The translations under genes and the position numbers were made by a program. A stretch of 64,000 bases of DNA, from positions 7,216 through 71,215 of the forward strand of contig JAUVCH010000002.1 of assembly GCA_030595795.1 (NCBI GenBank), written 5' to 3'. Below are positions 1 through 64,000 of this stretch, piece by piece (position 1 is the first letter of the stretch; every line of letters begins with the position of its first letter). A model generated the notes under the pieces. That model did not search any database. It saw only the letters and a program-made list of their open reading frames with translations, and had not been told where the DNA came from. Source of the stretch: Gammaproteobacteria bacterium. Lineage in GTDB: Bacteria > Pseudomonadota > Gammaproteobacteria > GCA-001735895.

Positions 1-163
1 CACTACAACGCAGCGATATTTTCCCGGCCAATGACCTGGCTTTGCAGGTCGCTATTCAACGCCTAAAGGGTCTGGAGTCCCGTCCGAGCGAAAAGCAGGC
101 GCGTCAGGCAATTGAGCATTGGGCGCCCTGTCGCAGCGCCGGTAGTTTGTTTCTATGGCATTT

Positions 164-1543
164 CTACCGAGGAGCGCCGACCTGAGCTGGTCTTAATGTG
201 AACCGATGGAAACGCCAGGCCAGTAGGTTCGAGGTGACAAATAATCCCGCAGCAAGACCCCACCAGAGGCCAGCGCCCTCGAATTCATATTTGAATGCGA
301 GTAAAGATCCACCGCCGACCCCGAGCACCCAGTAACCGAAGCCAGCAATCCATAATGGTGCGATATTGTCTTTTAGCGCCCGTAAGGCTCTGGCTGCGGC
401 AACCTGAAGTCCGTCGAAGACCTGGAATATTGCGGCGATGATAAGAAAATGCGATGCCAGTACGGCGACTTCTTCATAACCCGGATCGTCCAGATCGATA
501 AAGATTTGAATGATCGGTTCGGCAAAAAAGATGGGCACCAGCGCTAACAGTAATGTTAGCCCGGCCACTATCGCCATGCCCAGTAAGCCCGCACGGCGCG
601 CGGCCTCGGTTTGTTGGCGACCGACTGCGAGGGCTACGCGCACCATAGTTGCCTCGGATAAACCCAGGGCAATAACAAATGGAATGCCGGCCCATGCCAT
701 CACGACTTCGTAAGCTGCCAGGGTTTTTGCTCCGATGACGCCGGATAAAATTGATGTAGCGACGAATAACCCCGCTTCAAACAGCGTGAGCATCGCCACC
801 GGCACACCCAGTTTAAATATCTCTCGACAGAGTTCGCCTTTAAGTTGCCAACGACCTTTAAACACACCGTAGCCGCGCAAGGCCTGCTTGCGATAAATAT
901 GTAGAGCCAGTGCGAAAAACATTAACCAGCTTACGATTGTCGTCGCTAATCCAGCACCGAACAGTCCCAGCGGTTCGAGTCCACCGCCACCGTAGACAAA
1001 CCAGACCGTGAGCAGGTAGTTGAGGAGTACGGCCAGCAGAGTGATGACCATCACCGCGACGGTTTGCGACAGTGCGGCGATAAAGTTTCGAAATACAGCG
1101 AACCAGAGCACCGGTAGTGCCATGCCTGCGAGTCCCTGTAGATAAGGAATGGCCAGTTCGACTACGATTGCTTCCTGTCCGGTAGCCCTTAACACATAGT
1201 CAAGATTCCAGATACCTGCGATGGCCGGAATGCCAATCATAGTCGAGACGATAAACCCCTGGCGAACCGACTGACCGACTTCGTTGTGTCTTCCACCGCC
1301 TTCGGCCTGCGCTATCAGTACGCCAACAACCGAGAGCAGGGCCATTAAAACCACCAGTATCTCGAACGACAAATCCCCGGCGATGCCGACTGCCGCGAGT
1401 TCGTGATAACCCATTTTCCCGACTACCATCTTTGTCGTTATAAACATTGCGAACTCTGCCAGATAAGCGGCCGACAGAGGTATGGCGATTCCGAGGAACT
1501 GGCGAATTTCGGTCTTAAGGGGTGGTAAGGTAGCTGCCATCAA
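164..1543 (-). CDS. MATE family multidrug/toxin efflux transporter
   Basis: 459-aa polytopic membrane protein with about 12 hydrophobic segments and two-fold internal symmetry typical of NorM/MATE. A -10-like element lies upstream at about 1600. Confidence 0.75.
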   Translation of the reverse strand: MMAATLPPLKTEIRQFLGIAIPLSAAYLAEFAMFITTKMVVGKMGYHELAAVGIAGDLSFEILVVLMALLSVVGVLIAQAEGGGRHNEVGQSVRQGFIVSTMIGIPAIAGIWNLDYVLRATGQEAIVVELAIPYLQGLAGMALPVLWFAVFRNFIAALSQTVAVMVITLLAVLLNYLLTVWFVYGGGGLEPLGLFGAGLATTIVSWLMFFALALHIYRKQALRGYGVFKGRWQLKGELCREIFKLGVPVAMLTLFEAGLFVATSILSGVIGAKTLAAYEVVMAWAGIPFVIALGLSEATMVRVALAVGRQQTEAARRAGLLGMAIVAGLTLLLALVPIFFAEPIIQIFIDLDDPGYEEVAVLASHFLIIAAIFQVFDGLQVAAARALRALKDNIAPLWIAGFGYWVLGVGGGSLLAFKYEFEGAGLWWGLAAGLFVTSNLLAWRFHRFTLRPAQVGAPR

Positions 1544-1719
1544 TATGCCTGAGAAAACAATCGCATTCTAATTGAATGTAACAAAAAATACAGAAGTTTG
1601 ACTTTATGTGCATCAACTTTACAATAGCCGAAACCGACTGGTTTTTTAGCTGGAGGACTGCCGAAACTCCTACGCTTTTCGAACAATAATTAATCGGCAC
1701 AACCACAAAGGAGAATATC

Positions 1720-2694
1720 ATGAAAACATTACGTTCAATCGCAATTGCATCATTGGTTGCGACTTCGTTTACTGCTGGCTCAGCTATTGGGGCGCAGCAA
1801 TTTGTCACAATTGGAACTGGCGGTGTAACCGGCGTTTATTATCCAACCGGTGGCGCGATCTGTCGGCTGGTCAATAAAGGTCGTAAAACACACGGTGTCC
1901 GTTGCTCGGTAGAGTCAACTGGCGGCTCGGTTTACAACATTAATACCATCCGTGGCGGTGAGCTGGATATGGGTGTTGCTCAGTCTGACTGGCAATTCCA
2001 TGCATACAACGGTTCGGGTAAGCAGGCATTTATCGATGCTGGTCCCTTCAAAGAGTTGAGAGCGGTATTCTCGGTGCATCCAGAGCCTATTAGTATTGTT
2101 GCACGCAAAGACTCCAATATTAAACATGTCAGCGATCTGGTTGGTAAAAGAGTCAATATCGGTAATGCCGGTTCTGGCACCGAAGCGACCTGGAATGTTC
2201 TCTGGAAAGCGATGGGGCACACCAATAAGGATCTCAAACTGGCGGCACAAATGAAGTCATCGGAAACTCCCGGCGCTTTATGTGATAACAAAATAGACGC
2301 TTTTTTCTGGCTAGTCGGTAACCCTGCAGCCTTAAACAAGGAAGCCACAACTACCTGCGAAGCGAACTTTGTTGCTGTCGATGGGCCTGCTGTCGATAAG
2401 CTTGTCAAAAAGTTCCCTTTCTATGGAACGACTGTGATCCCTGGCGGTATGTATCGCGGCAATCCTGATGATGTTCCGACTTTTGGTGTGCTCGCTACAT
2501 TCGTGGCTTCAACCAATACTTCGGCTGACACCATTTACGCGGTAGTGAAAAGTGTATTCGATAACTTCGAAGACTTTAAAAAGCTTCACCCCGCTTTTGG
2601 TCATCTGGCTGAAAAAGACATGATTAGCAAGGGTATCTCCGCACCGCTACACGAAGGTGCTATTCGTTATTATAAAGAACGCGGCTGGATGTAA
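1720..2694 (+). CDS. TAXI-family TRAP transporter solute-binding protein
   Basis: 324 aa with an N-terminal signal peptide. Followed by fused TRAP permease. Confidence 0.8.
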   Translation: MKTLRSIAIASLVATSFTAGSAIGAQQFVTIGTGGVTGVYYPTGGAICRLVNKGRKTHGVRCSVESTGGSVYNINTIRGGELDMGVAQSDWQFHAYNGSGKQAFIDAGPFKELRAVFSVHPEPISIVARKDSNIKHVSDLVGKRVNIGNAGSGTEATWNVLWKAMGHTNKDLKLAAQMKSSETPGALCDNKIDAFFWLVGNPAALNKEATTTCEANFVAVDGPAVDKLVKKFPFYGTTVIPGGMYRGNPDDVPTFGVLATFVASTNTSADTIYAVVKSVFDNFEDFKKLHPAFGHLAEKDMISKGISAPLHEGAIRYYKERGWM

Positions 2695-2705
2695 GTCGAT
2701 CAGGT

Positions 2706-2738
2706 AAACAAGGGGCTTTTTAGCCCCTTGTTTTTTTA
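2706..2738 (+). terminator. Rho-independent terminator after the TAXI binding-protein gene
   Basis: Perfect hairpin caaggggct / agccccttg with TTTTT loop, followed by a run of 7 T. Confidence 0.7.
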
Positions 2739-2835
2739 AATCAAGCTCTAATCTGTCCGCACTGGAATAGAGTTTGATTTAGAAAAGTAGTATCAGCAAA
2801 AAATCAAAAATAGCCAAACTTAAGGAGTGACCGCA

Positions 2836-5451
2836 ATGGTCGAACAAACCGAAAAACCACAAGCTACCGAAGCAGAACTTGAGGCGATGATCGCCGCGAC
2901 CGATACCGGGGCGCGAAGCCCTCACGGTGCAGTCGGTAAATTATTGTTGATCACTGCATTTTGCTGGTCGGCTTTTCAGCTCTGGATCGCGTCGCCCTTG
3001 CCTTATATGGATATTTTTTCGTCCTGGCTACCCGTGTTGAATAATACTGACACGCGTTCGATACACCTGGCTTTTGCGATTTCACTGGCCTTTCTGGCTT
3101 ATCCGGCATTGAAAAGTTCGCCACGCGATAGTATTCCCATACAGGACTGGATATTCGCCGCTGCGGGCATCATGGTGACAATGTACCTGTCGGTTTTTGC
3201 GGCCGAACTGGGTGAGCGATCGGGCCTGCCGACTACGCTCGACCTGGTGATGGGGGGCATGGGCGTTGTACTGGTACTCGAGGCAGCACGCCGTGCTCTG
3301 GGACCACCGCTCATGGTGATCGCCGCGATCTTCCTCTGCTATGTGTTTTTTGGTCATTTAGGCCCGGACATTATCGCCTGGAAAGGTGCCTCGTTCGGCA
3401 AGGCCATGTCGCATATGTGGTTGACCCAGGAAGGCGTATTCGGTGTTGCACTCGGTGTCTCTACCTCGATGGTATTCCTCTTTGTCTTGTTTGGTTCGAT
3501 GCTGGAGAAAGCGGGTGCGGGTAATTACTTCATCTGGGTGGCATTTTCTTTATTAGGACATATGAAAGGCGGACCAGCCAAGGCCGCCGTAGTGTCGTCG
3601 GCGTTAACGGGGCTGGTTTCCGGTTCGTCGATCGCGAATGTAGTTACCACGGGTACATTTACCATTCCGTTAATGAAACGGGTTGGCTTTTCCGCAGAAA
3701 AAGCCGGTGCAGTAGAAGTGGCCTCTTCGACTAATGGTCAGTTAACGCCACCTGTTATGGGTGCTGCTGCTTTTTTGATGATTGAATTCGTCGGAATATC
3801 CTATATCGAAGTCATCAAGCATGCATTTCTTCCAGCCATTATTGCCTATATTGCGCTGGTTTATATTGTCCACCTGGAAGCTTCCAAGGCCGGCCTGAAA
3901 GGTTTGAAGAAAACCCAGCAAAGCACTTTTCTGCAAAGTTTGTTTGTGTATGCCACAGTAATCGTTGGCATTATTGTCACATCGGCTATCACTTACTACG
4001 GCTTCGGCTGGTTAAAAGGTGCTGCCGGTGATTTCACCTTCTGGATTGCCTCGGTCATTGTATTGGTAGTTTATGTGTTGCTGGTAAGATTCTCGACCAA
4101 ATTTCCCGAACTCGGGCGTAGCGATACCATTAAAGAATTGCCGGTACCCGGACCGATTGTCAAAGCCGGCCTTTACTACTTGCTGCCGGTACTCGTATTA
4201 ATCTGGTGCCTAACCGTGGAAAGACTTTCTCCGGGACTGTCTGCTTTTTACGCGTCGATATTCATGGCTATCGTATTGCTCACGCACAAGCCGTTGAAGG
4301 CTATTTTCCGTGGTGAGAGCGAACTAACTACCTACTTTAAGGAATGCCGGATCGATTTTGTCGAGGGCATGGTAGCTGGTGCCAGAAATATGATCGGTAT
4401 CGGTGTGGCCACGGCCTGTGCCGGTATTATTCTCGGTACGGTGACGCTGACCGGTATTGGCCTGGTTTTGGCTGAATTCGTCGAGTTTATCTCCGCCGGT
4501 AATTTGATCCTGATGCTGATATTTACCGCCATGATCAGTCTGATACTGGGTATGGGTTTGCCAACCACGGCCAATTATATTGTCGTCTCCTCGCTGATGG
4601 CTCCGGTCATTGTTTCGGTCGGCGCCAGTAATGGTTTGATTGTGCCACTGATAGCGGTTCACCTGTTTGTATTTTACTTTGGCATATTGGCGGACGATAC
4701 ACCCCCGGTGGGGCTGGCGGCTTATGCGGCCGCGGCAATATCAGGCGGTGACCCAATCAAGACCGGCGTGCAGGGCTTCACCTACGATATTCGTACCGGT
4801 ATTTTGCCGTTTATGTTTATTTTCAACACCGAGTTATTGATGATCGGTATTACCGGCCCGATACATCTTATCTCGGTGATTGTCTCGGCCACTGTGGCGA
4901 TGCTGCTTTTTGCCGCCGCGACTCAGGGCTTTTTCTTAACCTTTAATAAGAAATGGGAGACAGTTGCGTTATTGATGATTACCTTCACGCTGTTTCGACC
5001 GGGTTTTTTCATGGACATGATTTACGATCCGTTGGTTAAGGTTGAAGCCAGCCAGATTTATGAAGTTGCCGAACAACAGCCGAAAAATGGCCTGCTACGC
5101 GTGCATGTTGTCGGTGAAACCCTGGAAGGTGATGCAGTCGATAAGGTTGTGATGTTGCCGGTTGGTGATGTCGGCCCTGGTAAAGACCGGTTACAAATGG
5201 CCGCGGGGCTCGAGCTTCGTGAAGAAGACGGTAAATTATTTGTTGATAATATCGTTTTTGGTAGTGCCGCTAATAAGCAGGGACTAGATTTTGACTGGGA
5301 AATCGCCGATGTGCAGAAAAAGGCAGATACGCCCGATAAACGCTGGTTTTATATCCCGGCAATTTTACTGTTGATAGTTGTCTGGAAGGCTCAGGCCGCT
5401 CGACGCGATGAGGATGAAATTTCAGTTGAAACCGGAGCCAGCCATGTATAA
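2836..5451 (+). CDS. TRAP transporter fused permease subunit (TAXI type, DctQ-DctM-like fusion)
   Basis: About 870-aa highly hydrophobic protein immediately downstream of the TAXI receptor. The ORF track starts at GTG 2827, but ATG 2836 sits 8 nt after the AGGAG at 2823-2827 and is preferred. Confidence 0.8.
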   Translation: MVEQTEKPQATEAELEAMIAATDTGARSPHGAVGKLLLITAFCWSAFQLWIASPLPYMDIFSSWLPVLNNTDTRSIHLAFAISLAFLAYPALKSSPRDSIPIQDWIFAAAGIMVTMYLSVFAAELGERSGLPTTLDLVMGGMGVVLVLEAARRALGPPLMVIAAIFLCYVFFGHLGPDIIAWKGASFGKAMSHMWLTQEGVFGVALGVSTSMVFLFVLFGSMLEKAGAGNYFIWVAFSLLGHMKGGPAKAAVVSSALTGLVSGSSIANVVTTGTFTIPLMKRVGFSAEKAGAVEVASSTNGQLTPPVMGAAAFLMIEFVGISYIEVIKHAFLPAIIAYIALVYIVHLEASKAGLKGLKKTQQSTFLQSLFVYATVIVGIIVTSAITYYGFGWLKGAAGDFTFWIASVIVLVVYVLLVRFSTKFPELGRSDTIKELPVPGPIVKAGLYYLLPVLVLIWCLTVERLSPGLSAFYASIFMAIVLLTHKPLKAIFRGESELTTYFKECRIDFVEGMVAGARNMIGIGVATACAGIILGTVTLTGIGLVLAEFVEFISAGNLILMLIFTAMISLILGMGLPTTANYIVVSSLMAPVIVSVGASNGLIVPLIAVHLFVFYFGILADDTPPVGLAAYAAAAISGGDPIKTGVQGFTYDIRTGILPFMFIFNTELLMIGITGPIHLISVIVSATVAMLLFAAATQGFFLTFNKKWETVALLMITFTLFRPGFFMDMIYDPLVKVEASQIYEVAEQQPKNGLLRVHVVGETLEGDAVDKVVMLPVGDVGPGKDRLQMAAGLELREEDGKLFVDNIVFGSAANKQGLDFDWEIADVQKKADTPDKRWFYIPAILLLIVVWKAQAARRDEDEISVETGASHV

Positions 5452-5869
5452 GAAAATCCTATTCCCGATCGATTTACAGCATACTAAGGAAGCAAAAAAA
5501 TCTCTGAAAGTAGCGATTGATGAGGCCAGGCGTTCAAAAGCGAAATTAAGAGTCATGACCGCTGCCACCGGCTTCGGCATGCCCATCGTAGCCTCATTTT
5601 TTGATGATAAAACGGTGAAAAAAGCACTCAAGGAAGTCGCTCGTCAATTGAAGGCTTACGTCGATGAAAATATACCCGATGATATTGAGTCGAGCGCTGT
5701 GGTGGTAGAGGGGAATCCTGCCGAACTGATATTAAAACAGGCGAAAAAAGATAAGATCGATTTAATTGTGATGTCCGCACACAATAGTCAGATCGAAAAT
5801 ATATTGCTCGGTTCCTGCGCGGCTAAAGTGGTGCGACATTCAGATTGCTCTGTCAATGTCGTAAAATAA
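5444..5869 (+). CDS. Universal stress protein (UspA family)
   Basis: About 140 aa, start MYKKILFPIDL. ATG 5444 preceded by GGAG. Overlaps the end of the TRAP permease by 8 nt. Confidence 0.7.
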   Translation: MYKKILFPIDLQHTKEAKKSLKVAIDEARRSKAKLRVMTAATGFGMPIVASFFDDKTVKKALKEVARQLKAYVDENIPDDIESSAVVVEGNPAELILKQAKKDKIDLIVMSAHNSQIENILLGSCAAKVVRHSDCSVNVVK

Positions 5870-5924
5870 TAGAGTCGTCCGAATCGATCGGTATTGCCTC
5901 TGCTAGTTTGGGAGCAGGTAGAGA

Positions 5925-6770
5925 GTGACTTCGTTGCTTGTCGGCCTGGTATTATTCGCCGCGTTATTGCACGCCAGTTGGAATGCAATGGCAAAATCCG
6001 GTGGTACGCCGGAGTACAGTATCGCCGCCTATCAACTGGTCGGTGGCGTGGTTTGTTTAGGTTTGATCTTCACCGTACCGACACCACTGCCACAAAGCTG
6101 GCCGATGATTCTGGCCTCGGTAATTATTCATAACGCATATTACTTTACACTGGCGATGTCGTTTCGAACCGGCGACCTCTCGCAGGTTTATCCATTATTT
6201 CGCGGGTTGGCACCGGTACTGGTAGCCATTGGTGCCGCACTGTTTGCCGAAGAGTCGTTATCTCCTGGGTCGATGCTTGGCATCGGGTTGATCAGTTTTG
6301 GCCTAACCAGCCTCACTCTGTTCGGTGGCAAGCTGGGCAGAATTTCGCCAGCGGCGCTGCGCTGGGGTCTGGCGACTTCGGTATTGATTGCGTTTTACAC
6401 GGTGGTCGACGGATTGGGTGTGCGCGTAGCGGGTAATAGTTTCAGCTATATATTCTGGACCTTTCTGTTCGAACCTATTCCTATCTGCCTGTTCCTGCTG
6501 GTTTACAAAAGAGCACAGTGGCTGGCCTATCTACGACAAAAACCCGGTAAAGTTATTATCGGTGGTGTCGCGTCGTCGACGGCCTATGGTCTGGTCATCT
6601 ACGCAATGGGTTTCGGCTCGATGGCAATGGTGTCGTCGCTGCGCGAAACCAGTGTGATATTTGCGGCATTAATCGGCACACTATTGTTTCGAGAGCCCTT
6701 TGGACGGCAGAGGATTATCGCGGCGGTGCTGGTTACCATTGGGATTGTGTTGATTCGGTGGTTGGCCTGA
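5925..6770 (+). CDS. EamA/DMT superfamily transporter
   Basis: 281-aa, about 10-TM protein with two EamA-like halves. GTG start. Confidence 0.7.
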   Translation: MTSLLVGLVLFAALLHASWNAMAKSGGTPEYSIAAYQLVGGVVCLGLIFTVPTPLPQSWPMILASVIIHNAYYFTLAMSFRTGDLSQVYPLFRGLAPVLVAIGAALFAEESLSPGSMLGIGLISFGLTSLTLFGGKLGRISPAALRWGLATSVLIAFYTVVDGLGVRVAGNSFSYIFWTFLFEPIPICLFLLVYKRAQWLAYLRQKPGKVIIGGVASSTAYGLVIYAMGFGSMAMVSSLRETSVIFAALIGTLLFREPFGRQRIIAAVLVTIGIVLIRWLA

Positions 6771-6813
6771 TCATGCTACAATCACCGCCTTTATTTATCA
6801 TCCAATTCAAGCC

Positions 6814-7836
6814 ATGCTAACCGACCCATTTCCCCGAGTTAACCTCAGTCACAAGCCGACTCCATTGGAGCGTCTTGATAATCTCAGTGATGATTTCCAG
6901 ACCAATATCTGGATTAAGCGGGACGATTGTACCGGGCTTGCTTTTGGCGGCAATAAAAGCCGTCAACTCGAATATTACATCGGGCATGCTAAATCTAAGG
7001 GTGCCGATACCTTGCTGACGACGGGTGCGGTGCAGTCTAACCATGTGCGCATGACTGTCGCTGCGGCGCGAAAAATGAATATGGATGTCGAAGTGCAACT
7101 AGAGCATCGGGTCGAGCGCGATCAACCTGAATATCATCGTTCGGGTAACCCGTTTCTGGTTAAACTCATGGGCGCGAAGATTCATTATTATCCGGTCGGT
7201 GAAGACGAGAGTGGCGCCGATCAGGCGATGATCGACAGAGCTGAAGTACTTCGGGCAGAGGGCAAAAATCCGTACGTAATTCCGCTTTCGAATATACGGT
7301 CACCTTATGGTGCTCTGGGATATGTCGAGGCGGCTGAGGAGACTTTGCAGCAGTTGCAGATTTTGCAGGTGACGCCAAAACGTTTTTTCGTAGCGACAGG
7401 GAGCGCCTCGACGCATGCTGGATTTTTGCTGGGATTGCGTGCCAGTAATTGTTCGATTCCTGTGCAGGGAGTTTGTGTGCGGCGCGAAGGTAAGAGTCAG
7501 AAAGAACGCGTACTCGCCAAAATTCAATCTGTCGTTGAAATTATGGAGCTTGATATTAATATCGAATCCGATGACGTGATCTGTGATGATCGTTTTCTCG
7601 CGCCGGGGTATGGGCAGCCCAATCCTCCTACCCGGGCCGCCATCGAAAAGTTAGCGAGGCGAGAGGGTATTTTGCTGGATCCGACCTATTCCGGTAAGGC
7701 GTTTGCGGCCGTTTTAGATGCGCTCGAAAGTGGCGAATTTGGCAGTGATGACCATATCGTTTTTTTACATACCGGTGGTACGCCCTCGTTATTTGCCTAT
7801 CCTGAGTTAGTCGACCAGGAGGAGTCCGGGTTTTGA
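6814..7836 (+). CDS. PLP-dependent ACC deaminase / D-cysteine desulfhydrase family enzyme
   Basis: 340 aa. N-terminus TPLERLDNLSD...IWIKRDDCTGLAFGGNKSRQLEY...GAVQSNH matches the tryptophan-synthase-beta-fold family of ACC deaminase and D-cysteine desulfhydrase (PLP lysine in GNKSR). Confidence 0.75.
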   Translation: MLTDPFPRVNLSHKPTPLERLDNLSDDFQTNIWIKRDDCTGLAFGGNKSRQLEYYIGHAKSKGADTLLTTGAVQSNHVRMTVAAARKMNMDVEVQLEHRVERDQPEYHRSGNPFLVKLMGAKIHYYPVGEDESGADQAMIDRAEVLRAEGKNPYVIPLSNIRSPYGALGYVEAAEETLQQLQILQVTPKRFFVATGSASTHAGFLLGLRASNCSIPVQGVCVRREGKSQKERVLAKIQSVVEIMELDINIESDDVICDDRFLAPGYGQPNPPTRAAIEKLARREGILLDPTYSGKAFAAVLDALESGEFGSDDHIVFLHTGGTPSLFAYPELVDQEESGF

Positions 7837-8309
7837 CCGATAGTTTGCAGTGGAATATCGACACGATCGCGCATGTCATCGAAATTTCGGTTGCGCCGGT
7901 TTTTTTGCTCGCTGGTATATCGGGGCTTTTGATGGTGCTGACCAATAGACTAGCTCGCACCATCGACCGTTCGCGTTCGTTACAGGCTGCCACCAATTAC
8001 TCGGTAATACCGGAACATAAATCAGCCATTGAACGAGAAATGGTCAATCTGTTAACGCGCAGTCGATTTATTAATTTGTCCATCAACTTCGCCACCCTGA
8101 GTGCGCTGATGGTTTGTTTCGTTATCATCGCGCTTTTTTCGGGCAGTCTCGTTAACTCCAACGTGGCCATTGTGGTTGCCAGCCTGTTTATTGCCTGCAT
8201 GATTATGCTGGCAGCCGCATTTTCCTGTTTTCTTATGGAAGTGTTTGTCGCCAGTCGTTCGTTACGTTCCTCTCTTATCAGTACGGAAAGTTTCAAAAAC
8301 CTTAAATAA
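7833..8309 (+). CDS. DUF2721-type small membrane protein
   Basis: 158 aa with 3 TM segments, 4-nt overlap with the upstream gene. Resemblance to DUF2721 recalled from memory, not searched. Confidence 0.5.
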   Translation: MTDSLQWNIDTIAHVIEISVAPVFLLAGISGLLMVLTNRLARTIDRSRSLQAATNYSVIPEHKSAIEREMVNLLTRSRFINLSINFATLSALMVCFVIIALFSGSLVNSNVAIVVASLFIACMIMLAAAFSCFLMEVFVASRSLRSSLISTESFKNLK

Positions 8310-8413
8310 CAGGGGCGGCGATTTTTTAATAGTTTCAGCGGACGCTTATGGTTATGATGCCCGGCTGTTTTATTTGTATTCGATTAAATTAAACCGGAGA
8401 GAGGAGGTTTTGA

Positions 8414-9385
8414 ATGTCTAAACCCAAAATTATTGTTACTCGCCGCTGGCACGAAGCGGTCGAAAAAGAACTGCTGGCGCGTTTTGATACCCAGTTAAAT
8501 GAAGATGACCATCCGATGTCGGTGGCCGAATTACAGGCTGCACTGCGTAATGCAGATGCTGTATTGCCGACCGTTTGCGACAAGATCACAGCAGAAGTCC
8601 TCGGCGCCGATAATATTCAAGCCAAAATTATGGGTAGCAACGGCGTCGGCTTTAATCATATCGACCTCGATGCCGCTAAGGCTGCCGGGCTCACAGTCAC
8701 CAATACGCCTGAAGTACTTACCGATTGCACCGCAGACCTGGCGATGACGTTGCTGCTATCAGTCGCGCGCCGAGCAGGCGAGGGTGAGCGTCACTTGCGT
8801 AGCAAGTCCTGGACTGGCTGGCGTCCCACGCACATGATGGGCACCAGTGTTACCGGTAAGACGCTAGGTTTAATTGGCATGGGTCGAATCGCCCGTGCGG
8901 TTGCTGCTCGCGCCGCGCATGGCTTTAATATGAAAATTATCTTTCATGATCCATTCCCGCCGAGTGCTGATGATTTGGAGGGATTGAACGCGACGCAATG
9001 TAGCTCGCCGGAAGAAGTTTTTGCCAAAGCCGATTTCGTATCGCTGCATTGTCCAGGTGGCGAAGCTACCTATCATCTCATTAGCGACGATGCCTTTGCT
9101 GCGATGAAATCGGGTGCTTTTTTGATCAATACTGCGCGCGGCGACGTTGTCGAAGAAGCGGCTCTGGTGAGAGCGTTGCAGTCGGGCGCTATCGCCGGTG
9201 CTGGCCTCGATGTGTTCGAGAAAGAACCAAAGGTATCAGACGAATTGATGGCGATGGAAAACGTGGTGTTATTGCCTCATCTGGGTAGTGCGACTTCCGA
9301 AACTCGCTATGCGATGGGCATGCGCGTGGTAGAAAATCTCGAAGCTTTCTTTGCAGGTGATACGCCCCGCGACAAATTGGTTTAA
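8414..9385 (+). CDS. D-isomer-specific 2-hydroxyacid dehydrogenase (glyoxylate/hydroxypyruvate reductase-like)
   Basis: 323 aa. NAD-binding GLIGMGRIARAVAARA motif. RBS GGAGAGAGGAGG upstream. Confidence 0.8.
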   Translation: MSKPKIIVTRRWHEAVEKELLARFDTQLNEDDHPMSVAELQAALRNADAVLPTVCDKITAEVLGADNIQAKIMGSNGVGFNHIDLDAAKAAGLTVTNTPEVLTDCTADLAMTLLLSVARRAGEGERHLRSKSWTGWRPTHMMGTSVTGKTLGLIGMGRIARAVAARAAHGFNMKIIFHDPFPPSADDLEGLNATQCSSPEEVFAKADFVSLHCPGGEATYHLISDDAFAAMKSGAFLINTARGDVVEEAALVRALQSGAIAGAGLDVFEKEPKVSDELMAMENVVLLPHLGSATSETRYAMGMRVVENLEAFFAGDTPRDKLV

Positions 9386-9445
9386 TCACTAACGGGTTTA
9401 GTTCTAAGTGGCAGTGGAATTCTGTTTCCGCTGCCCTAACTTAAT

Positions 9446-11041
9446 TCAATTATCTAAAATCATTTGCGCACCTTTTTCGGCGATCATCATAGTCGGTGAC
9501 GAGGTATTACCACTAATAAGTTTCGGCATAATCGATGCGTCGATGACGCGTAAATTATCCATGCCTTTTACTTTTAGCGTCAGCGGGTCGACCACCGCCA
9601 TATCGTCTACACCCATCTTGCAGGTACCCACGGGGTGATAAACCGTGGATGTTGTCGCCTTTAGATAAGCCAGTATTTGTTTATCGGTTTGTACTTCTTT
9701 GCCAGGCGCCATTTCTTCACCACGAATATTATCAAACTGAGGAGAGGCGAGAATTTCCCGTGCTTTCTTCACGCCCTCGATGAGTATTTTCTGGTCTAGT
9801 TCGTCGGCAAAAAAGTTGTGATCTATCAATACATTTTTGCGACTACCATCGTTAGCTAATTTTACCGAACCGCTACTACGCGGGCGAAGTACGCAGGTGA
9901 ATAGCGAATAGCCGTGACCGAATTCGAAACGCTTGCCGCGATGGCTGCGATAAAGCGGAGTGAAGTGAAACTGGATGTCTGGGTCGTCCTCGGCATAGCG
10001 AGTTTTGGCGAAGCCACCAGCTTCGGTGTAATTGGTGGTCCACCAGCCCATGCGTTGAAAGATATATTCAAACGGCGCGATTAGCATTTTTGGAATACGA
10101 CGCCAGGAAACTCCTATCGATAATGGTCTGTCCGATCGTACCGTTACCATGCTGTCGATATGATCCTGTAAATTCTCGCCGACCCCAGGCAAGTGTTGAT
10201 GGCAGGGAATATTCAAATCTTCAAGTGCCTGGCGGTCGCCAATACCCGAGGCAAGCAGGATACGCGGTGAGGCTATCGCACCAGCGCTGAGAATAACTTC
10301 ACGATAGGCGGTGATGGTTTCTTGCTTGCCGCTTCTTTCTATCATAATACCCGTGATTCGATTGCCCTCGATATCTAGCGAAAGGACTTCGCTATTTTTT
10401 AAAATGGTGAGATTGGCTCGGTTTAAAATCGGTTTAACAAAAGCAGTATAGCTGCTAACACGTTCCCCTCTGTCTTGCTTAACGTTATAAATGCCCAGTC
10501 CAAGCTGACTGTCGGCATTGAAGTCTGTATTTTCAGGTAGGCCAGTAGACTTCCCGGCGGAGGCAAAAATGCGTGTTACCTGGTTTGGATCCTGTTGCGC
10601 GACGACTTTCAGCTCGCCATCAAAACCATGATATCGAGGATCTTGTTGCAACCGATTGTTTTCCAGTTTTTTGAAGGCTGGCAAGACATCTTTGTAAGCC
10701 CAGCCCTGGCAACCCAAAGCTGCCCAGTTGTCGTAATCATTCGCATTGCCGCGTATATAGACCATGCCGTTGATAGCACTGGATCCACCGAGACCCTTGC
10801 CACGATTGACTGCGATGATGCGGTTATTCAGGTGCTTTTGCGGAACACCGAGGTATCTGTAATCGTATCGACGATTACCATAGAGTCCAAAAACACCTGC
10901 TGGAATTCTAACTAAAGGGCTATCGGTGCTACCGCCGGCTTCTATCAGGCAAACACGGTGGTTGGGATTGGCACTGAGGCGGTTGGCTAGTACGCAACCG
11001 GCTGCTCCGGCGCCGATTATGATGTAGTCGTAGGCTTTCAT
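9446..11041 (-). CDS. GMC family FAD oxidoreductase (choline/alcohol dehydrogenase-like)
   Basis: 531 aa. N-terminal YDYIIIGAGAAGCVLANRLS FAD fold, GMC signature GKGLGGSSAINGMVYIRG, C-terminal catalytic His region. Confidence 0.85.
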   Translation of the reverse strand: MKAYDYIIIGAGAAGCVLANRLSANPNHRVCLIEAGGSTDSPLVRIPAGVFGLYGNRRYDYRYLGVPQKHLNNRIIAVNRGKGLGGSSAINGMVYIRGNANDYDNWAALGCQGWAYKDVLPAFKKLENNRLQQDPRYHGFDGELKVVAQQDPNQVTRIFASAGKSTGLPENTDFNADSQLGLGIYNVKQDRGERVSSYTAFVKPILNRANLTILKNSEVLSLDIEGNRITGIMIERSGKQETITAYREVILSAGAIASPRILLASGIGDRQALEDLNIPCHQHLPGVGENLQDHIDSMVTVRSDRPLSIGVSWRRIPKMLIAPFEYIFQRMGWWTTNYTEAGGFAKTRYAEDDPDIQFHFTPLYRSHRGKRFEFGHGYSLFTCVLRPRSSGSVKLANDGSRKNVLIDHNFFADELDQKILIEGVKKAREILASPQFDNIRGEEMAPGKEVQTDKQILAYLKATTSTVYHPVGTCKMGVDDMAVVDPLTLKVKGMDNLRVIDASIMPKLISGNTSSPTMMIAEKGAQMILDN

Positions 11042-11148
11042 GGGTGATGATTATATCTTGAAAGCCCATAACAAGGAGTTGTGGAGCGGGGGTTTGGAGT
11101 TAGGGATATTTTGCCAGTGCAGTAGGTGAAGTACGGGCTGCTTAAATT

Positions 11149-11847
11149 CTAAAGCGTATCACCACAGTTGGCTGATACTCCATAAGGGCTCGACGCGAAA
11201 GGATGAAATACACCTAGTTCTTCGGTCTCTGGTTTTGAGACCCCCAATAGAAATGTCTGTATCGCACGATTCTCAGGGAGACCGCCAGATACCGATGCAG
11301 TAAACTGGACTTCAACCCAGGAACCTTCTGCTTTTGGGTAGGTGATAGTGAAATACCCAAAACCATTGTCGTCGGTTACCAATCTTTGCGTACCCGAAAT
11401 TAATGTAGCTGTTTCTGTCGGATGGGAAGTAATTGATGGGATATGAGGTTCTAACAATCCGTTACCATTGAAGTCTTCGCCCGCATCAAGTACACCGTTA
11501 TTATTAGCATCTTCCACTGCACAGACAGCCATTCGAGTTTTCACTAATTCATCAAGCGTACCATCAAGTGGGATCGATGTGTCTGTTTCCAGGTAAAAAC
11601 CCTTCTCAAATTCGGTCGTTTTAAGGCTAAGGGATACAGTTGCGTTGGGGATCGATGCTCAATCCAGCTCCGCGACCTGGACTACCGCAGTTAATCTATA
11701 TTGTGTTTCATTCAACGCTGTTATTTCGTCGCCAATCGAGAGAACAACTTTGGAAGTGCTCGATTCATCATCGTCTGAGGCGCATCCGGTTAGAACAACA
11801 ATTATTCCGACGACAAATGACAAACGGTGTAACGCTTTGAAATTCAT
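11149..11847 (-). pseudogene. Lipoprotein gene with Ca-binding-like DxNxNG motifs, interrupted by an in-frame TGA at 11659-11661
   Basis: ORFs 11659..11847 (signal peptide plus lipobox LTGC) and 11149..11544 are in the same frame, separated by a single TGA. The 37 codons after the TGA are open with no start codon. The downstream part (NNNGVLDAGEDFNGNGLLE) looks extracellular but has no signal peptide of its own. Confidence 0.5.
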
Positions 11848-12094
11848 AGCTTATCTAGCCCTTAAATTGAACATTTGATTTCCTTGACACCCGAAGTGTA
11901 CGAACTCTTTTTTTAAAAGTCCAGAGAAGCAAGGGAATCGAAAAAGTTTCCCTTTAATATAATGCCAGAAGCCCTTATCAAGCAAACAGACTAAACAGAC
12001 AGTTGCTATATACATTCGTGTTGCATACTATAACGGCGCTTGTATACAGAATACCTAAAATATAATTAATCAATATTAACGGCGGAGGATTCAA

Positions 12095-13321
12095 ATGAAA
12101 AAAACAACTCTTTTAACTGGCCTGCTTGCGGGCAGTGCGATGCTAATCTCGCAAGGCGCGCTGGCAGCAAGCTGTGGTGAAATAGTAATAGGATCGGCTA
12201 TATCGCTAACCGGTAAATACGCGACTAATGGTGTCCATGCGCAGAAAGGATACGAATACGCGATTACAAAAATCAGAGAGAATGGTGGCGTTAAAGTCGG
12301 TGGCAAATGCTATAACTTTAAAGTTATCTACTACGATGACGAGTCCAAAGGCGACCGTGGCGCGACTCTGGCAGAGCGTTTGATCAGTCAGGACAAAGTG
12401 CAATACATGCTCGGACCCTATTCTTCGGGTCTGACCAAGGCAATCGCGCCGATCACCGAAAAGTACCAGATCCCGATGGTTGAAGCCGAGGGCGCGTCTC
12501 GCTCGCTGTTTAACAAGGGCTATAAATACCTGTTCGCGGTATTGTCGACTTCGGAGCAATATCTTGCTTCCGCAGTATCGCTGGCCGCCGAAAAAGCGAA
12601 GGAACAGGGCAAGTCCCCGTCTTCGGTTAAAGTGGCCATCGCGGTTGAAAACGATCCATTCTCGCTGGATATTCGGGCTGGAGTATCTGAAGACGCGGCA
12701 AAATTCGGCATGAAAGTGGTAGTCGATGAAAAACTGCCGCGCGACCTGTCGGATATGAGCGCGATCCTGACCAAGGTAAAATTGCTCAAACCCGATCTAC
12801 TCATCGTCAGCGGTCACTCGAAAGGTGCGGCAACCGCAGTACGCCAGATCAAGGAGCAAAATATCAAGGTGCCGATGATTGCGATCACGCACTGTGAAGC
12901 AGCGGATGTTACCGGCAAGTTTGGCGACGCGGCCAATGACTTCTTGTGTTCGACCCAGTGGTCCGAAACTCTGGCCTACAAGGATTCGTTATTCGGTACC
13001 GCTGCTGAATATGAAATAGGCTTCAAAAATGCCTACCCCGAGTATAAAGCCAAGAAAGTGCCCTACCAGACCGCTCAGGCAACGGCTGCGGTTTACGTCT
13101 ATAAGGATGCGTTTGAAAGAGCCAATTCGCTGGACAAGGAAAAGGTTCGCGACGCGCTTACAAAAACCGACATGCAGACCTTCTACGGTGGCATCAAGTT
13201 CTCGAAAGCGGGTAATAATATCGCCAAACCAATGGTATTGCGCCAGATTCAGAACGGCGAATATAATGTGGTGGCACCCTCGGCTTTTGCTTCGCATAAG
13301 TTGAACTGGCCACGTAACTAG
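12095..13321 (+). CDS. ABC transporter periplasmic substrate-binding protein, LivJ/LivK (type I PBP, branched-chain amino acid / amide) family
   Basis: 408 aa with signal peptide. Followed by livHMGF-like genes. Strong RBS GGAGG upstream. Confidence 0.8.
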   Translation: MKKTTLLTGLLAGSAMLISQGALAASCGEIVIGSAISLTGKYATNGVHAQKGYEYAITKIRENGGVKVGGKCYNFKVIYYDDESKGDRGATLAERLISQDKVQYMLGPYSSGLTKAIAPITEKYQIPMVEAEGASRSLFNKGYKYLFAVLSTSEQYLASAVSLAAEKAKEQGKSPSSVKVAIAVENDPFSLDIRAGVSEDAAKFGMKVVVDEKLPRDLSDMSAILTKVKLLKPDLLIVSGHSKGAATAVRQIKEQNIKVPMIAITHCEAADVTGKFGDAANDFLCSTQWSETLAYKDSLFGTAAEYEIGFKNAYPEYKAKKVPYQTAQATAAVYVYKDAFERANSLDKEKVRDALTKTDMQTFYGGIKFSKAGNNIAKPMVLRQIQNGEYNVVAPSAFASHKLNWPRN

Positions 13322-13407
13322 TGTTGGAACGATAAACTCGAACTGAGCAGGGTGTCGGCGTTGCTGACATCCTGTTTTTTTCGCATTGATAGCAAAGCTG
13401 TATTCCC

Positions 13408-14319
13408 ATGGATCAAGTCCTGAGTAATCTTTCCCTGCTGCTTGAATTTCCGATCGTGAATCTGAAAATTATTCTCGATGGGATAATGATCGGTGCCCTG
13501 TTTGCGCTCGCCGCCTACGGTCTCGCGTTGGTATGGGGCGTGATGAATGTCAAGAATCTGGCCCAGGGCGATTTCGTCATTGCCGGGGGCTATGTGTCCT
13601 GGTGGCTGGTGCAGCATGGATTTCCGGCGCTGCTCGGGGTTCCAGCGGCATTCATCGTGATGTGGGGAATCGGCTGGGTGGCCTATAAACTGGTTATTTC
13701 GCGGGTGATCGAGCGCGATCTGTTTACCTCTTTACTGGCGACATTCGGCCTTGCGATCATGCTCGCGCAAATCATGAATCTGTTGTTCGGTTCGGATACC
13801 CAAAGCGTCGATCTCGGTTATAAAACGCTTTATTTTTTCGACGGAATTGTCAATATACCGATAGCCAAGCTAATCGGCGTACTGATGGCTGCGGCATTGG
13901 CGACGGGCGTCATCATTTTCATGAAAACGAGCCGTATGGGCCAGGCGATTCGGGCAACCGCACAGGATGCGCGCGCGGCGCGCGTGATGGGCATCGACAC
14001 CGAGAAGGTTTACGCCTTTACCTTTTCCCTGAATTCGGCCATTTGCGGCGCGGCCGGGGCGATTATCGTCATGGTCTGGGTGATTCAGCCGTTTTATGGC
14101 ATTTCCTATGCCATTCGCGCCTTTGTTATCGTCACTGCGGCGGGCCTCGGTAATCTGCCGGGTGTCATCGCGGCGGGCCTCGGTATCGGGGTGTTCGAAC
14201 AGTACGGTGCACACATTTTCGGCATTAGCTATCAGCAGGCCATTGCGGTGTTGTTGTTACTGCTCGTGCTGATTTTTCGTCTGATCCAGCAGCGGCGTAA
14301 CCGGCAAGTATTGAAGTAG
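13408..14319 (+). CDS. Branched-chain amino acid ABC transporter permease (LivH-like)
   Basis: 303-aa polytopic membrane protein. Position in the operon. Confidence 0.8.
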   Translation: MDQVLSNLSLLLEFPIVNLKIILDGIMIGALFALAAYGLALVWGVMNVKNLAQGDFVIAGGYVSWWLVQHGFPALLGVPAAFIVMWGIGWVAYKLVISRVIERDLFTSLLATFGLAIMLAQIMNLLFGSDTQSVDLGYKTLYFFDGIVNIPIAKLIGVLMAAALATGVIIFMKTSRMGQAIRATAQDARAARVMGIDTEKVYAFTFSLNSAICGAAGAIIVMVWVIQPFYGISYAIRAFVIVTAAGLGNLPGVIAAGLGIGVFEQYGAHIFGISYQQAIAVLLLLLVLIFRLIQQRRNRQVLK

Positions 14320-14328
14320 GCGAAAACA

Positions 14329-15366
14329 ATGGCTAAAAAGAAAATTATCCTGTATGCGTTGATTCTGGCTTTCACCTTTATCGCGCCGTTTGCCTTCCCG
14401 AATTTTGGCACCCAGCTGGCAACCCTGTGGCTAATGATCATAGTCGCCTTGACCTGGGATATGACCGGCGGGCAAATGGGGTATAACTCGCTCGGTAATA
14501 TTTTCTTTTACGGCACCGGTATGTATGTCGCGGCGTTGATTTCGATTGGTCGGGTATACGATATCGGCGACTATACCAGCGCCGCGGGTGGTGGTATTTA
14601 CGAATTTACCGATGTTCAGTATTTTAGTGGAGTATTTCTTGGTGTGCTCGGAGCTGGGGTCTTCTGTTCGATAAGCGCAGTAATAATTGGCTACGTGACG
14701 TTTGGTTTGAGAGGGCCGTATTTCGCCATTGGCACGCTGGGCGTGGCCATCGCCGCCGGTGAACTGGTTTCCAACTGGGATTGGGTTGGCGGTGGACAGG
14801 GCATCTCCTTGCCTGGGTACCCGGGCGATCCCGATACCGGCAAGGTCTTCTTTTACTTTTTATTTGCCGCCGTGGGTGTAAGCGTTTTTGTTTTCGTAAA
14901 GTGGCTTTATGAGACCCGATTCGGCGCGGCGATCAATGCGATTCGCGACGATGAGGAAAAAGCGGAAGCGATGGGTATACATACGCTACGTTATAAACTC
15001 ATCACATGGTCGATGGCGGCATTTTTCGTGGGCATGGCCGGTGGCATATCTGCCTTTCAATTACTTCATTTCGAACCGCTGGAAACCGCATACCAGACCA
15101 TTTTTCTGGGTATTTTCATGGTGGTCTGCGTCTTGCTCGGCGGCAAGGGTACGCTCTGGGGACCTGTCATCGGGGCGATCTTATTCCATCTGTTCAAGGA
15201 GGTGACCTGGAATTACTTCCTCGGCTGGCAGTGGGTTGCGCTCGGTGCGTTGATTGTCGTTACCGTGGTTTATTTCCAGGACGGTGTCATGGGCTGGTTA
15301 GTACATAAACGCCCCGAATGGTTTGGTATCCAGGTCGAAGATAAAATTGCGGGGGAAACAGAATGA
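14329..15366 (+). CDS. Branched-chain amino acid ABC transporter permease (LivM-like)
   Basis: 345-aa polytopic membrane protein, second permease of the operon. Confidence 0.8.
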   Translation: MAKKKIILYALILAFTFIAPFAFPNFGTQLATLWLMIIVALTWDMTGGQMGYNSLGNIFFYGTGMYVAALISIGRVYDIGDYTSAAGGGIYEFTDVQYFSGVFLGVLGAGVFCSISAVIIGYVTFGLRGPYFAIGTLGVAIAAGELVSNWDWVGGGQGISLPGYPGDPDTGKVFFYFLFAAVGVSVFVFVKWLYETRFGAAINAIRDDEEKAEAMGIHTLRYKLITWSMAAFFVGMAGGISAFQLLHFEPLETAYQTIFLGIFMVVCVLLGGKGTLWGPVIGAILFHLFKEVTWNYFLGWQWVALGALIVVTVVYFQDGVMGWLVHKRPEWFGIQVEDKIAGETE

Positions 15367-16106
15367 CCGCAATTATAAACGTCCAGAACGTGTCGAAGTC
15401 CTTCGGCGGCGTGGTTGCGAATCATGACGTATCGCTCACCGTCAAACCAGGAACCATTACCGGATTGATCGGGCCGAACGGCTCGGGCAAAACAACCCTG
15501 TTTAATTCCATCGTCGGTTATCATCCGATTGATTCGGGATCGATCCAGTTTGAAGATGAGGAAATATCGCGCTTGCCGGTGCAACAGATCGCAAGACGGG
15601 GAATGTTGCGTACCTTCCAGCAAACCCGAATCTACGGCGAGATGAACGGTGTCGAGAATATGCTGATATCACTGCCGCATCGCAAGATGAGCATCTGGGA
15701 TGCGCTTAAAAGAAATACTAGTGAAGATTACGAGCGCGCCGATCATCTACTCGAGTTTGTCGGGCTTTACGAAAAAAGAAAGCTGAAAAGCGGGGACCTG
15801 TCCTTTGGCCAGCAAAAGCTGCTCGAATTTGCTATGGCGTTAATGAATGAACCGACCTGCTTGCTGCTCGATGAGCCCACGGCCGGGATCAACCCGACAT
15901 TGATCAATGGTTTGATCGATCGCTTGAAGCTCGCTAACTCCGAGTTTGGTATTACTCTTTTTGTCATCGAGCATAACATGCGCGTGATCATGAATCTGGC
16001 CGAATCGATTTATTGCCTTGCGCACGGCGAATTGCTGGCGCAGGGCACGCCCGACGAAATTCAAAACGACCAGAATGTCATCGACGCTTACCTCGGAGCG
16101 CATTAA
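15363..16106 (+). CDS. ABC transporter ATP-binding protein (LivG-like)
   Basis: Walker A GPNGSGKTT, LSFGQQKLLE signature, Walker B LLLDEP. 4-nt overlap with the permease gene. Confidence 0.85.
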   Translation: MTAIINVQNVSKSFGGVVANHDVSLTVKPGTITGLIGPNGSGKTTLFNSIVGYHPIDSGSIQFEDEEISRLPVQQIARRGMLRTFQQTRIYGEMNGVENMLISLPHRKMSIWDALKRNTSEDYERADHLLEFVGLYEKRKLKSGDLSFGQQKLLEFAMALMNEPTCLLLDEPTAGINPTLINGLIDRLKLANSEFGITLFVIEHNMRVIMNLAESIYCLAHGELLAQGTPDEIQNDQNVIDAYLGAH

Positions 16107-16973
16107 ATGACCGATAACGACAAGGTACGCGGTTACCACGGGGGTAATGTCGATTCGGTCATTTCGGTCGAAGAGGTTACTCGCCAGGCAGCGGCGATTG
16201 CCGAAGATATAACGCTCGAACAGCTCGATGAGCTGGCAGGTAATGAACCGTATTTGTCGATCAATAATCTGGTTGCCGGCTACGGTCAGATGGAGATTCT
16301 GCATAACCTGGATTTGCGAGTCGGTAAGGGGCAGTCTTTGTGTCTGATTGGCCCTAATGGAGCAGGAAAATCGACGATACTTCACGCTATTTTCGGCTTT
16401 AATAGAATATTTTCCGGTTCTATCGAAATTGGTAGCGGTGACGACAAAATGGATGTCACGAGTTTGACGCCGAATCAAAAGTTATCGCAGGCCGGCATCG
16501 CTTATATCCTTCAGGATAAGTCTATTTTTCCCGGTATGACGGTTGAAGAGAATCTATGGATGGGCGGTTTTCTGAAGGACAAACCACAGGAAGCCAAGGT
16601 CGCTGCTGAAGCGGTATTCGATAAGTATTCACGCCTTGCCGATCGGCGTAAACACAAGGCCGGTGTGCTATCCGGTGGCGAAAGACGCTTGCTTGAAATT
16701 TCCCGAGCACTGGTAATGAATCCCGAGATACTGCTTGTCGATGAACCTTCGATTGGTCTCGAACCACGCTTCATCGATATGGTTTTCGATATTCTCGATG
16801 ACCTGCAAAATAATGAAGGCAAGACCATTATCATGGTCGAGCAAAATGCCAAGAAGGGACTCGAGTTTGCCGATATCGGTTATGTGCTGGTTTCTGGCCA
16901 ACTGGCGATTGCCGGTAAGGGTGATGATTTATTGAAGAACCCTAAGGTCGGTGAGTTGTTTTTGGGTGGTTAA
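16107..16973 (+). CDS. ABC transporter ATP-binding protein (LivF-like) with about 50-aa N-terminal extension
   Basis: Walker A GPNGAGKST, signature LSGGERRLLE, Walker B LLVDEP. Confidence 0.85.
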   Translation: MTDNDKVRGYHGGNVDSVISVEEVTRQAAAIAEDITLEQLDELAGNEPYLSINNLVAGYGQMEILHNLDLRVGKGQSLCLIGPNGAGKSTILHAIFGFNRIFSGSIEIGSGDDKMDVTSLTPNQKLSQAGIAYILQDKSIFPGMTVEENLWMGGFLKDKPQEAKVAAEAVFDKYSRLADRRKHKAGVLSGGERRLLEISRALVMNPEILLVDEPSIGLEPRFIDMVFDILDDLQNNEGKTIIMVEQNAKKGLEFADIGYVLVSGQLAIAGKGDDLLKNPKVGELFLGG

Positions 16974-17026
16974 GCGTAGTTAGTCAAGAATGGCGCTAAG
17001 TTAAGCCGCTTTAATCACTTACAATT

Positions 17027-19282
17027 TTATTTCTGCGCCATATTTATTATGTGTGGGTTTTCCGACAATGACTTTGACTTTATTCTCAGCTGGCATTGGG
17101 AAAAATAAAAACGGGAAGGTCCATCATGAGGAAAGCTCCTTAATATCGACTTAAATTCTTCGGAAGCCTTTTTCCATTCCGCCCGCATAAACATATCAAA
17201 GCCTTTAGCAAATCGCTCGCAAAGTTCATTTTGTTGTGTGCTAGCTTCATTTGACAAACTAAGTATTTCGATGATGGGCAAGGGTTCGGTTTTCCCCACA
17301 AAAACAAAATGCCCTATGGGGCGAGTCAGTAAATAATCGATGCCTTCAATTTGGGGTTCAGTGGCGAGTATTTGCGTACCCACATGTTTATTTAACCCTT
17401 CAATGCGCGATGCGGTATTAGCACAGTCGCCTACGATACTGTAAACAAAGTGACCGCCACCGCCGGAGTGTCCGACATAAACTTCACCGGTTTCCATACC
17501 GATGCGCAAAGACGCATCAAAAGCATCGTGCCGGGCCTTGAAGTCCTCGATCGCATCAGCAGCTTGCAATGACGCGAGGATAGGCTTTTCACGTACGTCG
17601 ATATCAGATTCATCGCCGGTCCAGGCACACATAATGGCATCCGCGCGGAATTCGGTAACCGTGACATCATGATTACGCAAAGGTTGTGCCAGCGTGTCAA
17701 AATAATCATTTAAAAATTCAGCCAGTTCTCCGGGGGCCATGTTTTCGGCAATAGTCGAAAACCCTGCCATGTCGGTGGCCAGGCAGGTGCTAAAGATGAC
17801 CTGATTAATGTTTTCAGGAATAAGGTCGTTGCCGGTTAAGGCTTTTGATACTTCTTCGGGTACATAAAGACTAATCGCTTCGCTGATGTGTTTTACCTTG
17901 TGGCGCTGTTGTAAATACTGGGCTATCAAGCCGACAAACAACGCCAGAGGGAACTGAACTAGTAAGGGTATCGACAGGGGTAGCCATAGATAATCATTAT
18001 TGAACAGGGTTTGCGCATAAATCACATACCCACTAACAGCCAGAACCGAGACAGGCACGCCTATAATGGCGGGTGCCAGGTAAATTAACAGGCTGATCAT
18101 GAGCCCGAAACTGAATATAAAAATCAGATAGTTTTCAATTTTTGGGACTCTCAGGGACTGATTGTGTCGTAAGTTTCCGTATGCAGTTGCAGCTATCTCG
18201 ACACCGCTAAGATCAACACCATTTTCGTTGGTAAAAACAGTATAAAAGCGATCAGGCTGGCCAGGGTCATACAGATCCGAGAAGCCTACGAATACTACCT
18301 TGTTGGTCATATCCAGATCTTTGGCTGAGGTATTAGCGTCGGGGCCATTGATAACCGCGTAGTAGGGAACGCTTTTGATCGATCCGGGCGTTCCATAAAA
18401 ATTTAGATAACGTTCGTTCCTTCCAAGGTACATAGAAGTCAGCGAATGGAGTAATTGCTGAATTTCCTCGGATTCTTGCCCGACCCAGGGTTGTTGTAGT
18501 TCTCGTATCAAATTGTTTGCCAGGGTCGGAGATCGAGAAAGAGTACTCCGGATTCCAGTCATGAACCCATGCAGAGATTCTGCATCAGATATTTCGGCTG
18601 CAGATTGAGGGATTTTAAACTCCTGAGTCAATCGACTGTTCTTGAGTAAACGGTAAAATTGATTGTAGGCCTTTAGCGCTTGTACCTGTAATGCCACGGC
18701 GGGCATCGTAGGTGCTCCATACGCGCTATCTTTAAAGACCCAAGATTCGTAAACGGCCGCCTCTTGCTTGGGTAAGGGAAAAGGCCCCAGGCCTCGAGCG
18801 GCTTCCGACAGGACCGGCACAGGTGACAGAAGCTGTTCTACCCACACACTGCCACTGATTTTCCCCGATTTATCTTCAATCGGATTACCTTTGCCGGTCA
18901 GATACTGAAAAAGCACGACTCGTTCCGAGCGCTTTACTGAATCAGCAAAAATCTTTTCGTCACCTGGCGAACGTGGTTTGTGGAAATTAATATCAAAAAC
19001 AATAGTGGATGCGCCCAGTTTCACCAGAGCATCGACCAGCTTTCCGTGAATTGATCGGGGCCAGTCCCGGGGTAGCGGGGGGATATTCAGTTTCTTGCTG
19101 GTTAAACCATTGATTGCAATTACAACAGTTTCCGGCGGGGAGGGGATTTCACCGCGAATGGAAAATAACCAGCCCAGTCCAATGCTTCTTTCAAAAACTG
19201 TTCCGTAGGGTGACAGAGCTAACAGGCTACCAATCAAACCTATCGTCATGCCAAGGAGCAGACCTTTAATACCGCGTCGCAT
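17027..19282 (-). CDS. CHASE2 sensor domain-containing class III adenylate/guanylate cyclase
   Basis: 751 aa. N-terminal TM, then a large periplasmic CHASE2-like domain. Three TM helices follow (approx. aa 380-450). C-terminal cyclase homology domain (FSTCLATDMAGFS...GDCANTASRIEGLNK). Confidence 0.8.
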   Translation of the reverse strand: MRRGIKGLLLGMTIGLIGSLLALSPYGTVFERSIGLGWLFSIRGEIPSPPETVVIAINGLTSKKLNIPPLPRDWPRSIHGKLVDALVKLGASTIVFDINFHKPRSPGDEKIFADSVKRSERVVLFQYLTGKGNPIEDKSGKISGSVWVEQLLSPVPVLSEAARGLGPFPLPKQEAAVYESWVFKDSAYGAPTMPAVALQVQALKAYNQFYRLLKNSRLTQEFKIPQSAAEISDAESLHGFMTGIRSTLSRSPTLANNLIRELQQPWVGQESEEIQQLLHSLTSMYLGRNERYLNFYGTPGSIKSVPYYAVINGPDANTSAKDLDMTNKVVFVGFSDLYDPGQPDRFYTVFTNENGVDLSGVEIAATAYGNLRHNQSLRVPKIENYLIFIFSFGLMISLLIYLAPAIIGVPVSVLAVSGYVIYAQTLFNNDYLWLPLSIPLLVQFPLALFVGLIAQYLQQRHKVKHISEAISLYVPEEVSKALTGNDLIPENINQVIFSTCLATDMAGFSTIAENMAPGELAEFLNDYFDTLAQPLRNHDVTVTEFRADAIMCAWTGDESDIDVREKPILASLQAADAIEDFKARHDAFDASLRIGMETGEVYVGHSGGGGHFVYSIVGDCANTASRIEGLNKHVGTQILATEPQIEGIDYLLTRPIGHFVFVGKTEPLPIIEILSLSNEASTQQNELCERFAKGFDMFMRAEWKKASEEFKSILRSFPHDGPSRFYFSQCQLRIKSKSLSENPHIINMAQK

Positions 19283-19630
19283 AAGTTTAGTGTCTATAGT
19301 TTTTAAATATTATTTTAGTCGCATCACTCACCGATGCGAAATCTACCTTACATGAAATTTTTTTTCAGCGTTAAGGTTTTAGCGAAAAGAAATTGCTATC
19401 AGTCCGCTGAATCCGGATTTTATATTTATCACTTATTACGAATAATAAATCAGTTAACATTATTATTTAGGTAGGTTGTCTATGACAATCGCTATCCGTT
19501 GTATAATCCTTTAGGGGTAGAGCACTGCTCCAATATTCGTCATATGATTTAGTTATAAAAATATAATCAAAAAAAACAAATAAGAATGCCATGCAAATGC
19601 AGGCATCGAAGTTTATTGGAGGGGGACGCG
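19283..19630. promoter_or_regulatory. AT-rich divergent promoter region between the CHASE2 cyclase and the FecR/TPR/barrel gene
   Basis: About 300 bp, over 70% AT. Perfect TATAAT at about 19508 preceded by TTGTCT/TGACAA-like -35 candidates. GGAGGGGGA Shine-Dalgarno at 19618-19626. Confidence 0.4.
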
Positions 19631-22600
19631 TTGTTTACTTTATCGGTTCGATTTTATTCGAAATTAATCACTATATTCTTCATAACTCTGGTCGGTATAT
19701 CTGTCAGCAGACCAGCTATGGCCGCATGCGCCGAACTAGCAGGGAAATTCGTCTCCATCCAGGGCCAGGTAGATGTTCAGGCTCAGAATGGAAGTGCCTG
19801 GGATCTCGCCAAACTTGATGACGCTCTATGCGAAGGGGACAGTGTAAGGGTTGGTAAAGAAAGTCGAGCGGCTCTTTCTCTTGCAAATGATGCCGTACTG
19901 CGAATCGATGAAAACACAACCGTTCGGCTGGTTGATATAAATCAGGAGAAAAAAGAAAAATCACTTCTCGAACTGATATCGGGAGCAATCCAGTCTTTCA
20001 GCCGTAAACCTCGTGAGTTAGTAGTCAATACGCCATATCTCAATGGTTCTATCGAGGGTACTGAATTTATTATTAAAGTCGCTGACAACCAGACCCAGAT
20101 TACCGTATTTGAAGGTTTTGTCGTCGCGGCTAATGACCAGGGGGAAGTTCGGCTGGAGAGCGGACAGTCGGCTTCGGCCAGCGAGGGTAGCGCACCGGTA
20201 TCTCGAACCGTGATCAATCCCCGGGATCAGGTGCAGTGGGGATTATATTATCCGCCAATACTGTCGGCGGAAGGCGGCGCCAACGAACAGCGAGCCGCCG
20301 AATTACTGGCTTTAGGACAGATTAACGAAGCCAGTCAGATACTTGAAAGTGGTGCGGATTCACCGGTTGGGTTAGCCCTGCAGTCGGTAATTGCAATCAC
20401 TCTGAATGACCTGGAGGGGGCTCAGAATTACGCCGATAGAGCCGCTGCCCTGGACGCCAGCAGTGTCGCAGTAGCTATTGCTATGTCTTACGTGAAACAG
20501 GCACGGTTCGAACTAGAGCAGGCTCTGGCGGTCATTGACGCGGCGTTGCAGAAAGAATCTGGCAATGCATTACTGTGGGCTCGCGCTGGAGAATTGCGCC
20601 TGATGTCGGGGTTGAGCAGTGAGGCATTATCAGCAGCGAATAAAGCCAGCGAACTGGATCCGAATTCATCGCAGGCTAATCTGGTCAATGGTTTTGCTGC
20701 TTTATCGATTTTCGATACCGATCAGGCCGCGAGTAGTTTCAAAAATGCCATTGCACTCAATTCAGCTGATCCGATGGGTTACCTGGGACAGGGGTTGACT
20801 AAAATTAGCCAGGGTGATCTAGAAACCGGTCGCCATGACCTCGAAGTCGCTGTGAGCCTCGGTTCCAATAGTGCAATACTCCGCTCTTATCTGGGTAAAG
20901 CCTATTACGAAGAAAAGCGTAGTCCGCTGGAAGATCAGCAGTATAAAATTGCCCAACAACTCGATAGCAACGACCCGACCCCGTGGTTCTATCAGTCGAT
21001 TTCACAGCAAACACAAAATAATCCGGTAGAGGCCTTACAGAGTCAGCAAAAAGCGTTTGAGTTGAATGATAACCGCGCAGTTTATCGTTCGCGACTGTTG
21101 CTTGATTCTGACCGCGCAGCGCGCGGTGTTAGTTTGGGTCGGGTTTATAACGATCTGGGGTTTGAGCAACAAGCATTGGCGGAAGGTTGGAAATCAGTTA
21201 ATACCGATCCAACCAATTCCTCGGCGCATTTGTTTCTAGCCGACTCTTATGGAGCGTTACCGCGCCATGAAATCGCCAGAGTCAGCGAAGCGCTACAGGC
21301 TCAGATGTTGCAACCGGTTAATGCAGCTCCCGTTAGCCCAACCAAAGCGGAAGGTAAATTATTACTAGCTGCCAGTGGCCCCGCAGCAGTTGGATTCAAT
21401 GAATACAATGCGCTATTTGACCGTAATCAGACCAACGCGGTGATCAGTGGTATGGCGGGTGAGCATGGAACCAGTAGTGCAGAAGCTATAGTCTCGGGCT
21501 TACACGGTAAAACGGCATTCAGTGCAGGTATTTATCACTTTGAGACTGACGGTTTTCGTGACAGTGCTTTTCAGGAAGATGATATTGGCAACCTGTTCGT
21601 CCAGCATGATTTTAGTCTGGATACTAGTGTTCAGCTCGAATTCCGCTCGAGAGAAACCGAATACGGTGATGTTCGCCAGAAATTTCATGAGCATAGTATT
21701 TATCCAGACAAGTTAATTGTCGAGGAAACCGATACGCTACGTCTGGGTGCACGGCATTCTTTTGCGCCGGGGTCGGTGCTTCTTGTGTCACTAACTGATC
21801 AGGAAGGTAGCTTTAACGAGACCGATGAACCCTTCCCTCAGCCGGGGGTTCTCTTTTCCGAACTCGATAGCCCTGATCTTGAAGCAAAAGGCAGCGAGCT
21901 CCAGTACCTGTATCGTTCGCCTAAATTCAATGTTACTGCTGGTGTAGGTAATGTTGATTCTAAGGAGGATGTAACGAATAGAGCTTTACTTGATTTAGGC
22001 TTTTTTGGTGGTCCGCCTGGACTTTTATTGCCAATAGAAAGCGTCATTGAGGCAGATATCAAGCACGATAATGCTTATGCGTATTCGAATATCAATCTGA
22101 ACAACCAGATGATCATGACGCTTGGCGTTAGCTATGATGATGTTGATAGTGAATTTCTTGGAGAACCTGTAACGAAAACTAATCCAAAATTTGGCATGAC
22201 ATGGACACCGAATTCACAGACTACGGTGCGTTTGGCATCCTTCGAAACCATGAAACGTACCTTGTCTACGCAACAGACTCTGGAACCGACCCAGGTAGCT
22301 GGTTTTAATCAATTCTTCGATGACTATAACCTGACCGAAACAAAGCGCACAGGTATTGCGGTTGATTACAAATTTAATGCTAACCTGTCAGGTGGGCTGG
22401 AAATTTCAAAGCGGGAACTGGAGATACCCTACGTTGATTTGACCGCTTCACCACCCACGATAGAGGCTGCTGACTGGGAAGAGCGAACGAACCGAGCCTA
22501 TCTCTACTGGACACCCAATAAACAATGGGCACTGCGGGCTGAATATCTGTTTGAAAAACTGGAAAGGGGAGGCGGCACCTTTGTTGATGGTGTCATTGAA

Positions 22601-22921
22601 TCGGAGACGCATCGAGTTCCTTTTGGAGTCAGTTACTTTCACTCCGACAGGCTAAGTGCCTCTCTGACAGCGACTTATTATGATCAGGAGGGAGTATTCG
22701 GTGGTTTCTGGACCACGGATGCCATAGAGCCGGGTGAAGATGATTTCTGGATCGTCGATGCTGCGATTAATTACCTGCTACCCGGGAGGCGAGGTTTCGT
22801 CACAGTCGGTGCGACTAATTTAACCGATGAGGATTTCTCGTATTTCGACACGGACACGAATAACGCCAGCATACAACCCGCAAGCATGGTGTATGGCAAG
22901 TTGACATTATCGTTCCAATAA
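19631..22921 (+). CDS. Secreted FecR-domain / TPR / C-terminal beta-barrel protein (putative outer-membrane sensor or scaffold)
   Basis: ORF 19586..22921. Preferred start is TTG 19631, 8 nt after GGAGG, giving a classic signal peptide MFTLSVRFYSKLITIFFITLVGISVSRPAMA|A. Residues about 45-170 are FecR-like (VRVGKESRAALSLANDAVLRIDENTTVRL...GTEFII). Residues about 230-560 are TPR-like. The C-terminal about 500 aa has an alternating beta-strand pattern and ends KLTLSFQ, like an OM barrel. Confidence 0.65.
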   Translation: MFTLSVRFYSKLITIFFITLVGISVSRPAMAACAELAGKFVSIQGQVDVQAQNGSAWDLAKLDDALCEGDSVRVGKESRAALSLANDAVLRIDENTTVRLVDINQEKKEKSLLELISGAIQSFSRKPRELVVNTPYLNGSIEGTEFIIKVADNQTQITVFEGFVVAANDQGEVRLESGQSASASEGSAPVSRTVINPRDQVQWGLYYPPILSAEGGANEQRAAELLALGQINEASQILESGADSPVGLALQSVIAITLNDLEGAQNYADRAAALDASSVAVAIAMSYVKQARFELEQALAVIDAALQKESGNALLWARAGELRLMSGLSSEALSAANKASELDPNSSQANLVNGFAALSIFDTDQAASSFKNAIALNSADPMGYLGQGLTKISQGDLETGRHDLEVAVSLGSNSAILRSYLGKAYYEEKRSPLEDQQYKIAQQLDSNDPTPWFYQSISQQTQNNPVEALQSQQKAFELNDNRAVYRSRLLLDSDRAARGVSLGRVYNDLGFEQQALAEGWKSVNTDPTNSSAHLFLADSYGALPRHEIARVSEALQAQMLQPVNAAPVSPTKAEGKLLLAASGPAAVGFNEYNALFDRNQTNAVISGMAGEHGTSSAEAIVSGLHGKTAFSAGIYHFETDGFRDSAFQEDDIGNLFVQHDFSLDTSVQLEFRSRETEYGDVRQKFHEHSIYPDKLIVEETDTLRLGARHSFAPGSVLLVSLTDQEGSFNETDEPFPQPGVLFSELDSPDLEAKGSELQYLYRSPKFNVTAGVGNVDSKEDVTNRALLDLGFFGGPPGLLLPIESVIEADIKHDNAYAYSNINLNNQMIMTLGVSYDDVDSEFLGEPVTKTNPKFGMTWTPNSQTTVRLASFETMKRTLSTQQTLEPTQVAGFNQFFDDYNLTETKRTGIAVDYKFNANLSGGLEISKRELEIPYVDLTASPPTIEAADWEERTNRAYLYWTPNKQWALRAEYLFEKLERGGGTFVDGVIESETHRVPFGVSYFHSDRLSASLTATYYDQEGVFGGFWTTDAIEPGEDDFWIVDAAINYLLPGRRGFVTVGATNLTDEDFSYFDTDTNNASIQPASMVYGKLTLSFQ

Positions 22922-23144
22922 CTATTTGAATTAGAGATTATTTTATAAATTTAATGCAAATTTACACCATATGGGTGATGAATTAAGAAGCTGTACCTAA
23001 TAACATAGATGAGTTACTGGAAATGATAATTACTTTCTCAGATTTTGAGTGGTTGCAGAATATTTATGGAGTTGGTTATCAAGGAAAAGTATTTTCAGGA
23101 AATGTTTTGTTTTGCAATTTTTTTTATAGTGGGGAGTAAGTATT

Positions 23145-23909
23145 ATGATGAAGAAAGTAATATTCTTGAGTGTTTTTCTATGCGTAGTAAGTACGGGGGC
23201 CCATGCTTGGTCTTACGGTGTGAGTTGGTATTCGGATATTGACTTCACGTTTGCCGCAAAAGGCAATAAATTAAAACTCGCGAATGGTAATTTCGTGGTC
23301 AGCGAGGTCTACGCTTTCAATTATGTGTCTATATGTATTGCTACCAATTCGAATAAAAAGACGATTCATAATGGTCAAGGTAATAATGGTGACAGCGTTG
23401 TAATCGCCGAGTTAGGTGAGGAGAATACAGACGATTCTGGTAAAAATAAAGGATCCTTCTTTGCAACGGGAACGCAATCATTGGTAAATATGTACCAGCA
23501 TTATAGTCTTTTTAATGGAATAAGCGGGGATGGATCGTTGAGTTGTTATGAAGGTGATAGTCCGTTAAATGCTCCGACGGGAAATTGCACGGAGGAAGAT
23601 AGAAGCCTGTCGCATTTGGAACACTTTTGTCATGCCGAAGCAGATCAAAAGGTTGAATATAAAGATAACCTGTATATGCCGGAAATCGCAGTGTATGTCC
23701 GGGTTGTAGAGGGTGATGGGGTTAATCCGGTACTAGTTGATGGTGAATATATCGTCAAAGCGCACGGCATAGCCGAATGTACATACACTGGAGCCGTATC
23801 GCTGGATAATGGCGATTTTGTTACCGAAACGAAGCCTACGGACTGCGATGTAAACGAATATCCATTGTCAGTAGAGGATCCACGCTTTGATCATATTCTC
23901 AGTTTTTAA
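23145..23909 (+). CDS. Secreted hypothetical protein (8 Cys) in an AT-rich islet
   Basis: 254 aa with signal peptide MMKKVIFLSVFLCVVSTGAHA. Local GC about 35% versus about 50% elsewhere. No family recognised. Confidence 0.5.
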   Translation: MMKKVIFLSVFLCVVSTGAHAWSYGVSWYSDIDFTFAAKGNKLKLANGNFVVSEVYAFNYVSICIATNSNKKTIHNGQGNNGDSVVIAELGEENTDDSGKNKGSFFATGTQSLVNMYQHYSLFNGISGDGSLSCYEGDSPLNAPTGNCTEEDRSLSHLEHFCHAEADQKVEYKDNLYMPEIAVYVRVVEGDGVNPVLVDGEYIVKAHGIAECTYTGAVSLDNGDFVTETKPTDCDVNEYPLSVEDPRFDHILSF

Positions 23910-24379
23910 ATAAAAACAATATTAGGTCTCGAAAGAGGTATTTATTGAGTGCGAAAAGGGGGCGGCGACAAATGCGAGTTATTCGCGTTTATCGCCGACC
24001 CGTTTTAAACTCACTATAAAAATCACCAAAGTTTAATAATTCATGAGCTTCCAGAAAAGGGGGTTGTTAGCTGTTCGCTGGAACAGGATCACATGGAACA
24101 GGATCAGGTCTTTCGAGATCACATTATTCATATCGCTTTATAAACTGCCTCAGGAAACAGCCCCAGCAAACCCCTTCCGACGCTTCACATATCCCACGCT
24201 CGGTAATCAACCCGGTTTTACCAGTCGCGCTGGCGTCATATCGAATGCCGGATTCGCTGCGGGGCTATTACCAGGCGTCAATCGCACAATCACCTGTTCA
24301 TTAACTAAGTAGCCGTTAATAAACGAAACCTCATCAGCTTTCCGTTGCTCGATGGGTATCTGCTCACCCAACGCCCAGG

Positions 24380-24406
24380 CTCGCGCCCTGATAGCGAGGG
24401 CGCGAC
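24380..24406. other. GC-rich stem-loop in the long aprM upstream region
   Basis: tcgcgccct-gatagcg-agggcgcga: 9-bp perfect stem, 7-nt loop, not followed by a T-run on either strand. Confidence 0.35.
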
Positions 24407-24688
24407 TTAATTAATGCATAGCGCCAGAGACCATTTGCAGGCAAAAGATGGTAGTATATTCGGTTTTAACATTGGTACGAATGCCGGTAAAAGTGCAGGG
24501 CAATTCATGTTTCATGGCATATCCACCTGATTCCCCGGCGCGATAGTGATCAGGAGAACCCACAGGGTGGCGTGCGGAAAATTGTTCCCGAAAATGGTGA
24601 GCTATCGTTGGAAGTAATATGCGTCAATTCTCCTTTTAAATCGGGTCATCACTGATAGACATAAAATTTTTTTTATCTACCAATAAAT

Positions 24689-24738
24689 ATTATCAGGTTG
24701 TAACGGTTCAAGAATTCCCACAAAATCAACCTGATAAA
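24689..24738. promoter_or_regulatory. 11-bp inverted repeat (TTATCAGGTTG N26 CAACCTGATAA), candidate operator about 30-80 bp upstream of aprM
   Basis: Perfect 11-bp inverted repeat at 24690-24700 and 24727-24737. The spacer is AT-rich. aprM RBS GGGGAG at 24756 and ATG at 24770 lie just downstream. Confidence 0.4.
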
Positions 24739-24769
24739 TAATACGCCTTCTACCTGGGGAGTTTAATCC

Positions 24770-25600
24770 ATGTTCGATACCAACCCTTTTTACGATTTGT
24801 CAGGTTTCCTGACGCCGGCCATTATGCAAATGTATGTTGTAGCCATGTTCCTGGCTGTGATCGCCGGTACCATCATCGATACGATTCACAAGAAGAGCGC
24901 TCAGTACTTCTTTGAGAACGCTCAAAAGGCTCAGAAATCTGCCACGCGTACCGTAACTGGCGGCGAGAAGGTTTCATTGGCTATTTCTACCGTGGCCAGC
25001 GAGGTGCTGACTTCTTCTGAGTTTGCCAACCCAAAACGTCGCATGTCGCATTTACTGACTATGTATGGTTTCATTATTTTCCTTGTCACTACTGTGGCCA
25101 TGATTTTTGCTTACCCGACACCTGCTGAAGCCGCCCCTGAAATACTCACGGTTCTGTGGCATGTCGGTGCTCTAATGGTCTGTGTCGGCGGCTACTGGTT
25201 CTGGTTCTTCATCCGTTGCGATGTAAATTCCGAGGGTAAGCCCTGGTATCAGCTGGTTCGTGCTGACCTGTTCATCCTTTCATTGTTGATGACCGCCACC
25301 TTTGCCCTGCTGTGGTCTTACTTCGGCGGTATTTTACTGTTCACCATCTTCATTCTGGCCAGTACCTTTTTGTTTACTACCGTATTGTGGTCAAAGTTTG
25401 CTCATATGTTCTTCAAGCCAATGGCGGCCTACCAGAAGAAAATCACCAAGGCAGATGGTTCGCAAGAGAATCTTCCCGATTTGGGTGAGCTTACAGATCC
25501 TGATCTTCAAGCCAGATTTCCAGATATCCCGACATATATGGGTGAAAAACCAGTCCATATGGGACTTGGAATAAAGCGTGAATCTCCAAACCATTTCTAA
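24770..25600 (+). CDS. aprM: Adenylylsulfate reductase membrane anchor AprM
   Basis: 276-aa, 5-TM protein immediately upstream of aprB and aprA, the arrangement described for aprMBA in sulfur-oxidising gammaproteobacteria. Identity inferred from synteny plus topology. Confidence 0.65.
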   Translation: MFDTNPFYDLSGFLTPAIMQMYVVAMFLAVIAGTIIDTIHKKSAQYFFENAQKAQKSATRTVTGGEKVSLAISTVASEVLTSSEFANPKRRMSHLLTMYGFIIFLVTTVAMIFAYPTPAEAAPEILTVLWHVGALMVCVGGYWFWFFIRCDVNSEGKPWYQLVRADLFILSLLMTATFALLWSYFGGILLFTIFILASTFLFTTVLWSKFAHMFFKPMAAYQKKITKADGSQENLPDLGELTDPDLQARFPDIPTYMGEKPVHMGLGIKRESPNHF

Positions 25601-25652
25601 TCAAACAATTGCTGAATTGTAATTAACCAATAATTTAAGAAAGAGGAATATT

Positions 25653-26135
25653 ATGCCTACATTTGTATATATGACTCGTTGCGATGGTTGTGGACATTGC
25701 GTTGATATCTGTCCTTCAGACATCATGCACATCGACAAAACCACGCGTCGTGCGTACAACATCGAACCAAACATGTGCTGGGAATGCTACTCATGTGTTA
25801 AAGCCTGCCCTCACAATGCCATCGACGTTCGTGGTTACGCAGACTTTGCGCCACTAGGTCACTCGGTACGCGTTATCCGTGATGAAGAAAAAGGTGTTAT
25901 TGCGTGGCGGATCAAATCCCGTAACGGCGAAACCGACATGAATCTGCTCGCACCTATCACAACAAAGCCCTGGGGTACGGCAATTCCAAAACTAGCTGAT
26001 GCACCTGCACCCAGCCAGGAAATGCGTGATAGCCAATTGTTATTTAACGAGCCTAAATATATTCGTATGGATGAGGGCGATATCCATACATTGGAGTCTA
26101 ACAAGCTCACGATGAAAGTTGGAGTTTACTACTAA
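25653..26135 (+). CDS. aprB: Adenylylsulfate reductase beta subunit (iron-sulfur) AprB
   Basis: 160 aa. MPTFVYMTRCDGCGHCVDICPSDIM...CWECYSCVKACPHNAI two [4Fe-4S] motifs plus the AprB-specific C-terminal tail. Confidence 0.9.
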   Translation: MPTFVYMTRCDGCGHCVDICPSDIMHIDKTTRRAYNIEPNMCWECYSCVKACPHNAIDVRGYADFAPLGHSVRVIRDEEKGVIAWRIKSRNGETDMNLLAPITTKPWGTAIPKLADAPAPSQEMRDSQLLFNEPKYIRMDEGDIHTLESNKLTMKVGVYY

Positions 26136-28000
26136 TGCCTAAAACTATCATAGAAGACAATATCGACGTCCTGGTCGCGGGCGCTGGCCTCGGTGGAACC
26201 GGTGCGGCTTTCGAAGCACGCTACTGGGGTAAAGATAAGAAGATCGTTATCGCCGAAAAAGCCAACATCGACCGTTCCGGCGCTGTGGCACAAGGGCTAT
26301 ACGCGATCAACTGTTACATGGGAACTCGTTTCGGTGAAAACAATCCTGAAGATCACGTGCGTTATGCACGTATGGATTTAATGGGTATGGTTCGCGAAGA
26401 CCTGTTGTTTGATATGGCCAGGCACGTCGACTCAACCGTGCACCAGTTCGAAGAATGGGGTCTGCCAATCATGCGCGATCCTAAGAGTGGATCCTATCTA
26501 CGCGAAGGACGCTGGCAGATCATGATTCACGGCGAGTCCTACAAGCCTATCGTGGCTGAAGCCGCAAAGAAATCGGCTGACAAGGTATTCAACCGTATTT
26601 GTGTCACCCATCTGCTAATGGATGATGCCAAAGAAAATCGGGTTGCCGGAGCTGTCGGCTTCAACGTACGTACTGGCGACTATCACGTATTCAAATCTAA
26701 AGCCGTTATCGTTGGTGCCGGTGGCGCATCCAACATCTTCAGGCCACGTTCGGTTGGTGAAGGTGCGGGTCGTGTCTGGTATGCACCCTGGTCCTCGGGC
26801 TCAGCCTATGGTTTGATGATCAATGCTGGCGCGAAAATGACCCAGATGGAAAACCGTATTGTACTGGCTCGATTCAAAGATGGTTACGGCCCGGTTGGTG
26901 CTTACTTTCTACATTTAAAAACTTACACTCAAAACTGTAATGGTGAAGAGTACGAGTCAAAGTGGTTTCCTGAACTGACGAAAATGGTGGGTAAGGAATA
27001 CCTGGATACAGAAGGTCAGCATTTATCGCATAAGCCAATTCCAACCTGTCTGCGTAACCATGCATTTATCAATGAGGTGAATGCTGGTCGTGGTCCTATC
27101 CACATGGTTACCATGGAAGCCTTCCAGGATCCACATCTGGAAGAGATCGGCTGGCACAACTTCCTCGGTATGACCATTGGTCAGGCTGTATTATGGGCGG
27201 CAACTGATGTCAATCCGAAGTACGAGAACCCAGAACTGACAACCTCCGAGCCGTACGTCATGGGTTCCCACGCAACCGGTAGTGGTGCCTGGTGTTCCGG
27301 TCCTGAAGATATCTCTCCTGACGAGTATTTCTGGGGCTATAACCGTATGACTACCGTCGAAGGTCTATTCGGTGCCGGTGACGCTGTTGGCGGTACACCG
27401 CATGCATTCTCTTCAGGCTCATTTACCGAAGGTCGCCTGGCTGCCAAGGCTGCCTGTAAGTACATTGACGATGGTAAGGCCGATGGTATTCGTGTTTCTC
27501 AGGAGCAGATCGATCGTCGCAAGAAAGAGATCTTCAAGCCAATGGAGCATTACAAGGTTTACCGTAACGAAATAACAGCGGGAAGTGTTAACCCTAACTA
27601 CATCAACCCGCGCCAGGGTCTTGATCGCTTGCAGAAGCTGATGGACGAGTACGCCGGTGGTGTAATAGTTAACTACATGACCAACGATAAGCTTTTGCAC
27701 ATCGGTCTGAAGAAATTGAAACTCCTGGAAGAGGATCTTGAGAAGGTTGCAGCAGAGGACATTCACGAACTACTTCGTGCATGGGAACTGAAGCATCGTC
27801 ATCTTACCTCTGAGTCTGTCGTGCAACATACCCTGTTCCGCAAGGAAACCCGTTGGCCGGGTTACTACTACCGCGGTGATGCGATGAAACTGGATGATGA
27901 GAACTGGCATGTACTGACAGTTTCCCATCGTGATCCAAAAACTGGTGAATACACCATGGAAAAAGCACCTCTTTATCACCTTGTAGACGATAAAGAATAG
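26135..28000 (+). CDS. aprA: Adenylylsulfate reductase alpha subunit (FAD) AprA
   Basis: 621 aa. DVLVAGAGLGGTGAAFEA FAD fold, fumarate-reductase-family flavoprotein. Start overlaps the aprB stop (ATGA). Confidence 0.9.
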   Translation: MPKTIIEDNIDVLVAGAGLGGTGAAFEARYWGKDKKIVIAEKANIDRSGAVAQGLYAINCYMGTRFGENNPEDHVRYARMDLMGMVREDLLFDMARHVDSTVHQFEEWGLPIMRDPKSGSYLREGRWQIMIHGESYKPIVAEAAKKSADKVFNRICVTHLLMDDAKENRVAGAVGFNVRTGDYHVFKSKAVIVGAGGASNIFRPRSVGEGAGRVWYAPWSSGSAYGLMINAGAKMTQMENRIVLARFKDGYGPVGAYFLHLKTYTQNCNGEEYESKWFPELTKMVGKEYLDTEGQHLSHKPIPTCLRNHAFINEVNAGRGPIHMVTMEAFQDPHLEEIGWHNFLGMTIGQAVLWAATDVNPKYENPELTTSEPYVMGSHATGSGAWCSGPEDISPDEYFWGYNRMTTVEGLFGAGDAVGGTPHAFSSGSFTEGRLAAKAACKYIDDGKADGIRVSQEQIDRRKKEIFKPMEHYKVYRNEITAGSVNPNYINPRQGLDRLQKLMDEYAGGVIVNYMTNDKLLHIGLKKLKLLEEDLEKVAAEDIHELLRAWELKHRHLTSESVVQHTLFRKETRWPGYYYRGDAMKLDDENWHVLTVSHRDPKTGEYTMEKAPLYHLVDDKE

Positions 28001-28017
28001 GCCGCTTTGCAGGTATC

Positions 28018-28079
28018 AAGGGTTGAACAATCAACCCTCAGTTGAAAAGAAGATCAACACTATTGTTGGTCTTTTTTTT
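28018..28079 (+). terminator. Tandem hairpins / terminator after aprA
   Basis: agggttga-acaa-tcaaccct 8-bp perfect hairpin, then caaca-ctat-tgttg hairpin followed by a run of 8 T. Confidence 0.55.
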
Positions 28080-28123
28080 CCTCCGATAATCCTGTTTAAT
28101 CTTAAAATTTAAAGCGAGTTTGT

Positions 28124-28474
28124 ATGAATATTATTGACAAGACTGATGAAGAACTTCAGAAAATCGCCTTTGCTTTCTTCGATGACCTGATCAAGTATTC
28201 CAATAAAGGACAGTATGGAAAGTTCATTCTGAACTTCTCCTACGACCTGCTGCTTGGCCTGAATGAGATGGAAGTCGGAAAGCAATTTGCCAAAAGTGAA
28301 TTGACTCGAAGCCTTGTGCCTGAATATAATTTTCTCGGCTTTATCCGTCGTGGCGAACATGTGACCTGCCTGTTTAGAGTACGCAGTACCAAGAAGGAAG
28401 GCGAATGGCTGGGACGTATGGTCATTGGTTACGAAAGAGGCGAAGTCAAAATTTTTGCAGCTTCAATTTTTTAG
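28124..28474 (+). CDS. Hypothetical cytoplasmic protein
   Basis: 116-aa ORF with reasonable codon usage downstream of aprA. No family recognised. Confidence 0.4.
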   Translation: MNIIDKTDEELQKIAFAFFDDLIKYSNKGQYGKFILNFSYDLLLGLNEMEVGKQFAKSELTRSLVPEYNFLGFIRRGEHVTCLFRVRSTKKEGEWLGRMVIGYERGEVKIFAASIF

Positions 28475-28486
28475 GATATACCGGAT

Positions 28487-29011
28487 ATGGCTAAGGAAAT
28501 TATCGAGGACGGCAAATATGTTGAGCTCACCTATAAAGTAATCGACCAGAATTCGGGCGCTGTACTAACAATGGTCGAGTATCCGATAGGATATGTTCAC
28601 GGCACCAACGAGATACTGGCGCCAGCGGTAATGGCAGAACTCAAGGGTAAATCTGTCAATGAAGTTATAGAAGTACCAATTGATTGCAATGAGTTATACG
28701 GCCCTCGTGACGAATCGCTGGTAATTACCTCTAGTAGACAAGATGTCCCTAAAGAATACCAGGAAGTCGGTATGGCCATTCTGATGGAAAATGACCAGGG
28801 ACAGAGTAAAAGTTTCCTGGTTACCCGTGTTGATGCAAAATCTGTCACTATCGATGGCAACAATCCGCTGTGTGGTCGAGAAGTTATTTTTCGATTGGAG
28901 ATATCGCTGGTTCGCGATGCGTCCGATGAAGAAATCGAGTATGGCGGCAAGATAGAAGAAGGCCCGGATCTTGATGGTGTAGAGGGCGTTACTCCCGTGT
29001 CCCTTAACTAA
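28487..29011 (+). CDS. FKBP-type peptidyl-prolyl cis-trans isomerase (SlyD/FkpB-like)
   Basis: 174 aa. ...NPLCGREVIFRLEISLVRDASDEEIEYGG matches the SlyD C-terminal FKBP segment (HPLAGK..F.V.L..VR.AT.EEL.HGH). Confidence 0.65.
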   Translation: MAKEIIEDGKYVELTYKVIDQNSGAVLTMVEYPIGYVHGTNEILAPAVMAELKGKSVNEVIEVPIDCNELYGPRDESLVITSSRQDVPKEYQEVGMAILMENDQGQSKSFLVTRVDAKSVTIDGNNPLCGREVIFRLEISLVRDASDEEIEYGGKIEEGPDLDGVEGVTPVSLN

Positions 29012-29035
29012 TCGACCCAGTTGCCCTAAAAAGTA

Positions 29036-29452
29036 ATGATCGAACAAACAGTACTTGCCGAAGACGAAGAATGTCGTTTCTGCCTATCCTATTCCGGTCG
29101 TCGCATCATAACCGAAGGAAAATTTGGCTTTGCTGCCTGGGATCGGCATCCGGCCAGCGAGGGACACTTTCTTGTCATCCCTTATCGTCATTTTTCCGAC
29201 TATTTTGACATCACCGACGAGGAACTGGTAGAACTTTGGGGGCTGGTCGCCGAAGGAAAGAGAATAGCCGACGAAAAGTTTAACCCTGATGGTTACAATA
29301 TCGGCATCAACGTCGGTAAATGGGCCGGACAGTCAATTCCTCATCTGCATATTCATGTTATTCCCCGATACAAGGGAGACGTCGAGAATCCGAAAGGGGG
29401 GGTTCGCGGGGTTATTCCTCAGAATAAGCTTTATGCGTTTAAGCCGGATTAA
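29036..29452 (+). CDS. HIT family (histidine triad) nucleotide hydrolase/transferase
   Basis: 138 aa. HLHIHVIPR histidine triad, N-terminal CRFC zinc motif. Confidence 0.8.
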   Translation: MIEQTVLAEDEECRFCLSYSGRRIITEGKFGFAAWDRHPASEGHFLVIPYRHFSDYFDITDEELVELWGLVAEGKRIADEKFNPDGYNIGINVGKWAGQSIPHLHIHVIPRYKGDVENPKGGVRGVIPQNKLYAFKPD

Positions 29453-29466
29453 ACGGCGCGCAAAAA

Positions 29467-29500
29467 AAGCCGTCAAAGACTAAAATCCTCGACGGCTTTC
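29467..29500 (+). terminator. Hairpin after the HIT gene
   Basis: aagccgtc ... gacggctt stem with a 15-nt loop, followed by TCG. Weak T-tract. Confidence 0.4.
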
Positions 29501-29565
29501 GCGATACGCTTACTTTAACTTACAGGATTTCACTCAGCCTGGCAGTTGAGCGCACCCGAATAAAA

Positions 29566-29727
29566 TCATGGACGTTTAGGCGTCTCGTATTTAACTTCTT
29601 TTTGAAACGATTCCCAGATTGTGTCATAACCAATGTAACCTTTATCATTGGCTTCTTTCTGGCGAGTAATTAAATACCGCGACTTGCCATCGGGAACCTT
29701 TATTCTGGTTTTCTTTGCTTCGCTCAT
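29566..29727 (-). CDS. Small basic ORF (53 aa), hypothetical
   Basis: Not in the ORF track (<60 aa). Reverse-strand translation MSEAKKTRIKVPDGKSRYLITRQKEANDKGYIGYDTIWESFQKEVKYETPKRP from ATG 29727 to TGA 29566, in an otherwise empty 440-bp gap. Confidence 0.3.
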   Translation of the reverse strand: MSEAKKTRIKVPDGKSRYLITRQKEANDKGYIGYDTIWESFQKEVKYETPKRP

Positions 29728-29897
29728 AAATCACCTTATGTTGTTCAATTTATCGGTGGATTATATCAATAACAGTCTGGAAGTCCCATCACTCCTTTTT
29801 ATGGGCTGAACACTATATTGAATGGGATTTGAGAATTGTTCATTATGTTTTAAACTACTCTAACCGTTAGAATTAGCAATATTTTCAAATAGATATT

Positions 29898-30539
29898 TTG
29901 GTGACCATGAAACTCATACAAAAACAGTTTTTAAAAGGAAGCAGTCAATTCGAGATCACTGACGATGTGGTTGAGATTCGAATTAAAACCCTGATTAAAG
30001 AAGAAAAACTGACCGTCATGTTGTCGATGCTGGATCCCGACCCTGTCGTCAATAAACCTTTCCTCGAGTTTCATAGCCGCGTTAAATGTGGCCCATTACT
30101 TTCACTTGTTCTGGATAAACCCGATAGAAAAACATTTAATACCTTTGTCGATCAATTAAAAATACGTGCCCGCGACGAATACAATGCTTTTGCCGGCCTG
30201 AAGCCAGGCTCTTTGTCTGAAGGACTTGTAGGGAATGTTAATACAGCGCCAGCAAAATTTGACAAGTCAGGTAAGAATTCAACGACTAAAAACCGCAAAC
30301 CGGTCGATATCGCCAATATTGAAATTGCAATACAGATGCTTGAACAGTATCTGGATGCTAAAGAGGTCGAGCCCCTGCTCTCTGCCTTAAAAGCGATAAA
30401 GTCAGAGCCGAAAAAAGAATCGCATTTTTCTCAATTGGTGGACGCATTCGATAGTCTGGGGCCTCAGCAAGGTGCTGTTTTAACCTACGCACCCTATGTT
30501 GGCACACTGCTGTCTGAAGATCCGTTTGGGTATTTATGA
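29898..30539 (+). CDS. Hypothetical protein
   Basis: 213-aa ORF whose stop overlaps the start of the next gene (ATGA), suggesting co-transcription with the dehydrogenase. No family recognised. Confidence 0.5.
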   Translation: MVTMKLIQKQFLKGSSQFEITDDVVEIRIKTLIKEEKLTVMLSMLDPDPVVNKPFLEFHSRVKCGPLLSLVLDKPDRKTFNTFVDQLKIRARDEYNAFAGLKPGSLSEGLVGNVNTAPAKFDKSGKNSTTKNRKPVDIANIEIAIQMLEQYLDAKEVEPLLSALKAIKSEPKKESHFSQLVDAFDSLGPQQGAVLTYAPYVGTLLSEDPFGYL

Positions 30540-31606
30540 TGGCTAATCATCGCATCGCGGTTATTCCTGGCGACGGTATCGGTAACGAAGTGGTTCCGGA
30601 AGGCCTCAAAGTGCTACAGGCGGTCGCCTCTCGGTTCGACATAGATTTCGAATTCCAACACTTTGACTGGAGTTGCGAGCGTTACCTGGAAACGGGTGCG
30701 ATGATGCCCGATGACGGAATCGAACAACTGGCTAAGTTCGACGCCATATTTCTCGGGGCGGTTGGCTTCCCAACCGTGCTCGATCATGTTTCGCTGTGGG
30801 GATTGCTGATTCCGATTCGACGTGAATTTCAACAGTATATAAATCTGCGCCCGGTTCGCCTGTTCGAGGGTATGCACTGTCCACTGGCAGGTAAAAAACC
30901 AGGCGACATCGACTTTTATGTGGTGCGTGAAAACTGCGAAGGCGAGTATTCCAATATCGGCGGCAGGTTATACGAAGGCACTGATAACGAAATGGCTATG
31001 CAGCAATCGATTTTCACCCGAAAGGGCGTGGATCGAGTATTGAAATATGCCTTCGAACTGGCAAGCCAAAGTGAGCGCAAGATGCTGACTTCTGCGACCA
31101 AGTCGAATGGTATTATTCATACTATGCCCTACTGGGACGAACGTGTCGTAGCCATGGCTGAGCATTACCCCAACATAGCCGTTGATAAATACCATATCGA
31201 TATTCTGGTTGCGCATTTTGTCAATCGACCGGAAATATTCAATGTGGTTGTCGGCTCCAACCTGTTTGGAGACATATTGTCAGACCTGGGGCCAGGCATT
31301 ACGGGTACGATTGCTATCGCACCTTCAGCCAATATCAATCCCGAAAAAGACTTCCCGTCGATGTTCGAGCCAGTGCACGGTTCAGCACCCGACATTGCCG
31401 GGCAGGGTATTGCCAACCCGATTGGTCAGATATGGTCGGGAGCGATGATGCTCGAGCACCTGGGTCATAAAGAGGCGCACGATGCGGTGATACGTGCCAT
31501 CGAAGATACGATTCGCGAACGCGATCATTTAACTGCCGATATGGGTGGAAGTGCCAATTGCGAGCAATGCGGTGATGCGATTATTGGGCGTCTACTAGCC
31601 AAGTAA
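30536..31606 (+). CDS. Tartrate dehydrogenase/decarboxylase / D-malate dehydrogenase (isocitrate-isopropylmalate dehydrogenase family)
   Basis: 356 aa. HRIAVIPGDGIGNEVVPEGLKVL N-terminus, NLRPVR, and GSAPDIAGQGIANPIG motifs of the beta-decarboxylating dehydrogenase family. Closest to the TtuC type. Confidence 0.8.
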   Translation: MMANHRIAVIPGDGIGNEVVPEGLKVLQAVASRFDIDFEFQHFDWSCERYLETGAMMPDDGIEQLAKFDAIFLGAVGFPTVLDHVSLWGLLIPIRREFQQYINLRPVRLFEGMHCPLAGKKPGDIDFYVVRENCEGEYSNIGGRLYEGTDNEMAMQQSIFTRKGVDRVLKYAFELASQSERKMLTSATKSNGIIHTMPYWDERVVAMAEHYPNIAVDKYHIDILVAHFVNRPEIFNVVVGSNLFGDILSDLGPGITGTIAIAPSANINPEKDFPSMFEPVHGSAPDIAGQGIANPIGQIWSGAMMLEHLGHKEAHDAVIRAIEDTIRERDHLTADMGGSANCEQCGDAIIGRLLAK

Positions 31607-31608
31607 AT

Positions 31609-32511
31609 CTAACCTAGTAAAATTAAAACAATACTTGCGGTTATCAGCGCGATGCCCAGCAGTTCGCCGGCTATGATTTTCTCCCGAAAGAAAAAAACCG
31701 TCGCCATAAAAGTAAACAGCAATTCGATCTGCCCAAGCGCGCGCACATAGGTTGCGTTTTGCAGGGTGAATGCGGTAAACCAGCCTATCGAAGTCAGGCC
31801 ACCGCTGACGCCTACTGCCACCGCTGGCCGCCAGTGGATAAAGACCTTCGCCAGATTATCTCTGTCCCGAGTCCACATCCCAACGCCCATGATGAGTGTT
31901 TGCAGAATCAACACGACAAACAGCGTAAACGAAGCCGACAGTAAATAGTCATCGAGCTCCAGCGACAGCGAAGCTGCTCGGAAAAAGACCACACTCGCAC
32001 CCAGAAAGGTAGCGCAAAATAGTCCGATTAAAGTCGTTTTCTGCCATAAGCCAGAGAGTAGGCCGCGTAAGGTCAACATCGATTGGGCGGCACTTAGAAC
32101 AATCAGTCCGACGGTACTCATGGCAATCGCAAAGACGACGATACTAGTCAATTCATCGCCTAGCAAGATCAGGCCAAAAATTGCCACCATGACGGTTTCA
32201 AGCTTGGAAAAAGTGGTGCCGACCGCGAAATTATGGAAGGAAAATAGCCACAGCAGAAACACCGTGAATGCGATCTGGAAGAGTCCACCGAGCAGGCTGT
32301 AAAGCAGAAATGGAGGGGAGAGATTAGGTATCAGCTGTCCGCTGTAAAAATATACTCCGACCAGGTAAACAAAGGCGACGGGCAGGGCATATATAAATCG
32401 AACGTAAGCGGCCCCCAGCGTTGACAACCGGCCTTTTAAATTCTTTTGCAATGCCGAACGAATGTTCTGGAAAAATGCGGCGGCGATGGTTAGGGGGATC
32501 CAGAGTTCCAA
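31609..32511 (-). CDS. EamA/DMT superfamily transporter
   Basis: 300-aa, 10-TM protein with duplicated EamA-like halves. Confidence 0.7.
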   Translation of the reverse strand: MELWIPLTIAAAFFQNIRSALQKNLKGRLSTLGAAYVRFIYALPVAFVYLVGVYFYSGQLIPNLSPPFLLYSLLGGLFQIAFTVFLLWLFSFHNFAVGTTFSKLETVMVAIFGLILLGDELTSIVVFAIAMSTVGLIVLSAAQSMLTLRGLLSGLWQKTTLIGLFCATFLGASVVFFRAASLSLELDDYLLSASFTLFVVLILQTLIMGVGMWTRDRDNLAKVFIHWRPAVAVGVSGGLTSIGWFTAFTLQNATYVRALGQIELLFTFMATVFFFREKIIAGELLGIALITASIVLILLG

Positions 32512-32580
32512 TGGCTATAGTGCTTATTATTTTTGACAGGATAGATTACCATGATTTTATTACCTGGCTGGCTCTAAACT

Positions 32581-33003
32581 GTGATTAAGATTAGGCAATT
32601 TACTATTGAAGACAAAGATGCAGTAATGCAGCTCTGGCACAGTTCTAATCTCGTCGTACCCTGGAATGACCCAGAAAAAGATATCCAGCGAAAAATCAAT
32701 GTCAGTACGGATTTATTCCTGGTAGGCGAGCTAGATGGTGGAATAATCGCGTCGGTAATGGGTGGTTACGAGGGGCATCGAGGTTGGGCTAACTATCTGG
32801 CGATATCACCCGGTTACCAGCACAGGGGTTTTGCGAAAACGATGATGGCTGAACTTGAAAGTCGTCTAAAAGCGCTGGGCTGTCCGAAAATCAACTTGCT
32901 GGTTCGTAATACTAATACCGAGGTAATCGAGTTTTATCAATCCCTTGGTTATACCGTCGATGCCTCGGTAAGTCTGGGTAAGCGTCTTATTCCCGATAAC
33001 TAA
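32581..33003 (+). CDS. GNAT family N-acetyltransferase
   Basis: 140 aa. Acetyl-CoA-binding motif QHRGFAKTMM. Confidence 0.8.
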   Translation: MIKIRQFTIEDKDAVMQLWHSSNLVVPWNDPEKDIQRKINVSTDLFLVGELDGGIIASVMGGYEGHRGWANYLAISPGYQHRGFAKTMMAELESRLKALGCPKINLLVRNTNTEVIEFYQSLGYTVDASVSLGKRLIPDN

Positions 33004-33017
33004 CTCAGAGATTAAAC

Positions 33018-33485
33018 ATGAAGCAATACCACCTGGCACAGCTCAATATTGCCAAAATGAAATTCGCGATCGACGATCCAGGGATGGTCGAATTTGTTAA
33101 TCAGCTCGACAAAATTAACGCCCTGGCCGACTCCACAGCTGGTTTTGTCTGGCGTCTACAAACAGAAGAGGGTAATGCCACTGCGCTGGATTTCTTTGGT
33201 AGTGATATTCTGGTCAACATGAGTGTCTGGCAGGATATGCAGTCGTTACATGAGTATGTTTATCGGAGTGCCCATACTCAGGTGATGAGTCGGCGCAAGC
33301 AATGGTTCGACCGCATGGACGAGTTTTACGCGGTTTTGTGGTGGGTGCCAGCGGGCCATGTACCAACACTCGAAGAGGCCGATGACAGATTGCAGAATTT
33401 GAATCAGCATGGTTCGAGTGAAAGGGCGTTCACCTTCAAAAAAAGTTTCCCAGCCCTGGCCCCGACTCCGGTTACTGAAGACTAA
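33018..33485 (+). CDS. DUF3291 domain protein
   Basis: 155 aa. MKQYHLAQLNIAKMKF...VNMSVWQDMQSLHEYVY, family assignment recalled from memory. Confidence 0.55.
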   Translation: MKQYHLAQLNIAKMKFAIDDPGMVEFVNQLDKINALADSTAGFVWRLQTEEGNATALDFFGSDILVNMSVWQDMQSLHEYVYRSAHTQVMSRRKQWFDRMDEFYAVLWWVPAGHVPTLEEADDRLQNLNQHGSSERAFTFKKSFPALAPTPVTED

Positions 33486-33489
33486 ACCA

Positions 33490-34632
33490 TTGATCTTTTC
33501 CCGCAATTTATTAATCGCATTATGTGCGACGGTAGTATCGTTTAGCACTTTGTATATTCCACAGCCGATGTTGCCTTTGCTGGCGAATCTATTTTCTATT
33601 TCATCCAGCCAGGTGGGATTGTTGATAACAGTAACTTTTTTGCCTTTGGGTCTGGCGCCTGTGGTCTATGGTTATTTCCTGCAGGCGATACCAGCTCGGT
33701 TGATGTTAATCGTCGCGATGACCTTGTTAATGCTCGATCAACTGGCGTTTTATTTTGCCAGTGAATTTTGGCATCTGCTTATCCTTCGCGGCATCCAGGG
33801 ATTGATACTGCCAGCTGTATTTACCGCTCTAATGACTTACTGTGCGAGCATGGCTTCGCCAGGCACTGTTCGTCGTACCATGGGTCTTTATATCGGCGCT
33901 ACCATACTCGGTGGTTTTATCGGGCGCGCAATAGGTGGTTTTTTTGCGACCGGGTTTGCCTGGTATACGGCCTATGTTGTGATGGGTTTCGCAATGCTAC
34001 TGCCACTATTTTTAATGCGCTTCGCCAGTGCAGATGCCGAGATTAGTTTTCAGCGTCTGGATATCCGTAGCATTTCGCGCGTCATGGCTAATCGTGATTT
34101 TCGTTATGTATATCTGGTTTTGTCGGCGGTCTTTTTCGTCTATGCGAGTATTTTGAATTTAATCCCCTTCCGATTACTCGAAATCGATGCTTCGGTGTCA
34201 CCTGCATTCATATCCAGTCTTTACATTGGCTATCTTGTCGGCATTCCAATAGCGCTTTACTCTGAATCTCTGTCAAAGTTTTTAGGCGATGAACGGCGTG
34301 GTTTGATGCTGGGTGTGATGATGAATGGTATAGGGCTGGTGTCCTATTTGCTCACCGACTTCTCAATAATGTTCGTTATGATGTTTTGCTTTGCCGGGGG
34401 GTTCTTTTTCATCCACTCGACTCTCTCCGGTTTGGTCAACCATTTGGCTACCGAGCACAAGGGTGTGGTGAACGGCTTGTACGTATCGATTTACTATCTC
34501 AGTGGTGCGCTGGCTTCATGGCTACCGGGAATTGTTTATGATGAATTCGGCTGGTATGCCGTTATGACTGGGTTGATAGTTATGCTGATGATCGGTGGCT
34601 GGTTTGTTTCACGATTGAAATTCGACAGTTAG
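33490..34632 (+). CDS. MFS transporter
   Basis: 12-TM pattern. The ORF track start (33409) overlaps the upstream gene and precedes TM1 by 30 residues. TTG 33490, directly after the upstream stop, gives a sensible N-terminus (start uncertain). Confidence 0.65.
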   Translation: MIFSRNLLIALCATVVSFSTLYIPQPMLPLLANLFSISSSQVGLLITVTFLPLGLAPVVYGYFLQAIPARLMLIVAMTLLMLDQLAFYFASEFWHLLILRGIQGLILPAVFTALMTYCASMASPGTVRRTMGLYIGATILGGFIGRAIGGFFATGFAWYTAYVVMGFAMLLPLFLMRFASADAEISFQRLDIRSISRVMANRDFRYVYLVLSAVFFVYASILNLIPFRLLEIDASVSPAFISSLYIGYLVGIPIALYSESLSKFLGDERRGLMLGVMMNGIGLVSYLLTDFSIMFVMMFCFAGGFFFIHSTLSGLVNHLATEHKGVVNGLYVSIYYLSGALASWLPGIVYDEFGWYAVMTGLIVMLMIGGWFVSRLKFDS

Positions 34633-34662
34633 AGCAGGGCGTTCTGATCTTATGTTCCGGCC

Positions 34663-35541
34663 TTATTCATCTCCCCAGAGTAGTTTTCCACATTGTTCGA
34701 TTTTGTAACCGCCCAATTCGTTAGCTATCTGTAGGCCTTCTTCAGAACCGATTTTTTCGATTAGATTATGAAATAAATGCCTGAACCAGATATCGCGGGG
34801 TATCGCAAAATCGAAATGTTCCCAGCCTAGGCTGAGAAAGTCGAGGCCAAATTCGTTGGCGGTTGCACGTGAACCCAGTGCGATATCGCATTGTTGCAGG
34901 TTAATGGCTGCTGCGGCTTCGCGGTCTGAATGCGAGTGTGATTTTACGTTTAAACTATCGATGTTAAGACCGTGCTTGCTCAATATTTCTAATAAAAAGC
35001 GCTGCGAACCCGAACCCATGCGGTGAATATCCCAACTGAATTTTTGATCGAACATTTCGGGAATATCGAGACTTCGCTTCTGCGCATTAGCATCGAATAG
35101 CAAACCCTGCTCGCGTCGGTAAGCGCGGATCAGTATCCAGTTATGGCTGGCCGTATATTGCTGCAGCAGCGAGGGATGACGGGTAGCACTTTCTTTGGCG
35201 GGGCCCCAGTGTATACAACAGGCATCGACCCGATTAGCATTTAATAGTTCGAGCCCGGCGCGAGTGCTGGTATTGGTATAGGTGATGATAGCCTTGTTGC
35301 CAAGCGATTCCGAAAAGTCATTGATAATACGGTAGAGGAAAGGGTCATCACTACCGGCGATGATGAGTCGGTCACGTAGCAGACCATTGTGCGTTGAATC
35401 GAGCATCCACTTGTCGATCAACTCCTTGGGGAACATCCATTTACCGGTGATCTTGGTCGCGGGGATAATACCCCGATTGACCATGTCGTAAATTTTCTTC
35501 TCGTTTAAATGCAAATATCCCGAGACTTGTTTGACGTTCAT
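34663..35541 (-). CDS. Transcriptional regulator: excisionase-family HTH (HTH_17-like) N-terminal domain plus periplasmic-binding-protein-like (possibly ModA/TupA-type oxyanion-binding) C-terminal domain
   Basis: Start preferred at MNVKQVSGYLHLNEKKIYDMVNRGIIPATKITGKWMFPKELIDKWM (ATG 35541; ORF track gives 35583). The C-terminal 220 aa resemble a type-2 PBP fold. Divergently oriented to the FDH locus. Confidence 0.55.
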   Translation of the reverse strand: MNVKQVSGYLHLNEKKIYDMVNRGIIPATKITGKWMFPKELIDKWMLDSTHNGLLRDRLIIAGSDDPFLYRIINDFSESLGNKAIITYTNTSTRAGLELLNANRVDACCIHWGPAKESATRHPSLLQQYTASHNWILIRAYRREQGLLFDANAQKRSLDIPEMFDQKFSWDIHRMGSGSQRFLLEILSKHGLNIDSLNVKSHSHSDREAAAAINLQQCDIALGSRATANEFGLDFLSLGWEHFDFAIPRDIWFRHLFHNLIEKIGSEEGLQIANELGGYKIEQCGKLLWGDE

Positions 35542-35846
35542 GAATACGTCGATAGATTGATTTGTGATCAAGACCATAAGCATTGTTGAAGCAATAAATA
35601 TACCTGAATGAATTTTTGGGAAATAAATCTACAAGGACGGTAAGGTCTCTAGGGAAAAACGCTTTTAATGAGTTTAGATCTATTACATGTGGGTCGAATT
35701 GTCTCAACTTCACTGAGTGCCTGAGTCATTTTGTTCCAGGTTTCTGGTGGACGATGCAAATATAAAAGCTTTAATAACCCCTGGTGGCAGTGGTACGACT
35801 ATTGCAATTATGTATTGTATGAATCAGCGACTAAACAGATTGACCT

Positions 35847-36383
35847 ATGGGTGATATTCATTTGGAGGATTTTAATCAAACCCTGCCGCGGCAGAAAACT
35901 GTGTCAGCGGTAATTGAAAAGCGTGCCTCTGATAATGTCTGGTTAGACTTTACTTACAAAGCTATCGGTGTGGTGGTTGGTGAAGCTGGGCAGGAAAAGC
36001 AGGTTAAGCGGATATATCAGGACGGTAAGGTAGAGCATTTCCTGGTCACCGGGCTGGAGCTCAGGCTTCACGAAGATGAATGCGAGAGCTACTATCATAA
36101 TTTAATGTCACCGAAACCGGGTTGTTTTATCGTAGCTGAGGCCGTAGATGACCCGGATGAAATGCCGGTGCCCTACCTGGTGAGTTTGAGTTTTGATGAA
36201 GTCCATGCCTATCTCGAAGGCGACGAACAGGTTTACGCAGTAGAGATTCCCGCCGAGCTATATCAGTGGGCTGAAGCCTATGTGTTAACGCATTATGTCG
36301 CGATCAAAAAGACCAAACGAAAATTGAGGAACTGGACAGAGGAAGCCTCGGTAGCTGGAAAAGGCGCGCAAAAAACATCATGA
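35847..36383 (+). CDS. DUF3305-like protein (FDH-locus associated)
   Basis: 178 aa. First gene of the FDH-oriented block, overlaps the next gene by 4 nt. Family name recalled from memory. Confidence 0.5.
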   Translation: MGDIHLEDFNQTLPRQKTVSAVIEKRASDNVWLDFTYKAIGVVVGEAGQEKQVKRIYQDGKVEHFLVTGLELRLHEDECESYYHNLMSPKPGCFIVAEAVDDPDEMPVPYLVSLSFDEVHAYLEGDEQVYAVEIPAELYQWAEAYVLTHYVAIKKTKRKLRNWTEEASVAGKGAQKTS

Positions 36384-36967
36384 GCCAGAAGGAAGAGGAA
36401 GGCCTGTTATCGCGCTGGTCACGACGTAAATTACAAACACAGGAAGAGAGCCTCAAGGAAGAAGCAGTTTTGGCCACAGAACACCCGGATGTCGTCAATG
36501 CGATCAGTGTTGATGCGCCGCAGGCCGAAGTGCCCGACCAACCAGTTCTATCTGACGAAGATATGCCACCCATCGAATCGCTTACCGAAGACTCGGATTT
36601 TAGCGGATTCATGTCCTCAGGAGTGAGCGATAAATTACGCAATTTGGCTTTGCGAAAAATGTTTCATGCGCCGGTTTTCAATATACGTGATGGCCTCGAT
36701 GAATACGACGAAGACTATACATTTTTCGAACCGCTGGGTGATATTGTCACTTGTGATATGAAGCATCAAGTCGAAATGCTGGAGAAGAAGCGACTTGAAG
36801 AAGCGGAGCTGGAGGCGGCTGAAGAGCCAGTCGAAGCCGAGCTTGAGCCAGTCGAAGCTGAGCTTGAGCAGGCCGACGATGAGGATGATGAGCCCGAGCT
36901 TATCGACGACGAACCCGAACAACCCGAACAACCCGATCAAAGTGATATAACAGTAGAAAAATTATGA
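36380..36967 (+). CDS. DUF3306-like acidic protein (FDH-locus associated)
   Basis: 195 aa. N-terminal LSRWSRRK, very acidic C-terminal region (EAELEAAEEPVEAELEPVEAELEQADDEDDEPELIDDE). 4-nt overlap with both neighbours. Confidence 0.5.
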   Translation: MSQKEEEGLLSRWSRRKLQTQEESLKEEAVLATEHPDVVNAISVDAPQAEVPDQPVLSDEDMPPIESLTEDSDFSGFMSSGVSDKLRNLALRKMFHAPVFNIRDGLDEYDEDYTFFEPLGDIVTCDMKHQVEMLEKKRLEEAELEAAEEPVEAELEPVEAELEQADDEDDEPELIDDEPEQPEQPDQSDITVEKL

Positions 36968-38523
36968 GCCAGTCTAATCTTGATGCACGCGAATCGGCGC
37001 TTTCCGTACTCGATAGCTTTCAGACCACTGCGACCAGTCTGGTTAGCTATCAGTCTAACGGGCGAGCCATTGCCATCGGGGACGATGAGGCACTAGCCTG
37101 TTGTCGGCAATGGTCAGATCAATCCATTTTGACTCTGGTGTCTGCATCCGAGAAGGAGATTGTTGTGCAGGGTTATCTGGGTTCTTTTATTGTCAGGCTA
37201 ATTGACTCGAATGGTAACCCGCAAAATCTGGAAGCCGATATCGTGCTTGATCTAAATCCAGATCCGATAAATCAGAATGAAATATTGCCGCCAGGTTATC
37301 TACATACCTCGATAAACGAAGAAAATCAGCGCGAGGTCGAGGCACAGGTATTAGATCTGGTGGGTGAGTTCGAAAAGCCGAAATACTTTATCTATGATCC
37401 ATCGATTTGCGCGCACTCGGTGAATGGGGTCACTGTTTGCAGTCGGTGCATCGATGCCTGTCCAGCGGGTGCAATCCAAAGTGGCGGCAGTGAGATCGAA
37501 GTCGTGCCGTTTCTCTGTCAGGGTGGTGGAACCTGCGCCACGGTTTGTCCATCGGGAGCGATTCAGTACGCCTATCCGAATCTGTCGGATAGTGGTAATC
37601 AGATCCGCAAAATGTTGCAGGCTTACCGTGAAGCACAGGGAGAACGGGCTGCTGTACTATTTCATGGGGAAGCTTTTTCACCGCAGGCGTTAATGCGGCA
37701 ACACGATAATCTATTACCAGTCCGGGTTGAGGAGCTTGCCAGCGTAGGAGTCGAGTTATGTATGTCGGCACTCGCCTATGGTGCCTCTCAGGTGGTATTG
37801 ATGCTCGACGAAACAGTACCAGGGCTGTCTATAGAAAATCTTAAGCGGCAAGTCGACTGGATGCAGGTTTTGCTAAAAAGTATTGGCATTAATCCCCAGC
37901 AGATTAGCCTTCAGTCCGATTTGATGGCGTTGTCCATGATCGATTCCGCTATCGCTATTGATCCTGCTATACACAGCATGGCGGATGGTAAACGTAATGC
38001 TTTTTATCAGGCACTGGATCACCTGGTCACACAGTTCGGTTGTGCTGACGTGGTTGCTGACCTGCCCGCGGGTGCGCCATTTGGCACGGTGGTCATCGAC
38101 GAAAATAAATGCACGCTGTGCATGGCCTGTATTGGTGCTTGTCCGGGTCGAGCCTTGCAGGATGGTTCTAATCGGGAAGTGCCCGAAGTGTTTTTCATCG
38201 AGAATCATTGCATTCAATGCGGTGCCTGCACTCAGACTTGCCCGGAGCAGGCGATTACCCTGGCGCCTCGCCTCATATTTGATCGGGAAAGCAGAAATAA
38301 ATCGCAGGCGCTCAATCGTGATGAACCGTTTGGTTGTATCGAATGCGGGAAACCTTTCGCGCCGACTTCGGTGATTGAAAAAATGCTGACACAACTAGAA
38401 GACCATCATATGTTTAATACGCCTCGCGCGCTGGATCGACTGAAGATGTGCGAAGACTGTCGAGTGGTGGATATTGTCCAGGATCCAGAAGCGATGAAGG
38501 GTGATTTTGACGCACTTAATTAG
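36964..38523 (+). CDS. Multi-cluster 4Fe-4S ferredoxin-domain protein
   Basis: 519 aa with at least four CxxCxxCxxxCP motifs. Confidence 0.7.
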   Translation: MSQSNLDARESALSVLDSFQTTATSLVSYQSNGRAIAIGDDEALACCRQWSDQSILTLVSASEKEIVVQGYLGSFIVRLIDSNGNPQNLEADIVLDLNPDPINQNEILPPGYLHTSINEENQREVEAQVLDLVGEFEKPKYFIYDPSICAHSVNGVTVCSRCIDACPAGAIQSGGSEIEVVPFLCQGGGTCATVCPSGAIQYAYPNLSDSGNQIRKMLQAYREAQGERAAVLFHGEAFSPQALMRQHDNLLPVRVEELASVGVELCMSALAYGASQVVLMLDETVPGLSIENLKRQVDWMQVLLKSIGINPQQISLQSDLMALSMIDSAIAIDPAIHSMADGKRNAFYQALDHLVTQFGCADVVADLPAGAPFGTVVIDENKCTLCMACIGACPGRALQDGSNREVPEVFFIENHCIQCGACTQTCPEQAITLAPRLIFDRESRNKSQALNRDEPFGCIECGKPFAPTSVIEKMLTQLEDHHMFNTPRALDRLKMCEDCRVVDIVQDPEAMKGDFDALN

Positions 38524-38632
38524 TATGTAAGTTATTTATTACCCATTATGGTTATAAATAGTTATTATTCCCCTATATATTTTGGAATGCAGGTTGCTAT
38601 ATATTTTGGATAAAAACAATGAAACCGAAGAC

Positions 38633-39295
38633 ATGACATCAATCGCCACTGCCCTGCCTATAGAAAGTGGTTCTATAGAGGCAACCGACTTGCTGGGTGA
38701 GTGCCCAGATAGCGAGACTATTAGCGAGGAGCAGCGTTACCGTGCGTCCGCCTATGGTTTGCTGGCCGCGTTGCTACGTAGCTCTCCCGATCAGGTTATG
38801 CTCAGTCAATTGTGTGATCTTTGTGAAACTACCAGCGAAGGCGACGAGCTTATGCTGTCGATGTCGATGCTTGCGCTGGCGGCAAAGGTGCATAACGCTG
38901 AAGATGTTGAGGATGAATTTCATCAATTGTTTATCGGTTTGGGTAAGGGTGAAGTTGTCCCGTATGGATCGTGGTATTTGACCGGGTTTCTCATGGAGAA
39001 GCCGCTGAGCGATCTACGAGAAGATTTGGCGAGACTCGGTTTTGAGCGAAGTGACGATGTCGCCGAGCCGGAAGATCACGCCGCTGCGTTGTGCGAAGTG
39101 ATTTCGATCATGATCGGCGATGCGAGCGAGCTTTCGGAGCAGGATCAATTTTTTCAAACCCATATGGCCAACTGGCTGGATCGATTTTTTAATGACCTGG
39201 GTAATGCCGGTTCTGCCGTTTTTTATAAATCTGTTGCACGTTTTGGTGCCGCATTTATCGCATTGGAAAAACAGTATTTTTCCATGCAAGTATGA
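38633..39295 (+). CDS. TorD/DmsD-family redox enzyme maturation chaperone
   Basis: About 220 aa. EPEDHAAALCEVISIM motif typical of the TorD/NarJ family. Lies directly upstream of the Tat-dependent FDH catalytic subunit. ORF track start TTG 38582, ATG 38633 preferred. Confidence 0.6.
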   Translation: MTSIATALPIESGSIEATDLLGECPDSETISEEQRYRASAYGLLAALLRSSPDQVMLSQLCDLCETTSEGDELMLSMSMLALAAKVHNAEDVEDEFHQLFIGLGKGEVVPYGSWYLTGFLMEKPLSDLREDLARLGFERSDDVAEPEDHAAALCEVISIMIGDASELSEQDQFFQTHMANWLDRFFNDLGNAGSAVFYKSVARFGAAFIALEKQYFSMQV

Positions 39296-39338
39296 GTTGT
39301 TGATAGCAATCTAATCGACCTTTCGAGGGGAGTATCTG

Positions 39339-39545
39339 GTGAAAAAGACAAATGAGACGTTAAACAATAATAGACGGGATTTCATAAAGAAATCAGCTCT
39401 GGTTGGTGTGGGTGTCGCTGCCAGTACGGTCGCAAGTGGCGAGGCCATGGCGGCAGTGACGACTGACACTGTCGAAACCGGGAAAAATAAAGGCTATCAA
39501 CTAACACAACATGTTGCTGATTATTACAAATCAGCAGCAAGCTAA
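39339..39545 (+). CDS. Small twin-arginine signal protein ('formate dehydrogenase region TAT target' type)
   Basis: 68 aa, NNNRRDFIKKSALVGVGVAA Tat motif. GTG start after GAGGGGAG. Confidence 0.55.
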   Translation: MKKTNETLNNNRRDFIKKSALVGVGVAASTVASGEAMAAVTTDTVETGKNKGYQLTQHVADYYKSAAS

Positions 39546-39563
39546 ACGCGAGGAGATTGAAAT

Positions 39564-42443
39564 ATGAGTAAATTAACCAAAAAATCGAATCGCCCGGCCC
39601 AGGTCGCTTTGAAGAAGAGTCCAGGCGAAGCGATTAGTCGTCGTTCCTTTTTAAAGAATTCCAGTCTGATGGCCGGCGGCGCAGCATTAACTTCCACTGT
39701 TGCACCCGTCATGATGAAAAAAGTCCAGGCCGCTTCGGTAACCGGTGGCGATGCGGAGCAGATCAAAACCATATGCACGCACTGTTCGGTGGGTTGTGGC
39801 ATTATTGCCGAGGTGCAAAACGGAGTGTGGACGGGTCAGGAGCCTGCTTTCGACCACCCTTTTAACAAGGGCGCGCATTGTGCTAAAGGTGCTTCGATTC
39901 GCGAGCACGGCCACGGCGAGCGCCGTCTCAAATACCCAACTAAACTGGTTGGTGGCAAATGGAAGAGGGTTTCCTGGGAAGAAGCGATCAATGAGATTGG
40001 CGACAAGCTACTCGATATTCGTGAAAAATCCGGCCCCGATTCGGTTTACTGGCTAGGTTCGGCTAAACACAGTAATGAGCAGGCCTATCTGTTCCGTAAG
40101 ATGGCGGCGATGTGGGGAACCAATAATGTCGATCACCAGGCGCGAATCTGTCACTCCACTACGGTTGCCGGGGTAGCCAATACCTGGGGTTATGGTGCGA
40201 TGACCAATTCCTACAACGATATCCACTTCTCCAAATCGGTATTGTTGATCGGTTCTAATCCGGCCGAAGCGCATCCGGTGGCTTTACAGCATATTTTTAA
40301 AGCCAAGGAAGAAAATAATGCACCGATTATTGTTATCGACCCGCGTTACACTCGTACTGCCGCGCATGCCGATCATTACCTGAAAATCCGCCCTGGTACC
40401 GACGTACCGATCATCTGGGGCATGCTCTGGCACATATTCGAAAACGGTTGGGAAGATAAGGAATTTATCCGTCAGCGTGTTTACGGCCTTGACGATGTTA
40501 TGGCCGAAGTGAAGAACTGGACGCCCGATGAAGTTGAACGCGTCACTGACGTACCTGGACATCTGGTTAAGGCTGCGGCTAAGGCCATGGCCGACAATCG
40601 TCCCGGTACCTTTATCTGGTGCATGGGTGGTACTCAGCACACGGTCGGTAATAATAATACACGTGCTTATTGTGCCTTCCAGCTGGCACTTGGCAATATG
40701 GGTGTGTCTGGTGGTGGTGCGAATATTTTCCGTGGACACGATAACGTACAGGGCGCTACCGATCTGGGTGTATTGTCGAACACCTTGCCCGGTTATTACG
40801 GTCTGAGTTCGGGGTCATGGAAGCATTGGTCTCGGGTCTGGGATCTGGATTACGAATGGGTTAAAGGCCAGTTCGATGGCGGTAGCTATGAGCAGAGTAA
40901 AGGCAAGGATGTCCATGTCATGAACACCAAGGGTATTCCGGTTTCGCGCTGGATTGATGGTGTACTCGAAGAGAAATCAAATATCGCTCAGAAAGACAAT
41001 GTTAAGGCGATGATCCTCTGGGGCCATGCACCTAACAGTCAGACCCGTGGTGTGGAACAGAAAAAGGCGATGGAAAAGCTTGATTTAATGGTAGTCGTCG
41101 ATCCTTATCCAACCGTATCGGCAGTTATGCATGACCGTACCGACGGAGTGTATTTATTACCGGCCGCCACGCAAATGGAAACTTATGGATCGGTTACCGC
41201 TTCAAACCGTTCTTTCCAATGGCGTTCGAAGGTTATCGATCCATTGTTCGAGTCACTGCCAGACCATACCATCATGTATAAGCTCACCAGGAAGCTTGGT
41301 TTATCTGACCAGTTGTTTAAAAACATTAAGATTAATGGCGAGGAGCCGCTGGTCGAAGACGTGTTGCGAGAAATCAATAGTGGTATGTGGACTATCGGTT
41401 ACACAGGACAAAGTCCTGAGCGGCTGAAGAAGCATCAGGAAAACTGGGGTACCTTCGATTACGATACATTACAGGCTGAGGGCGGCCCTGCTGATGGTGA
41501 TTACTACGGGTTACCATGGCCATCCTGGGGAACACCGGAGATGAACCATCCGGGCACGCCGAATCTGTATGATACCTCTAAGTCAGTCGCTGAGGGTGGT
41601 TTGACCTTCCGTGCTCGATTCGGTGTAGAACGCGATGGCGTTAATTTGCTGGCCGAAGGTTCTTACGGTAAGGACTCGGAAATCAAAGATGGTTACCCGG
41701 AATTCAGTGATAAGATGCTGAAAAAACTGGGTTGGTGGGATGACCTGACCGCTGAAGAAAAAGCAGCAGCAGAAGGCAGAAACTGGAAAACCGATCTCTC
41801 CGGTGGCATACAACGTGTTGCGATTAAACACGGTTGTTCGCCATTTGGTAATGCCAAGGCGCGAGCGATGGTCTGGACCTTCCCGGATCCGGTACCGATT
41901 CATCGAGAGCCGCTTTATACCTCGCGGCGCGATCTGGTGGACAAGTATCCGACTTATGAAGATCGAAAATCATTCTGGAGACTGCCAACTCGGTATAAGT
42001 CTATCCAGGAGCAGGATTTCTCCAAAGACTATCCTCTTATTCTAACTTCCGGGCGACTGGTCGAGTACGAGGGTGGTGGTGATGAGACTCGCTCTAATGC
42101 CTGGCTTGCCGAGTTACAGCAGGACATGTTTGTCGAAATCCATCCGCGCGATGCCAACAACGCGGGTATTAAAGACGGCGACGACGTTTGGGTCGAAGGT
42201 GCTGAATCCGCAAAGGTTAAAGTTAAGGCACAGGTTACTCGAAGGGTCGGTTCCGGCGTGGCATTTATGCCATTCCACTTCGCTGGTCATATGCAGGGTG
42301 AAGACAGGAGCTCTAAATATCCAGAGGGTGCCGCACCGTATGTTTCGGGTGAAGCAGCCAATACTGCGATGACCTACGGTTACGACTCAGTGACACAAAT
42401 GCAAGAATCAAAATGCAGCTTGTGCCGCATTACCAAAGCTTAA
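39564..42443 (+). CDS. Formate dehydrogenase catalytic (alpha) subunit, molybdopterin, Tat-exported, Cys-type (FdnG/FdoG-like)
   Basis: 959 aa. Tat signal SRRSFLKNSSLMAGGAAL, N-terminal [4Fe-4S] motif CTHCSVGCGI. Active-site region HQARICHSTTVAG with Cys (TGT at 40150-40152) where E. coli FdnG has Sec. Confidence 0.9.
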   Translation: MSKLTKKSNRPAQVALKKSPGEAISRRSFLKNSSLMAGGAALTSTVAPVMMKKVQAASVTGGDAEQIKTICTHCSVGCGIIAEVQNGVWTGQEPAFDHPFNKGAHCAKGASIREHGHGERRLKYPTKLVGGKWKRVSWEEAINEIGDKLLDIREKSGPDSVYWLGSAKHSNEQAYLFRKMAAMWGTNNVDHQARICHSTTVAGVANTWGYGAMTNSYNDIHFSKSVLLIGSNPAEAHPVALQHIFKAKEENNAPIIVIDPRYTRTAAHADHYLKIRPGTDVPIIWGMLWHIFENGWEDKEFIRQRVYGLDDVMAEVKNWTPDEVERVTDVPGHLVKAAAKAMADNRPGTFIWCMGGTQHTVGNNNTRAYCAFQLALGNMGVSGGGANIFRGHDNVQGATDLGVLSNTLPGYYGLSSGSWKHWSRVWDLDYEWVKGQFDGGSYEQSKGKDVHVMNTKGIPVSRWIDGVLEEKSNIAQKDNVKAMILWGHAPNSQTRGVEQKKAMEKLDLMVVVDPYPTVSAVMHDRTDGVYLLPAATQMETYGSVTASNRSFQWRSKVIDPLFESLPDHTIMYKLTRKLGLSDQLFKNIKINGEEPLVEDVLREINSGMWTIGYTGQSPERLKKHQENWGTFDYDTLQAEGGPADGDYYGLPWPSWGTPEMNHPGTPNLYDTSKSVAEGGLTFRARFGVERDGVNLLAEGSYGKDSEIKDGYPEFSDKMLKKLGWWDDLTAEEKAAAEGRNWKTDLSGGIQRVAIKHGCSPFGNAKARAMVWTFPDPVPIHREPLYTSRRDLVDKYPTYEDRKSFWRLPTRYKSIQEQDFSKDYPLILTSGRLVEYEGGGDETRSNAWLAELQQDMFVEIHPRDANNAGIKDGDDVWVEGAESAKVKVKAQVTRRVGSGVAFMPFHFAGHMQGEDRSSKYPEGAAPYVSGEAANTAMTYGYDSVTQMQESKCSLCRITKA

Positions 42444-42461
42444 CTAGCGAGGAACTATAAA

Positions 42462-43055
42462 ATGGCTAGAATGAAATTTTATTGCGATGCGGAACGCTGT
42501 ATTGAGTGTAATGCCTGTGTCACCGCCTGTAAGAATGAGCACGAAATCCCCTGGGGTGTTAATCGTCGCCGTGTGGTAACGATTAAAGATGGTCAGCAGG
42601 GTGAGCGATCACTCTCGGTGGCCTGTATGCATTGTTCCGATGCACCCTGTGCGGCTGTTTGCCCTGTCGATTGTTTTTACACGACGGACGATGGTGTGGT
42701 TTTGCACGACAAGGATATCTGTATCGGTTGTGGCTACTGTTTTTACGCCTGTCCTTTTGGCGCACCACAGTTCCCCGAAAATGCTGCATTTTCGTCGCGT
42801 GGCAAAATGGATAAGTGTACTTTCTGTGCTGGTGGCCCAGAAGATGACCATAGTTCCGACGAGTACAAGAAATACGGTCGCAACCGTCTTGCCGAAGGTA
42901 AGTTGCCGCTTTGTGCTGAAATGTGTTCGACTAAGGCGCTACTGGCTGGTGATGCCAATATGCTGTCCGATATCTATCGGAAACGCATTATCAACCGTGG
43001 AGCCAGCGTACTCAATTGGGGTGTCAACTATGACAAGGTCAAGTTGAATACCTAA
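42462..43055 (+). CDS. Formate dehydrogenase iron-sulfur (beta) subunit
   Basis: 197 aa with four Cys clusters (CIECNACVTAC, CMHCSDAPCAAVCP, CIGCGYCFYACP, CTFCAGG...CAEMC). No C-terminal TM helix. Confidence 0.85.
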   Translation: MARMKFYCDAERCIECNACVTACKNEHEIPWGVNRRRVVTIKDGQQGERSLSVACMHCSDAPCAAVCPVDCFYTTDDGVVLHDKDICIGCGYCFYACPFGAPQFPENAAFSSRGKMDKCTFCAGGPEDDHSSDEYKKYGRNRLAEGKLPLCAEMCSTKALLAGDANMLSDIYRKRIINRGASVLNWGVNYDKVKLNT

Positions 43056-43156
43056 AGGGTAATCAATAATAAAATAGTTTGGCCGGGTTTTGATAATAAA
43101 AGATATCAGAACTCGGCTTGATTTTTGGCTAAGAGACAATAACGAGAGGTTGTCGC

Positions 43157-44245
43157 ATGCTTAAACAGAATATGGTCAGCCCTGTGGGAGATATCTTGAA
43201 ATTTTTATCGATATTGATGCTGCTGGTTATCACCGTCATTTCACAGCCGACATTTGCTGCTGTAGAAGGTGAACCCGAAGGTGTCATCATGAAGAATCCC
43301 GGTGCGGATTTATGGCGTGAGGTTCGGCAAAGAAATATAGCCATAGAAGGCATTAGCCAGATCAAGAGTGTCGATAGCGGAATTTTGATTAACCCAGAAG
43401 CTGACCGTTGGACCAGATTTCGAGTTGACCAGTTAGTAAACTATGCTGCAATCATATTGGCTGGATTGGCGCTATTGCTGCTAGTATTCTATTTGTTGCG
43501 CGGAAAAATAAAAGTTGAGGGTGGGCTGTCGAGACAGATGTTGCACCGATTTAGTGACTACGAGAGAGTATTACACTGGACCCTGGCGATTGTCTTCCTC
43601 TTTCTAGCTATAACGGGATTAACCCTGTTGTTAGGAAGAACTTTCCTGATCCCCCTGTTTGGACAGGAATTTTTCTCCTTACTGGCTTCGTCGAGTAAAG
43701 AAGGTCATAACTTATTCGGGCCAATTTTCTTTGCATCCCTGATAATGATGATACTTCGATTTGTGAAAAGGAATATTTATGAAAAAGGAGACCTTACCTG
43801 GCTGGTAAAAGGAGGTGGGATTATCGGCAAGTCTCATGTTTCTGGTGGATTTTTTAACATGGGTGAGAAGACCTGGTACTGGATAGTTATACTGATCGGG
43901 CTGCTTATTTCCGTCAGTGGGTTGATTCTGGTTTCCCCTAACTTTGGTCAGGGGCGAGTGATCATGGAGTTGTCACACATCGTGCATGTGATTAGTGCAA
44001 TTATTCTGATCGCGGTTTCTTTCGGACATATGTATTTGGGTTCGGTGGGTACAGAGGGCGCCCTTGAAAGCATGAAAACTGGCTACGTTGATGTTAATTG
44101 GGCAGAGTCACATCATGACCGCTGGGCAAAGGAGTGCCGCGACAATAATAGAGTGATCTCGGCCGATAAATTTAACAGGTTGCAGGGTAAGATTAACAGT
44201 GGAACGGAAGAGTCCGGCTCGGTAGCAGTGGAGGGTAATAAATAA
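43157..44245 (+). CDS. Formate dehydrogenase cytochrome b (gamma) subunit with N-terminal periplasmic extension
   Basis: 362 aa. Signal peptide plus about 90-aa extension, then a 4-TM b-type cytochrome core with conserved His (RVLHWTLA..., HIVHVISAIIL...GHMYLG). Confidence 0.8.
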   Translation: MLKQNMVSPVGDILKFLSILMLLVITVISQPTFAAVEGEPEGVIMKNPGADLWREVRQRNIAIEGISQIKSVDSGILINPEADRWTRFRVDQLVNYAAIILAGLALLLLVFYLLRGKIKVEGGLSRQMLHRFSDYERVLHWTLAIVFLFLAITGLTLLLGRTFLIPLFGQEFFSLLASSSKEGHNLFGPIFFASLIMMILRFVKRNIYEKGDLTWLVKGGGIIGKSHVSGGFFNMGEKTWYWIVILIGLLISVSGLILVSPNFGQGRVIMELSHIVHVISAIILIAVSFGHMYLGSVGTEGALESMKTGYVDVNWAESHHDRWAKECRDNNRVISADKFNRLQGKINSGTEESGSVAVEGNK

Positions 44246-44883
44246 TGGCAACTTTCATTGATGGGTTCTTGTGGTATTTTGCGCTGGCTGTTTTTGTAAT
44301 TGGGGTAAGCGGAAACCTGGTCACGATCATTCTGGCCAGTCGGAAAGTAGATTTATCGGTACCGCGCGATTCAGCTTTTTCGGGCGCCTTAAGAACCTTA
44401 TTTTCTCGCTTCCTGCCAGATCAACATATGTTGTCTCGCATCGGTATACAGGTTGTGGCGGGTTATATGTTTCATCTGGGATTATTCATCTTATTGTTTT
44501 TCGCCGCGCCGCATGTTGCTTTTCTCGAAGAAAATATTCTTGGGTTTGGCTGGACAGCGGCACCTCACTGGCTCTTTATAGTAGCGTCCCAATTTGCCTT
44601 TCTCGGCATAATCATGCTGTGGCTGTATCGTATGACGAATTCGGTATCACGGTTAATTTCAAAACTGGACGATCATGTTGCAACCATATTGACATTTCTA
44701 GTGATGCTTAGCGGTTGCCTGGCATTGCTGGAGTCGTTCGAAACATTGCGCCTACTACACCGGTTTCTAGTTGAGTTACTGTTAATTTATTTCCCCTTTA
44801 GCCGTTTAATGCATGCATTTACTTTTGTTCCTAGTCGGCTTTTCACCGGTGCATGGTTTGGCCGAAGAGGTGTTGATTCATGA
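44245..44883 (+). CDS. NarI-fold membrane cytochrome b (DsrM/HdrE/HmeC-like)
   Basis: 212 aa, 5 TM helices, His in TM2 (MFHLG, PHVAF) and the C-terminal PFSRLMHAF motif matching the NarI-family PF(T/S)RLVH heme-ligand motif. Start overlaps the stop of fdh-gamma (ATAATGG). Confidence 0.6.
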   Translation: MATFIDGFLWYFALAVFVIGVSGNLVTIILASRKVDLSVPRDSAFSGALRTLFSRFLPDQHMLSRIGIQVVAGYMFHLGLFILLFFAAPHVAFLEENILGFGWTAAPHWLFIVASQFAFLGIIMLWLYRMTNSVSRLISKLDDHVATILTFLVMLSGCLALLESFETLRLLHRFLVELLLIYFPFSRLMHAFTFVPSRLFTGAWFGRRGVDS

Positions 44884-44899
44884 TAACCGGAGGTCAACT

Positions 44900-46168
44900 A
44901 TGAGTGAGAGACTGGAACGAGGCCTTAGTAAGCTAAGGTCTCAAATTGATCCAAAGGTTAAATCGTTTTTCTCGAGCTGTGTGCACTGTGGAATTTGTGC
45001 AGAATCCTGTTTGTTTTTTACTGAAACCCGTGATCCTCGCTATACACCTATTTATAAAACCGAGCCATTGCGTAAGGTCTGGCAACAGGAATATACGTTC
45101 TGGGGAAAGTTAGCCAGTAAGTTGGGGATAGCAGCGCCGATAGCAGAGCAGGATTTAGCCGACTGGGAGGAACTGGTTTACGATGGTTGCTCGATGTGCG
45201 GTCGCTGTAGCATGGTTTGCCCAATGGGTATAGATATTGCGCAGATTATCTTCAAGGTCAAAACTGGTCTGTCGGCGGCAGGATTCTCGCCACCAGATCT
45301 TGCCGAAACCACTCAACGTGCAGTCGATATTGGTAGCCCGATGGGTGTGAAGCTCCCCGCATTGCAAGCTCAAATAGGCCATATCGAAGAAGAAATAAAT
45401 TTAAAAATCCCGGTCGATGTCGAAGGGTCAGAGTATATGGCGCTGCTGTCGTCGATGGAAATTATGTATTTCCCGGAGTATATTTCGGCCCTTGCAAAAA
45501 TATTCCATCAGGCTGGCGTTAGCTGGACACTTTGCTCCGATGCGTTTGAGGCAACAAACTCCGGTCTGCAAATTGGTAATACCGAGGTAGCCGGGGTTTT
45601 GGTCGAAAGGATTGTTGCCGGTGCCGAGAAGCTGAAGGTGAAAAACGTGATTAGCCCGGAATGCGGTCACGCTTATACAGCGATTCGATGGGAGGGGCCT
45701 AATTTCATCGGCAGACCTTATTCCTTTAAAGTCGTGCATATCCTGGAACTACTCGACGAACTACTCCAGTCAGGCCGTCTGAAAACAACGGGTAAGGAAT
45801 CTTCTCGACTCACTTTTCACGATCCGTGTTCTATCGTGCGTAGGGGTGGGGTTGAGACGCAACCACGTCATATATTAAATGCTATAGCAGAAAATGCGGT
45901 TGAAATGACCGAGCACGGTGCTATGAACTGGTGCTGTGGCGGTGGTGGTGGCGTCAGTGGCAATGAAAGAGCAGAGCCGCTAAAACTAAAAGTCTTTAAC
46001 CGAAAAAAATCACAGCTCGAGGAGCTTGATGTTGAAACTATTGTAACTTCCTGTTCCAATTGCCGATTGGTCATCGAAGATGGTCTGGAAGCAAATGATA
46101 TGGAAATTAATATAGTCGGTTTAACCGAAATGCTTGCTGACCACCTGGTTGTAGATAATTCTCAATAG
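44900..46168 (+). CDS. CCG-domain iron-sulfur oxidoreductase (HdrD/DsrK/GlpC-like)
   Basis: About 420 aa. Two ferredoxin-like motifs (CVHCGICAESC, CSMCGRCSMVCP) followed by Cys-rich CCG-type regions (HDPCS..., NWCCGGGGG, TSCSNCR). ATG 44900 after GGAGG; ORF track start 44813 overlaps the upstream gene. Confidence 0.7.
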   Translation: MSERLERGLSKLRSQIDPKVKSFFSSCVHCGICAESCLFFTETRDPRYTPIYKTEPLRKVWQQEYTFWGKLASKLGIAAPIAEQDLADWEELVYDGCSMCGRCSMVCPMGIDIAQIIFKVKTGLSAAGFSPPDLAETTQRAVDIGSPMGVKLPALQAQIGHIEEEINLKIPVDVEGSEYMALLSSMEIMYFPEYISALAKIFHQAGVSWTLCSDAFEATNSGLQIGNTEVAGVLVERIVAGAEKLKVKNVISPECGHAYTAIRWEGPNFIGRPYSFKVVHILELLDELLQSGRLKTTGKESSRLTFHDPCSIVRRGGVETQPRHILNAIAENAVEMTEHGAMNWCCGGGGGVSGNERAEPLKLKVFNRKKSQLEELDVETIVTSCSNCRLVIEDGLEANDMEINIVGLTEMLADHLVVDNSQ

Positions 46169-46184
46169 GTTCAGATTATAGTAT

Positions 46185-46496
46185 ATGAATGATCAGGAAA
46201 TGGGTGACGAAGAGCTAGATGTACAATACCGTGCGATGATCGACCAGTTTATCGATCAATCCAATCAATTTGCTGAAACTAATAGCCCGGAGAATGTCGG
46301 TATGGCGCTCTTATTTGCGGCTTCTCGGTTTAATGCTTTTGTGGTTTCGCAGCACGCGGAATCATTAGCAGATTATGAAAAAGACCTTGGTAAAGCGAAG
46401 TCGTTTTTCTCGACACAATACGGGGAAATGCTCGACGAAAATCTGGATGATTACAAAAAAACATACGATAAGTATCACCAGTTTATGAAACAGTAG
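46185..46496 (+). CDS. Small acidic cytoplasmic protein (DUF3144-like)
   Basis: 103-aa ORF 17 nt downstream of the HdrD-like gene. Family assignment from memory is weak. Confidence 0.4.
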   Translation: MNDQEMGDEELDVQYRAMIDQFIDQSNQFAETNSPENVGMALLFAASRFNAFVVSQHAESLADYEKDLGKAKSFFSTQYGEMLDENLDDYKKTYDKYHQFMKQ

Positions 46497-46665
46497 GCCA
46501 GATTTCCCTGATTTTCCGTGGACATGCTACTACGAGAAATATCTACATAGGGTAATTGGGAACTATTTAGCTTAAAAAACAGCAATTTCAGGCTACAATA
46601 TATAGTGATATATAATGTTAATAGGAATTGCGTACTAGCGATATAGGATCTCAAGGCTCAAAGTT

Positions 46666-47208
46666 ATGAAAAAAAAATATATCAATAAAATATCTCTCGT
46701 AATCGTGCTGATCGCCTTAAGCGTTGTGCCGTTCCTTGCGAAGGCGGCTGAAGTTACACAAGAGCAGATAAAAGGACTGGATGAACAGGTTCAGGATATC
46801 AAGGAAGATGTACTCGATCTAACAACCGAGCTAAGCCTGCTCGAAGAGAAGCTGTTATTTCCCTCCAATACTCAGGTCTCGCTGTTTGTTTCTCTCGATA
46901 GCGGTAAGAAGTTTGTACTTGATGCCATGCAGATTAAGCTTGACGACAAGGTTGTCGCCAAGCATTTATATACTTTCAAGGAGCTAGAGGCTTTAAGGTT
47001 AGGTGGTGTTCAGCGCATTTATACAGGTAATATCAACACTGGGGATCATTCGATGATAGCCAGTTTCTTAGGTCGCGATGCTTCGGGCGAGCAATTCAAA
47101 GGCGTGGCTGATTTTACGGTTAACAAAGCGGTTGGGCCAAAATTTGTCGAAATCAAAATTACCGGCGGCGACTCGGCTGATCAGACGATCAGTTTCCAAG
47201 ACTGGTAA
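46666..47208 (+). CDS. Secreted coiled-coil protein, first gene of the TPR/Ton-like cluster
   Basis: 180 aa. Signal peptide KISLVIVLIALSVVPFLAKA|AE, N-terminal coiled coil, C-terminal beta-rich domain. Reminiscent of the small periplasmic proteins that lead TonB2-type clusters. Confidence 0.5.
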   Translation: MKKKYINKISLVIVLIALSVVPFLAKAAEVTQEQIKGLDEQVQDIKEDVLDLTTELSLLEEKLLFPSNTQVSLFVSLDSGKKFVLDAMQIKLDDKVVAKHLYTFKELEALRLGGVQRIYTGNINTGDHSMIASFLGRDASGEQFKGVADFTVNKAVGPKFVEIKITGGDSADQTISFQDW

Positions 47209-47214
47209 GTAATC

Positions 47215-49290
47215 TTGAAGCGGAATGTAATATTTATCGCCGCTTTTTTCTGCAGCCTGTCAAGCTATGCGGCAAGTGGGCTAAAAGATGTCGAGCTGCG
47301 TGACCTGTATTTCGGCGAGGTGCTTTTTTATGCCTATCAGGATAAGTATTTTGAGGCGCTGGAACGGCTCGATAGCGAACTAATACAATATTACAGGGTA
47401 GACGAATCCAATCTTGACCCGTTATCCCAGAATCTGGGACAGGCCGAGTTTTCGGTCGGCGATATAGAATTGCAATATCGTATGGATAAGCGCGCTGGAA
47501 AAGCCATACAGGCGGTGCTCGGCAGCGGTATCAACCTGGCAATGCGGAATCAGGCTGCGTTGCAGCTGGCGCGAATGTATTTTCGTAAGAATGATGCGGA
47601 AAGAGCGCTATATGCGCTCGATCTGATACACAATAGAGTCGATATGACGAAGTACCCGGATAAGTCAGTCGACGATCTTCGGGGTGTAGAACCGGAAAAC
47701 TTCAAGATAGATGTTCTTTATCTGCGTGCTCTGGCCTATATTAGCACCGGGCAGTTTACCAATGCTGTCGAAATTCTCGATTCCCTGCGTAATGAAAAAT
47801 CAATAAAAGGCTATGTATTGTATAACCTGGGTATTGCGCTGATTCAGGCTCAACAGGAACTACAAGGATTAGAAGTACTCGATGAGCTGGGCATGCTGGA
47901 AACCCAGGATAAAAATCTGCAGGCACTCAAGGATAAAGCCAATTTAAAGATCGCCTATCGATTGCTCGATTCCGGCAATGCGGAGCAGGCTCGGATCTAT
48001 TTTCAACGAATTCGTCTCGATGGGCCATACTCAAATCAGGCGCTGCTGGGCGCAGGCTGGGCTGAAGCTGCACTGGATCGCTATGAGCGAGCTCTGGTAC
48101 CCTGGACAATTCTGCACAAAAGAGAAAAAACCAATCATTCGGTACAGGAATCGTTAATGTCGGTGCCTTATGCCTATGGGAAATTACAGGCCTACGGCAA
48201 ATCGGCCAATATGTATGCCGAGGCAATGGATATGTTTGCCTATGAAATATCCCGGCTCGACGACTCAATAAAGGCCATTCGAGGTGGAAAATTTCTCGAA
48301 GCATTAGTCGATGAGAAATCCAGACAGGATGAAAACTGGGTAGTAAATTTGCGAGAATTGCCCGATGCGCCGGAAACCCGTTATATCCTCGATCTGTTGG
48401 CATCGAGTGATTTTCAGACTTCGTATAATAACTACCGAGATTTGGCGGATTTGAAAGTACGAATCGAAACCTGGTTGGCTAACCTTAAGGTTTTCGAGGA
48501 AATTATTGATATTCGTCGAGCCTATCAAGAGCCTTTGCTACCCATAGTCGGGGAGCGTTTCGAGAAGATCGATGCCAGGGCAAAACTACGCCTGGAACAA
48601 CGAAACAGTCTGGCTGATAAAATTAAGAATATATTGATTGCGCCGCGACCAGATTTTCTGGCGACGGCTGACGAACGCCTGGCGTCGGATCGGGTAACGG
48701 CATTCGAGCAATACATAGCCGAGCACCCTGGAAAAGTCACTGGTGAACAGATCTATCGCGTTAAACGCCTGCGCGGTTTGTTGTCGTGGCGCTTGCAAAG
48801 CGAATATGACCAACGCCTAACCGAAGCTTATGATCATTTGTTGTCGCTGGATGAGACTACCGAGGCATTCAAAAAACGATATGGTTCTTTTATTCGTACC
48901 CGCCAGGCTGCGACGCAAAGTTATGAAGGATATCAATCAGTCATTAGACAGCTCCGCACCGGATTGTTTTCTGCGCAACGAAAGTTGAAAGGTGTTATGG
49001 CCAAACAGGGCAGGTTCCTCGAAACTATGGCGGAGAATGAGCTTGATCGTCGCCGCAAGCGCCTCGAAGATTATCAGATTAAGGCGCGATTTGCGTTGGC
49101 AGAAAACTATGACCGAGTAACCAAGGCGGATCAGGATAAGTTAATCGAGGAACAGAATCAGCTTCGGGAGGAAAAGCAAAAGCAACTTGAGCTTGAAAAA
49201 GAAGCCCAGAAGGCCGAGGAGTCGGCGCCATCAGCGGAAGATAGCTTAGATAAGGGTTCTTCAATTTTGAATAATGTACCCGCCAACTGA
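47215..49290 (+). CDS. Secreted TPR-repeat protein with C-terminal K/E-rich coiled coil
   Basis: 691 aa. TTG start, signal peptide, repeated A/L/Y-rich 34-residue helical-hairpin pattern. C-terminal EEQNQLREEKQKQLELEKEAQKAEE. Confidence 0.6.
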   Translation: MKRNVIFIAAFFCSLSSYAASGLKDVELRDLYFGEVLFYAYQDKYFEALERLDSELIQYYRVDESNLDPLSQNLGQAEFSVGDIELQYRMDKRAGKAIQAVLGSGINLAMRNQAALQLARMYFRKNDAERALYALDLIHNRVDMTKYPDKSVDDLRGVEPENFKIDVLYLRALAYISTGQFTNAVEILDSLRNEKSIKGYVLYNLGIALIQAQQELQGLEVLDELGMLETQDKNLQALKDKANLKIAYRLLDSGNAEQARIYFQRIRLDGPYSNQALLGAGWAEAALDRYERALVPWTILHKREKTNHSVQESLMSVPYAYGKLQAYGKSANMYAEAMDMFAYEISRLDDSIKAIRGGKFLEALVDEKSRQDENWVVNLRELPDAPETRYILDLLASSDFQTSYNNYRDLADLKVRIETWLANLKVFEEIIDIRRAYQEPLLPIVGERFEKIDARAKLRLEQRNSLADKIKNILIAPRPDFLATADERLASDRVTAFEQYIAEHPGKVTGEQIYRVKRLRGLLSWRLQSEYDQRLTEAYDHLLSLDETTEAFKKRYGSFIRTRQAATQSYEGYQSVIRQLRTGLFSAQRKLKGVMAKQGRFLETMAENELDRRRKRLEDYQIKARFALAENYDRVTKADQDKLIEEQNQLREEKQKQLELEKEAQKAEESAPSAEDSLDKGSSILNNVPAN

Positions 49291-52200
49291 TGTCTGTCAA
49301 AAATCACAAATGTATCAATTTCTGTAAAGCGGCATTAGTCCTGGCGCTAGTTTGGATGCTGGCGTCTTGCGCCACAGGAACCGACGGTACAACCCTGGCC
49401 AGTCTGGAAAATGTCGAATTCGAAGTAATTGACGAAAAGGTTACGGACAGTCTCGAAAAAGCACTGGCAAGCTATCAGGACTTTTTGGAGAATACCCCCG
49501 ATACCGAAATGACGCCGGAAGCCTTGCGTCGCCTGGCTGATCTGAAAATTCAGAAAGAGCAATTCAACGAGAATACTCAAATTATCGAGTCGGAGGCGCT
49601 CGCAACTACAAGCACCCAAAGAAACGTTACTGGTACAGAGACAAGCACTGTGCAGTCCATCACCGAGATAGAGATGCCGGAAACTGTGTCCGTGCCTGAT
49701 AATGGCAATACCTCAGAACAACAAAGCATTACCGATCAGGCGAGCCCTATTGCGGCAATCGACGAAAGTGATAAAGCTTTCGACGAAAGGGCGGGTGAGA
49801 AAATCGAAATCAGCGACTCTAGTCAACAGCTAGAACTGCCTGAAGACGAGAGTGCTGAGGTAGGACAGGACTTACAAACCGTCGGTGCAATGGAAGCCAT
49901 CGAGATATATAAGAACCTACTGAAAAACCATCCGTTATTTGAACGTAATGATCAGGTGGTTTACCAATTGTCGCGCGCTTATGAGGATACCGGGCAGATA
50001 GATATCGCCATGGATACGATCATATTGCTGCTTTCGAAATACCCGAACTCGCGTCATGTCGATGAATCGCAGTTTCGACTGGCTGAATTCTATTTCTCCC
50101 GTAAAAAATATCTCGATGCCGAAGAGTCATACCAGGCTGTGGCGGCGCGTGGAGAAGACACGGAGTTTTATGAGTTATCACTTTATAAACTCGGGTGGTC
50201 TTATTTCAAACAGGAATTATATGAAGAAGCATTACAGGCTTTTATCAAAATGCTGGACTATAAAATCGAGAATGGTTTTGAACTGGATAATATTGAAAGC
50301 CAGATAGATGGAAAAAGGGTTGAAGATACTTATCGAGTTATCAGTTTAAGTTTCTCCTACCTCGAAGGGCCTCAGTCCATTGTCGAATTTTTTAACCAAA
50401 ATGGCCCTAGATCTTATGAGTCGAGTATCTATAGCCACCTGGGAGAATACTACTTTTCTAAGAGGCGTTTTGCCGATGCAAGCAATACCTATAAGACTTT
50501 TATTGAGCGTAATCCTCTATCCGCCGAATCGGCTTATTTCAGTATTCGTATTATCGAAATTTACGACAAAGGTGGTTTTCCCAAGCTGGTTATAGATACC
50601 AAAAAGGCCTTCGCCAAAACATATAGCCCCGATTCCACCTACTGGACATATTTCGACATTAATGAACATCCAGATATCCGCTTCTATGTGAAGACTAATC
50701 TGACTGATTTGGCGAATCACTATCATGCTTTGTATCAGAATAAGAAGTTGGAGAAGGCAAAGGGTGAAAATTATGAGGAGGCGATATACTGGTATCGGGA
50801 ATTTCTGGCCTCTTTCTTTGATGACTCCGAAGCTCCGGGTCTCAATAACCAACTGGCCGGTTTGATGCTAGAGCAAAAGGACTTTTTCCAGGCGGCGGGT
50901 GAATACGAGCGCACTGCGTACGAATATCCACCCCATGATGGATCGTCCGGTGCGGGCTATGCGGCTGTCTATGCGTATCGAGAGTACTATAAAGTTGTTG
51001 AACAATCACAGAGATACAATATCAGCCGGGAAATTGTGCGCAGTTCGATACGATTTTTTGAGGTATTTCCCGATCATAAACATGCCCCGGTGGTACTTGT
51101 TGCCGCTGTAGAAGACCTATATGGACTCGAAGATTTTGAACGTGCCATCGTCTATGGTCAGCGTGCAATCGAAACTTACCCCCGAGCCGACCGGAAATTG
51201 CTGCGTTCTGCCTGGATGGCTGTGGCGCATTCTTCATTTAATATCGCTAATTACCAGGGGGCTGAAATTGCCTATAGCGAAACACTGATTCTTACCGATA
51301 TAAATGACAAGAGTTACGAATCACTTAACGAAAACCTGGCTGCCTCTATTTATAAACAGGGTGAACAGGCGCTCAAGCTGGAAGACCATCAGTTAGCCGC
51401 CGATCATTTCCTGCGGGTCGCTAAAGTCGTGCCCAAATCTAAAATTCGTCCGACAGCCGAATACGACGCCGCCACTTCGTTGTTAATACTGAAACAGTGG
51501 AAGAATGTTGCCAACTTGCTTGAAGGCTTCAGAAAACGTTTTCCTCAGCATAAACTGCTACCGGATATCACCAAAAAACTGGCAATTGTTTATAAGGAGG
51601 ATGGTCGTTATTTGCTATCGGCAGCAGAATTTGAGCGTATAGAAAGAGAAAATCCAGAAAACGAAGCCTTGCGCCGCGAAGCCTTATACCAGGCTGCTGA
51701 ACTGTATGACCGGGCTGACGCTAAAGGTAGAGTTTTATTGACCTATCAAAAACTGGTTAACTATTTTCCCGATCCAATCGAAGAGGCGCTAGAAACACGC
51801 CAGAAAATGGCCGATATTTATCAGCAGCAGGGTAATCAAATTGAATATCTGGCTCAGCTCGAAAGAATTGTCGAGATCGACGCCACCGGTGGCAGTGGAC
51901 GTACAGACAGAACCCAATATCTTGCCGCGCATGCCGCGTTGGTATTAGCAGTTCCCAAATGGGAAGCATTTACGCGAGTGGCCCTTGTGGAGCCTTTCAA
52001 GGCCAATTTGGCTAAAAAGAAAAAGCGAATGAGTATTGCTATCGATTCGTTTGCAAAGCTGGTTGATTATCAGGTTGGCGACGTTACTGCTGCGGCAACT
52101 TTTTACCTTGCCGAAATATATTTTGACTTTAATGTGTCTCTGGTCGAATCAGAAAGACCGACTAACCTGAATGATGAAGAACTGGAAGAATATGAGCTGA

Positions 52201-52469
52201 TTATCGAAGATCAGGCTTATCCTTTTGAGGCAAAGGCTATCGATGTTCATGAAAAAAATATGGAATTACTGGATATTGGGGTCTATAACGAATGGATCGA
52301 TAAGAGTATCGCAAAACTATCGGTGTTGTTGCCCGCGCGATACGCTAAAACTGAGCAAGACAGTACTGTTATCACTTTGATACAGCCTCCGAATATCGTC
52401 AATGCAGCGGTTAATGAAACCGAGGACTCGACAGTAATCGAATCCTTACCGGAACCGGTGGAGCAATAG
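49290..52469 (+). CDS. Large TPR-repeat lipoprotein with acidic disordered N-terminal region
   Basis: 1059 aa. Lipobox MLASC, about 200-aa D/E/S/T-rich segment, then about 800 aa of TPR-like repeats. Start overlaps the upstream stop. Confidence 0.6.
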   Translation: MSVKNHKCINFCKAALVLALVWMLASCATGTDGTTLASLENVEFEVIDEKVTDSLEKALASYQDFLENTPDTEMTPEALRRLADLKIQKEQFNENTQIIESEALATTSTQRNVTGTETSTVQSITEIEMPETVSVPDNGNTSEQQSITDQASPIAAIDESDKAFDERAGEKIEISDSSQQLELPEDESAEVGQDLQTVGAMEAIEIYKNLLKNHPLFERNDQVVYQLSRAYEDTGQIDIAMDTIILLLSKYPNSRHVDESQFRLAEFYFSRKKYLDAEESYQAVAARGEDTEFYELSLYKLGWSYFKQELYEEALQAFIKMLDYKIENGFELDNIESQIDGKRVEDTYRVISLSFSYLEGPQSIVEFFNQNGPRSYESSIYSHLGEYYFSKRRFADASNTYKTFIERNPLSAESAYFSIRIIEIYDKGGFPKLVIDTKKAFAKTYSPDSTYWTYFDINEHPDIRFYVKTNLTDLANHYHALYQNKKLEKAKGENYEEAIYWYREFLASFFDDSEAPGLNNQLAGLMLEQKDFFQAAGEYERTAYEYPPHDGSSGAGYAAVYAYREYYKVVEQSQRYNISREIVRSSIRFFEVFPDHKHAPVVLVAAVEDLYGLEDFERAIVYGQRAIETYPRADRKLLRSAWMAVAHSSFNIANYQGAEIAYSETLILTDINDKSYESLNENLAASIYKQGEQALKLEDHQLAADHFLRVAKVVPKSKIRPTAEYDAATSLLILKQWKNVANLLEGFRKRFPQHKLLPDITKKLAIVYKEDGRYLLSAAEFERIERENPENEALRREALYQAAELYDRADAKGRVLLTYQKLVNYFPDPIEEALETRQKMADIYQQQGNQIEYLAQLERIVEIDATGGSGRTDRTQYLAAHAALVLAVPKWEAFTRVALVEPFKANLAKKKKRMSIAIDSFAKLVDYQVGDVTAAATFYLAEIYFDFNVSLVESERPTNLNDEELEEYELIIEDQAYPFEAKAIDVHEKNMELLDIGVYNEWIDKSIAKLSVLLPARYAKTEQDSTVITLIQPPNIVNAAVNETEDSTVIESLPEPVEQ

Positions 52470-52473
52470 GGTT

Positions 52474-53085
52474 ATGATAAAAACATTTCATACTGGGGTG
52501 GTGATATTAGGCTGTTTGATCTTAATTTCCTGTGCCGGGGGTCAGGCACCGCGTGTTGAAAAAGCTGCGGCAGTAAAGTTATCCCCACCGCCAGAAGATT
52601 CGGCATATATTAATCTGGACGCAGATATTGAGTCGGATTTCCTCGATGCAGTAGACAGGATGGAAAATAGTGACTATGTATCGGCAATAGAAAAGCTGGA
52701 ATCGGTTATAGGTCGCGAAAAACGGTTGATTGCACCGTTTGTCAATATTGCGATTGCGTATCGCAAAACAGGTGAAGTTGAGCAGGCAGAAAAAAATCTG
52801 GCCAAAGCCCTGGAGTTGGACCCTGTGCATCCCGTTGCGAATAACGAGCTGGGTTTAATTTACCGTCAGGCCGGAAAATTTGAGGAAGCCAGAGCGGTCT
52901 ATGAGCTGGTGATCAAAAACCATCCAGATTCCACTGCGGCAATGATTAATCTAGGCGTATTATGTGATTTGTATATGCACGATTATGAATGTGCCCTCGA
53001 ACAATTTGAGCGTTATCTGGCGCTAAATCCGGATGATAAGAAAATTTTCATCTGGGTAGCTGATGTAAAACAAAGAGTAAAATAA
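52474..53085 (+). CDS. Small TPR-repeat lipoprotein
   Basis: 203 aa. Lipobox LILISC, three to four clear TPR units. Confidence 0.6.
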   Translation: MIKTFHTGVVILGCLILISCAGGQAPRVEKAAAVKLSPPPEDSAYINLDADIESDFLDAVDRMENSDYVSAIEKLESVIGREKRLIAPFVNIAIAYRKTGEVEQAEKNLAKALELDPVHPVANNELGLIYRQAGKFEEARAVYELVIKNHPDSTAAMINLGVLCDLYMHDYECALEQFERYLALNPDDKKIFIWVADVKQRVK

Positions 53086-53104
53086 TAGCGGAGGTACTAA
53101 TATT

Positions 53105-53389
53105 ATGTTAATTAGAATTCTATTTAGTTTAGTAATTGCCGGAGTAACCTTGCAAGCGCCCGTCATGGCCCAGGAAAAAAAAATTGATTCCGACGTTAAG
53201 GAACTATCTGGCATCTCGATCATAGGTAATCAGGAAGCGCCCAAATCGCTTTACATTATACCCTGGCAAAACTCCGAAGTTGGGGTGGCCAGCAGTTTAC
53301 AATCAGGTCTGTTTGACGACAGTATGAAACCTTTGTCCAAAGAAGTGTTTCTGAGAGAGCTTAATTTTTACGAATTAAGTCATAATTGA
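53105..53389 (+). CDS. Small secreted protein of the Ton-like cluster
   Basis: 94 aa with signal peptide. Confidence 0.4.
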   Translation: MLIRILFSLVIAGVTLQAPVMAQEKKIDSDVKELSGISIIGNQEAPKSLYIIPWQNSEVGVASSLQSGLFDDSMKPLSKEVFLRELNFYELSHN

Positions 53390-53431
53390 TAATCGATATA
53401 ATATGAATAGTGACACATTGAGGGTTTCGTA

Positions 53432-54442
53432 ATGAGTGAACACAATACCAATCAGAGTGAGCTGGATACTTCAGTAGACACAGAGGCTCCGAGCGGTCAG
53501 GAAAATTTGAGCGAGCCGAGCACTACGGACGGTAATGAGATTACCGAATCTCCAGATGTAGCAGAAATTCTGGAGTCTTCTGGAGTCGTGGATGCGGCTG
53601 GTGGCTTCGACCCCCTAAGCTATGTTGAAACCATCGTGTCGTTTTTCCAGACTGGTGGTGCGTTTATGTATCCAATACTGATCGTCTTATCGGTGGGGTT
53701 AGCGATATCAATCGAGCGTTACATCAAACTCACTTACGAGCGCGGGATTAATCGCAAAATGTGGAATAAGCTGCAGCCAGTTCTGGCTGAAGCAGATTTT
53801 GACACGGCTCGAGAATTAGTTGCCCTCGACGATAAATCGACCATCAGTAAATTAATGTCTATGGGCCTGGCAAGAGAAGGGCTGGTCAGGCGAAGGGACG
53901 ATATCGAAATCGCCATGGAAGAAAGTATGATGGAAATTATTCCTCAACTCGAAAAACGCACACCTTACATCGCGTTGTTTTCAAATATTTGCACCCTGCT
54001 TGGACTGCTTGGTACGATTATGGGCCTGATCGAGGCTTTCACCGCTGTCGCGAATGCCAATCCTGCAGAAAAAGCGGATTTGCTATCAGCAAGTATATCG
54101 GTTGCGATGAATACTACCGCTTTTGGTTTGATGGCGGGTATCCCTCTTTTGATAATCCATGCATTTTTGACTTCGCGAACCGGAGAAATAATAGACAGCC
54201 TGGAAATGGCGTCGGTTAAAACACTGAATGTCATCACCTCTGCCAGTAAGCGTAGGGGTGATAAGAATCTATCTCCCCCAGAAGTAACAATGAGTGATTT
54301 TACGGATACGGGTACTTTTATGGCTAATGTTGAAAAAGATGTTACCCGGGTTAGTGAATCGACCGCAACACCAGGTGTTGAAGGTTCAGCATCAGAGCCA
54401 GGCGTAGCTGCTGATACAGATGTGCCTAAAAAGCCCGATTAA
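53432..54442 (+). CDS. MotA/TolQ/ExbB proton-channel family protein with acidic N- and C-terminal extensions
   Basis: 336 aa, 3 TM helices. Conserved ExbB core ...ALFSNICTLLGLLGTIMGLIEAF...AMNTTAFGLMAGIPLLIIHAFL. Confidence 0.8.
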   Translation: MSEHNTNQSELDTSVDTEAPSGQENLSEPSTTDGNEITESPDVAEILESSGVVDAAGGFDPLSYVETIVSFFQTGGAFMYPILIVLSVGLAISIERYIKLTYERGINRKMWNKLQPVLAEADFDTARELVALDDKSTISKLMSMGLAREGLVRRRDDIEIAMEESMMEIIPQLEKRTPYIALFSNICTLLGLLGTIMGLIEAFTAVANANPAEKADLLSASISVAMNTTAFGLMAGIPLLIIHAFLTSRTGEIIDSLEMASVKTLNVITSASKRRGDKNLSPPEVTMSDFTDTGTFMANVEKDVTRVSESTATPGVEGSASEPGVAADTDVPKKPD

Positions 54443-54467
54443 GCGACCAGCGCAATAGATAATAATC

Positions 54468-55022
54468 ATGAACAGAAGGAAACACGGTAAATCCAGGGAA
54501 GCTCCGGAGCTTGATATCACGGCATTCCTGAATTTAATGGTTGTGCTGGTGCCTTTTCTTCTTGTCTCGGCAGTATTTTCTCGTATCACGATACTGGAGC
54601 TCAATATGCCTCCGGGCGCTGGTGCGGCAGCAGCTATCCCTCCCAAGATTAGTATTGAAGTTGTAATTCGTGACGAGGTCATGGAAATTAGTGACGGGCG
54701 AAAGGTAATCGTTCGTTTTCCGAAAATTGGAAATACTGACCCCAAAACACTCGAGGAGGATCCCAGAGTCTATGACCTGATTCAGCTCACTAATTATCTG
54801 TTAAAGATTAAGGCGAACTATCCCGACAAGACCGATTCCATTATTTTAATGGAACCTGGCATTGAATACAGGCATCTGGTCACTGTTATGGATGCGATGA
54901 GAAATGCTGAAATTCCTTTGAATGAGGCTTCCGCCGGTGGCACGGAAGGGGCTGGCGAAGTTCAACCCGAATTTCAGAAAATCGAATTGTTCCCCGATAT
55001 ATCGATAGGCGATGCACCATGA
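54468..55022 (+). CDS. ExbD/TolR-family protein (long form)
   Basis: 184 aa. N-terminal LDITAFLNLMVVLVPFLLV single TM typical of ExbD/TolR, periplasmic domain. Confidence 0.65.
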   Translation: MNRRKHGKSREAPELDITAFLNLMVVLVPFLLVSAVFSRITILELNMPPGAGAAAAIPPKISIEVVIRDEVMEISDGRKVIVRFPKIGNTDPKTLEEDPRVYDLIQLTNYLLKIKANYPDKTDSIILMEPGIEYRHLVTVMDAMRNAEIPLNEASAGGTEGAGEVQPEFQKIELFPDISIGDAP

Positions 55023-55510
55023 GAAACAGTAATCGTCGTATCGCGCGTATGGGGCGAAGCCGAAAAAAATTACCTGGCATGAATCTGACATCGCTGATGG
55101 ATGTATTTACTATTCTGGTATTTTTTCTGCTGACAAATTCGGCAACTAACGAAGCACTGGAGGCGCCTAAATCGATTTCCTTGCCCGCATCGGTGGTAGA
55201 GACCAAGCCACAGGAAACGGTAGTGATACTGGTGACGCCTGAAAATATACTGGTTCAGGGTAAAATAGTTTCGAGCACAGTAGATGTTAATAATAGCCCG
55301 GCAGTTGTGGTGGAAGCGATAAAGAAAGCGTTGTTAGTACAGCGAAGCAGGGCAATCGGTATCGATGTAAGCAAAGAACCTGAAGTAAACATATTGGCCG
55401 ACAGGAAAATACCTTTCAGTCTGCTGAAAAAAATTATGTCCAGTTGTACCAGTGCAGGATATAGCAAGATCTCGTTGGCTGTAATTCAGAAAGCATCGCA
55501 GAGTTCGTAG
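55019..55510 (+). CDS. ExbD/TolR-family protein
   Basis: 163 aa. MNLTSLMDVFTILVFFLL TM helix, ExbD-like periplasmic domain. 4-nt overlaps with both neighbours. Confidence 0.75.
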   Translation: MRNSNRRIARMGRSRKKLPGMNLTSLMDVFTILVFFLLTNSATNEALEAPKSISLPASVVETKPQETVVILVTPENILVQGKIVSSTVDVNNSPAVVVEAIKKALLVQRSRAIGIDVSKEPEVNILADRKIPFSLLKKIMSSCTSAGYSKISLAVIQKASQSS

Positions 55511-55516
55511 CTCACC

Positions 55517-56923
55517 ATGGACGATATCAGTAAAAGAAAGAAAAAAGTCAGGGCCAAGCAAAAGCGAGCCTGGCGACTCCTTTTGGAATGCAAAAGTCAA
55601 CAGCGGGATATTGAGGCTGAACATGTCAGGTTACTAAAGAAAAGAGTGCGTTACGACGCGCTTATTGAGGTATCGACAAATCTGGCCAGATTAGACGCGT
55701 TAGGCGCGTCAGATCTTTTCTGGGGTGGGTTGGGTGAAGAGAGGCGTGGGCGAGATCACCTCGCTCGCGTGCATAATCTGGTTACTGAATACGAGAGTCG
55801 ACTCGAAGCCTCAATACAGGCTCGCCAGGATATCTGGAATAAAATTCAGGTACTCAACGATAAAACTAGTGAATACAAAGAGCAGGGCCAGGTACTACTC
55901 GAAGTAGAGGAAGAATCTCGTGATGAGTTTGTTATTGATCGGGAACCAGGGGGGTCGTTATATCGTACCTCAGTCATGCCCTGGACGGTTCATGGAGAGG
56001 ATGAGAAGCGCTTTCGAAAAATATTACTGCTGATATTGTTTTTAACTATTTTGCTGGGTTACCTGGTTCCTTCGTGGAATATAACGGTAGTCGAAAGAGA
56101 GGTAAAAATAGAAGTGCCTGAGCGCCTCGCCAGGCTATTGCTTGAGAAGGCGCCACCACCACCTCCACCGAAGAAAGAAGAAGTCGAGGAAGAGAAAGAG
56201 GAAGAGGAAGAGCCAAAACCGGAGAAAAAAGAGGAGAAGAAGGAAGAAATTGAGAAGAAGCCTGAACCCGAGCAAAAGCCGAAGCCGACCAAGGAGAAAA
56301 AGCCGGTCAAGAAAAAGGCCCAAAGTGCCGGTGTGCTGGCCTTCAAGAATGACTTTGCTGGGTTGCTGGATCTCGATAGTGATGTAGATAGCAAGCTGGG
56401 AGCTAAAGCCAGTCTTACCAATCTTGGGGCCACTGCAAAGAAAAGCACCAGATCAATAATTACTTCTCAGTCAACATCGGGCTCAGGTGGAATCAATACT
56501 GCGGCGATTAGTAAAAATGTCGGCGGCACGGGCAGTGGCCTTGAAGGAGTTGGCTTCTCTCGTGTCGAAAGTACAATCGGCACAGAATATGCGACTGACG
56601 ATCGACCTTTAAGTGAAGGGCCAGGACCTTCCCGTACAGACGAAGAAATCCAGATCGTATTTGATAAATACAAATCTGCGCTATACCGAATTTATAATCG
56701 GGAACTACGTAAGAATCCCACCCTACAGGGCAAAATGGTGCTACGTTTGACTATTGAGCCCGATGGTAAGGTATCCGCTGCTAGTGTGGAATCTAGCGAT
56801 ATGGATGCCCCGGATCTGGATAAAAAGATTGTCGCCAGGGTAAAGAAGTTTAAGTTCGGAGCGAAGGAGGGAGTGCCTACCATAACGATTCTCTTCCCCA
56901 TTGACTTTCTACCCGCAAACTAG
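55517..56923 (+). CDS. TonB-family energy transducer-like protein with long Pro/Glu/Lys-rich linker
   Basis: 468 aa. Cytoplasmic coiled-coil N-terminus, TM helix ILLLILFLTILLGYLV, PPPPPPKKEEVEEEKEEEEEPKPEKKEEKK... linker, S/T/G-rich segment, C-terminal TonB-like domain (...KMVLRLTIEPDGKVSAASVESSDMD...). Confidence 0.7.
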   Translation: MDDISKRKKKVRAKQKRAWRLLLECKSQQRDIEAEHVRLLKKRVRYDALIEVSTNLARLDALGASDLFWGGLGEERRGRDHLARVHNLVTEYESRLEASIQARQDIWNKIQVLNDKTSEYKEQGQVLLEVEEESRDEFVIDREPGGSLYRTSVMPWTVHGEDEKRFRKILLLILFLTILLGYLVPSWNITVVEREVKIEVPERLARLLLEKAPPPPPPKKEEVEEEKEEEEEPKPEKKEEKKEEIEKKPEPEQKPKPTKEKKPVKKKAQSAGVLAFKNDFAGLLDLDSDVDSKLGAKASLTNLGATAKKSTRSIITSQSTSGSGGINTAAISKNVGGTGSGLEGVGFSRVESTIGTEYATDDRPLSEGPGPSRTDEEIQIVFDKYKSALYRIYNRELRKNPTLQGKMVLRLTIEPDGKVSAASVESSDMDAPDLDKKIVARVKKFKFGAKEGVPTITILFPIDFLPAN

Positions 56924-57232
56924 GGCGGAATCATCTGCCTATTCTTCCCGCTTCGCAAATAAACGTAAATTTTCGGTTCTGCTGGCATGTATAATGAAAA
57001 ATTTAACATTATTAGTTAAACTATTGAAAATAATAAGGAAAGCGTAACTATTTTTATTGTTGTTCAGACCTCATCGTCTATACTAAATTGTGCAATATGC
57101 CCCAGTGGCCCGCGTTGCTAAATGAAAGGCCTTTTCTATTGAATTAAAGATCCGATAACCAGAACTGACACTGTTGTGAAAAAAATATTATCAGCACTTC
57201 TGAGTTGGTTCGCCCTTAAAGCTGAGGGCGAA

Positions 57233-60200
57233 ATGCTCTCAGATGCCCGGGAATCCAATACCAGAACTACAGGCAGATCGAAGTCTGGGTTATGGCTGCT
57301 ACTTTTGTTGATGCTGTTTGGGGTGGCATCACCGGCGCTTGCGGGTGAGTTTTGCGTACAAAACCCCAGCTTTTTTGGCGTCGACGATACTGGTGACGGC
57401 ATTAACGATTTTGGTATTGTTGATGGTGAAGATCCTGCCACTGTGCAATTCATTAACGACAACAATGTTACTCAGATCACTATCGATGGTGATTGTACTT
57501 TTCGCAACTGGACGGCTAGCAACCCGTTAACTGTCACCCTCAATTTTCAGACTAGCGACCCGTCGATTTATCTCATCACGTTTGATAATGTGGTTTTTAC
57601 CGGCAACATGGCCTGCGCCAGCATCGACCATCGTATCTGGTTTGTTAATGGCGACCCAGCTGATTTTAATAGCTCCTGTCAGGATTTGTTTATACCGGTC
57701 GAATCTATCAATAAAGCTGTTCCTGCCGGCAAAACCACGGTTGGTATTGGTGAAGTCTTTACCTACACGCTGAAGGTACCCGTTTTATACGACCCGGCGA
57801 ATGACGTGGTGATTAGTGATTCGGGTTCGTTGAACGAGTTGCATAGCATTGTCGTTACCGATGATATCAACGAAATTGGCGCTAACCTGACCCTGGTAGG
57901 GGCACCTACCGTAGTGTGGGCGGCCGGTAGTTCTCAAAGCGGATCTGTATCGCACAATTTTACTAATAGTGCAGGGCTACTTACTTTTGAAATTCTGCCA
58001 ACTGGTATAGCACAGGTGTCAATAGGCGACCAGTTCGAAATCAAAATTACGCTTTCGGTCGACGATACTAATGTTATCGGTACGCAGTTTTTTAATACGG
58101 CAAGGTGGGTATTCGGGCGGTTAATCGAGTTAGACCCGAATGATGATAATGGTGATGGCGATCTCGAACTGACTTTCTTCGACCCCTTACCCGGTGAAAA
58201 TGGTGTCTCCGAACTATTAACTATCGGTGCCCCGGATCTGACTGTTACCAAGTCGAGTCCTGACACCGCGTTAAATATCGGTATACAGGGGACATTTTTT
58301 ATCGATGTGCAGAATACGGGTAATACCGATGCCTGGGATTTCACTATCATCGATGAAATTCCGGGTGCCGCGGATAATCCGGCTCTACCGTTAGTCGCGG
58401 GTATGTGTCAATTCGATCCGAGTGCCACGGTCACCGCACAGATTTTTGAAGCCGATGGTACGACGGCTGTCAGCCCTGTGTTAACAGCTGGTGCCGATTA
58501 TTCGATTAGTTTCAATAATGCAATACCCCTGCCCTGTGAGTTGACGCTAGTCTTTGACAGTTCCGGCCCCAATGCGGCTGTGCTCGCGCCCGGCGAACGT
58601 CTGATCATTAGCTATCAGTCAGAACTCGACAGTGCTCCACCGATGGATCAGGATGGTGCCTTACTAACCAATGTCGCGGGTGCGACCCAATGGTATAGCT
58701 CGGATCCCAACGGTACGCCAATAGCTACTGTTACTAATGAAACGCTAACTGATGGTACGCCTGGTGACACCACCGATCACGAATCCAGCTATACCATTAC
58801 CGCTGGTTTATCGGGTTACTTTTTTACCAAGTCCGTGCAAAACATTACTACCGGGGCGAACCCAGCAAGCACCGCAGCGGCCGGTGATACCCTGCGGTAC
58901 CAATTGCGCGTATTTAATATCGACCAGACGATCTCTTCTATCAACATTGTCGACAATGACTTAATCGCTGCTAATTTTGATACAGGTTCTTTTTCGATTG
59001 TCTCTTCGAATGCGGTTTCAGAAAATTACGACCCAGGCACCGGAACATTAACCATCGATGGTGGCAGCGTGTCAGCGCTGAATTTTCTGCTGGTCGAATA
59101 CGATATTAATCTCGCGGCAGGCCTGACTAATGGCGCAGTCGTATCCAACCAGGCGTCAATGACAGCGACCGGCACGATATCGCCTACCACGTTAAGTGAC
59201 GATCCCAATATTAACGGTGTCGATGACCCAACCACTCTACCCAATCCAGACCCAACCGTCATTACCATACTGCAGCCCGGCCCTCTGCTGAAAACCGGCG
59301 GCCCTGCAACAGCAACCATTGGTAATGAAATCACCTACAGAATCACGGTGCCAGAAGTTCCGCTTGCAACGCCGTTATACGATGTACGCATGCTGGATAA
59401 TTTGACGACCTCGAGTGCCGATCTGGAATTTGTTAGCGCGACGGTTGTTTCCGGTGGTAGCTGGACTCTGACCAATACCGGAACCAGTAATAACCTGGTC
59501 ATCGAAGATACCGGAGCAGGTATCGATATACCGACCAGCGGACAGGCGGTGATCGATGTCACGGTACGCGTATCGAACACCGTGAATAATCAAATTGGAG
59601 ATAGCTTCAACAATACGGCAACCTATACCTACAACCGCACCAACAATCTACTTGCGTCGCAGACACTGGGTAGTGGTGATACCACCCCTGTAACTACAGT
59701 AATCACTGAACCCGATATCTCGACAATTACCAAAATAGCTGACAATACGACACCGACCGCCGGCAGCACCATTCGCTATAGCGTGACGTTGACAGCAACT
59801 AGTGGCGCTAATATTTCGGACGTATTCGATGTCACTCTCAGTGATTCTTTGGATCTGGGGCTGGCATACGCAGGTAGCCCGACTGTTACAATCGGCAGTG
59901 GTGTCGGGAGTGATAATATCATTACCGACCCGGATGTCACCGGTGATGGTATCACCATACCGCAGTCGCTGGTGTGGAGCACGGTAGAAGCGGATATCGA
60001 CATCGATGCTGGCGAAACCATTATCATCGCCTACGATGTGCTTGTGCTGAACAATGTTTTGGCGAACCAGTCTCTAAGCAACAGTGTCATCGCGCAATGG
60101 ACCGGCATCGACGGTGTCAACACCTTCGAGCGCACCGGCATAGACGGTGTTGGCGGCGTGCTTAACGATTACGCGGTCGCACCTGTCGTGGAAACTGTAA

Positions 60201-63200
60201 CCACTGCGGATATCGTTACTACGATTAATAAAATTCGTAGCTCCGACACTTTTGTTGCGGGTGACGATAATGTCCGTATCGGCGATGTGATCGATTACAC
60301 ACTCACCATTCCGGTACCGGAAGGCACGCTTGGTAATTTGCAACTGGTCGATACCCTGAGCCAGGGTCTGGACTTCCTTGGTGTCGTCAGCATCAACGGT
60401 AATATCGGCCCGGCACCTTATTCTGCAATAGCACCATTTACCCATACCGATATTGCGGCTCCGGTCGAAGCGGGGGACCCTGCAACAGGCCCGAGCACGG
60501 TGACCTGGAATATTGGCAATTTATCGAATGCAGTCAATGATGGTCTTAGCGACAACTTCGTCATCGTTTATCAGGCGCAGGTACTTAACAACGATGTACT
60601 GGTGCAGGTCAACAGCACGGCGCTTAGCAACGGCATCACCATGACCTACGATACGGCAACGGGTACTGTTATTAGTACAGACAATGACACCGTCATCAAC
60701 GTGCTGCAGCCGAATGTGGCAGTGAACAAATCGGCTACACCCGCCAATGGTGATGTCTTCATTGATACCGGAGAAGTCATCACTTACAGCGTTGATCTGG
60801 TCAACACCGGTGCAGCGCCTGCCTATGACCTGGTACTCGAAGATATTATTCCGGTTGGCTTGCGGGCCGCAGTCCCGACTACCACCAGCATTACCCGGCA
60901 CACGACATCGACCGATGCCCTGGTCGCCACTCTGGCAGTTCTCGCCCCGACCTATAGCGTTGCTACCGGCCTCGCCACCTGGAATTTCGATACGGGCGTG
61001 GCTGATACCTATACCATCCCGGTCGGTGAAACTCTGCGTATCGTCTATACCGTGACCGCCGATGCCGGTATCGCTCAGGGCCTGATTCTGACTAATGCGG
61101 CCACTGCTACGCTTTACTATTCCTTCGATGATGAGGCGATACCAGCGGGTGCAGCTTCCACTGATCGCGAAATCTATGGCCCCAGCAATACCGCCAGCAC
61201 TACTTTGTTTACCTCTGCTCCACCGAGCAAGACTCTGATCACGCCAGCGGAAGCGACTATCGGTGAAGAGGTTGTCTATCAGGTTACCGTTCCCGGCGTA
61301 GCAAGTTCGAGTGCGCTATTCGATGTCAGTATTACCGATACGCTCGATACGAATCTGGAAATCACCAGTGTCACCGTCGCTGGCGTAGCTGGTGCTGTGG
61401 ACGCTAGCACCGCCAGCCAGATGAATATTGCTATCCCGACAATTCCGGCCGGACAACAGGCAACCATAGAACTGCGTACGCGACTACTCAATGTGCTTAG
61501 TGCGCAACAGGGCGTCGATATCAATAATACGGTTAGTTACAGCTACGCGTTTACTCCGGGTGGGACAGTGCAACCTACTCTGGCCAGTACCGACATAGTC
61601 ACGGTTAATATTGTCGAGCCGAACATTAGCGCGATCAGCAAGACCGTAGATATTCCTGCGCCAACATCGGGTGAAACGATTCGTTATAGCGTGCAGTTAG
61701 CCGCCAGTGGTGGTGTTGACTCATCCGATGTATTCGATGTGACGCTCACTGATAATCTCGATCTCGGTTTGATTTACGTCGGCAACCCGACGGTTACCGG
61801 GGCGTTGAACACCATTGGTGTGCCAGTGATTACTGGTAATGGAATCACGATTGCACAGACGCTGGTGTGGAGTTCGGCTGCTGTCGATACGAACATAGAT
61901 ATTGTCGAGGGCACGCCGATAACCATCGATTACGATGTGCGTCTCGACAACAGTGTCCTGGCTGGGCAAATTCTGAATAACAGCGCCGTCGCGCAGTGGA
62001 CCGGCATCGATGGTGCCAATGGCTTCGAACGCGATGGCTCCGATGGTATCGGCGGGTTAAATGACTACATCACCGTACCTGCCACGGTCGCACTCAATTT
62101 ACCCGGCATCAACACCACTATTAGCAAGCTACGTAGTAGCGATACCTTCGGTGCTGCCGATGACGATGTGCGAATTGGGGATATCGTCGAATATACGCTA
62201 ACAATTCCGATGCCAGAAGGTTCAATAAGCAATTTGCAACTGGTCGACACGCTGCCGCAGGGGCTCGATTTTGAAGGTATCGTCAGTATCAATGGCAATA
62301 TCGGTCCGGCACCTTATACGGCGGTCGCACCGTTCAGTCATGGCAATATCGATGCCACAGATGTAGTGGAATCTGGCGACCCGGCGTTAGGCGCTACGAC
62401 AATCACCTGGACTATTGGCACGCTCTCCAATCTACCGGTGGATAATCTGGCAAATGACTTTGTCATCGTGTACCGCGCACGGGTGATGAATCTCGTATTT
62501 GCGCACTCGCTCCTCAGTTTCTCGCTGAATAATATCGTTACCATGAGCTACGATACGGCTAGCGGCACGATCATCACTTCAGATCTGGGCACCGTCATTA
62601 CCGCTGGGCAGCCACTGTTGACGGTTAGCAAGACTGCGGCTCCTGCTGGCGGAGACACTATTATCGATGCGAGTGAGCTGATTGAATATACGATAGAGGT
62701 GGTCAACGGCGGCACGGCGCCAGCCTATGATTTGCTGTTACAGGATATTATTCCGCTGGGTATGCGCAATGGCGCGGCAACCGTAACCATGGTTAGCACC
62801 GAGTTACTGGTGGCGGGAGCTCTGGCCAATCCACCGCTGGTTTACAACGCCGCAACCGGATTGATACTCTGGGATCTGGATACTGGTGTCGCGGATACCT
62901 ACACGATTCCACCAGGAGACACCCTGAGATTAGTATACCGGGTGCAGGCAGATGCCGATCTGGGGCCGGGTCAAACCATGACCAATGCGGCGACCGCGAA
63001 TCTCTACTACTCCTTCGATGACGATGCGGTGCCAACACTCGGTTCAGTGAGCGGTATACGCGAGATTTACGGGCCGAGTAATACCGCCACGACCACGTTG
63101 ACTACTGCTGCCCCTGCGGCGCTACTAAAAGAGACTACACAAACGACGGCTTTCATTGGCGAACAGTTTACCTATCGCATTACCGTGCCTGCGACACCGC

Positions 63201-64000
63201 AGACCACGTCGCTGGAAGATGTCCGCATCCTCGATGACCTCTCTACTTCGTTGGCCGACCTGAGTTTTGTCAGCGTGACCAAAATTTCGGGATCCGAGCC
63301 ATGGACACCCGTGAATACCAGCGGTGATTCGACCAATTTGGTGATCGAAGATACTAGTATTGGCATCGATATTCCCGCAGGCGATCAGGCGGTAATCGAG
63401 ATTACCGTGGTAGTGAATGATAGCGTCGATAATTTTGCTGGTCTGGTGTTCAACAATACTGCCGATTATACCTACACGGTAGCTCAGACTCCCGGTTTAC
63501 CAGGTACCAGCGGCGATATGACGATCATTGGCGCAGATACGCTAGTGCTACAGAAAACCGGCCCAGTCACCATGCGCATCGGTCTTCCTGAAACCTTTAC
63601 CATCGATATTCAAAACACTGCCACGGCTACAGCCTGGGATATCACCATTGAGGATGTATTACCCGATCCGTCACCGGGTGGTATGTGCGATACCGCGCCA
63701 ACTATTCTCAGTGCCCAGGTTTTCGAGGCCGATGGTGTTACAGCCGTGTCGGGCCTCCTGTCCGAAGGCAGTGATTTTACCAGCAGTTTCATCGGCGTTC
63801 CTGTTTGTAGCTTAACCATCGTCATGCAATCTCCGAGTACCGCAATCGCACCCACGCAAAAATTAATCATTACCTACGAAGCCTTTATCAATAACGACAG
63901 TATCGGCGGCACCAGCCTGACTAATATTGCCGCCGCAACGCAATGGTTTAGCGACGATACCGCTGGTGGTGGCGCAACTGGTGAAATACGAACCTATACC
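57233..64000 (+). CDS. Giant secreted DUF11-like ('conserved repeat domain') surface protein / putative adhesin, 3' end beyond window
   Basis: Single open frame from GTG 57176 / ATG 57233 (signal peptide GRSKSGLWLLLLLMLFGVASPALA|GEF) to the window edge with no stop, over 2250 aa. Absent from the ORF track only because it is unterminated. Repeated modules with the DUF11-type signature, e.g. LTVSKTAAPAGGDTIIDASELIEYTIEVVNGGTAPAYDLLLQDIIPLGM. Ala/Thr/Val/Asp/Gly-rich, almost Cys-free. Confidence 0.7.
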   Translation, partial: MLSDARESNTRTTGRSKSGLWLLLLLMLFGVASPALAGEFCVQNPSFFGVDDTGDGINDFGIVDGEDPATVQFINDNNVTQITIDGDCTFRNWTASNPLTVTLNFQTSDPSIYLITFDNVVFTGNMACASIDHRIWFVNGDPADFNSSCQDLFIPVESINKAVPAGKTTVGIGEVFTYTLKVPVLYDPANDVVISDSGSLNELHSIVVTDDINEIGANLTLVGAPTVVWAAGSSQSGSVSHNFTNSAGLLTFEILPTGIAQVSIGDQFEIKITLSVDDTNVIGTQFFNTARWVFGRLIELDPNDDNGDGDLELTFFDPLPGENGVSELLTIGAPDLTVTKSSPDTALNIGIQGTFFIDVQNTGNTDAWDFTIIDEIPGAADNPALPLVAGMCQFDPSATVTAQIFEADGTTAVSPVLTAGADYSISFNNAIPLPCELTLVFDSSGPNAAVLAPGERLIISYQSELDSAPPMDQDGALLTNVAGATQWYSSDPNGTPIATVTNETLTDGTPGDTTDHESSYTITAGLSGYFFTKSVQNITTGANPASTAAAGDTLRYQLRVFNIDQTISSINIVDNDLIAANFDTGSFSIVSSNAVSENYDPGTGTLTIDGGSVSALNFLLVEYDINLAAGLTNGAVVSNQASMTATGTISPTTLSDDPNINGVDDPTTLPNPDPTVITILQPGPLLKTGGPATATIGNEITYRITVPEVPLATPLYDVRMLDNLTTSSADLEFVSATVVSGGSWTLTNTGTSNNLVIEDTGAGIDIPTSGQAVIDVTVRVSNTVNNQIGDSFNNTATYTYNRTNNLLASQTLGSGDTTPVTTVITEPDISTITKIADNTTPTAGSTIRYSVTLTATSGANISDVFDVTLSDSLDLGLAYAGSPTVTIGSGVGSDNIITDPDVTGDGITIPQSLVWSTVEADIDIDAGETIIIAYDVLVLNNVLANQSLSNSVIAQWTGIDGVNTFERTGIDGVGGVLNDYAVAPVVETVTTADIVTTINKIRSSDTFVAGDDNVRIGDVIDYTLTIPVPEGTLGNLQLVDTLSQGLDFLGVVSINGNIGPAPYSAIAPFTHTDIAAPVEAGDPATGPSTVTWNIGNLSNAVNDGLSDNFVIVYQAQVLNNDVLVQVNSTALSNGITMTYDTATGTVISTDNDTVINVLQPNVAVNKSATPANGDVFIDTGEVITYSVDLVNTGAAPAYDLVLEDIIPVGLRAAVPTTTSITRHTTSTDALVATLAVLAPTYSVATGLATWNFDTGVADTYTIPVGETLRIVYTVTADAGIAQGLILTNAATATLYYSFDDEAIPAGAASTDREIYGPSNTASTTLFTSAPPSKTLITPAEATIGEEVVYQVTVPGVASSSALFDVSITDTLDTNLEITSVTVAGVAGAVDASTASQMNIAIPTIPAGQQATIELRTRLLNVLSAQQGVDINNTVSYSYAFTPGGTVQPTLASTDIVTVNIVEPNISAISKTVDIPAPTSGETIRYSVQLAASGGVDSSDVFDVTLTDNLDLGLIYVGNPTVTGALNTIGVPVITGNGITIAQTLVWSSAAVDTNIDIVEGTPITIDYDVRLDNSVLAGQILNNSAVAQWTGIDGANGFERDGSDGIGGLNDYITVPATVALNLPGINTTISKLRSSDTFGAADDDVRIGDIVEYTLTIPMPEGSISNLQLVDTLPQGLDFEGIVSINGNIGPAPYTAVAPFSHGNIDATDVVESGDPALGATTITWTIGTLSNLPVDNLANDFVIVYRARVMNLVFAHSLLSFSLNNIVTMSYDTASGTIITSDLGTVITAGQPLLTVSKTAAPAGGDTIIDASELIEYTIEVVNGGTAPAYDLLLQDIIPLGMRNGAATVTMVSTELLVAGALANPPLVYNAATGLILWDLDTGVADTYTIPPGDTLRLVYRVQADADLGPGQTMTNAATANLYYSFDDDAVPTLGSVSGIREIYGPSNTATTTLTTAAPAALLKETTQTTAFIGEQFTYRITVPATPQTTSLEDVRILDDLSTSLADLSFVSVTKISGSEPWTPVNTSGDSTNLVIEDTSIGIDIPAGDQAVIEITVVVNDSVDNFAGLVFNNTADYTYTVAQTPGLPGTSGDMTIIGADTLVLQKTGPVTMRIGLPETFTIDIQNTATATAWDITIEDVLPDPSPGGMCDTAPTILSAQVFEADGVTAVSGLLSEGSDFTSSFIGVPVCSLTIVMQSPSTAIAPTQKLIITYEAFINNDSIGGTSLTNIAAATQWFSDDTAGGGATGEIRTYT
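59288..64000 (+). repeat. In-frame tandem super-repeats (about 1938 and about 1899 nt units, third unit truncated by the window) inside the giant gene
   Basis: Homologous anchor codons at 59291, 61229 and 63128, e.g. LKTGGPATATIGNEITYRITVP / SKTLITPAEATIGEEVVYQVTVP / LKETTQTTAFIGEQFTYRITVP. Long stretches, e.g. gcgcagtggaccggcatcga at 60096 and 61993, are about 80% identical at nucleotide level. 57.4-59.3 kb holds a more divergent copy. Confidence 0.7.

Follow-up and report, generated by a model that had tools for sequence, protein, structure and literature searches.

A CHASE2 nucleotide cyclase gene divergent from an NsrA-like outer-membrane protein gene: a candidate trans-envelope signalling module in a gammaproteobacterium

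The divergent gene pair and its surroundings

The window, that is, the whole stretch of 64,000 nucleotides that was analysed, contains a gene for a CHASE2 class III cyclase and, transcribed in the opposite direction, a gene for a large exported protein with FecR, TPR and barrel regions (Table 1). In agreement with the first-pass annotation, which had described a divergent pair with an AT-rich spacer of about 300 bp, the spacer measures 303 bp when counted to the ATG of the exported protein and 348 bp when counted to its TTG, with a G+C content of 0.33-0.35 compared with approximately 0.45-0.52 in the flanks. Promoter-like hexamers were no more frequent in the spacer than in shuffled sequences, and an Rfam scan of this intergenic region gave no match. 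Two related loci, L005 and L084, have one short conserved block in common with the spacer. The pair is flanked by genes for an ABC transporter and by the APS reductase genes aprBA, and the host gammaproteobacterium is probably a sulfur oxidiser. A Pfam scan of 46 window ORFs, each 150 aa or longer, revealed no cNMP-binding receptor, and tblastn detected no glutaminase-cNMP gene in the window.

Table 1. Positions of the genes and of their predicted parts, numbered from the first letter of the window
Feature	Position	Strand	Basis or remark
CHASE2 class III cyclase gene	17027-19282	-	ORF, 751 aa
Periplasmic CHASE2 domain (aa 36-395)	18098-19177	-	PF05226; between TM1 and TM2
Cyclase catalytic domain (about aa 490-670)	17273-17815	-	PF00211, conserved motifs, Cya2 alignment
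AT-rich divergent intergenic region	19283-19630	.	Presumed site of both promoters
NsrA-like outer-membrane protein gene	19631-22921	+	1096 aa from TTG; ORF opens at ATG 19586
Type I signal peptide (aa 1-31, ...SRPAMA, cleaved before AC)	19631-19723	+	Hydrophobic segment aa 8-33
Periplasmic FecR/PupR-like beta domain (aa 36-193)	19736-20209	+	
TPR/helical array (aa 217-560)	20279-21310	+	
Conserved linker between TPR array and barrel (aa 561-599)	21311-21427	+	Poorly modelled
22-stranded outer-membrane beta-barrel without plug domain (aa 600-1096)	21428-22918	+	TonB-dependent-transporter type
Nearly invariant 28-residue loop (aa 875-902, KRTLSTQQTLEPTQVAGFNQFFDDYNLT)	22253-22336	+	Between strands 13 and 14
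Small secreted Cys/His-rich protein gene	23145-23909	+	254 aa

Immediately downstream of the outer-membrane protein gene lies a gene for a Cys/His-rich protein with a signal peptide, for which a Pfam scan gave no match. This protein is lineage-restricted: a search of 5.8 billion clusters gave nine relatives, and an exhaustive profile search gave 11 representatives. The longest contigs of its relatives P0243, P0246 and P0247 (14465, 8080 and 8281 bp) are identical in length to those carrying the close outer-membrane homologues L005, P0005 and P0004, and in L005 the gene for the relative was seen in place. In 53 of 82 loci (window included), the outer-membrane protein gene is followed within about 450 bp by the start of an ORF of 90 aa or more, many of these ORFs having a signal peptide and several cysteines. 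The 254-aa protein is probably a third component of the module considered below, with a putative role in it.

Architecture of the two membrane proteins

The exported protein, first annotated as 1100 aa in length, is encoded by an ORF of 1111 aa (19586-22921, + strand), but its length is more likely 1096 aa, with translation starting at TTG 19631. The sequence GGAGGGGG is found upstream of this TTG, the N-terminus that starts from it (MFTLSVRFYSKL...) aligns with the start of the homologue P0007 (61 % identical), and the resulting signal peptide is cleaved between AMA and AC. A lipobox at Cys33 was ruled out, because the homologues place 2-4 mostly polar or charged residues between Ala-x-Ala and this cysteine; a disulfide between Cys33 and Cys67 is probable. 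Pfam detected FecR (PF04773, E 2e-13) and several TPR models, but neither a Plug domain (PF07715) nor an STN domain, in this protein. Its N-terminal domain has the FecR/PupR signalling fold. The protein nevertheless departs from FecR-type anti-sigma factors, which are marked by a single transmembrane helix, an anti-sigma domain in the cytoplasm and an ECF sigma gene as partner: a cleavable signal peptide replaces the N-terminal cytoplasmic domain.

The AlphaFold2 model (pLDDT 90, pTM 0.88) arranges the parts in the order of signal peptide, beta domain, TPR array, linker and barrel. The C-terminal region, which had been taken from its sequence for an apparent barrel, is modelled as a beta-barrel and not as a globular domain; it matches the barrels of TonB-dependent transporters, and the segment preceding it consists of TPR helices followed by a coil. 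PF00593 is present in many homologues, the window protein itself lying below Pfam detection for this family. The most conserved region is the last part of the TPR array (aa 479-560). The linker, with a pLDDT below 50 at aa 579-587, has a mean conservation of 0.80, and the longest barrel loop (aa 875-902), predicted from strand parity to be extracellular, reaches 0.88. For the other ten loops, most of them very short, the values are 0.22-0.44 in six and 0.58-0.77 in four.

The assignment of the divergent gene to a 751-aa CHASE2 nucleotide cyclase was supported by its ORF and by matches to CHASE2 (PF05226, E 4.2e-21, aa 36-395) and, with a weak score of 43 bits, to Guanylate_cyc (PF00211, E 4e-11, aa 500-631); the domain search thus bears out both the CHASE2 and the FecR assignments made for the pair. 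The segments found by hydropathy (aa 4-26, 382-424 and 431-458) fit a CHASE2 domain outside and a cyclase domain inside, the predicted topology running from TM1 (aa 4-26) through periplasmic CHASE2 and three TMs within aa 382-458 to the cyclase domain in the cytoplasm and a helical tail at the C-terminus. A search yielded 1168 homologues at E<=1e-10, and among 115 aligned homologues the TEFRAD, YS and NTASR motifs are kept in 113-115. The metal-binding Asp504 and Asp548 and the transition-state Asn622 and Arg626 are invariant in these 115 sequences and align to Asp448, Asp492, Asn569 and Arg573 of Cya2 of Synechocystis PCC 6803 (numbering as in PMC6005667). As judged from the alignment, all six mapped catalytic residues are intact, and at the level of residues the enzyme would be catalytically competent.

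The best match of the catalytic domain among solved structures is the guanylate cyclase Cya2 (PDB 2W01, E 2e-12), which is likewise a bacterial CHASE2 enzyme with a base-specifying Glu. In the alignment with 2W01, Glu544 falls on Glu488 and Ser615 on Gly562 (numbering as in PMC6005667). The pair Glu-Cys/Ser or Glu-Gly specifies GTP and Lys-Asp/Thr specifies ATP (PMC6005667), and the single replacement E488K turns Cya2 into an adenylate cyclase (PMC5995499). Published eukaryotic guanylate cyclases have Cys or Ser at the second position. Since the pair in the window cyclase is Glu544/Ser615, as the guanylate-type rule has it (Glu at the Lys position, Cys, Ser or Gly at the Asp/Thr position), and not the Lys/Asp-Thr of adenylate cyclases, and since Cya2 is the best solved match, the product in this lineage is most likely cGMP, not cAMP. 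Of the cAMP/cGMP output first proposed, we therefore favour the cGMP part. Cya2 differs from the window cyclase in having Gly instead of Ser as the second specificity residue. The cGMP prediction has its caveats: Ala506 occupies the position of Arg450 of Cya2, a shifted Lys gives GK in place of the usual KG motif, and the Pfam cyclase score is low.

Relationship to NsrA-CyaK and conservation of the pair

In Sinorhizobium meliloti, the outer-membrane beta-barrel receptor protein NsrA and the CHASE2 adenylate cyclases CyaK, CyaD1 and CyaD2 feed the cAMP/Clr pathway. The window protein aligned with NsrA by hhalign at a probability of 99.9 % (E 1.6e-34, 973 aligned columns), the span of 35-1091 against NsrA 48-1208 indicating full-length homology, and BLASTP aligned parts of the FecR and TPR regions and of the C-terminal strands in collinear order. 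Both proteins have the same order of signal peptide, FecR domain, TPRs and C-terminal barrel, and the loop at aa 875-902 is partly retained in NsrA as TLAPVGIVGLQPNQF (motif TLxP...G..NQF). The gene next to nsrA on pSymB is that of the CHASE2 class III cyclase CyaK, so the adjacency of the two genes is also the same. The differences are considerable. NsrA is only about 23 % identical, is 128 aa longer with extra sequence in the TPR region and is devoid of the Cys33/Cys67 pair, while CyaK is only 32 % identical in the catalytic core and carries an adenylate-type Lys at the position of Glu544. The nsrA and cyaK genes are co-directional and abutting, with no small secreted-protein gene between them, whereas the window genes are divergent. 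From these comparisons of sequence we regard the pair as a distant relative of the NsrA-CyaK system, Glu544 instead of Lys being a variant of the output and not an exclusion from this type of module.

The nsrA gene is reported to be genetically required for signal perception and transduction via the CHASE2 cyclases (PMC7529298, PMC13001267), and a trans-envelope input model has already been proposed for NsrA-CyaK. Perception of the added protein signal uL2 needs both NsrA and CyaK, and the bioassay becomes more sensitive when NsrA is overproduced (PMC7529298). The idea that the outer-membrane protein is a trans-envelope input device for the cyclase gains support, because NsrA is homologous to it, nsrA adjoins cyaK and the signal is not perceived without NsrA. 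The earlier description of signal and partner function as uncharacterised stands for the window organism but not for the family, given the genetics of NsrA-CyaK. The host of the latter is a plant symbiont and that of the window a gammaproteobacterium with aprBA, and a plant or uL2 signal is an unlikely natural cue for the window host.

A relative of the outer-membrane protein is encoded in at least 550 matched stretches of species-representative genomes, and the family is spread over many free-living phyla. A CHASE2 protein was encoded within 8 kb in 60 of 80 sampled loci. Among the loci with enough flank (n=46), the adjacent protein was a CHASE2 protein in 40, a HAMP-PAS-GGDEF-EAL protein in five and neither in one. 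As 45 of these 46 loci have an adjacent membrane signalling protein, the pair does not reflect chance adjacency, and synteny is very strong across phyla. The association of FecR and CHASE2 genes, put forward in the first annotation, is documented in the literature (PMC5192318, PMC9239204). The inner-membrane partner is swapped among related loci, and in some of them a cNMP-binding glutaminase is encoded nearby.

Possible modes of signalling across the envelope

We consider it fairly probable that the three genes form a trans-envelope signalling module of the NsrA-CyaK type. The 1096-aa protein would be exported and inserted into the outer membrane by its 22-stranded plug-less barrel, with the TPR array and the FecR/PupR-like domain projecting into the periplasm; the cyclase would reside in the inner membrane with a periplasmic CHASE2 domain. 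A cue arriving at or through the outer-membrane protein would be relayed, where the periplasmic part of this protein touches the cyclase's periplasmic sensor domain, to the cytoplasmic cyclase dimer and would alter synthesis of the cyclic nucleotide, in this lineage most likely cGMP; the small secreted protein may take part. Contact between FecR and CHASE2 cannot be the sole mode of coupling, because in five related loci the sensor paired with the outer-membrane protein is devoid of CHASE2.

It is unlikely, though worth consideration, that the outer-membrane protein is no ligand receptor but tethers or holds the inner-membrane sensor via its TPR/FecR arm, so that outer-membrane integrity, periplasmic width or assembly stress is reported instead of an external molecule. 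The distribution over many free-living phyla, the combination of the same protein with different transducers, the shortness of most loops and the near invariance of the longest loop and the linker, unlike a ligand-adapting surface, all favour such a sensor of the envelope state. Against it stand the dependence of uL2 perception on NsrA and CyaK and the effect of NsrA overproduction on the bioassay (PMC7529298), and the variable small secreted protein could provide ligand specificity. Still less probable is a pore for export or assembly, comparable to the TPR-barrel exopolysaccharide porins BcsC, PgaA and PelB, that the cyclase only regulates or monitors. A periplasmic TPR part followed by a C-terminal barrel, a plug-less 22-stranded barrel with room for a protein or a polymer and a secreted small protein encoded directly downstream in many loci (in the window, the Cys-rich protein as possible cargo) agree with this idea. 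The barrels of BcsC, PgaA and PelB are, however, smaller than those of TonB-dependent transporters, to which the window barrel matches; the N-terminal domain has a signalling fold, the neighbour that stays the same from phylum to phylum is a signalling protein, and nsrA and cyaK have no small gene between them. No glycosyltransferase or polymer-synthesis genes were found flanking the window pair, where the ABC transporter and aprBA genes lie instead.

That the protein is a conventional TonB-dependent transporter or transducer for nutrients, lying beside a cyclase unrelated to it, is very improbable. The match of the barrel fold, the source name 'TonB-dependent receptor' given to some homologues and an ExbB-ExbD-TonB cluster about 30 kb from the pair inside the window would fit such a protein, but there is no Plug domain that could bear a TonB box, TPR helices and a coil precede the barrel, the signalling neighbour recurs in 45/46 loci across phyla, and neither ECF sigma nor anti-sigma genes were found near the pair, with no sigma-factor family among the scanned neighbours.

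Within the module of the NsrA-CyaK type, a more specific reading may be put forward tentatively, as a possibility that is less likely than not. The FecR/TPR/plug-less-barrel protein might be a common outer-membrane input unit of a modular and very widespread device, present in hundreds of species from eight or more phylum-level groups, whose specificity would be set by a small secreted Cys-rich co-factor that evolves fast and which would use CHASE2 guanylate/adenylate cyclases, CHASE2-PP2C phosphatases and HAMP-PAS-GGDEF-EAL proteins as alternative transducers. The output in the window clade might be cGMP, acting in relatives on the adjacently encoded cNMP-binding glutaminase, and the loop at aa 875-902 and the conserved linker might take over from the plug in gating the barrel.

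Signalling from the surface to the inner membrane of Gram-negative bacteria is well understood for few systems, among them the Fec-type and Rcs, and cGMP is a rare bacterial messenger. Knowledge of NsrA-CyaK comes from genetics in a single symbiont; the locus described here indicates that apparently the same device recurs widely as a strongly conserved, modular unit, occurring in a gammaproteobacterium with APS reductase genes and in many uncultured lineages, and its mechanism is therefore a general question and not a rhizobial curiosity. The AlphaFold2 model, with its FecR fold, TPR arm and barrel, together with the invariant loop and linker, offers specific targets for mutagenesis and structure determination. 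If Glu/Ser cyclases do make cGMP, the clade would add many examples of bacterial cGMP signalling, with the cNMP-binding glutaminase as a candidate effector.

Parts of this arrangement are found in other systems. FecA-FecR-FecI and PupB-PupR also employ a barrel of the TonB-dependent-transporter type and a periplasmic FecR/PupR fold as envelope-crossing signal elements, but on separate proteins, whereas both are fused in the window polypeptide; the window module is without plug, cytoplasmic anti-sigma domain and ECF sigma factor, and its predicted output is a cyclic nucleotide instead of sigma-factor release. In the 'BiofilmReg' operon of Burkholderia a FecR protein gene lies beside a CHASE2 histidine kinase gene, the FecR protein being a periplasmic LysM-FecR protein and the output a two-component one (PMC5192318, PMC9239204). 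A cluster of Campylobacterota brings together a CHASE2 cyclase, a phosphodiesterase and a FecR-domain outer-membrane protein (PMC5192318, PMC9239204); its TPR part is a separate protein, whereas FecR, TPR and barrel are fused in the window.

Organization and structure of the divergent pair

The open reading frame (ORF) listing placed both genes of the divergent pair, one for a CHASE2 class III cyclase and the other for a long FecR/TPR/barrel protein of the outer membrane (OM), where the first-pass annotation had put them. The length of 751 aa given there for the cyclase also held, but that of 1100 aa for the long protein did not, since its ORF encodes 1111 aa, or 1096 aa if, as the sequence makes probable, translation starts at the TTG codon at 19631. 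This start is preferred because of the upstream GGAGGGGG and because it fits the homologues better than the public start; the N-terminus from TTG, MFTLSVRFYSKL..., lines up with the start of the homologous protein P0007 (61 % identity), and the signal peptide from this start ends between AMA and AC. The public NCBI protein (P0001, 1067 aa) begins at Met45 of the ORF, inside the signal peptide, which would thus be lost. Residues of the long protein are numbered hereafter on the 1096-aa form.

Features of the gene pair, its neighbor and related loci
Feature	Location	Position	Strand	Length	Basis
Cyclase gene	window	17027-19282	-	751 aa	ORF translation
Long-protein ORF	window	19586-22921	+	1111 aa	ORF translation
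Small-protein ORF	window	23145-23909	+	254 aa	224 bp after the long gene
Signal helix	long protein	N-terminus			AlphaFold2 model
All-beta domain	long protein	aa 36-193			AlphaFold2 model
Paired helices	long protein	aa 217-560			AlphaFold2 model
Coil/linker, middle poorly predicted	long protein	aa 561-599		39 residues	AlphaFold2 model
Beta-barrel	long protein	aa 600-1096			AlphaFold2 model
Glutaminase-cNMP gene	related locus L001	12328-14163
Glutaminase-cNMP gene with STAS	related locus L003	5685-7514

The shared spacer is AT-rich as described before, with a G+C content of 0.33-0.35 against about 0.45-0.52 in both flanks, but its size, then put at about 300 bp, becomes 348 bp with the TTG start. 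Promoter-like sites were found in this intergenic region only at the level of shuffled sequence, and its comparison with Rfam gave no match at E<=1. A short block near the cyclase start, at about 19335-19360 (GAATCTACC.TA.CT, with TCAC before), is kept in a three-way alignment of the divergent spacers of the window and the related loci L005 and L084, perhaps as an operator or 5'-UTR element.

The FecR and TPR assignments of the long protein were borne out by Pfam, with PF04773 at E 2.1e-13 and several TPR models. Using an alignment of 118 full-length homologues (46-72 % identity) as input, AlphaFold2 gave a model with a mean pLDDT of 90 and a pTM of 0.88, in which the predicted C-terminal barrel is present, in agreement with the Foldseek matches in PDB to TonB-dependent transporters (FpvA, 2e-18, followed by FhuE, PqqU, OprC and FecA). 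If the DSSP segments 766-778/780-788 and 799-807/810-824 each represent one strand, the modeled barrel would have 22 strands, and this reading would leave periplasmic turns of 2-5 residues and longer loops on the other side, the usual outer-membrane pattern. The barrel model PF00593 (TonB-dependent receptor) is matched by many homologues. No Plug domain was detected in the long protein by Pfam at E<=0.1, and in the AlphaFold2 model the TPR array is joined to the barrel without an intervening plug-like part.

Two features of conservation stand out. Cys33 and Cys67 occur together in 113 of the 118 sequences, and the residues -3 to -1 of Cys33 are mostly polar or charged; the idea of a lipoprotein anchored at Cys33 was thus ruled out, and a disulfide between the two residues is probable. 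The 28-residue barrel loop aa 875-902 (22253-22336; QTLEPTQVAGFNQFFDD) has a mean conservation of 0.88, above the strands (0.62) and the ten other barrel loops (six at 0.22-0.44 and four at 0.58-0.77), being nearly invariant across phyla and partly recognizable as a motif in NsrA, the OM barrel protein of Sinorhizobium meliloti. Loops facing the environment usually vary, and therefore this loop is probably buried or has a mechanistic role; it may lie in the barrel lumen together with the linker (mean conservation 0.80), which follows the highly conserved last helices (aa 479-560, 0.90).

Active site and predicted product of the cyclase

Pfam likewise upheld the assignment of the partner as a CHASE2 cyclase, with PF05226 at aa 36-395 (E 4.2e-21) and the class III cyclase domain PF00211 at aa 500-631 (E 3.6e-11). 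In the hydropathy profile, TM1 (aa 4-26) is followed by 43 hydrophobic residues at 382-424, which make up two helices, and by a further helix at 431-458; by the positive-inside rule, with the basic N-terminus inside, the CHASE2 domain would be periplasmic and the cyclase domain cytoplasmic. The set of six mapped catalytic residues is intact. Asp504 and Asp548, which bind the metal, and the transition-state residues Asn622 and Arg626 are invariant among 115 aligned sequences, the base-specifying position is Glu within the motif TEFRAD in both the window cyclase and 113 of 114 relatives, and the second specificity position of the window cyclase is Ser615.

The best match among solved structures was Cya2 of Synechocystis (2W01, E 2.2e-12), a guanylate cyclase regulated by CHASE2, with E544/D548/S615/N622/R626 aligned onto its Glu488/Asp492/Gly562/Asn569/Arg573 (numbering as in PMC6005667). 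Guanylate cyclases carry Glu-Cys/Ser or Glu-Gly and adenylate cyclases Lys-Asp/Thr at the two specificity positions (PMC6005667), and Cya2 becomes an adenylate cyclase through the substitution E488K (PMC5995499). Based on Glu544/Ser615, the match to Cya2 and this specificity rule, the window cyclase probably uses GTP and would produce cGMP, with the caveats that Arg450 of Cya2 is replaced by Ala506 and that the conserved Lys that follows the catalytic core stands one position away from its usual place.

Among the partner cyclases of related loci, the catalytic Asp, Asp, Asn and Arg are kept in all alignable cases except for L053, which has Val in place of Asn. The base-specifying pair differs between clades, being Glu/Ser in the clade of the window, Glu/Gly in several loci with the cyclase downstream, and Asn or Asp plus Arg in most loci with the cyclase upstream (L022-L082, same strand; Desulfobacterota and Nitrospirota), while the pairs Lys/Thr and Lys/Asp are rare; for the distant clades these assignments depend on a single MAFFT alignment, with a possible error of one residue. 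As assigned, the combination of Asn/Asp with Arg fits neither the adenylate nor the guanylate rule, and the product of these cyclases is unpredictable.

Conservation of the pairing and relation to NsrA-CyaK

More than 2,500 of the candidates scored are related to the long protein at E<=1e-5, and the best 120 of these are full length with 45-75 % identity. A scan of one genome per species gave at least 600 pattern matches, at least 550 of them confirmed, and 80 loci were kept, spanning Gammaproteobacteria, Burkholderiales, Desulfobacterota, Nitrospirota, Rokubacteria, Binatia, Spirochaetia, Dadabacteria and others. With four CHASE2 cyclases as tblastn queries, 60 of the 80 loci proved to have a CHASE2 protein at a distance of up to 8 kb, including three (L010, L011 and L019) in which a SpoIIE/PP2C phosphatase domain replaces the cyclase. 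Five loci without a CHASE2 match (L007, L008, L015, L018 and L056) share the order OM gene, small gene and HAMP-PAS-GGDEF-EAL protein, the last with about 170 aa of periplasmic domain, which by HMM does not belong to CHASE2. The remaining loci without a transducer are mostly short contigs; when the count is confined to the 46 loci flanked by 3 kb or more upstream and 4 kb or more downstream, the neighbor was CHASE2 in 40, GGDEF-EAL in 5 and neither in 1, so the synteny of the pair is indeed conserved. Gene calls and Pfam labels on two long contigs confirmed the pairing independently. The commonest order overall is cyclase then OM gene on the same strand, while the divergent order of the window is common to its closest, gammaproteobacterial relatives. 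Since one OM protein family is paired with GGDEF-EAL and CHASE2-PP2C transducers as well, the input unit looks modular across inner-membrane transducers.

Correlation of distances between CHASE2 and the FecR domain (r 0.53), the TPR array (0.32) and the barrel (0.35) was considered as evidence of CHASE2-FecR contact but was dropped, because the same test gave a higher value (r 0.63) for the cytoplasmic cyclase domain, indicating that the correlation reflects clade structure and not contact.

A tblastn search of plasmids gave matches only in Sinorhizobium/Ensifer-type replicons. The match on S. meliloti pSymB is a 1224-aa ORF in which FecR, TPRs and, weakly, a beta-barrel are matched. A CHASE2 cyclase gene follows it directly, and from their position and description the two correspond to nsrA and cyaK. 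The window-family profile aligned with NsrA over 973 columns (query 35-1091, NsrA 48-1208) with a probability of 99.9 % and E 1.6e-34. NsrA is an outer-membrane beta-barrel receptor protein needed to transduce nodule signals via CyaK and CyaD1/D2, with its barrel placed at about aa 600-1200 and the ribosomal protein uL2 as a candidate signal (PMC7529298, PMC13001267). The neighborhood of FecR and CHASE2, noted in the first-pass annotation, is also documented for a Burkholderia operon (PMC5192318). CyaK carries Lys at the base-specifying position as adenylate cyclases do, in contrast to the Glu of the window cyclase.

The best-supported reading of the window pair is a trans-envelope relay of the NsrA-CyaK type. 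In such a relay, the OM barrel would carry a periplasmic TPR/FecR arm, and the signal of the OM protein would reach the periplasmic sensor domain of the inner-membrane enzyme, in the window a cyclase probably making cGMP. The present analysis shows the architecture, fold, homology and synteny of the pair, together with the intact catalytic residues of the cyclase; that signal perception depends genetically on the OM protein is taken from the literature on the homologue NsrA, and we infer contact between the two proteins, the way in which the signal runs, the nucleotide made and the nature of the cue. The long protein could also be a plain TonB-dependent transporter, whose barrel fold it has and whose plug was not detected in it by Pfam or in the model, or it could serve as an export pore or as a sensor of the envelope state, but these three readings are less well supported than the relay. 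The earlier proposal of a trans-envelope module is thus strengthened by the NsrA homology, synteny and fold, but its description as uncharacterized no longer stands for the family: the window locus represents an already described kind of system, with a variant output and some unstudied accessories.

Accessory genes and genomic surroundings

Downstream of the OM gene lies the gene of a small secreted protein with a signal peptide, 7 Cys and several invariant His, which gave no match in Pfam; no terminator-like site was found between 22921 and 23145. Its family is very narrow: 5.8 billion clusters yielded 9 relatives, and an exhaustive profile search gave 11 representatives. The longest contigs of the relatives P0243, P0246 and P0247 (14465, 8080 and 8281 bp) have the same length as the contigs of the close OM homologues L005, P0005 and P0004, and in L005 the small gene is in place beside the OM gene. 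An ORF of at least 90 aa begins within about 450 bp downstream of the OM gene in 53 of 82 loci (window included), many of these products having a signal peptide and several cysteines; where the transducer is downstream of the OM gene, the small gene lies between the two large genes. All-against-all phmmer sorted the downstream proteins into three larger clusters, of 20, 7 and 3 members, and some smaller ones. The first hhalign between clusters detected similarity in the signal peptide only. After addition of remote relatives, the window cluster was weakly linked to the cluster of 20 (HMM E 3e-6 and 2e-6 with tiny databases; hhalign probability 64 %), suggesting possible homology, while the same comparisons gave no link for the cluster of 7. 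AlphaFold2 with an 8-sequence alignment gave an unusable model (pLDDT 38). The small gene is a probable third gene of the module; a role of its product as co-receptor, specificity factor or barrel plug is speculation.

A glutaminase fused to a cNMP-binding domain is encoded within a few kb in L001, L003/L012, L013, L020, L028, L030, L048, L051, L064, L070 and L077. The cyclase of these loci is of E type (Glu at the base-specifying position) wherever its type is known. Counting in this sample those loci where the glutaminase match is strong and the partner cyclase could be typed or recognized, 8 of 9 are of E type, L051 being without a detectable cyclase, against 0 of about 25 N/D-type loci. 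The fusion, for which our search of the literature found no report, is a candidate effector of the module. The window has no such gene by tblastn. Of its 49 listed ORFs that reach 150 aa, 46 were compared with Pfam and gave no cNMP_binding domain, the other three (5378-5869, 15840-16478 and 37873-38394) overlapping longer ORFs.

The locus has its closest relatives in gammaproteobacterial MAGs. Within 24770-28000(+), aprB (APS reductase beta subunit, 25653-26135) and aprA (26135-28000) point to a sulfur-oxidizing or sulfate-reducing lifestyle, and a 276-aa ORF ahead of aprB, without a Pfam match, may encode a membrane anchor such as AprM. The genes at 35847-46168(+), including those for DUF3305, DUF3306, an Fe-S protein, a Nitrate_red_del-type chaperone, a 959-aa molybdopterin oxidoreductase, a ferredoxin-like subunit, a cytochrome b561-type protein and a CCG-domain Fe-S protein, resemble those of a molybdoenzyme respiratory complex. 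About 24 kb from the gene pair and with no established link to it, the co-directional cluster at 46666-56923(+) encodes three TPR proteins (691, 1059 and 203 aa), ExbB, two ExbD and a 468-aa TonB_C protein. An apparent gene desert at 57-64 kb is not rRNA but one giant ORF (57143-64000(+), at least 2285 aa; DUF11, DUF7507 and DUF7619) that runs past the window end and probably encodes a large surface protein.

Follow-up and report, generated by a model that had tools for sequence, protein, structure and literature searches.

A gene for a small protein of the HIT family, carrying the conserved catalytic motif of that family, is recurrently linked to aprMBA. In Gammaproteobacteria and in Ca. Pelagibacter (SAR11) the association is conserved, and it has arisen anew in several different gene orders. 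The analysis started from a gammaproteobacterial stretch of 64,000 nucleotides (in the following, the window), in which it is the third gene downstream of aprA. Judged by motif and context, the HIT protein is a testable candidate for the step from APS to sulfate: we propose, with a probability of roughly 45%, that it is an accessory enzyme of AprMBA which acts on APS by hydrolysis or phosphorolysis, the AMP being recycled to AprBA.

One of the main branches of the sulfur cycle oxidises sulfite to sulfate via APS, and to our knowledge the only enzymes described for the second step of this route are Sat and, in Thiobacillus, APAT. Pelagibacter (SAR11) is the most abundant marine bacterium. It carries and expresses aprBA, and the fate of its APS is an acknowledged gap because most strains are devoid of Sat (PMC5069961, PMC10356861). 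A HIT gene beside aprMBA in five gene orders provides a concrete and cheaply testable candidate for this gap; if the wider reading given below is true, the pathway which clears sulfite from taurine and other organosulfur compounds would be closed in Pelagibacter. A literature search, to which subscription journals were mostly inaccessible, returned no paper tying HIT proteins to apr genes or to SAR11.

Organisation of the apr locus

In the window aprM, aprB and aprA are followed by a terminator and then by three short genes, all on the plus strand. The features of the locus are:

24770..25600, plus strand: aprM, 276 aa, anchors the lineage-I APS reductase in the membrane; directly upstream of aprB
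25653..26135, plus strand: aprB, APS reductase beta subunit, 160 aa (TIGR02060, 209 bits against a cut-off of 136; PF12139, APS-reductase_C)
26135..28000, plus strand: aprA, APS reductase alpha subunit, 621 aa (TIGR02061, 1092 bits against a cut-off of 642)
28019..28079, plus strand: double hairpin 3' of aprA (28019-28038 and 28044-28079)
28124..28474, plus strand: p116, 116 aa, without a Pfam or NCBIfam family, predicted NTF2-like fold
28487..29011, plus strand: SlyD-like FKBP-type chaperone / prolyl isomerase, 174 aa (matched by E. coli SlyD PDB chains)
29036..29452, plus strand: HIT-family protein, 138 aa (PF01230, 77.6 bits against a gathering threshold of 21.5)
29466..29499: hairpin separating HIT from the convergent p53 gene (sequence and RNAfold), U-run on the minus strand
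29566..29727, minus strand: p53, conserved, 53 aa (gene call in locus L001; no Pfam match)
29898..30539, plus strand: p213, conserved hypothetical protein without a Pfam match, downstream edge of the conserved block

The original prediction had described the products of the three short genes as an unknown protein of 116 aa, a SlyD-like FKBP PPIase and a HIT protein of 138 aa with HLHIHVIPR and CxxC, and in all these respects it was right. The reading frames are real genes; p116 and HIT each have thousands of homologues in public data, with 74-96% identity among the 120 listed for each. The gaps between them are short (12 nt from p116 to slyD, 24 nt from slyD to HIT). The similarity of aprM to known families is weak (QmoC/TcuB-like, NCBIfam), and homologues of 41-83% identity occupy the same position wherever related contigs extend that far; according to the literature, lineage-I aprBA is always preceded by aprM (PMC2211403).

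Folding of positions 28001-28123 (RNAfold, -38.6 kcal/mol) forms both hairpins behind aprA, and the second (28044-28079) is followed by a run of eight U, which makes it an intrinsic terminator, or an attenuator, for the passage from aprA to p116. Ten related loci were folded, and almost all of them have a hairpin with a U-run in this gap. No consensus promoter was detected between this terminator and p116, and a scan of the window against Rfam gave no matches. Of the two flanking terminators predicted originally, the one behind aprA thus stands as such, on the plus strand. The second (stem AAAGCCGUC / GACGGCUUU, preceded on the plus strand by A7) has its U-run on the minus strand and is therefore mainly the terminator of p53, but may act bidirectionally. 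The convergent p53 gene itself had been overlooked. As the post-aprA terminator is strong and conserved, expression of p116, slyD and HIT is suggested to be far below that of AprBA, and in Gammaproteobacteria such low expression would be easier to reconcile with a side role than with carrying the main flux.

No family in Pfam or NCBIfam was matched by p116, the most constant companion of aprMBA; as the fourth gene, it is rarely missing from lineage-I apr clusters. Its predicted model classes with the NTF2-like fold (alpha+beta cone), and the protein may be an unrecognised component of the APS reductase enzyme system. Distant relatives of 27-37% identity (L035-L037) are located on contigs of only 620-710 nt. 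The 174-aa neighbour aligns over residues 12-153 with E. coli SlyD chains (E = 6e-16), scores 62.6 bits against NF008008 (cut-off 174), is without a Pfam FKBP_C match at E <= 0.01 and has no His-rich metal-binding tail, its C-terminus containing no histidines; it is a SlyD-like homologue and not an equivalog. The gene is situated 3' of p116 in gammaproteobacterial loci and is missing from the Pelagibacter loci; in a SUP05-like locus no slyD follows p116, and there is only a weak minus-strand match ~2 kb downstream.

Linkage of HIT and apr genes across genomes

Linkage to apr genes in other genomes, on which the original prediction hinged, was found in Gammaproteobacteria and Pelagibacter, in five arrangements in all. 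The block aprMBA-p116-slyD-HIT(-p53-p213) is shared by ~20 gammaproteobacterial genomes whose flanks all differ, and none of the window genes outside aprM to p213 recurs in the locus of any other organism (for example, tartrate dehydrogenase onward, beyond p213). The order aprM-aprB-aprA-p116-slyD-HIT is contiguous in 15 of the 27 species-representative genome loci found with HIT as query, and likewise in independent metagenome contigs of sufficient length. In three further loci (L018, L019, L023) HIT is located 1.8-4.2 kb past slyD, and in Ca. Achromatium palustre (L026) it is divergent from aprM, p116 and slyD being missing. Loci L131-133 of a gammaproteobacterial lineage have the order aprMBA-p116-slyD-TPR-HIT; their AprA is 91% identical to that of the window and their HIT only 45-46%, the latter falling into a 90% cluster which contains a Sulfuriflexus sp. 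protein. Finally, the Pelagibacter order is pabBAC-HIT-aprMBA-p116-TauE, with HIT directly upstream of aprM in eight of the 12 metagenome loci with enough sequence there; the first 8 nt of HIT overlap the end of the pabC-like gene that precedes it. The Pelagibacter HIT protein P0397 has 132 aa. One exact Pelagibacter HIT protein has this context in 6 of the 6 places listed (25 contigs read), and the locus also encodes the sulfite-producing Xsc and the exporter TauE. Because SAR11 genomes are so compact, adjacency by itself is weaker evidence in Pelagibacter.

The linkage is not universal. No HIT gene is present within 7-8 kb of apr in an Acidiferrobacter sp. (where p53 directly follows slyD on the same strand), in a SUP05-like MAG or in Ca. 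Kentron, and 4 of the 12 Pelagibacter apr loci (metagenome) are likewise devoid of it. Conversely, two loci (L030, L031) have HIT orthologues of 66-71% identity with no apr gene within ~10 kb. Such orthologues are what would be expected if HIT were a housekeeping Ap3A/Ap4A hydrolase or nucleoside phosphoramidase that came to lie near apr by block inheritance or lateral transfer. The public annotation ('Ap4A HIT family hydrolase') and the canonical active site, in which Gln99 stands in place of the Ser of the mycobacterial phosphorylase, agree with this; aprBA genes are known for lateral movement (PMC2211403), and p53 and p213, to which no function is assigned, travel with the block too (p53 with 68-89% identity in varying position and orientation, p213 with 47-70% identity near HIT in most related loci). 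Yet co-inheritance leaves unexplained the five gene orders, a 45%-identical subfamily member at the operon end beside a 91%-identical AprA, and an insertion exactly between pabC and aprM in a Pelagibacter genome of ~1.2-1.4 Mb, in which we estimate the chance of a given gene adjoining the apr cluster at a few in a thousand. We therefore consider the housekeeping explanation unlikely.

The distribution of sat limits what HIT could be needed for. As predicted, no sat is adjacent in the window: tblastn with the Sat of a relative gave no match within the 64 kb, and Sat is ruled out as an explanation there. In several relatives (L004/5, L014, L016, L021), by contrast, sat is located within the apr locus itself, so HIT is not needed there as a substitute for Sat and is not simply 'the' APS-consuming step, one of the two roles first suggested. 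No sat occurs within 10 kb in any Pelagibacter locus, in agreement with the report of aprBA without sat in Ca. P. ubique (PMC5069961) and the statement that 'most SAR11 lack ATP sulfurylase' (PMC10356861). The presence of cysC in SAR11 (PMC5069961) offers a possible alternative sink for APS.

Subfamily of the HIT protein and its proposed role

The HIT protein possesses the superfamily triad HxHxHxx (x hydrophobic; H103-L-H105-I-H107-V-I), invariant across 22 aligned subfamily members, within the core A97-G-Q-S-I-P-H103-L-H105-I-H107-V-I-P-R111. An N-terminal CxxC pair (C13-R-F-C16) precedes it and a tail (G114-D-V-E-N-P-K-G-G-V-R124-G-V-I-P128) follows. CxxC, AGQS(I/V)xHxHxHx(I/M)PR and the tail GDVxxPxGGVR are common to the apr-linked HIT proteins of all layouts, and 43 alignment columns, those of the tail included, are invariant over the gamma-I and SAR11 members. 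The AlphaFold2 model is confident in the core; pLDDT in the C-terminal tail is below 50, and among solved structures none aligned over this tail.

Of the branches put up for choice in the original prediction, none of three fits. Against Hint/HinT stand a score of 28.2 bits with PRK10687 (cut-off 206), the motif IPRYKGD rather than GG after the triad, and matches to E. coli HinT chains of only E = 2.6e-5. For the mycobacterial-type Ap4A phosphorylase (NF052622, 'ATP adenylyltransferase') the score of 71.9 bits falls far short of the cut-off, 290; the match to 3ano starts at residue 85 of its 218, the query being without the N-terminal extension, and four residues before the triad the query has the canonical Gln99 and not Ser. 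The APAT/GalT branch, compared by description only, has proteins of ~40 kDa against 138 residues here, and GalT-family Pfam matches are absent (at E <= 0.01 only HIT, DcpS_C and CwfJ_C_1 were found). In single-sequence searches the nearest solved relatives are nevertheless the mycobacterial Ap4A phosphorylases 3ano and 6af2 (E = 1e-19 to 1e-20), and a search with the subfamily profile is best matched by 2eo4, an uncharacterised HIT protein of 150 aa. The motif HVIPR..GD resembles that of Fhit, to which the match (E = 5e-11, ~28% identity) is weaker than to bacterial and archaeal HIT proteins without assigned function. The window protein belongs to a distinct small subfamily marked by the conserved C-terminal tail GDVxNPxGGVR. 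The 3wo5 chain differs from 3ano by a change of Ser to Gln at the site matching Gln99, and this canonical glutamine may serve as a weak hint in the choice between hydrolase and phosphorylase.

HIT enzymes cleave AMP-X compounds, and APS is the sole adenylylated metabolite of the AprBA reaction. The activity of some HIT/Fhit-branch enzymes on APS, on which the original prediction drew, is indeed in the literature: Fhit, Hint4 and DcpS are all established to use APS as a substrate, and both hydrolysis and phosphorolysis have been seen (PMC4613722). In the mechanism we propose, H105, the middle histidine of the triad, would attack the alpha-phosphate of APS, sulfate would leave and an AMP-histidine intermediate would form, to be resolved by water, giving AMP, or by phosphate, giving ADP. 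HIT would accordingly count as an adenylylsulfatase (EC 3.6.2.1) or as an APS:phosphate adenylyltransferase (EC 2.7.7.5). AMP would pass back to AprBA, and AprBA and HIT together would therefore oxidise sulfite with catalytic AMP, without Sat or pyrophosphate. In Sat-bearing gammaproteobacterial relatives, HIT would serve as a bypass that needs no pyrophosphate, or would guard against APS accumulation, and would be produced at a low level by read-through of the post-aprA terminator; in Pelagibacter, mostly without Sat, most APS could reach sulfate through it. The analysis shows the gene, its family, its catalytic motif and the repeated linkage to aprMBA, whereas which substrate is cleaved, whether by water or by phosphate, and how strongly the gene is expressed are inferred. 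Against the proposal counts that plain hydrolysis of APS throws away the energy of the phosphosulfate bond. More tentative is a wider reading, which we hold to be possible but not probable: AprMBA, p116 and the HIT subfamily would together oxidise sulfite to sulfate independently of Sat and with recycling of AMP. HIT would be the missing APS-to-sulfate enzyme of Pelagibacter, AMP or ADP being the other product, and a pyrophosphate-independent bypass of Sat in sulfur-oxidising gammaproteobacteria.

Alternatively, HIT, p116 and SlyD could be factors for the maturation or maintenance of AprBA, HIT contributing its nucleotide chemistry. Its target would be the flavoenzyme or the cofactor of the latter; it might strip off an adenylyl adduct that has bound wrongly, or keep AprA active in some other way. 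This would resemble E. coli HinT, which is required for the activity of the flavoenzyme D-alanine dehydrogenase; we know of no HIT protein that acts as an APS reductase assembly factor, which counts against the idea. The packing of HIT with a chaperone-type gene and p116 behind a terminator is as expected of low-abundance accessory factors. Furthermore, AprB contains two [4Fe-4S] clusters (PMC2211403), and SlyD has been linked to iron-sulfur biogenesis (PMC10653786). A maturation factor should, however, match the universality of p116, but HIT is missing from several apr loci and slyD from Pelagibacter, and neither in Pelagibacter nor in Achromatium does HIT adjoin p116 or slyD. On balance this makes a role in maturation quite unlikely.

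Phosphoramidase activity is typical of Hint proteins. The idea that HIT does not act on APS but clears harmful compounds which arise from a high APS pool, such as adenosine-5'-phosphoramidate (from APS and ammonia) or adenylylated lysines, is very unlikely: APS is an adenylyl donor, its ammonolysis to AMP-NH2 and the hydrolysis of nucleoside phosphoramidates are documented reactions of HIT proteins (PMC4613722), and low expression behind a terminator and coexistence with sat would fit, but such adducts are without support in these bacteria and the protein is nearer to Fhit-like and bacterial HIT proteins (best match 1e-19) than to E. coli HinT (2.6e-5).

Comparison with known systems

The role we propose for the HIT protein, that of an accessory enzyme acting on APS, is the role played in Thiobacillus denitrificans by APAT. 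APAT is a ~41-kDa protein of the GalT branch, in contrast to the single HIT domain of the window protein. APAT ('ADP sulfurylase', adenylylsulfate:phosphate adenylyltransferase) belongs to the HIT superfamily, consumes the APS of APS reductase in this sulfur oxidiser and is an alternative to Sat (PMC8232776, citing Bruser et al. 2000).

Human Fhit, Hint4 of A. thaliana and DcpS of C. elegans are, like the window protein, small enzymes with HxHxHxx. They have documented APS sulfohydrolase and/or APS phosphorylase activity in vitro (PMC4613722 and its reference 11); this is one of several promiscuous activities and has no established link to dissimilatory sulfur metabolism. Identity of the window protein to Fhit and HINT1 is only ~28-36%, an approximate figure, and its GDVxNPxGGVR tail is missing from these eukaryotic proteins.

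Rv2613c (3ano) and 6af2, the nearest characterised or solved relatives by single-sequence search (residues 23-117), share the core motifs GxNxGxNxG and HLHxHVxPRxxGD with the window protein. They differ from it by an N-terminal extension of ~65-85 residues, by Ser in place of Gln99, by one residue more before the triad and by tails unlike its own.

E. coli SlyD and the 174-aa neighbour have the FKBP architecture with an insert in the flap in common, whereas the His-rich nickel-binding tail is present only in the former. When AprBA works oxidatively, its textbook partner is dissimilatory Sat. The sat gene is often found next to aprMBA, for example in A. vinosum (PMC8232776) and in the relatives L004, L014, L016 and L021. 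Sat is unrelated to HIT in fold and mechanism, needs pyrophosphate and makes ATP.

Layout and transcription signals of the apr block

ORF listing and family scans confirmed the predicted arrangement in which aprA is followed, on the same strand, by genes for a 116-aa protein (p116), a SlyD-like protein and a histidine-triad (HIT) protein. In window coordinates, the region comprises:

24770-25600, +: aprM (ORF listing, family scans)
25653-26135, +: aprB (TIGR02060, 209 bits)
26135-28000, +: aprA (TIGR02061, 1092 bits)
28124-28474, +: p116, 116 aa (ORF listing)
28487-29011, +: SlyD-like protein, 174 aa
29036-29452, +: HIT protein, 138 aa (PF01230, 77.6 bits)
29566-29727, -: p53, 53 aa, convergent with the HIT gene
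29898-30539: p213, conserved hypothetical protein, downstream edge of the conserved block
30536-31606: tartrate dehydrogenase (TIGR02089, 545 bits), its start overlapped by the p213 stop

The spacings are 12 nt between p116 and slyD and 24 nt between slyD and HIT. The aprA-p116 spacer (28001-28123) contains two hairpins (28019-28038 and 28044-28079), the second followed by eight U, and a hairpin with a U-run is kept there in nearly all related gammaproteobacterial loci that were folded. A near-identical stretch, AGCGAGUUUGU, lies immediately 5' of the p116 start codon in several such loci. A consensus scan found no promoter between the aprA terminator and p116; the U-terminated hairpin and the promoterless gap together suggest that transcription of p116, slyD and HIT probably depends on read-through and is weaker than that of aprMBA. 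The second of the two terminator-like structures proposed to flank the three genes, the hairpin after HIT (29466-29499), has its U-run on the minus strand; it mainly serves the convergent p53 gene and may work in both directions. The ATP sulfurylase gene sat, noted earlier as not adjacent, is in fact absent from the whole 64-kb window.

Just upstream of the block (17027-22921), a CHASE2-domain adenylate/guanylate cyclase gene (751 aa, minus strand) adjoins one for a 1111-aa FecR-domain/TPR protein, neither conserved in related loci. A redox gene cluster (35847-46168) encodes DUF3305 and DUF3306 proteins, a 519-aa Fe-S protein, a TorD-like chaperone, a 959-aa molybdopterin oxidoreductase, a 4Fe-4S subunit, a cytochrome b561-type subunit and a CCG-domain (Hdr/GlpC-like) protein. 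One ORF of at least 2286 codons (57143-64000), with a signal-like hydrophobic start, runs past the window end; its probable product is a giant protein, either secreted or located at the surface.

Conservation in Gammaproteobacteria and Pelagibacter

The original prediction had been made to depend on conserved linkage between HIT and apr genes, and such linkage was found. A survey from the HIT side (one genome per species, mapped by tblastn) returned 27 loci, 15 of which have contiguous aprA-p116-slyD-HIT. In L018, L019 and L023, HIT lies beyond slyD at a distance of 1.8-4.2 kb; in Ca. Achromatium palustre (L026) aprM and HIT are divergent, some 0.5 kb apart, with neither p116 nor slyD present; in L029 about 8.5 kb separate HIT from p116/slyD; and in L030 and L031, where HIT is 66-71% identical, apr genes are missing from the surrounding 10 kb or so. 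The other loci do not extend far enough for a call. The contiguous order recurs in all independent metagenome contigs that are long enough. No window gene outside aprM to p213 was found in any other organism's locus, and the block has thus been kept while its surroundings changed. In some close relatives (L004/5, L014, L016 and L021) sat and HIT share one locus: aprM is immediately preceded by sat and a gene for a Metallophos_2 phosphoesterase (L004/L005:980-2797), giving sat - phosphoesterase - aprMBA - p116 - slyD - HIT.

From the AprA side, the survey covered four proteins drawn from AprA clusters at 90% identity. HIT is absent from the apr loci of an Acidiferrobacter sp. (aprMBA-p116-slyD-p53), of Ca. 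Kentron (aprMBA-p116-slyD) and of a low-GC SUP05-like MAG, in which aprMBA-p116 is followed by cbbQ, slyD being absent from that position. A gammaproteobacterial MAG (L131-133) has aprMBA-p116-slyD-TPR-HIT, with 2 nt before HIT; its HIT is 45-46% identical to that of the window, yet its AprA is 91% identical. This HIT retains the tail GDVEDPRGGVR, and its 90% cluster includes a Sulfuriflexus sp. protein.

A metagenome scan with an alignment built from remote homologues of p116 yielded 80 marine contigs of 27-37% GC, one of them spanning 1.15 Mb with a GC content of 30%. They are assigned to Ca. Pelagibacter; the AprA and Xsc clusters include proteins that carry the NCBI names Ca. Pelagibacter sp. 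or Ca. Pelagibacter ubique. AprA directly precedes p116 wherever upstream sequence exists. Twelve loci reach far enough beyond the aprM start to show what precedes it, and in 8 of them this is a 132-aa HIT gene in the same orientation (pabB-pabA-pabC-HIT-aprM-aprB-aprA-p116-(47 aa)-TauE-thioredoxin, with sulfoacetaldehyde acetyltransferase, Xsc, some 3 kb farther along); in the other four, pabC abuts aprM with no HIT between. The Pelagibacter HIT is 41-48% identical to that of the window and shares its CxFC, AGQSIxHCHIHLIPR and GDVxNPQGGVRxVIP features. One such locus (L118:14260-19085) holds a TauE/SafE exporter, thioredoxin, a two-part altronate-dehydratase-like pair and Xsc; given exporter and Xsc, sulfite production, oxidation and export appear to be clustered in Pelagibacter.

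The most constant partner of aprMBA is p116, which lies directly 3' of aprA in every lineage-I locus examined (Gammaproteobacteria, the SUP05-like MAG and Pelagibacter; besides the window, for example, L118:13656-14006, L130:9878-10228 and L124:8960-9349); slyD joins it only in Gammaproteobacteria. Within the gammaproteobacterial clade p116 is about as conserved as AprA/AprB (in the closest lineages, 87-95% for p116 and 76-87% for HIT). Clustered at 50% identity, its family accounts for just 211 clusters in a set of 1.84 billion representatives, and it matches no Pfam or NCBIfam family; the predicted fold is NTF2-like, and p116 may represent a so far overlooked component or partner of AprMBA. 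The p53 gene (MSEAKKTRIKVPDGKSRYL...KYETPKRP; no Pfam match), missing from the original gene list, also travels with the block in varying position and orientation (another example is at L124:10021-10182; in an Acidiferrobacter sp. it directly follows slyD). The p213 gene (L018:6667-8441, L027:2467-3836) likewise accompanies the block and in some loci adjoins a GNAT gene (Acetyltransf_6).

Subfamily of the HIT protein

The window protein carries C13xxC16 at its N-terminus, the triad motif A97-G-Q-S-I-P-H103-L-H105-I-H107-V-I-P-R111 and the tail G114-D-V-E-N-P-K-G-G-V-R124-G-V-I-P128. In a single-sequence search the nearest solved structures were mycobacterial Ap4A phosphorylases (3ano, 6af2; E = 1e-19 to 1e-20), ahead of Fhit (5e-11), HINT1 (about 1e-9) and E. 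coli HinT (2.6e-5); the top match of a subfamily-profile search was 2eo4, an uncharacterised 150-aa HIT protein. Membership of the mycobacterial family was rejected on score (72 bits for NF052622, where 290 are required), on the missing N-terminal extension and on the canonical Gln99 in place of the Ser of Rv2613c; HinT identity fails likewise (28 bits, cut-off 206), and family scans found no GalT/APAT-type domain. No solved structure aligns with the tail in the structure search, and the AF2 model renders the core well and the tail poorly. Judged by sequence, the protein falls into a distinct small HIT subfamily and could be either a hydrolase or a phosphorylase.

Possible role and relation to known systems

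This one subfamily, in three sub-lineages, stands beside aprMBA in five gene orders and in two classes of proteobacteria, a distribution for which inheritance of the block as a unit is not a sufficient account. A functional tie to AprMBA is therefore likely (probability roughly 0.7).

HIT enzymes cleave AMP-X via an AMP-histidine intermediate, and the AprBA reaction involves no adenylylated metabolite other than APS. On the simplest interpretation, HIT would convert APS to sulfate and AMP or ADP, thereby giving AMP back to AprBA. The earlier claim that some HIT enzymes hydrolyse or phosphorolyse APS is borne out by the literature, cleavage of APS being on record for Fhit, Hint4 and DcpS, by hydrolysis as well as by phosphorolysis (PMC4613722). 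Ca. P. ubique has aprBA and lacks sat (PMC5069961), and ATP sulfurylase is missing from most SAR11 (PMC10356861). APS consumption by HIT is nevertheless weakened by the several apr loci without HIT, the coexistence of sat and HIT in L004/5, L014, L016 and L021, the terminator between aprA and HIT, the waste of phosphosulfate-bond energy on hydrolysis, the presence in SAR11 of cysC (PMC5069961) as another possible APS sink, and the great compactness of SAR11 genomes, where HIT begins 8 nt before pabC has ended. Alternatively, HIT could act jointly with p116 and SlyD in maturation or maintenance of AprBA, could be a housekeeping ApnA hydrolase or phosphoramidase that is carried along with the block, or could clean up APS-derived adducts.

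The literature searched showed no link between HIT proteins and apr genes or SAR11. The role proposed for HIT is that of APAT or Sat. The protein itself is a small HIT domain of Fhit/Hint-like type whose conserved tail is new, and it appears to lie outside every characterised HIT family with which it was compared; it opens the APS-consuming step of AprBA organisms that lack Sat to direct testing.

Follow-up and report, generated by a model that had tools for sequence, protein, structure and literature searches.

The locus discussed here raises a simple question. A regulator gene, REG, is transcribed divergently from a formate dehydrogenase (FDH) operon, and its product joins a DNA-binding domain of the excisionase type to a domain that resembles the periplasmic binding proteins (PBPs); what does this protein sense, and is it the one that acts on the DNA between the two transcription units? 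We analysed the window, i.e. the whole stretch of 64,000 nucleotides from a gammaproteobacterial contig (JAUVCH010000002.1), and all positions given below refer to it. The regulator gene and its domains are arranged as follows.

34663..35577, minus strand: regulator gene REG, 304 aa including a 12-residue N-terminal extension (ORF list, homologue lengths, Pfam)
35395..35544, minus strand: HTH_17/excisionase-type winged helix-turn-helix, residues 12-61 (Pfam, AlphaFold secondary structure)
34666..35370, minus strand: type-II periplasmic-binding-protein-like sensor domain, residues 70-304 (PBP_like)

The longest minus-strand frame for REG in the ORF list spans 34663..35583. The homologues are mostly 304 aa long, which matches the ATG at 35577, while the preliminary description had chosen the second ATG at 35541 as the start. 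Both ATGs are conserved, and between them the relatives differ mostly synonymously over the 'IDVF' codons; since these changes are codon-like, the 12-residue extension looks translated. For a protein of 304 aa, the divergent intergenic region previously placed at 35542-35846 shortens to 35578-35846, i.e. 269 bp.

The suspected architecture, an excisionase-family (HTH_17-like) helix-turn-helix combined with a type-2 PBP-like domain, was borne out by Pfam: HTH_17 (PF12728; E 1.6e-10, 41.5 bits, cutoff 27) and PBP_like (PF12727; E 1.8e-33, 115.7 bits, cutoff 27) both exceed their gathering cutoffs and lie far above chance. Among the NCBIfam models, several of the excisionase type match the N-terminus, all under their cutoffs, and the C-terminal 230 residues align, below cutoff, to the C-terminus of MoeA-PBP fusion proteins (PRK14498). 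There is no signal peptide, hence the sensor domain is expected to be cytoplasmic. A role of REG as an excisionase or recombination directionality factor was ruled out, as the protein has 304 aa with a PBP domain and its match to TIGR01764 is below cutoff; there are no integrase genes among the window ORFs scanned. A PDB sequence search with REG gave no match at E <= 1.

Structure prediction with AlphaFold, based on an alignment of 85 sequences (22-91% identity), gave a model with a pLDDT of 92.7, as opposed to only 37 for a single-sequence model. Residues 12-61 are modelled as a winged helix of the order strand-helix-helix-hairpin-helix (pLDDT ~95); 'LNEKKIY' opens what is probably the recognition helix, and the wing is IPATKITGKWMFP. 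In the 85-sequence alignment the winged helix is the best-conserved part of the protein family-wide, and no gammaproteobacterial relative, at identities of 30 to 91%, departs from the 'NEKK' of the recognition helix. Residues 70-304 are modelled as a two-lobed type-II PBP with conserved Gly/Ser-rich loops at the N-termini of three helices (AGSDDP, TSTRAGL and RMGSGS; the family-wide versions in the alignment are AGS-D, GS..GL and RQ.GSG). The structural check that the preliminary description had proposed for the C-terminal domain thus returned a type-II PBP, and its nearest solved folds are those of tetrahedral-oxyanion binders, namely PstS, a molybdate SBP, WtpA with tungstate and a sulfate-binding protein. 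TupA, ModA and WtpA share the fold (3lr1, 7tav, 3cfz) and have equivalent Gly/Ser loops at helix N-termini; TupA matches PF12727 weakly, and a weak hhalign match (probability 18%) sets the REG loops opposite the GTG and DSGT loops of TupA. Unlike these binding proteins, the REG domain resides in the cytoplasm, joined to a domain that binds DNA, and its sequence is only distantly related to theirs. An oxyanion is a plausible ligand. By the fold, tungstate and molybdate are indistinguishable from phosphate and sulfate as ligands, and phosphate binders rank first among the fold neighbours of the domain.

Domain architecture and the association with Mo/W genes place REG in the TaoR family of transcription factors, which combine an excisionase-like winged helix with a cytoplasmic PBP of the oxyanion type: REG has an N-terminal HTH_17 domain, a C-terminal PF12727 domain and genes of Mo/W transport or Mo/W enzymes in its neighbourhood. 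TaoR reportedly switches on aor, which encodes a tungstoenzyme, and represses tupABC under tungstate-replete conditions, and Rajeev et al. 2019 (Environ Microbiol 21:784) are said to have described a DNA-binding domain of the excisionase kind for it and to have predicted targets elsewhere in the Proteobacteria. The architecture, which had been introduced to us as poorly characterised, is already described as the TaoR family (PMC11980592; PMC10102598) and is better called thinly studied, though not unknown. HTH_17 and PBP-like are given as the 'canonical' TaoR domains in PMC11980592, where TaoR regulates the tungsten aldehyde oxidoreductase, and PMC10102598 cites Rajeev et al. 2019, the founding paper, and has DVU3193 as a regulator of tupABC.

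REG resembles TaoR in two respects. Firstly, the two proteins share the same two-domain plan of HTH_17 and PF12727 in ~300 aa. Secondly, they share a genomic link to tungstate/molybdate transport, to cofactor synthesis and to Mo/W enzymes. They differ in that the clade of REG, whose closest members come from uncultured marine Gammaproteobacteria, goes with a periplasmic FDH operon of the Cys type plus fdhD/moa and not with aor, and in that the putative target promoters of REG belong to the sigma-54 class and have ZraR-like enhancers. ModE is similar in its role, as REG is likewise proposed to be a cytoplasmic oxyanion sensor that would repress a transporter and adjust Mo-enzyme genes, but ModE is an unrelated protein with another HTH and with Mop/TOBE domains, for which REG gave no Pfam match at E <= 0.01. 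TunR, which belongs to a different family (a XerC-like head plus Mop), was dropped as a model for REG.

The divergent FDH operon extends over 35847..44245 on the plus strand (Pfam, NCBIfam) and contains the following genes, annotated with the same two libraries.

35847-36383, plus strand: DUF3305 protein
36380-36967, plus strand: DUF3306 protein
36964-38523, plus strand: poly-ferredoxin (FeS), 519 aa
38582-39295, plus strand: TorD-like chaperone
39339-39545, plus strand: FdhX, 'formate dehydrogenase region TAT target' peptide
39564-42443, plus strand: FdhA, 959 aa, Cys active site
42462-43055, plus strand: FdhB
43157-44245, plus strand: FdhC, cytochrome-b

The active-site residue of FdhA is Cys and not Sec, as 'ARICHS' is read without an in-frame stop. 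The gene order of the operon is kept in relatives, and so is its partnership with REG. A species-level genome scan with REG yielded 16 loci (53-91% identity), all from uncultured marine Gammaproteobacteria. In 12 of them REG and the same FDH operon are transcribed away from each other, with moaA-fdhD lying in between in 2 of these 12; the remaining 4 loci end at contig edges, and two of them still carry moaA-fdhD or fdhD upstream. In relatives at 43, 41, 37 and 30% identity, the FDH operon is each time paired with a divergent fdhD-REG operon, while the rest of the neighbourhood is unrelated; the cultured species Granulosicoccus antarcticus (CP018632.1) is among these relatives. The synteny on which the preliminary description had staked the link between regulator and FDH is thus retained wherever the relatives are informative, over the whole range of 91 to 30% identity. 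The family as a whole is a large one, with 1487 clusters at the 50% identity level (E <= 1e-3), and its more distant members point in a similar direction: alphaproteobacterial plasmid copies with 23-27% identity are divergent from, or end, a tupBCA-like ABC transporter operon, two of them are accompanied by moeA, and FDH genes occur within 10 kb in 3 of 6.

In many relatives REG is found inside fdhD operons or moaA-fdhD-...-moaC operons (the order in locus L013 is moaA-fdhD-REG-moaC). Taken by itself, this embedding would suit a protein that, co-expressed with fdhD, moaA and moaC, is mainly an accessory of cofactor maturation, handing over an oxyanion, and not a physiologically important regulator, the more so as the same PBP domain is fused to MoeA, where such a hand-over may occur. 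We consider this very improbable in view of the winged helix, which is better conserved across the family than any other part, and of TaoR, the one studied member, which is a DNA-binding regulator.

As to the ligand, we infer by analogy with the TaoR family that REG senses intracellular tungstate or molybdate via its PBP domain. The preliminary description had seen in REG a candidate regulator of FDH responsive to molybdate/tungstate or to formate; the first part is reasonable and has gained strength from synteny and fold, with the ligand itself still drawn by analogy, and nothing points to formate. REG could also be a transcription factor of this family with another ligand, such as phosphate, sulfate, formate or a molybdopterin intermediate. 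Among the PF12727 proteins of known structure, those given in PMC10443332 are phosphate binders, and TaoR is tungstate-dependent in vivo, yet its DNA binding in vitro is unaffected by tungstate (PMC12327845). However, the neighbourhoods are specific for Mo/W across the whole family (tupABC-like, moeA, moaA, moaC, fdhD and FDH genes) and PF12727 doubles as the C-terminal domain of MoeA fusions, so another ligand appears improbable to us.

The remaining part of the question concerns the 269 bp between REG and the FDH operon, for which the window was aligned with 10 relatives (11 loci). The alignment contains four well-conserved blocks and a weakly conserved GCTTTT stretch. The following elements were located.

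35590-35604, minus strand: sigma-54-type -24/-12 promoter toward REG, GGTATATTTATTGCT (pattern GGYAY-N5-TTGCW, conservation)
35689-35706, strand not assigned: dyad C, TGAGACAATTCGACCCAC on the minus strand (PWM score 21.8, the best in the window)
35721-35738, strand not assigned: dyad B, TGGAACAAAATGACTCAG on the minus strand (PWM score 19.5)
35792-35806, plus strand: sigma-54-type -24/-12 promoter toward the FDH operon, T-GGTACGACTATTGCA / TGGTACGACTATTGCA (35791-35806) (pattern GGYAY-N5-TTGCW, conservation)

The pattern GGYAY-N5-TTGCW has only two matches in the 64 kb, both in the REG-FDH intergenic region and each facing its own gene; as 1.24 matches are expected by chance, the count is not unusual, whereas position, orientation and conservation are. 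The block GGTATATTTATTGCTT of the REG-side promoter is nearly invariant in the 11 aligned loci, and equivalents of this promoter precede moaA or fdhD in four loci (L013, L015, L024, L026). The FDH-side promoter agrees with the consensus TGGCACG-N4-TTGCW in 11 of 12 positions and is kept as TGGTAY-N5-TTGC in all aligned loci. The -12 GC of the REG-side promoter is ~14 nt from the ATG at 35577, so the REG mRNA would be nearly leaderless. A simple scan of the intergenic region gave no sigma-70-like promoter, and an Rfam scan of the window gave no matches. Two exceptions were found among the relatives: L027 has no recognisable sigma-54 promoter on the fdhD side, and L028 has none despite its dyads.

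The two dyads are 18 bp each, lie 32 bp apart and are the two best PWM matches in the window. They are imperfect 7-3-7 palindromes of the type TGCGACA-N3-TGTCGCA, with the consensus TGsGACAwwwTyGwCCCA. With respect to the inferred FDH start, which is expected near 35817 on the plus strand, dyad B is centred at ~-87 and dyad C at ~-119; with respect to the inferred REG start, expected near 35579 on the minus strand, the dyads are centred at ~-118 (C) and ~-150. Dyad C is conserved in all loci. The spacing between the dyads is 30-34 bp, mostly 32-34, wherever both pass the scan threshold, and this includes relatives of 41-54% identity outside the PWM set; in L006, L027 and L028 only one dyad is above the threshold. 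The distances between dyads and promoters shift from locus to locus in steps of ~10-11 bp, with the exceptions of L016 and L013 and among loci many of which are closely related. These steps suggest looping. What is new in this locus is the layout itself, i.e. two divergent promoters, assigned to sigma-54 by their sequence, which flank two dyads.

It is instructive to set this layout beside the zraP-zraSR region of E. coli, whose divergent sigma-54 promoters are under the control of ZraR (PMC4987338). There, too, two divergent sigma-54 promoters surround two 7-3-7 dyads, which are 31 bp apart, and GAGTCATTTT is common to one ZraR site and dyad B. The two systems are nevertheless different in several respects. 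Firstly, the local PWM gives the ZraR sites scores of no more than 7.6-11.7. Secondly, ZraR governs a zinc/envelope stress regulon, as opposed to FDH, tupA and Mo/W cofactor genes. Thirdly, the activator gene is not adjacent to the dyads in the window. Together with ZraR, NtrC at glnAp2 can be named as the closest enhancer-type system for the dyad layout. The FhlA enhancer at E. coli fdhF was also considered as a model for the dyads; the resemblance is loose (GTCA-N4-TGAC) and there is no PWM match, and the ZraR layout was preferred.

Which protein binds the dyads? The preliminary description expected the intergenic region to hold the operator of REG, and what the region displays instead is sigma-54 promoters and ZraR-like dyads, with no recognisable REG operator; the alignment of the window and 10 relatives revealed no separate conserved operator for REG. 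The AAA+ Sigma54_activat domain with its GAFTGA loop is absent from the 304-aa REG by Pfam and NCBIfam, and without it REG would be unable to activate sigma-54 promoters. The Sigma54_activat AAA+ domain was found in separate response regulators of L014, L015 and L027. In L014 and L015, which are outside the set used to build the dyad PWM, further dyad sites occur upstream of tupA sigma-54 promoters (TGGCAT-N5-TTGC), two sites 32 bp apart in each, and they share the intergenic region with a divergent gene of the type REC-Sigma54_activat-HTH_8 plus an sCache histidine kinase. The same kinase/response-regulator pair is present 2.5 kb from REG in Granulosicoccus antarcticus CP018632.1, L006, L007 and L009 carry C-terminal fragments of the kinase at the distal end of the FDH operon, and the FDH operons of Sagittula and Salipiger end in a sigma-54 activator gene. 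The enhancer-binding proteins of the relatives are 41% identical to ZraR and resemble it in the HTH_8 recognition helix, SRKTLERK as compared with TRKTLLAK. Given the ZraR-like layout and the presence of the same pairs at tupA promoters beside an activator gene, we read the dyads as putative enhancer sites, quite probably those of an NtrC/ZraR-type response regulator and not of REG. The 64-kb window contains no gene for an enhancer-binding protein, nor any tup, mod or moa gene, and for this reason the proposed activator is deduced from the relatives only.

The reading that has to be weighed against this one is that REG itself binds both dyads, e.g. as a LysR-like dimer of dimers, and controls its own gene and FDH in response to tungstate/molybdate. 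The dyads occupy the place where one would typically expect a divergent transcription factor to bind and regulate its own gene, and they track REG down to 30% identity, with an invariant 'LNEKKIY' helix whose 'NEKK' is unchanged wherever they occur. They co-occur with REG in every locus examined, though all of these loci were found through REG. In the same sense, tupA too has dyads upstream, and control of tupABC has been reported for TaoR (PMC10102598); L028 has dyads where no sigma-54 promoter can be recognised. Moreover, full-length LysR regulators are the top Foldseek matches for REG, and a protein composed of an HTH and a type-II PBP could span dyads ~30 bp apart as a tetramer. The likeness to LysR-type regulators, an N-terminal winged helix followed by a type-II PBP effector domain, holds at the fold level only: the head of REG is excisionase-like and lacks the long linker helix, and neither of the Pfam models HTH_1 and LysR_substrate matches.

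Several observations speak against binding by REG. Promoters of the sigma-54 type need an AAA+ activator, which REG is not, and apart from the weakly conserved GCTTTT no further conserved intergenic block is left that could serve as enhancer sites. The dyads are at enhancer distances (87-150 bp upstream), and both their form and their paired layout match ZraR sites. The tupA dyads of L014 and L015 adjoin the gene of the enhancer-binding protein, whereas the REG gene is ~8 kb (L014) or ~6 kb (L015) away. Finally, the alphaproteobacterial family members have direct ATGCA-N5-ATGCA repeats instead of such dyads. On balance, we regard binding of the dyads by REG as unlikely, if a serious contender.

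The explanation that best accounts for the locus as a whole, to which we would give a probability of about 0.6, is therefore a co-regulated Mo/W sensor of the TaoR type within a sigma-54 enhancer module that has a separate activator. REG and the FDH operon would be transcribed from the two divergent sigma-54 promoters, which would share the two dyads. An NtrC/ZraR-type response regulator with an sCache histidine kinase would act at the dyads; the pair would be encoded outside the window, and in relatives its genes adjoin tupA, terminate the FDH operon or follow closely after REG. REG would be a co-regulated member of the regulon rather than its primary activator, and may tune the expression of FDH, cofactor or transporter genes as a second, cytoplasmic checkpoint.

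A more elaborate, and in our view doubtful, version is a two-tier circuit in which the sCache kinase and the sigma-54 regulator would read an external signal and switch on the divergent sigma-54 promoters, while REG, made from one of these promoters, would read the cytoplasmic oxyanion pool and feed back on the same promoters, possibly at the same dyads as a LysR-like tetramer. If this were true, REG would be an AAA+-less modulator of enhancer-dependent transcription, serving a periplasmic FDH in widespread uncultured marine Gammaproteobacteria.

To our knowledge, the control of the synthesis of W- or Mo-dependent FDHs is poorly understood beyond E. coli (ModE, FhlA) and Desulfovibrio (TaoR, TunR). 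The present locus adds to the TaoR family a close partnership, conserved very widely, with an FDH operon and with the maturation genes fdhD/moa. It also yields a concrete cis-regulatory map of two putative sigma-54 promoters and two dyads, which points to control by a two-component system together with a cytoplasmic sensor. The advance is incremental, since the TaoR family and its link to Mo/W genes have already been published. The cultured Granulosicoccus antarcticus (CP018632.1) has the same layout, which makes the system experimentally tractable.

A minor observation concerns the ATGCA-N5-ATGCA direct repeats. They were tried as an operator of REG and rejected, as gammaproteobacterial copies are found only in the window and in L016, at non-equivalent positions. 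The repeats are present in all three divergent alphaproteobacterial loci.

In the window and in the related locus L001, the sigma-54-type promoter of the TaoR-family regulator gene directly adjoins the ATG at 35577, as seen in an alignment of the upstream regions of the regulator gene in which the region 35577-35604 was set against that of the relatives' loci L003-L016. This arrangement implies a nearly leaderless mRNA. In the same alignment, the gap between promoter and ATG is 60-90 bp longer in most relatives than in the window, and the extra stretch contains a conserved, partly palindromic element (e.g. GCATGCCAAATAAATATGCA in L007) that is missing from the window in the comparison with L003-L016. 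The element may be an autoregulatory site that was lost in the window.

Another kind of element, WWTGCA direct repeats in two or three copies with 10-11 bp spacing, is found directly upstream of the regulator start in the alphaproteobacterial relatives (23-27% identity). The repeats are divergent from a tupBCA-like operon, and they are a candidate operator type for the alphaproteobacterial branch of the regulator family:

L017, 7955-7985: WWTGCA direct repeats
L018, 8000-8020: WWTGCA direct repeats
L019, 7978-7997: WWTGCA direct repeats

Other neighbours of the regulator gene include:

Window, 33409-34632 (+): MFS transporter gene, convergent with the regulator gene
L014, 1363-4272: genes of a secreted, ankyrin-repeat-like protein and of a Rieske protein
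L015, 8460-10659: genes of the same two proteins

The stop codons of the MFS transporter and regulator genes are 30 bp apart in the window, and the transporter gene keeps its position beside the regulator in L002, L004, L005, L007 and L016. The ankyrin-repeat-like and Rieske genes lie between the regulator gene and Mo-cofactor/two-component genes, and the Rieske protein is similar to SoxL2 and to the arsenite-oxidase small subunit.

At the start of the FDH operon, the DUF3305 protein (35847-36383) aligns to the C-terminal part of the NCBIfam model 'MobA, DUF3305 domain-containing' with an E-value of 5e-12, below the cutoff. The match hints at a role of DUF3305 and DUF3306 in guanylyl-molybdopterin cofactor handling for FDH. 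At the other end of the operon lie two further genes:

44245-46168: two genes after fdhC

The product of the first is membrane-like, 212 aa long and faintly matched by Nitrate_red_gam; the second encodes a 451-aa HdrD/GlpC-like CCG/Fer4_8 protein. Neither gene follows fdhC in the relatives examined; the end of a histidine-kinase gene takes their place in L006, L007 and L009.

Elsewhere in the window there are two more features:

17027-22921: CHASE2-adenylate/guanylate cyclase gene, divergent from the gene of a FecR-domain/TPR protein (1111 aa)
57140-64000 (+): reading frame that stays open for 2286 codons or more and runs past the window end

The CHASE2-cyclase/FecR-TPR signalling pair has no relation to the regulator-FDH finding. 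The ORF listing has no long entry at 57140-64000 since the reading frame runs off the window end, and no Rfam matches were found there. Given a signal-like N-terminal segment followed by repetitive Asp/Thr/Gly-rich sequence, the product of this reading frame is probably a surface protein or adhesin of giant size.
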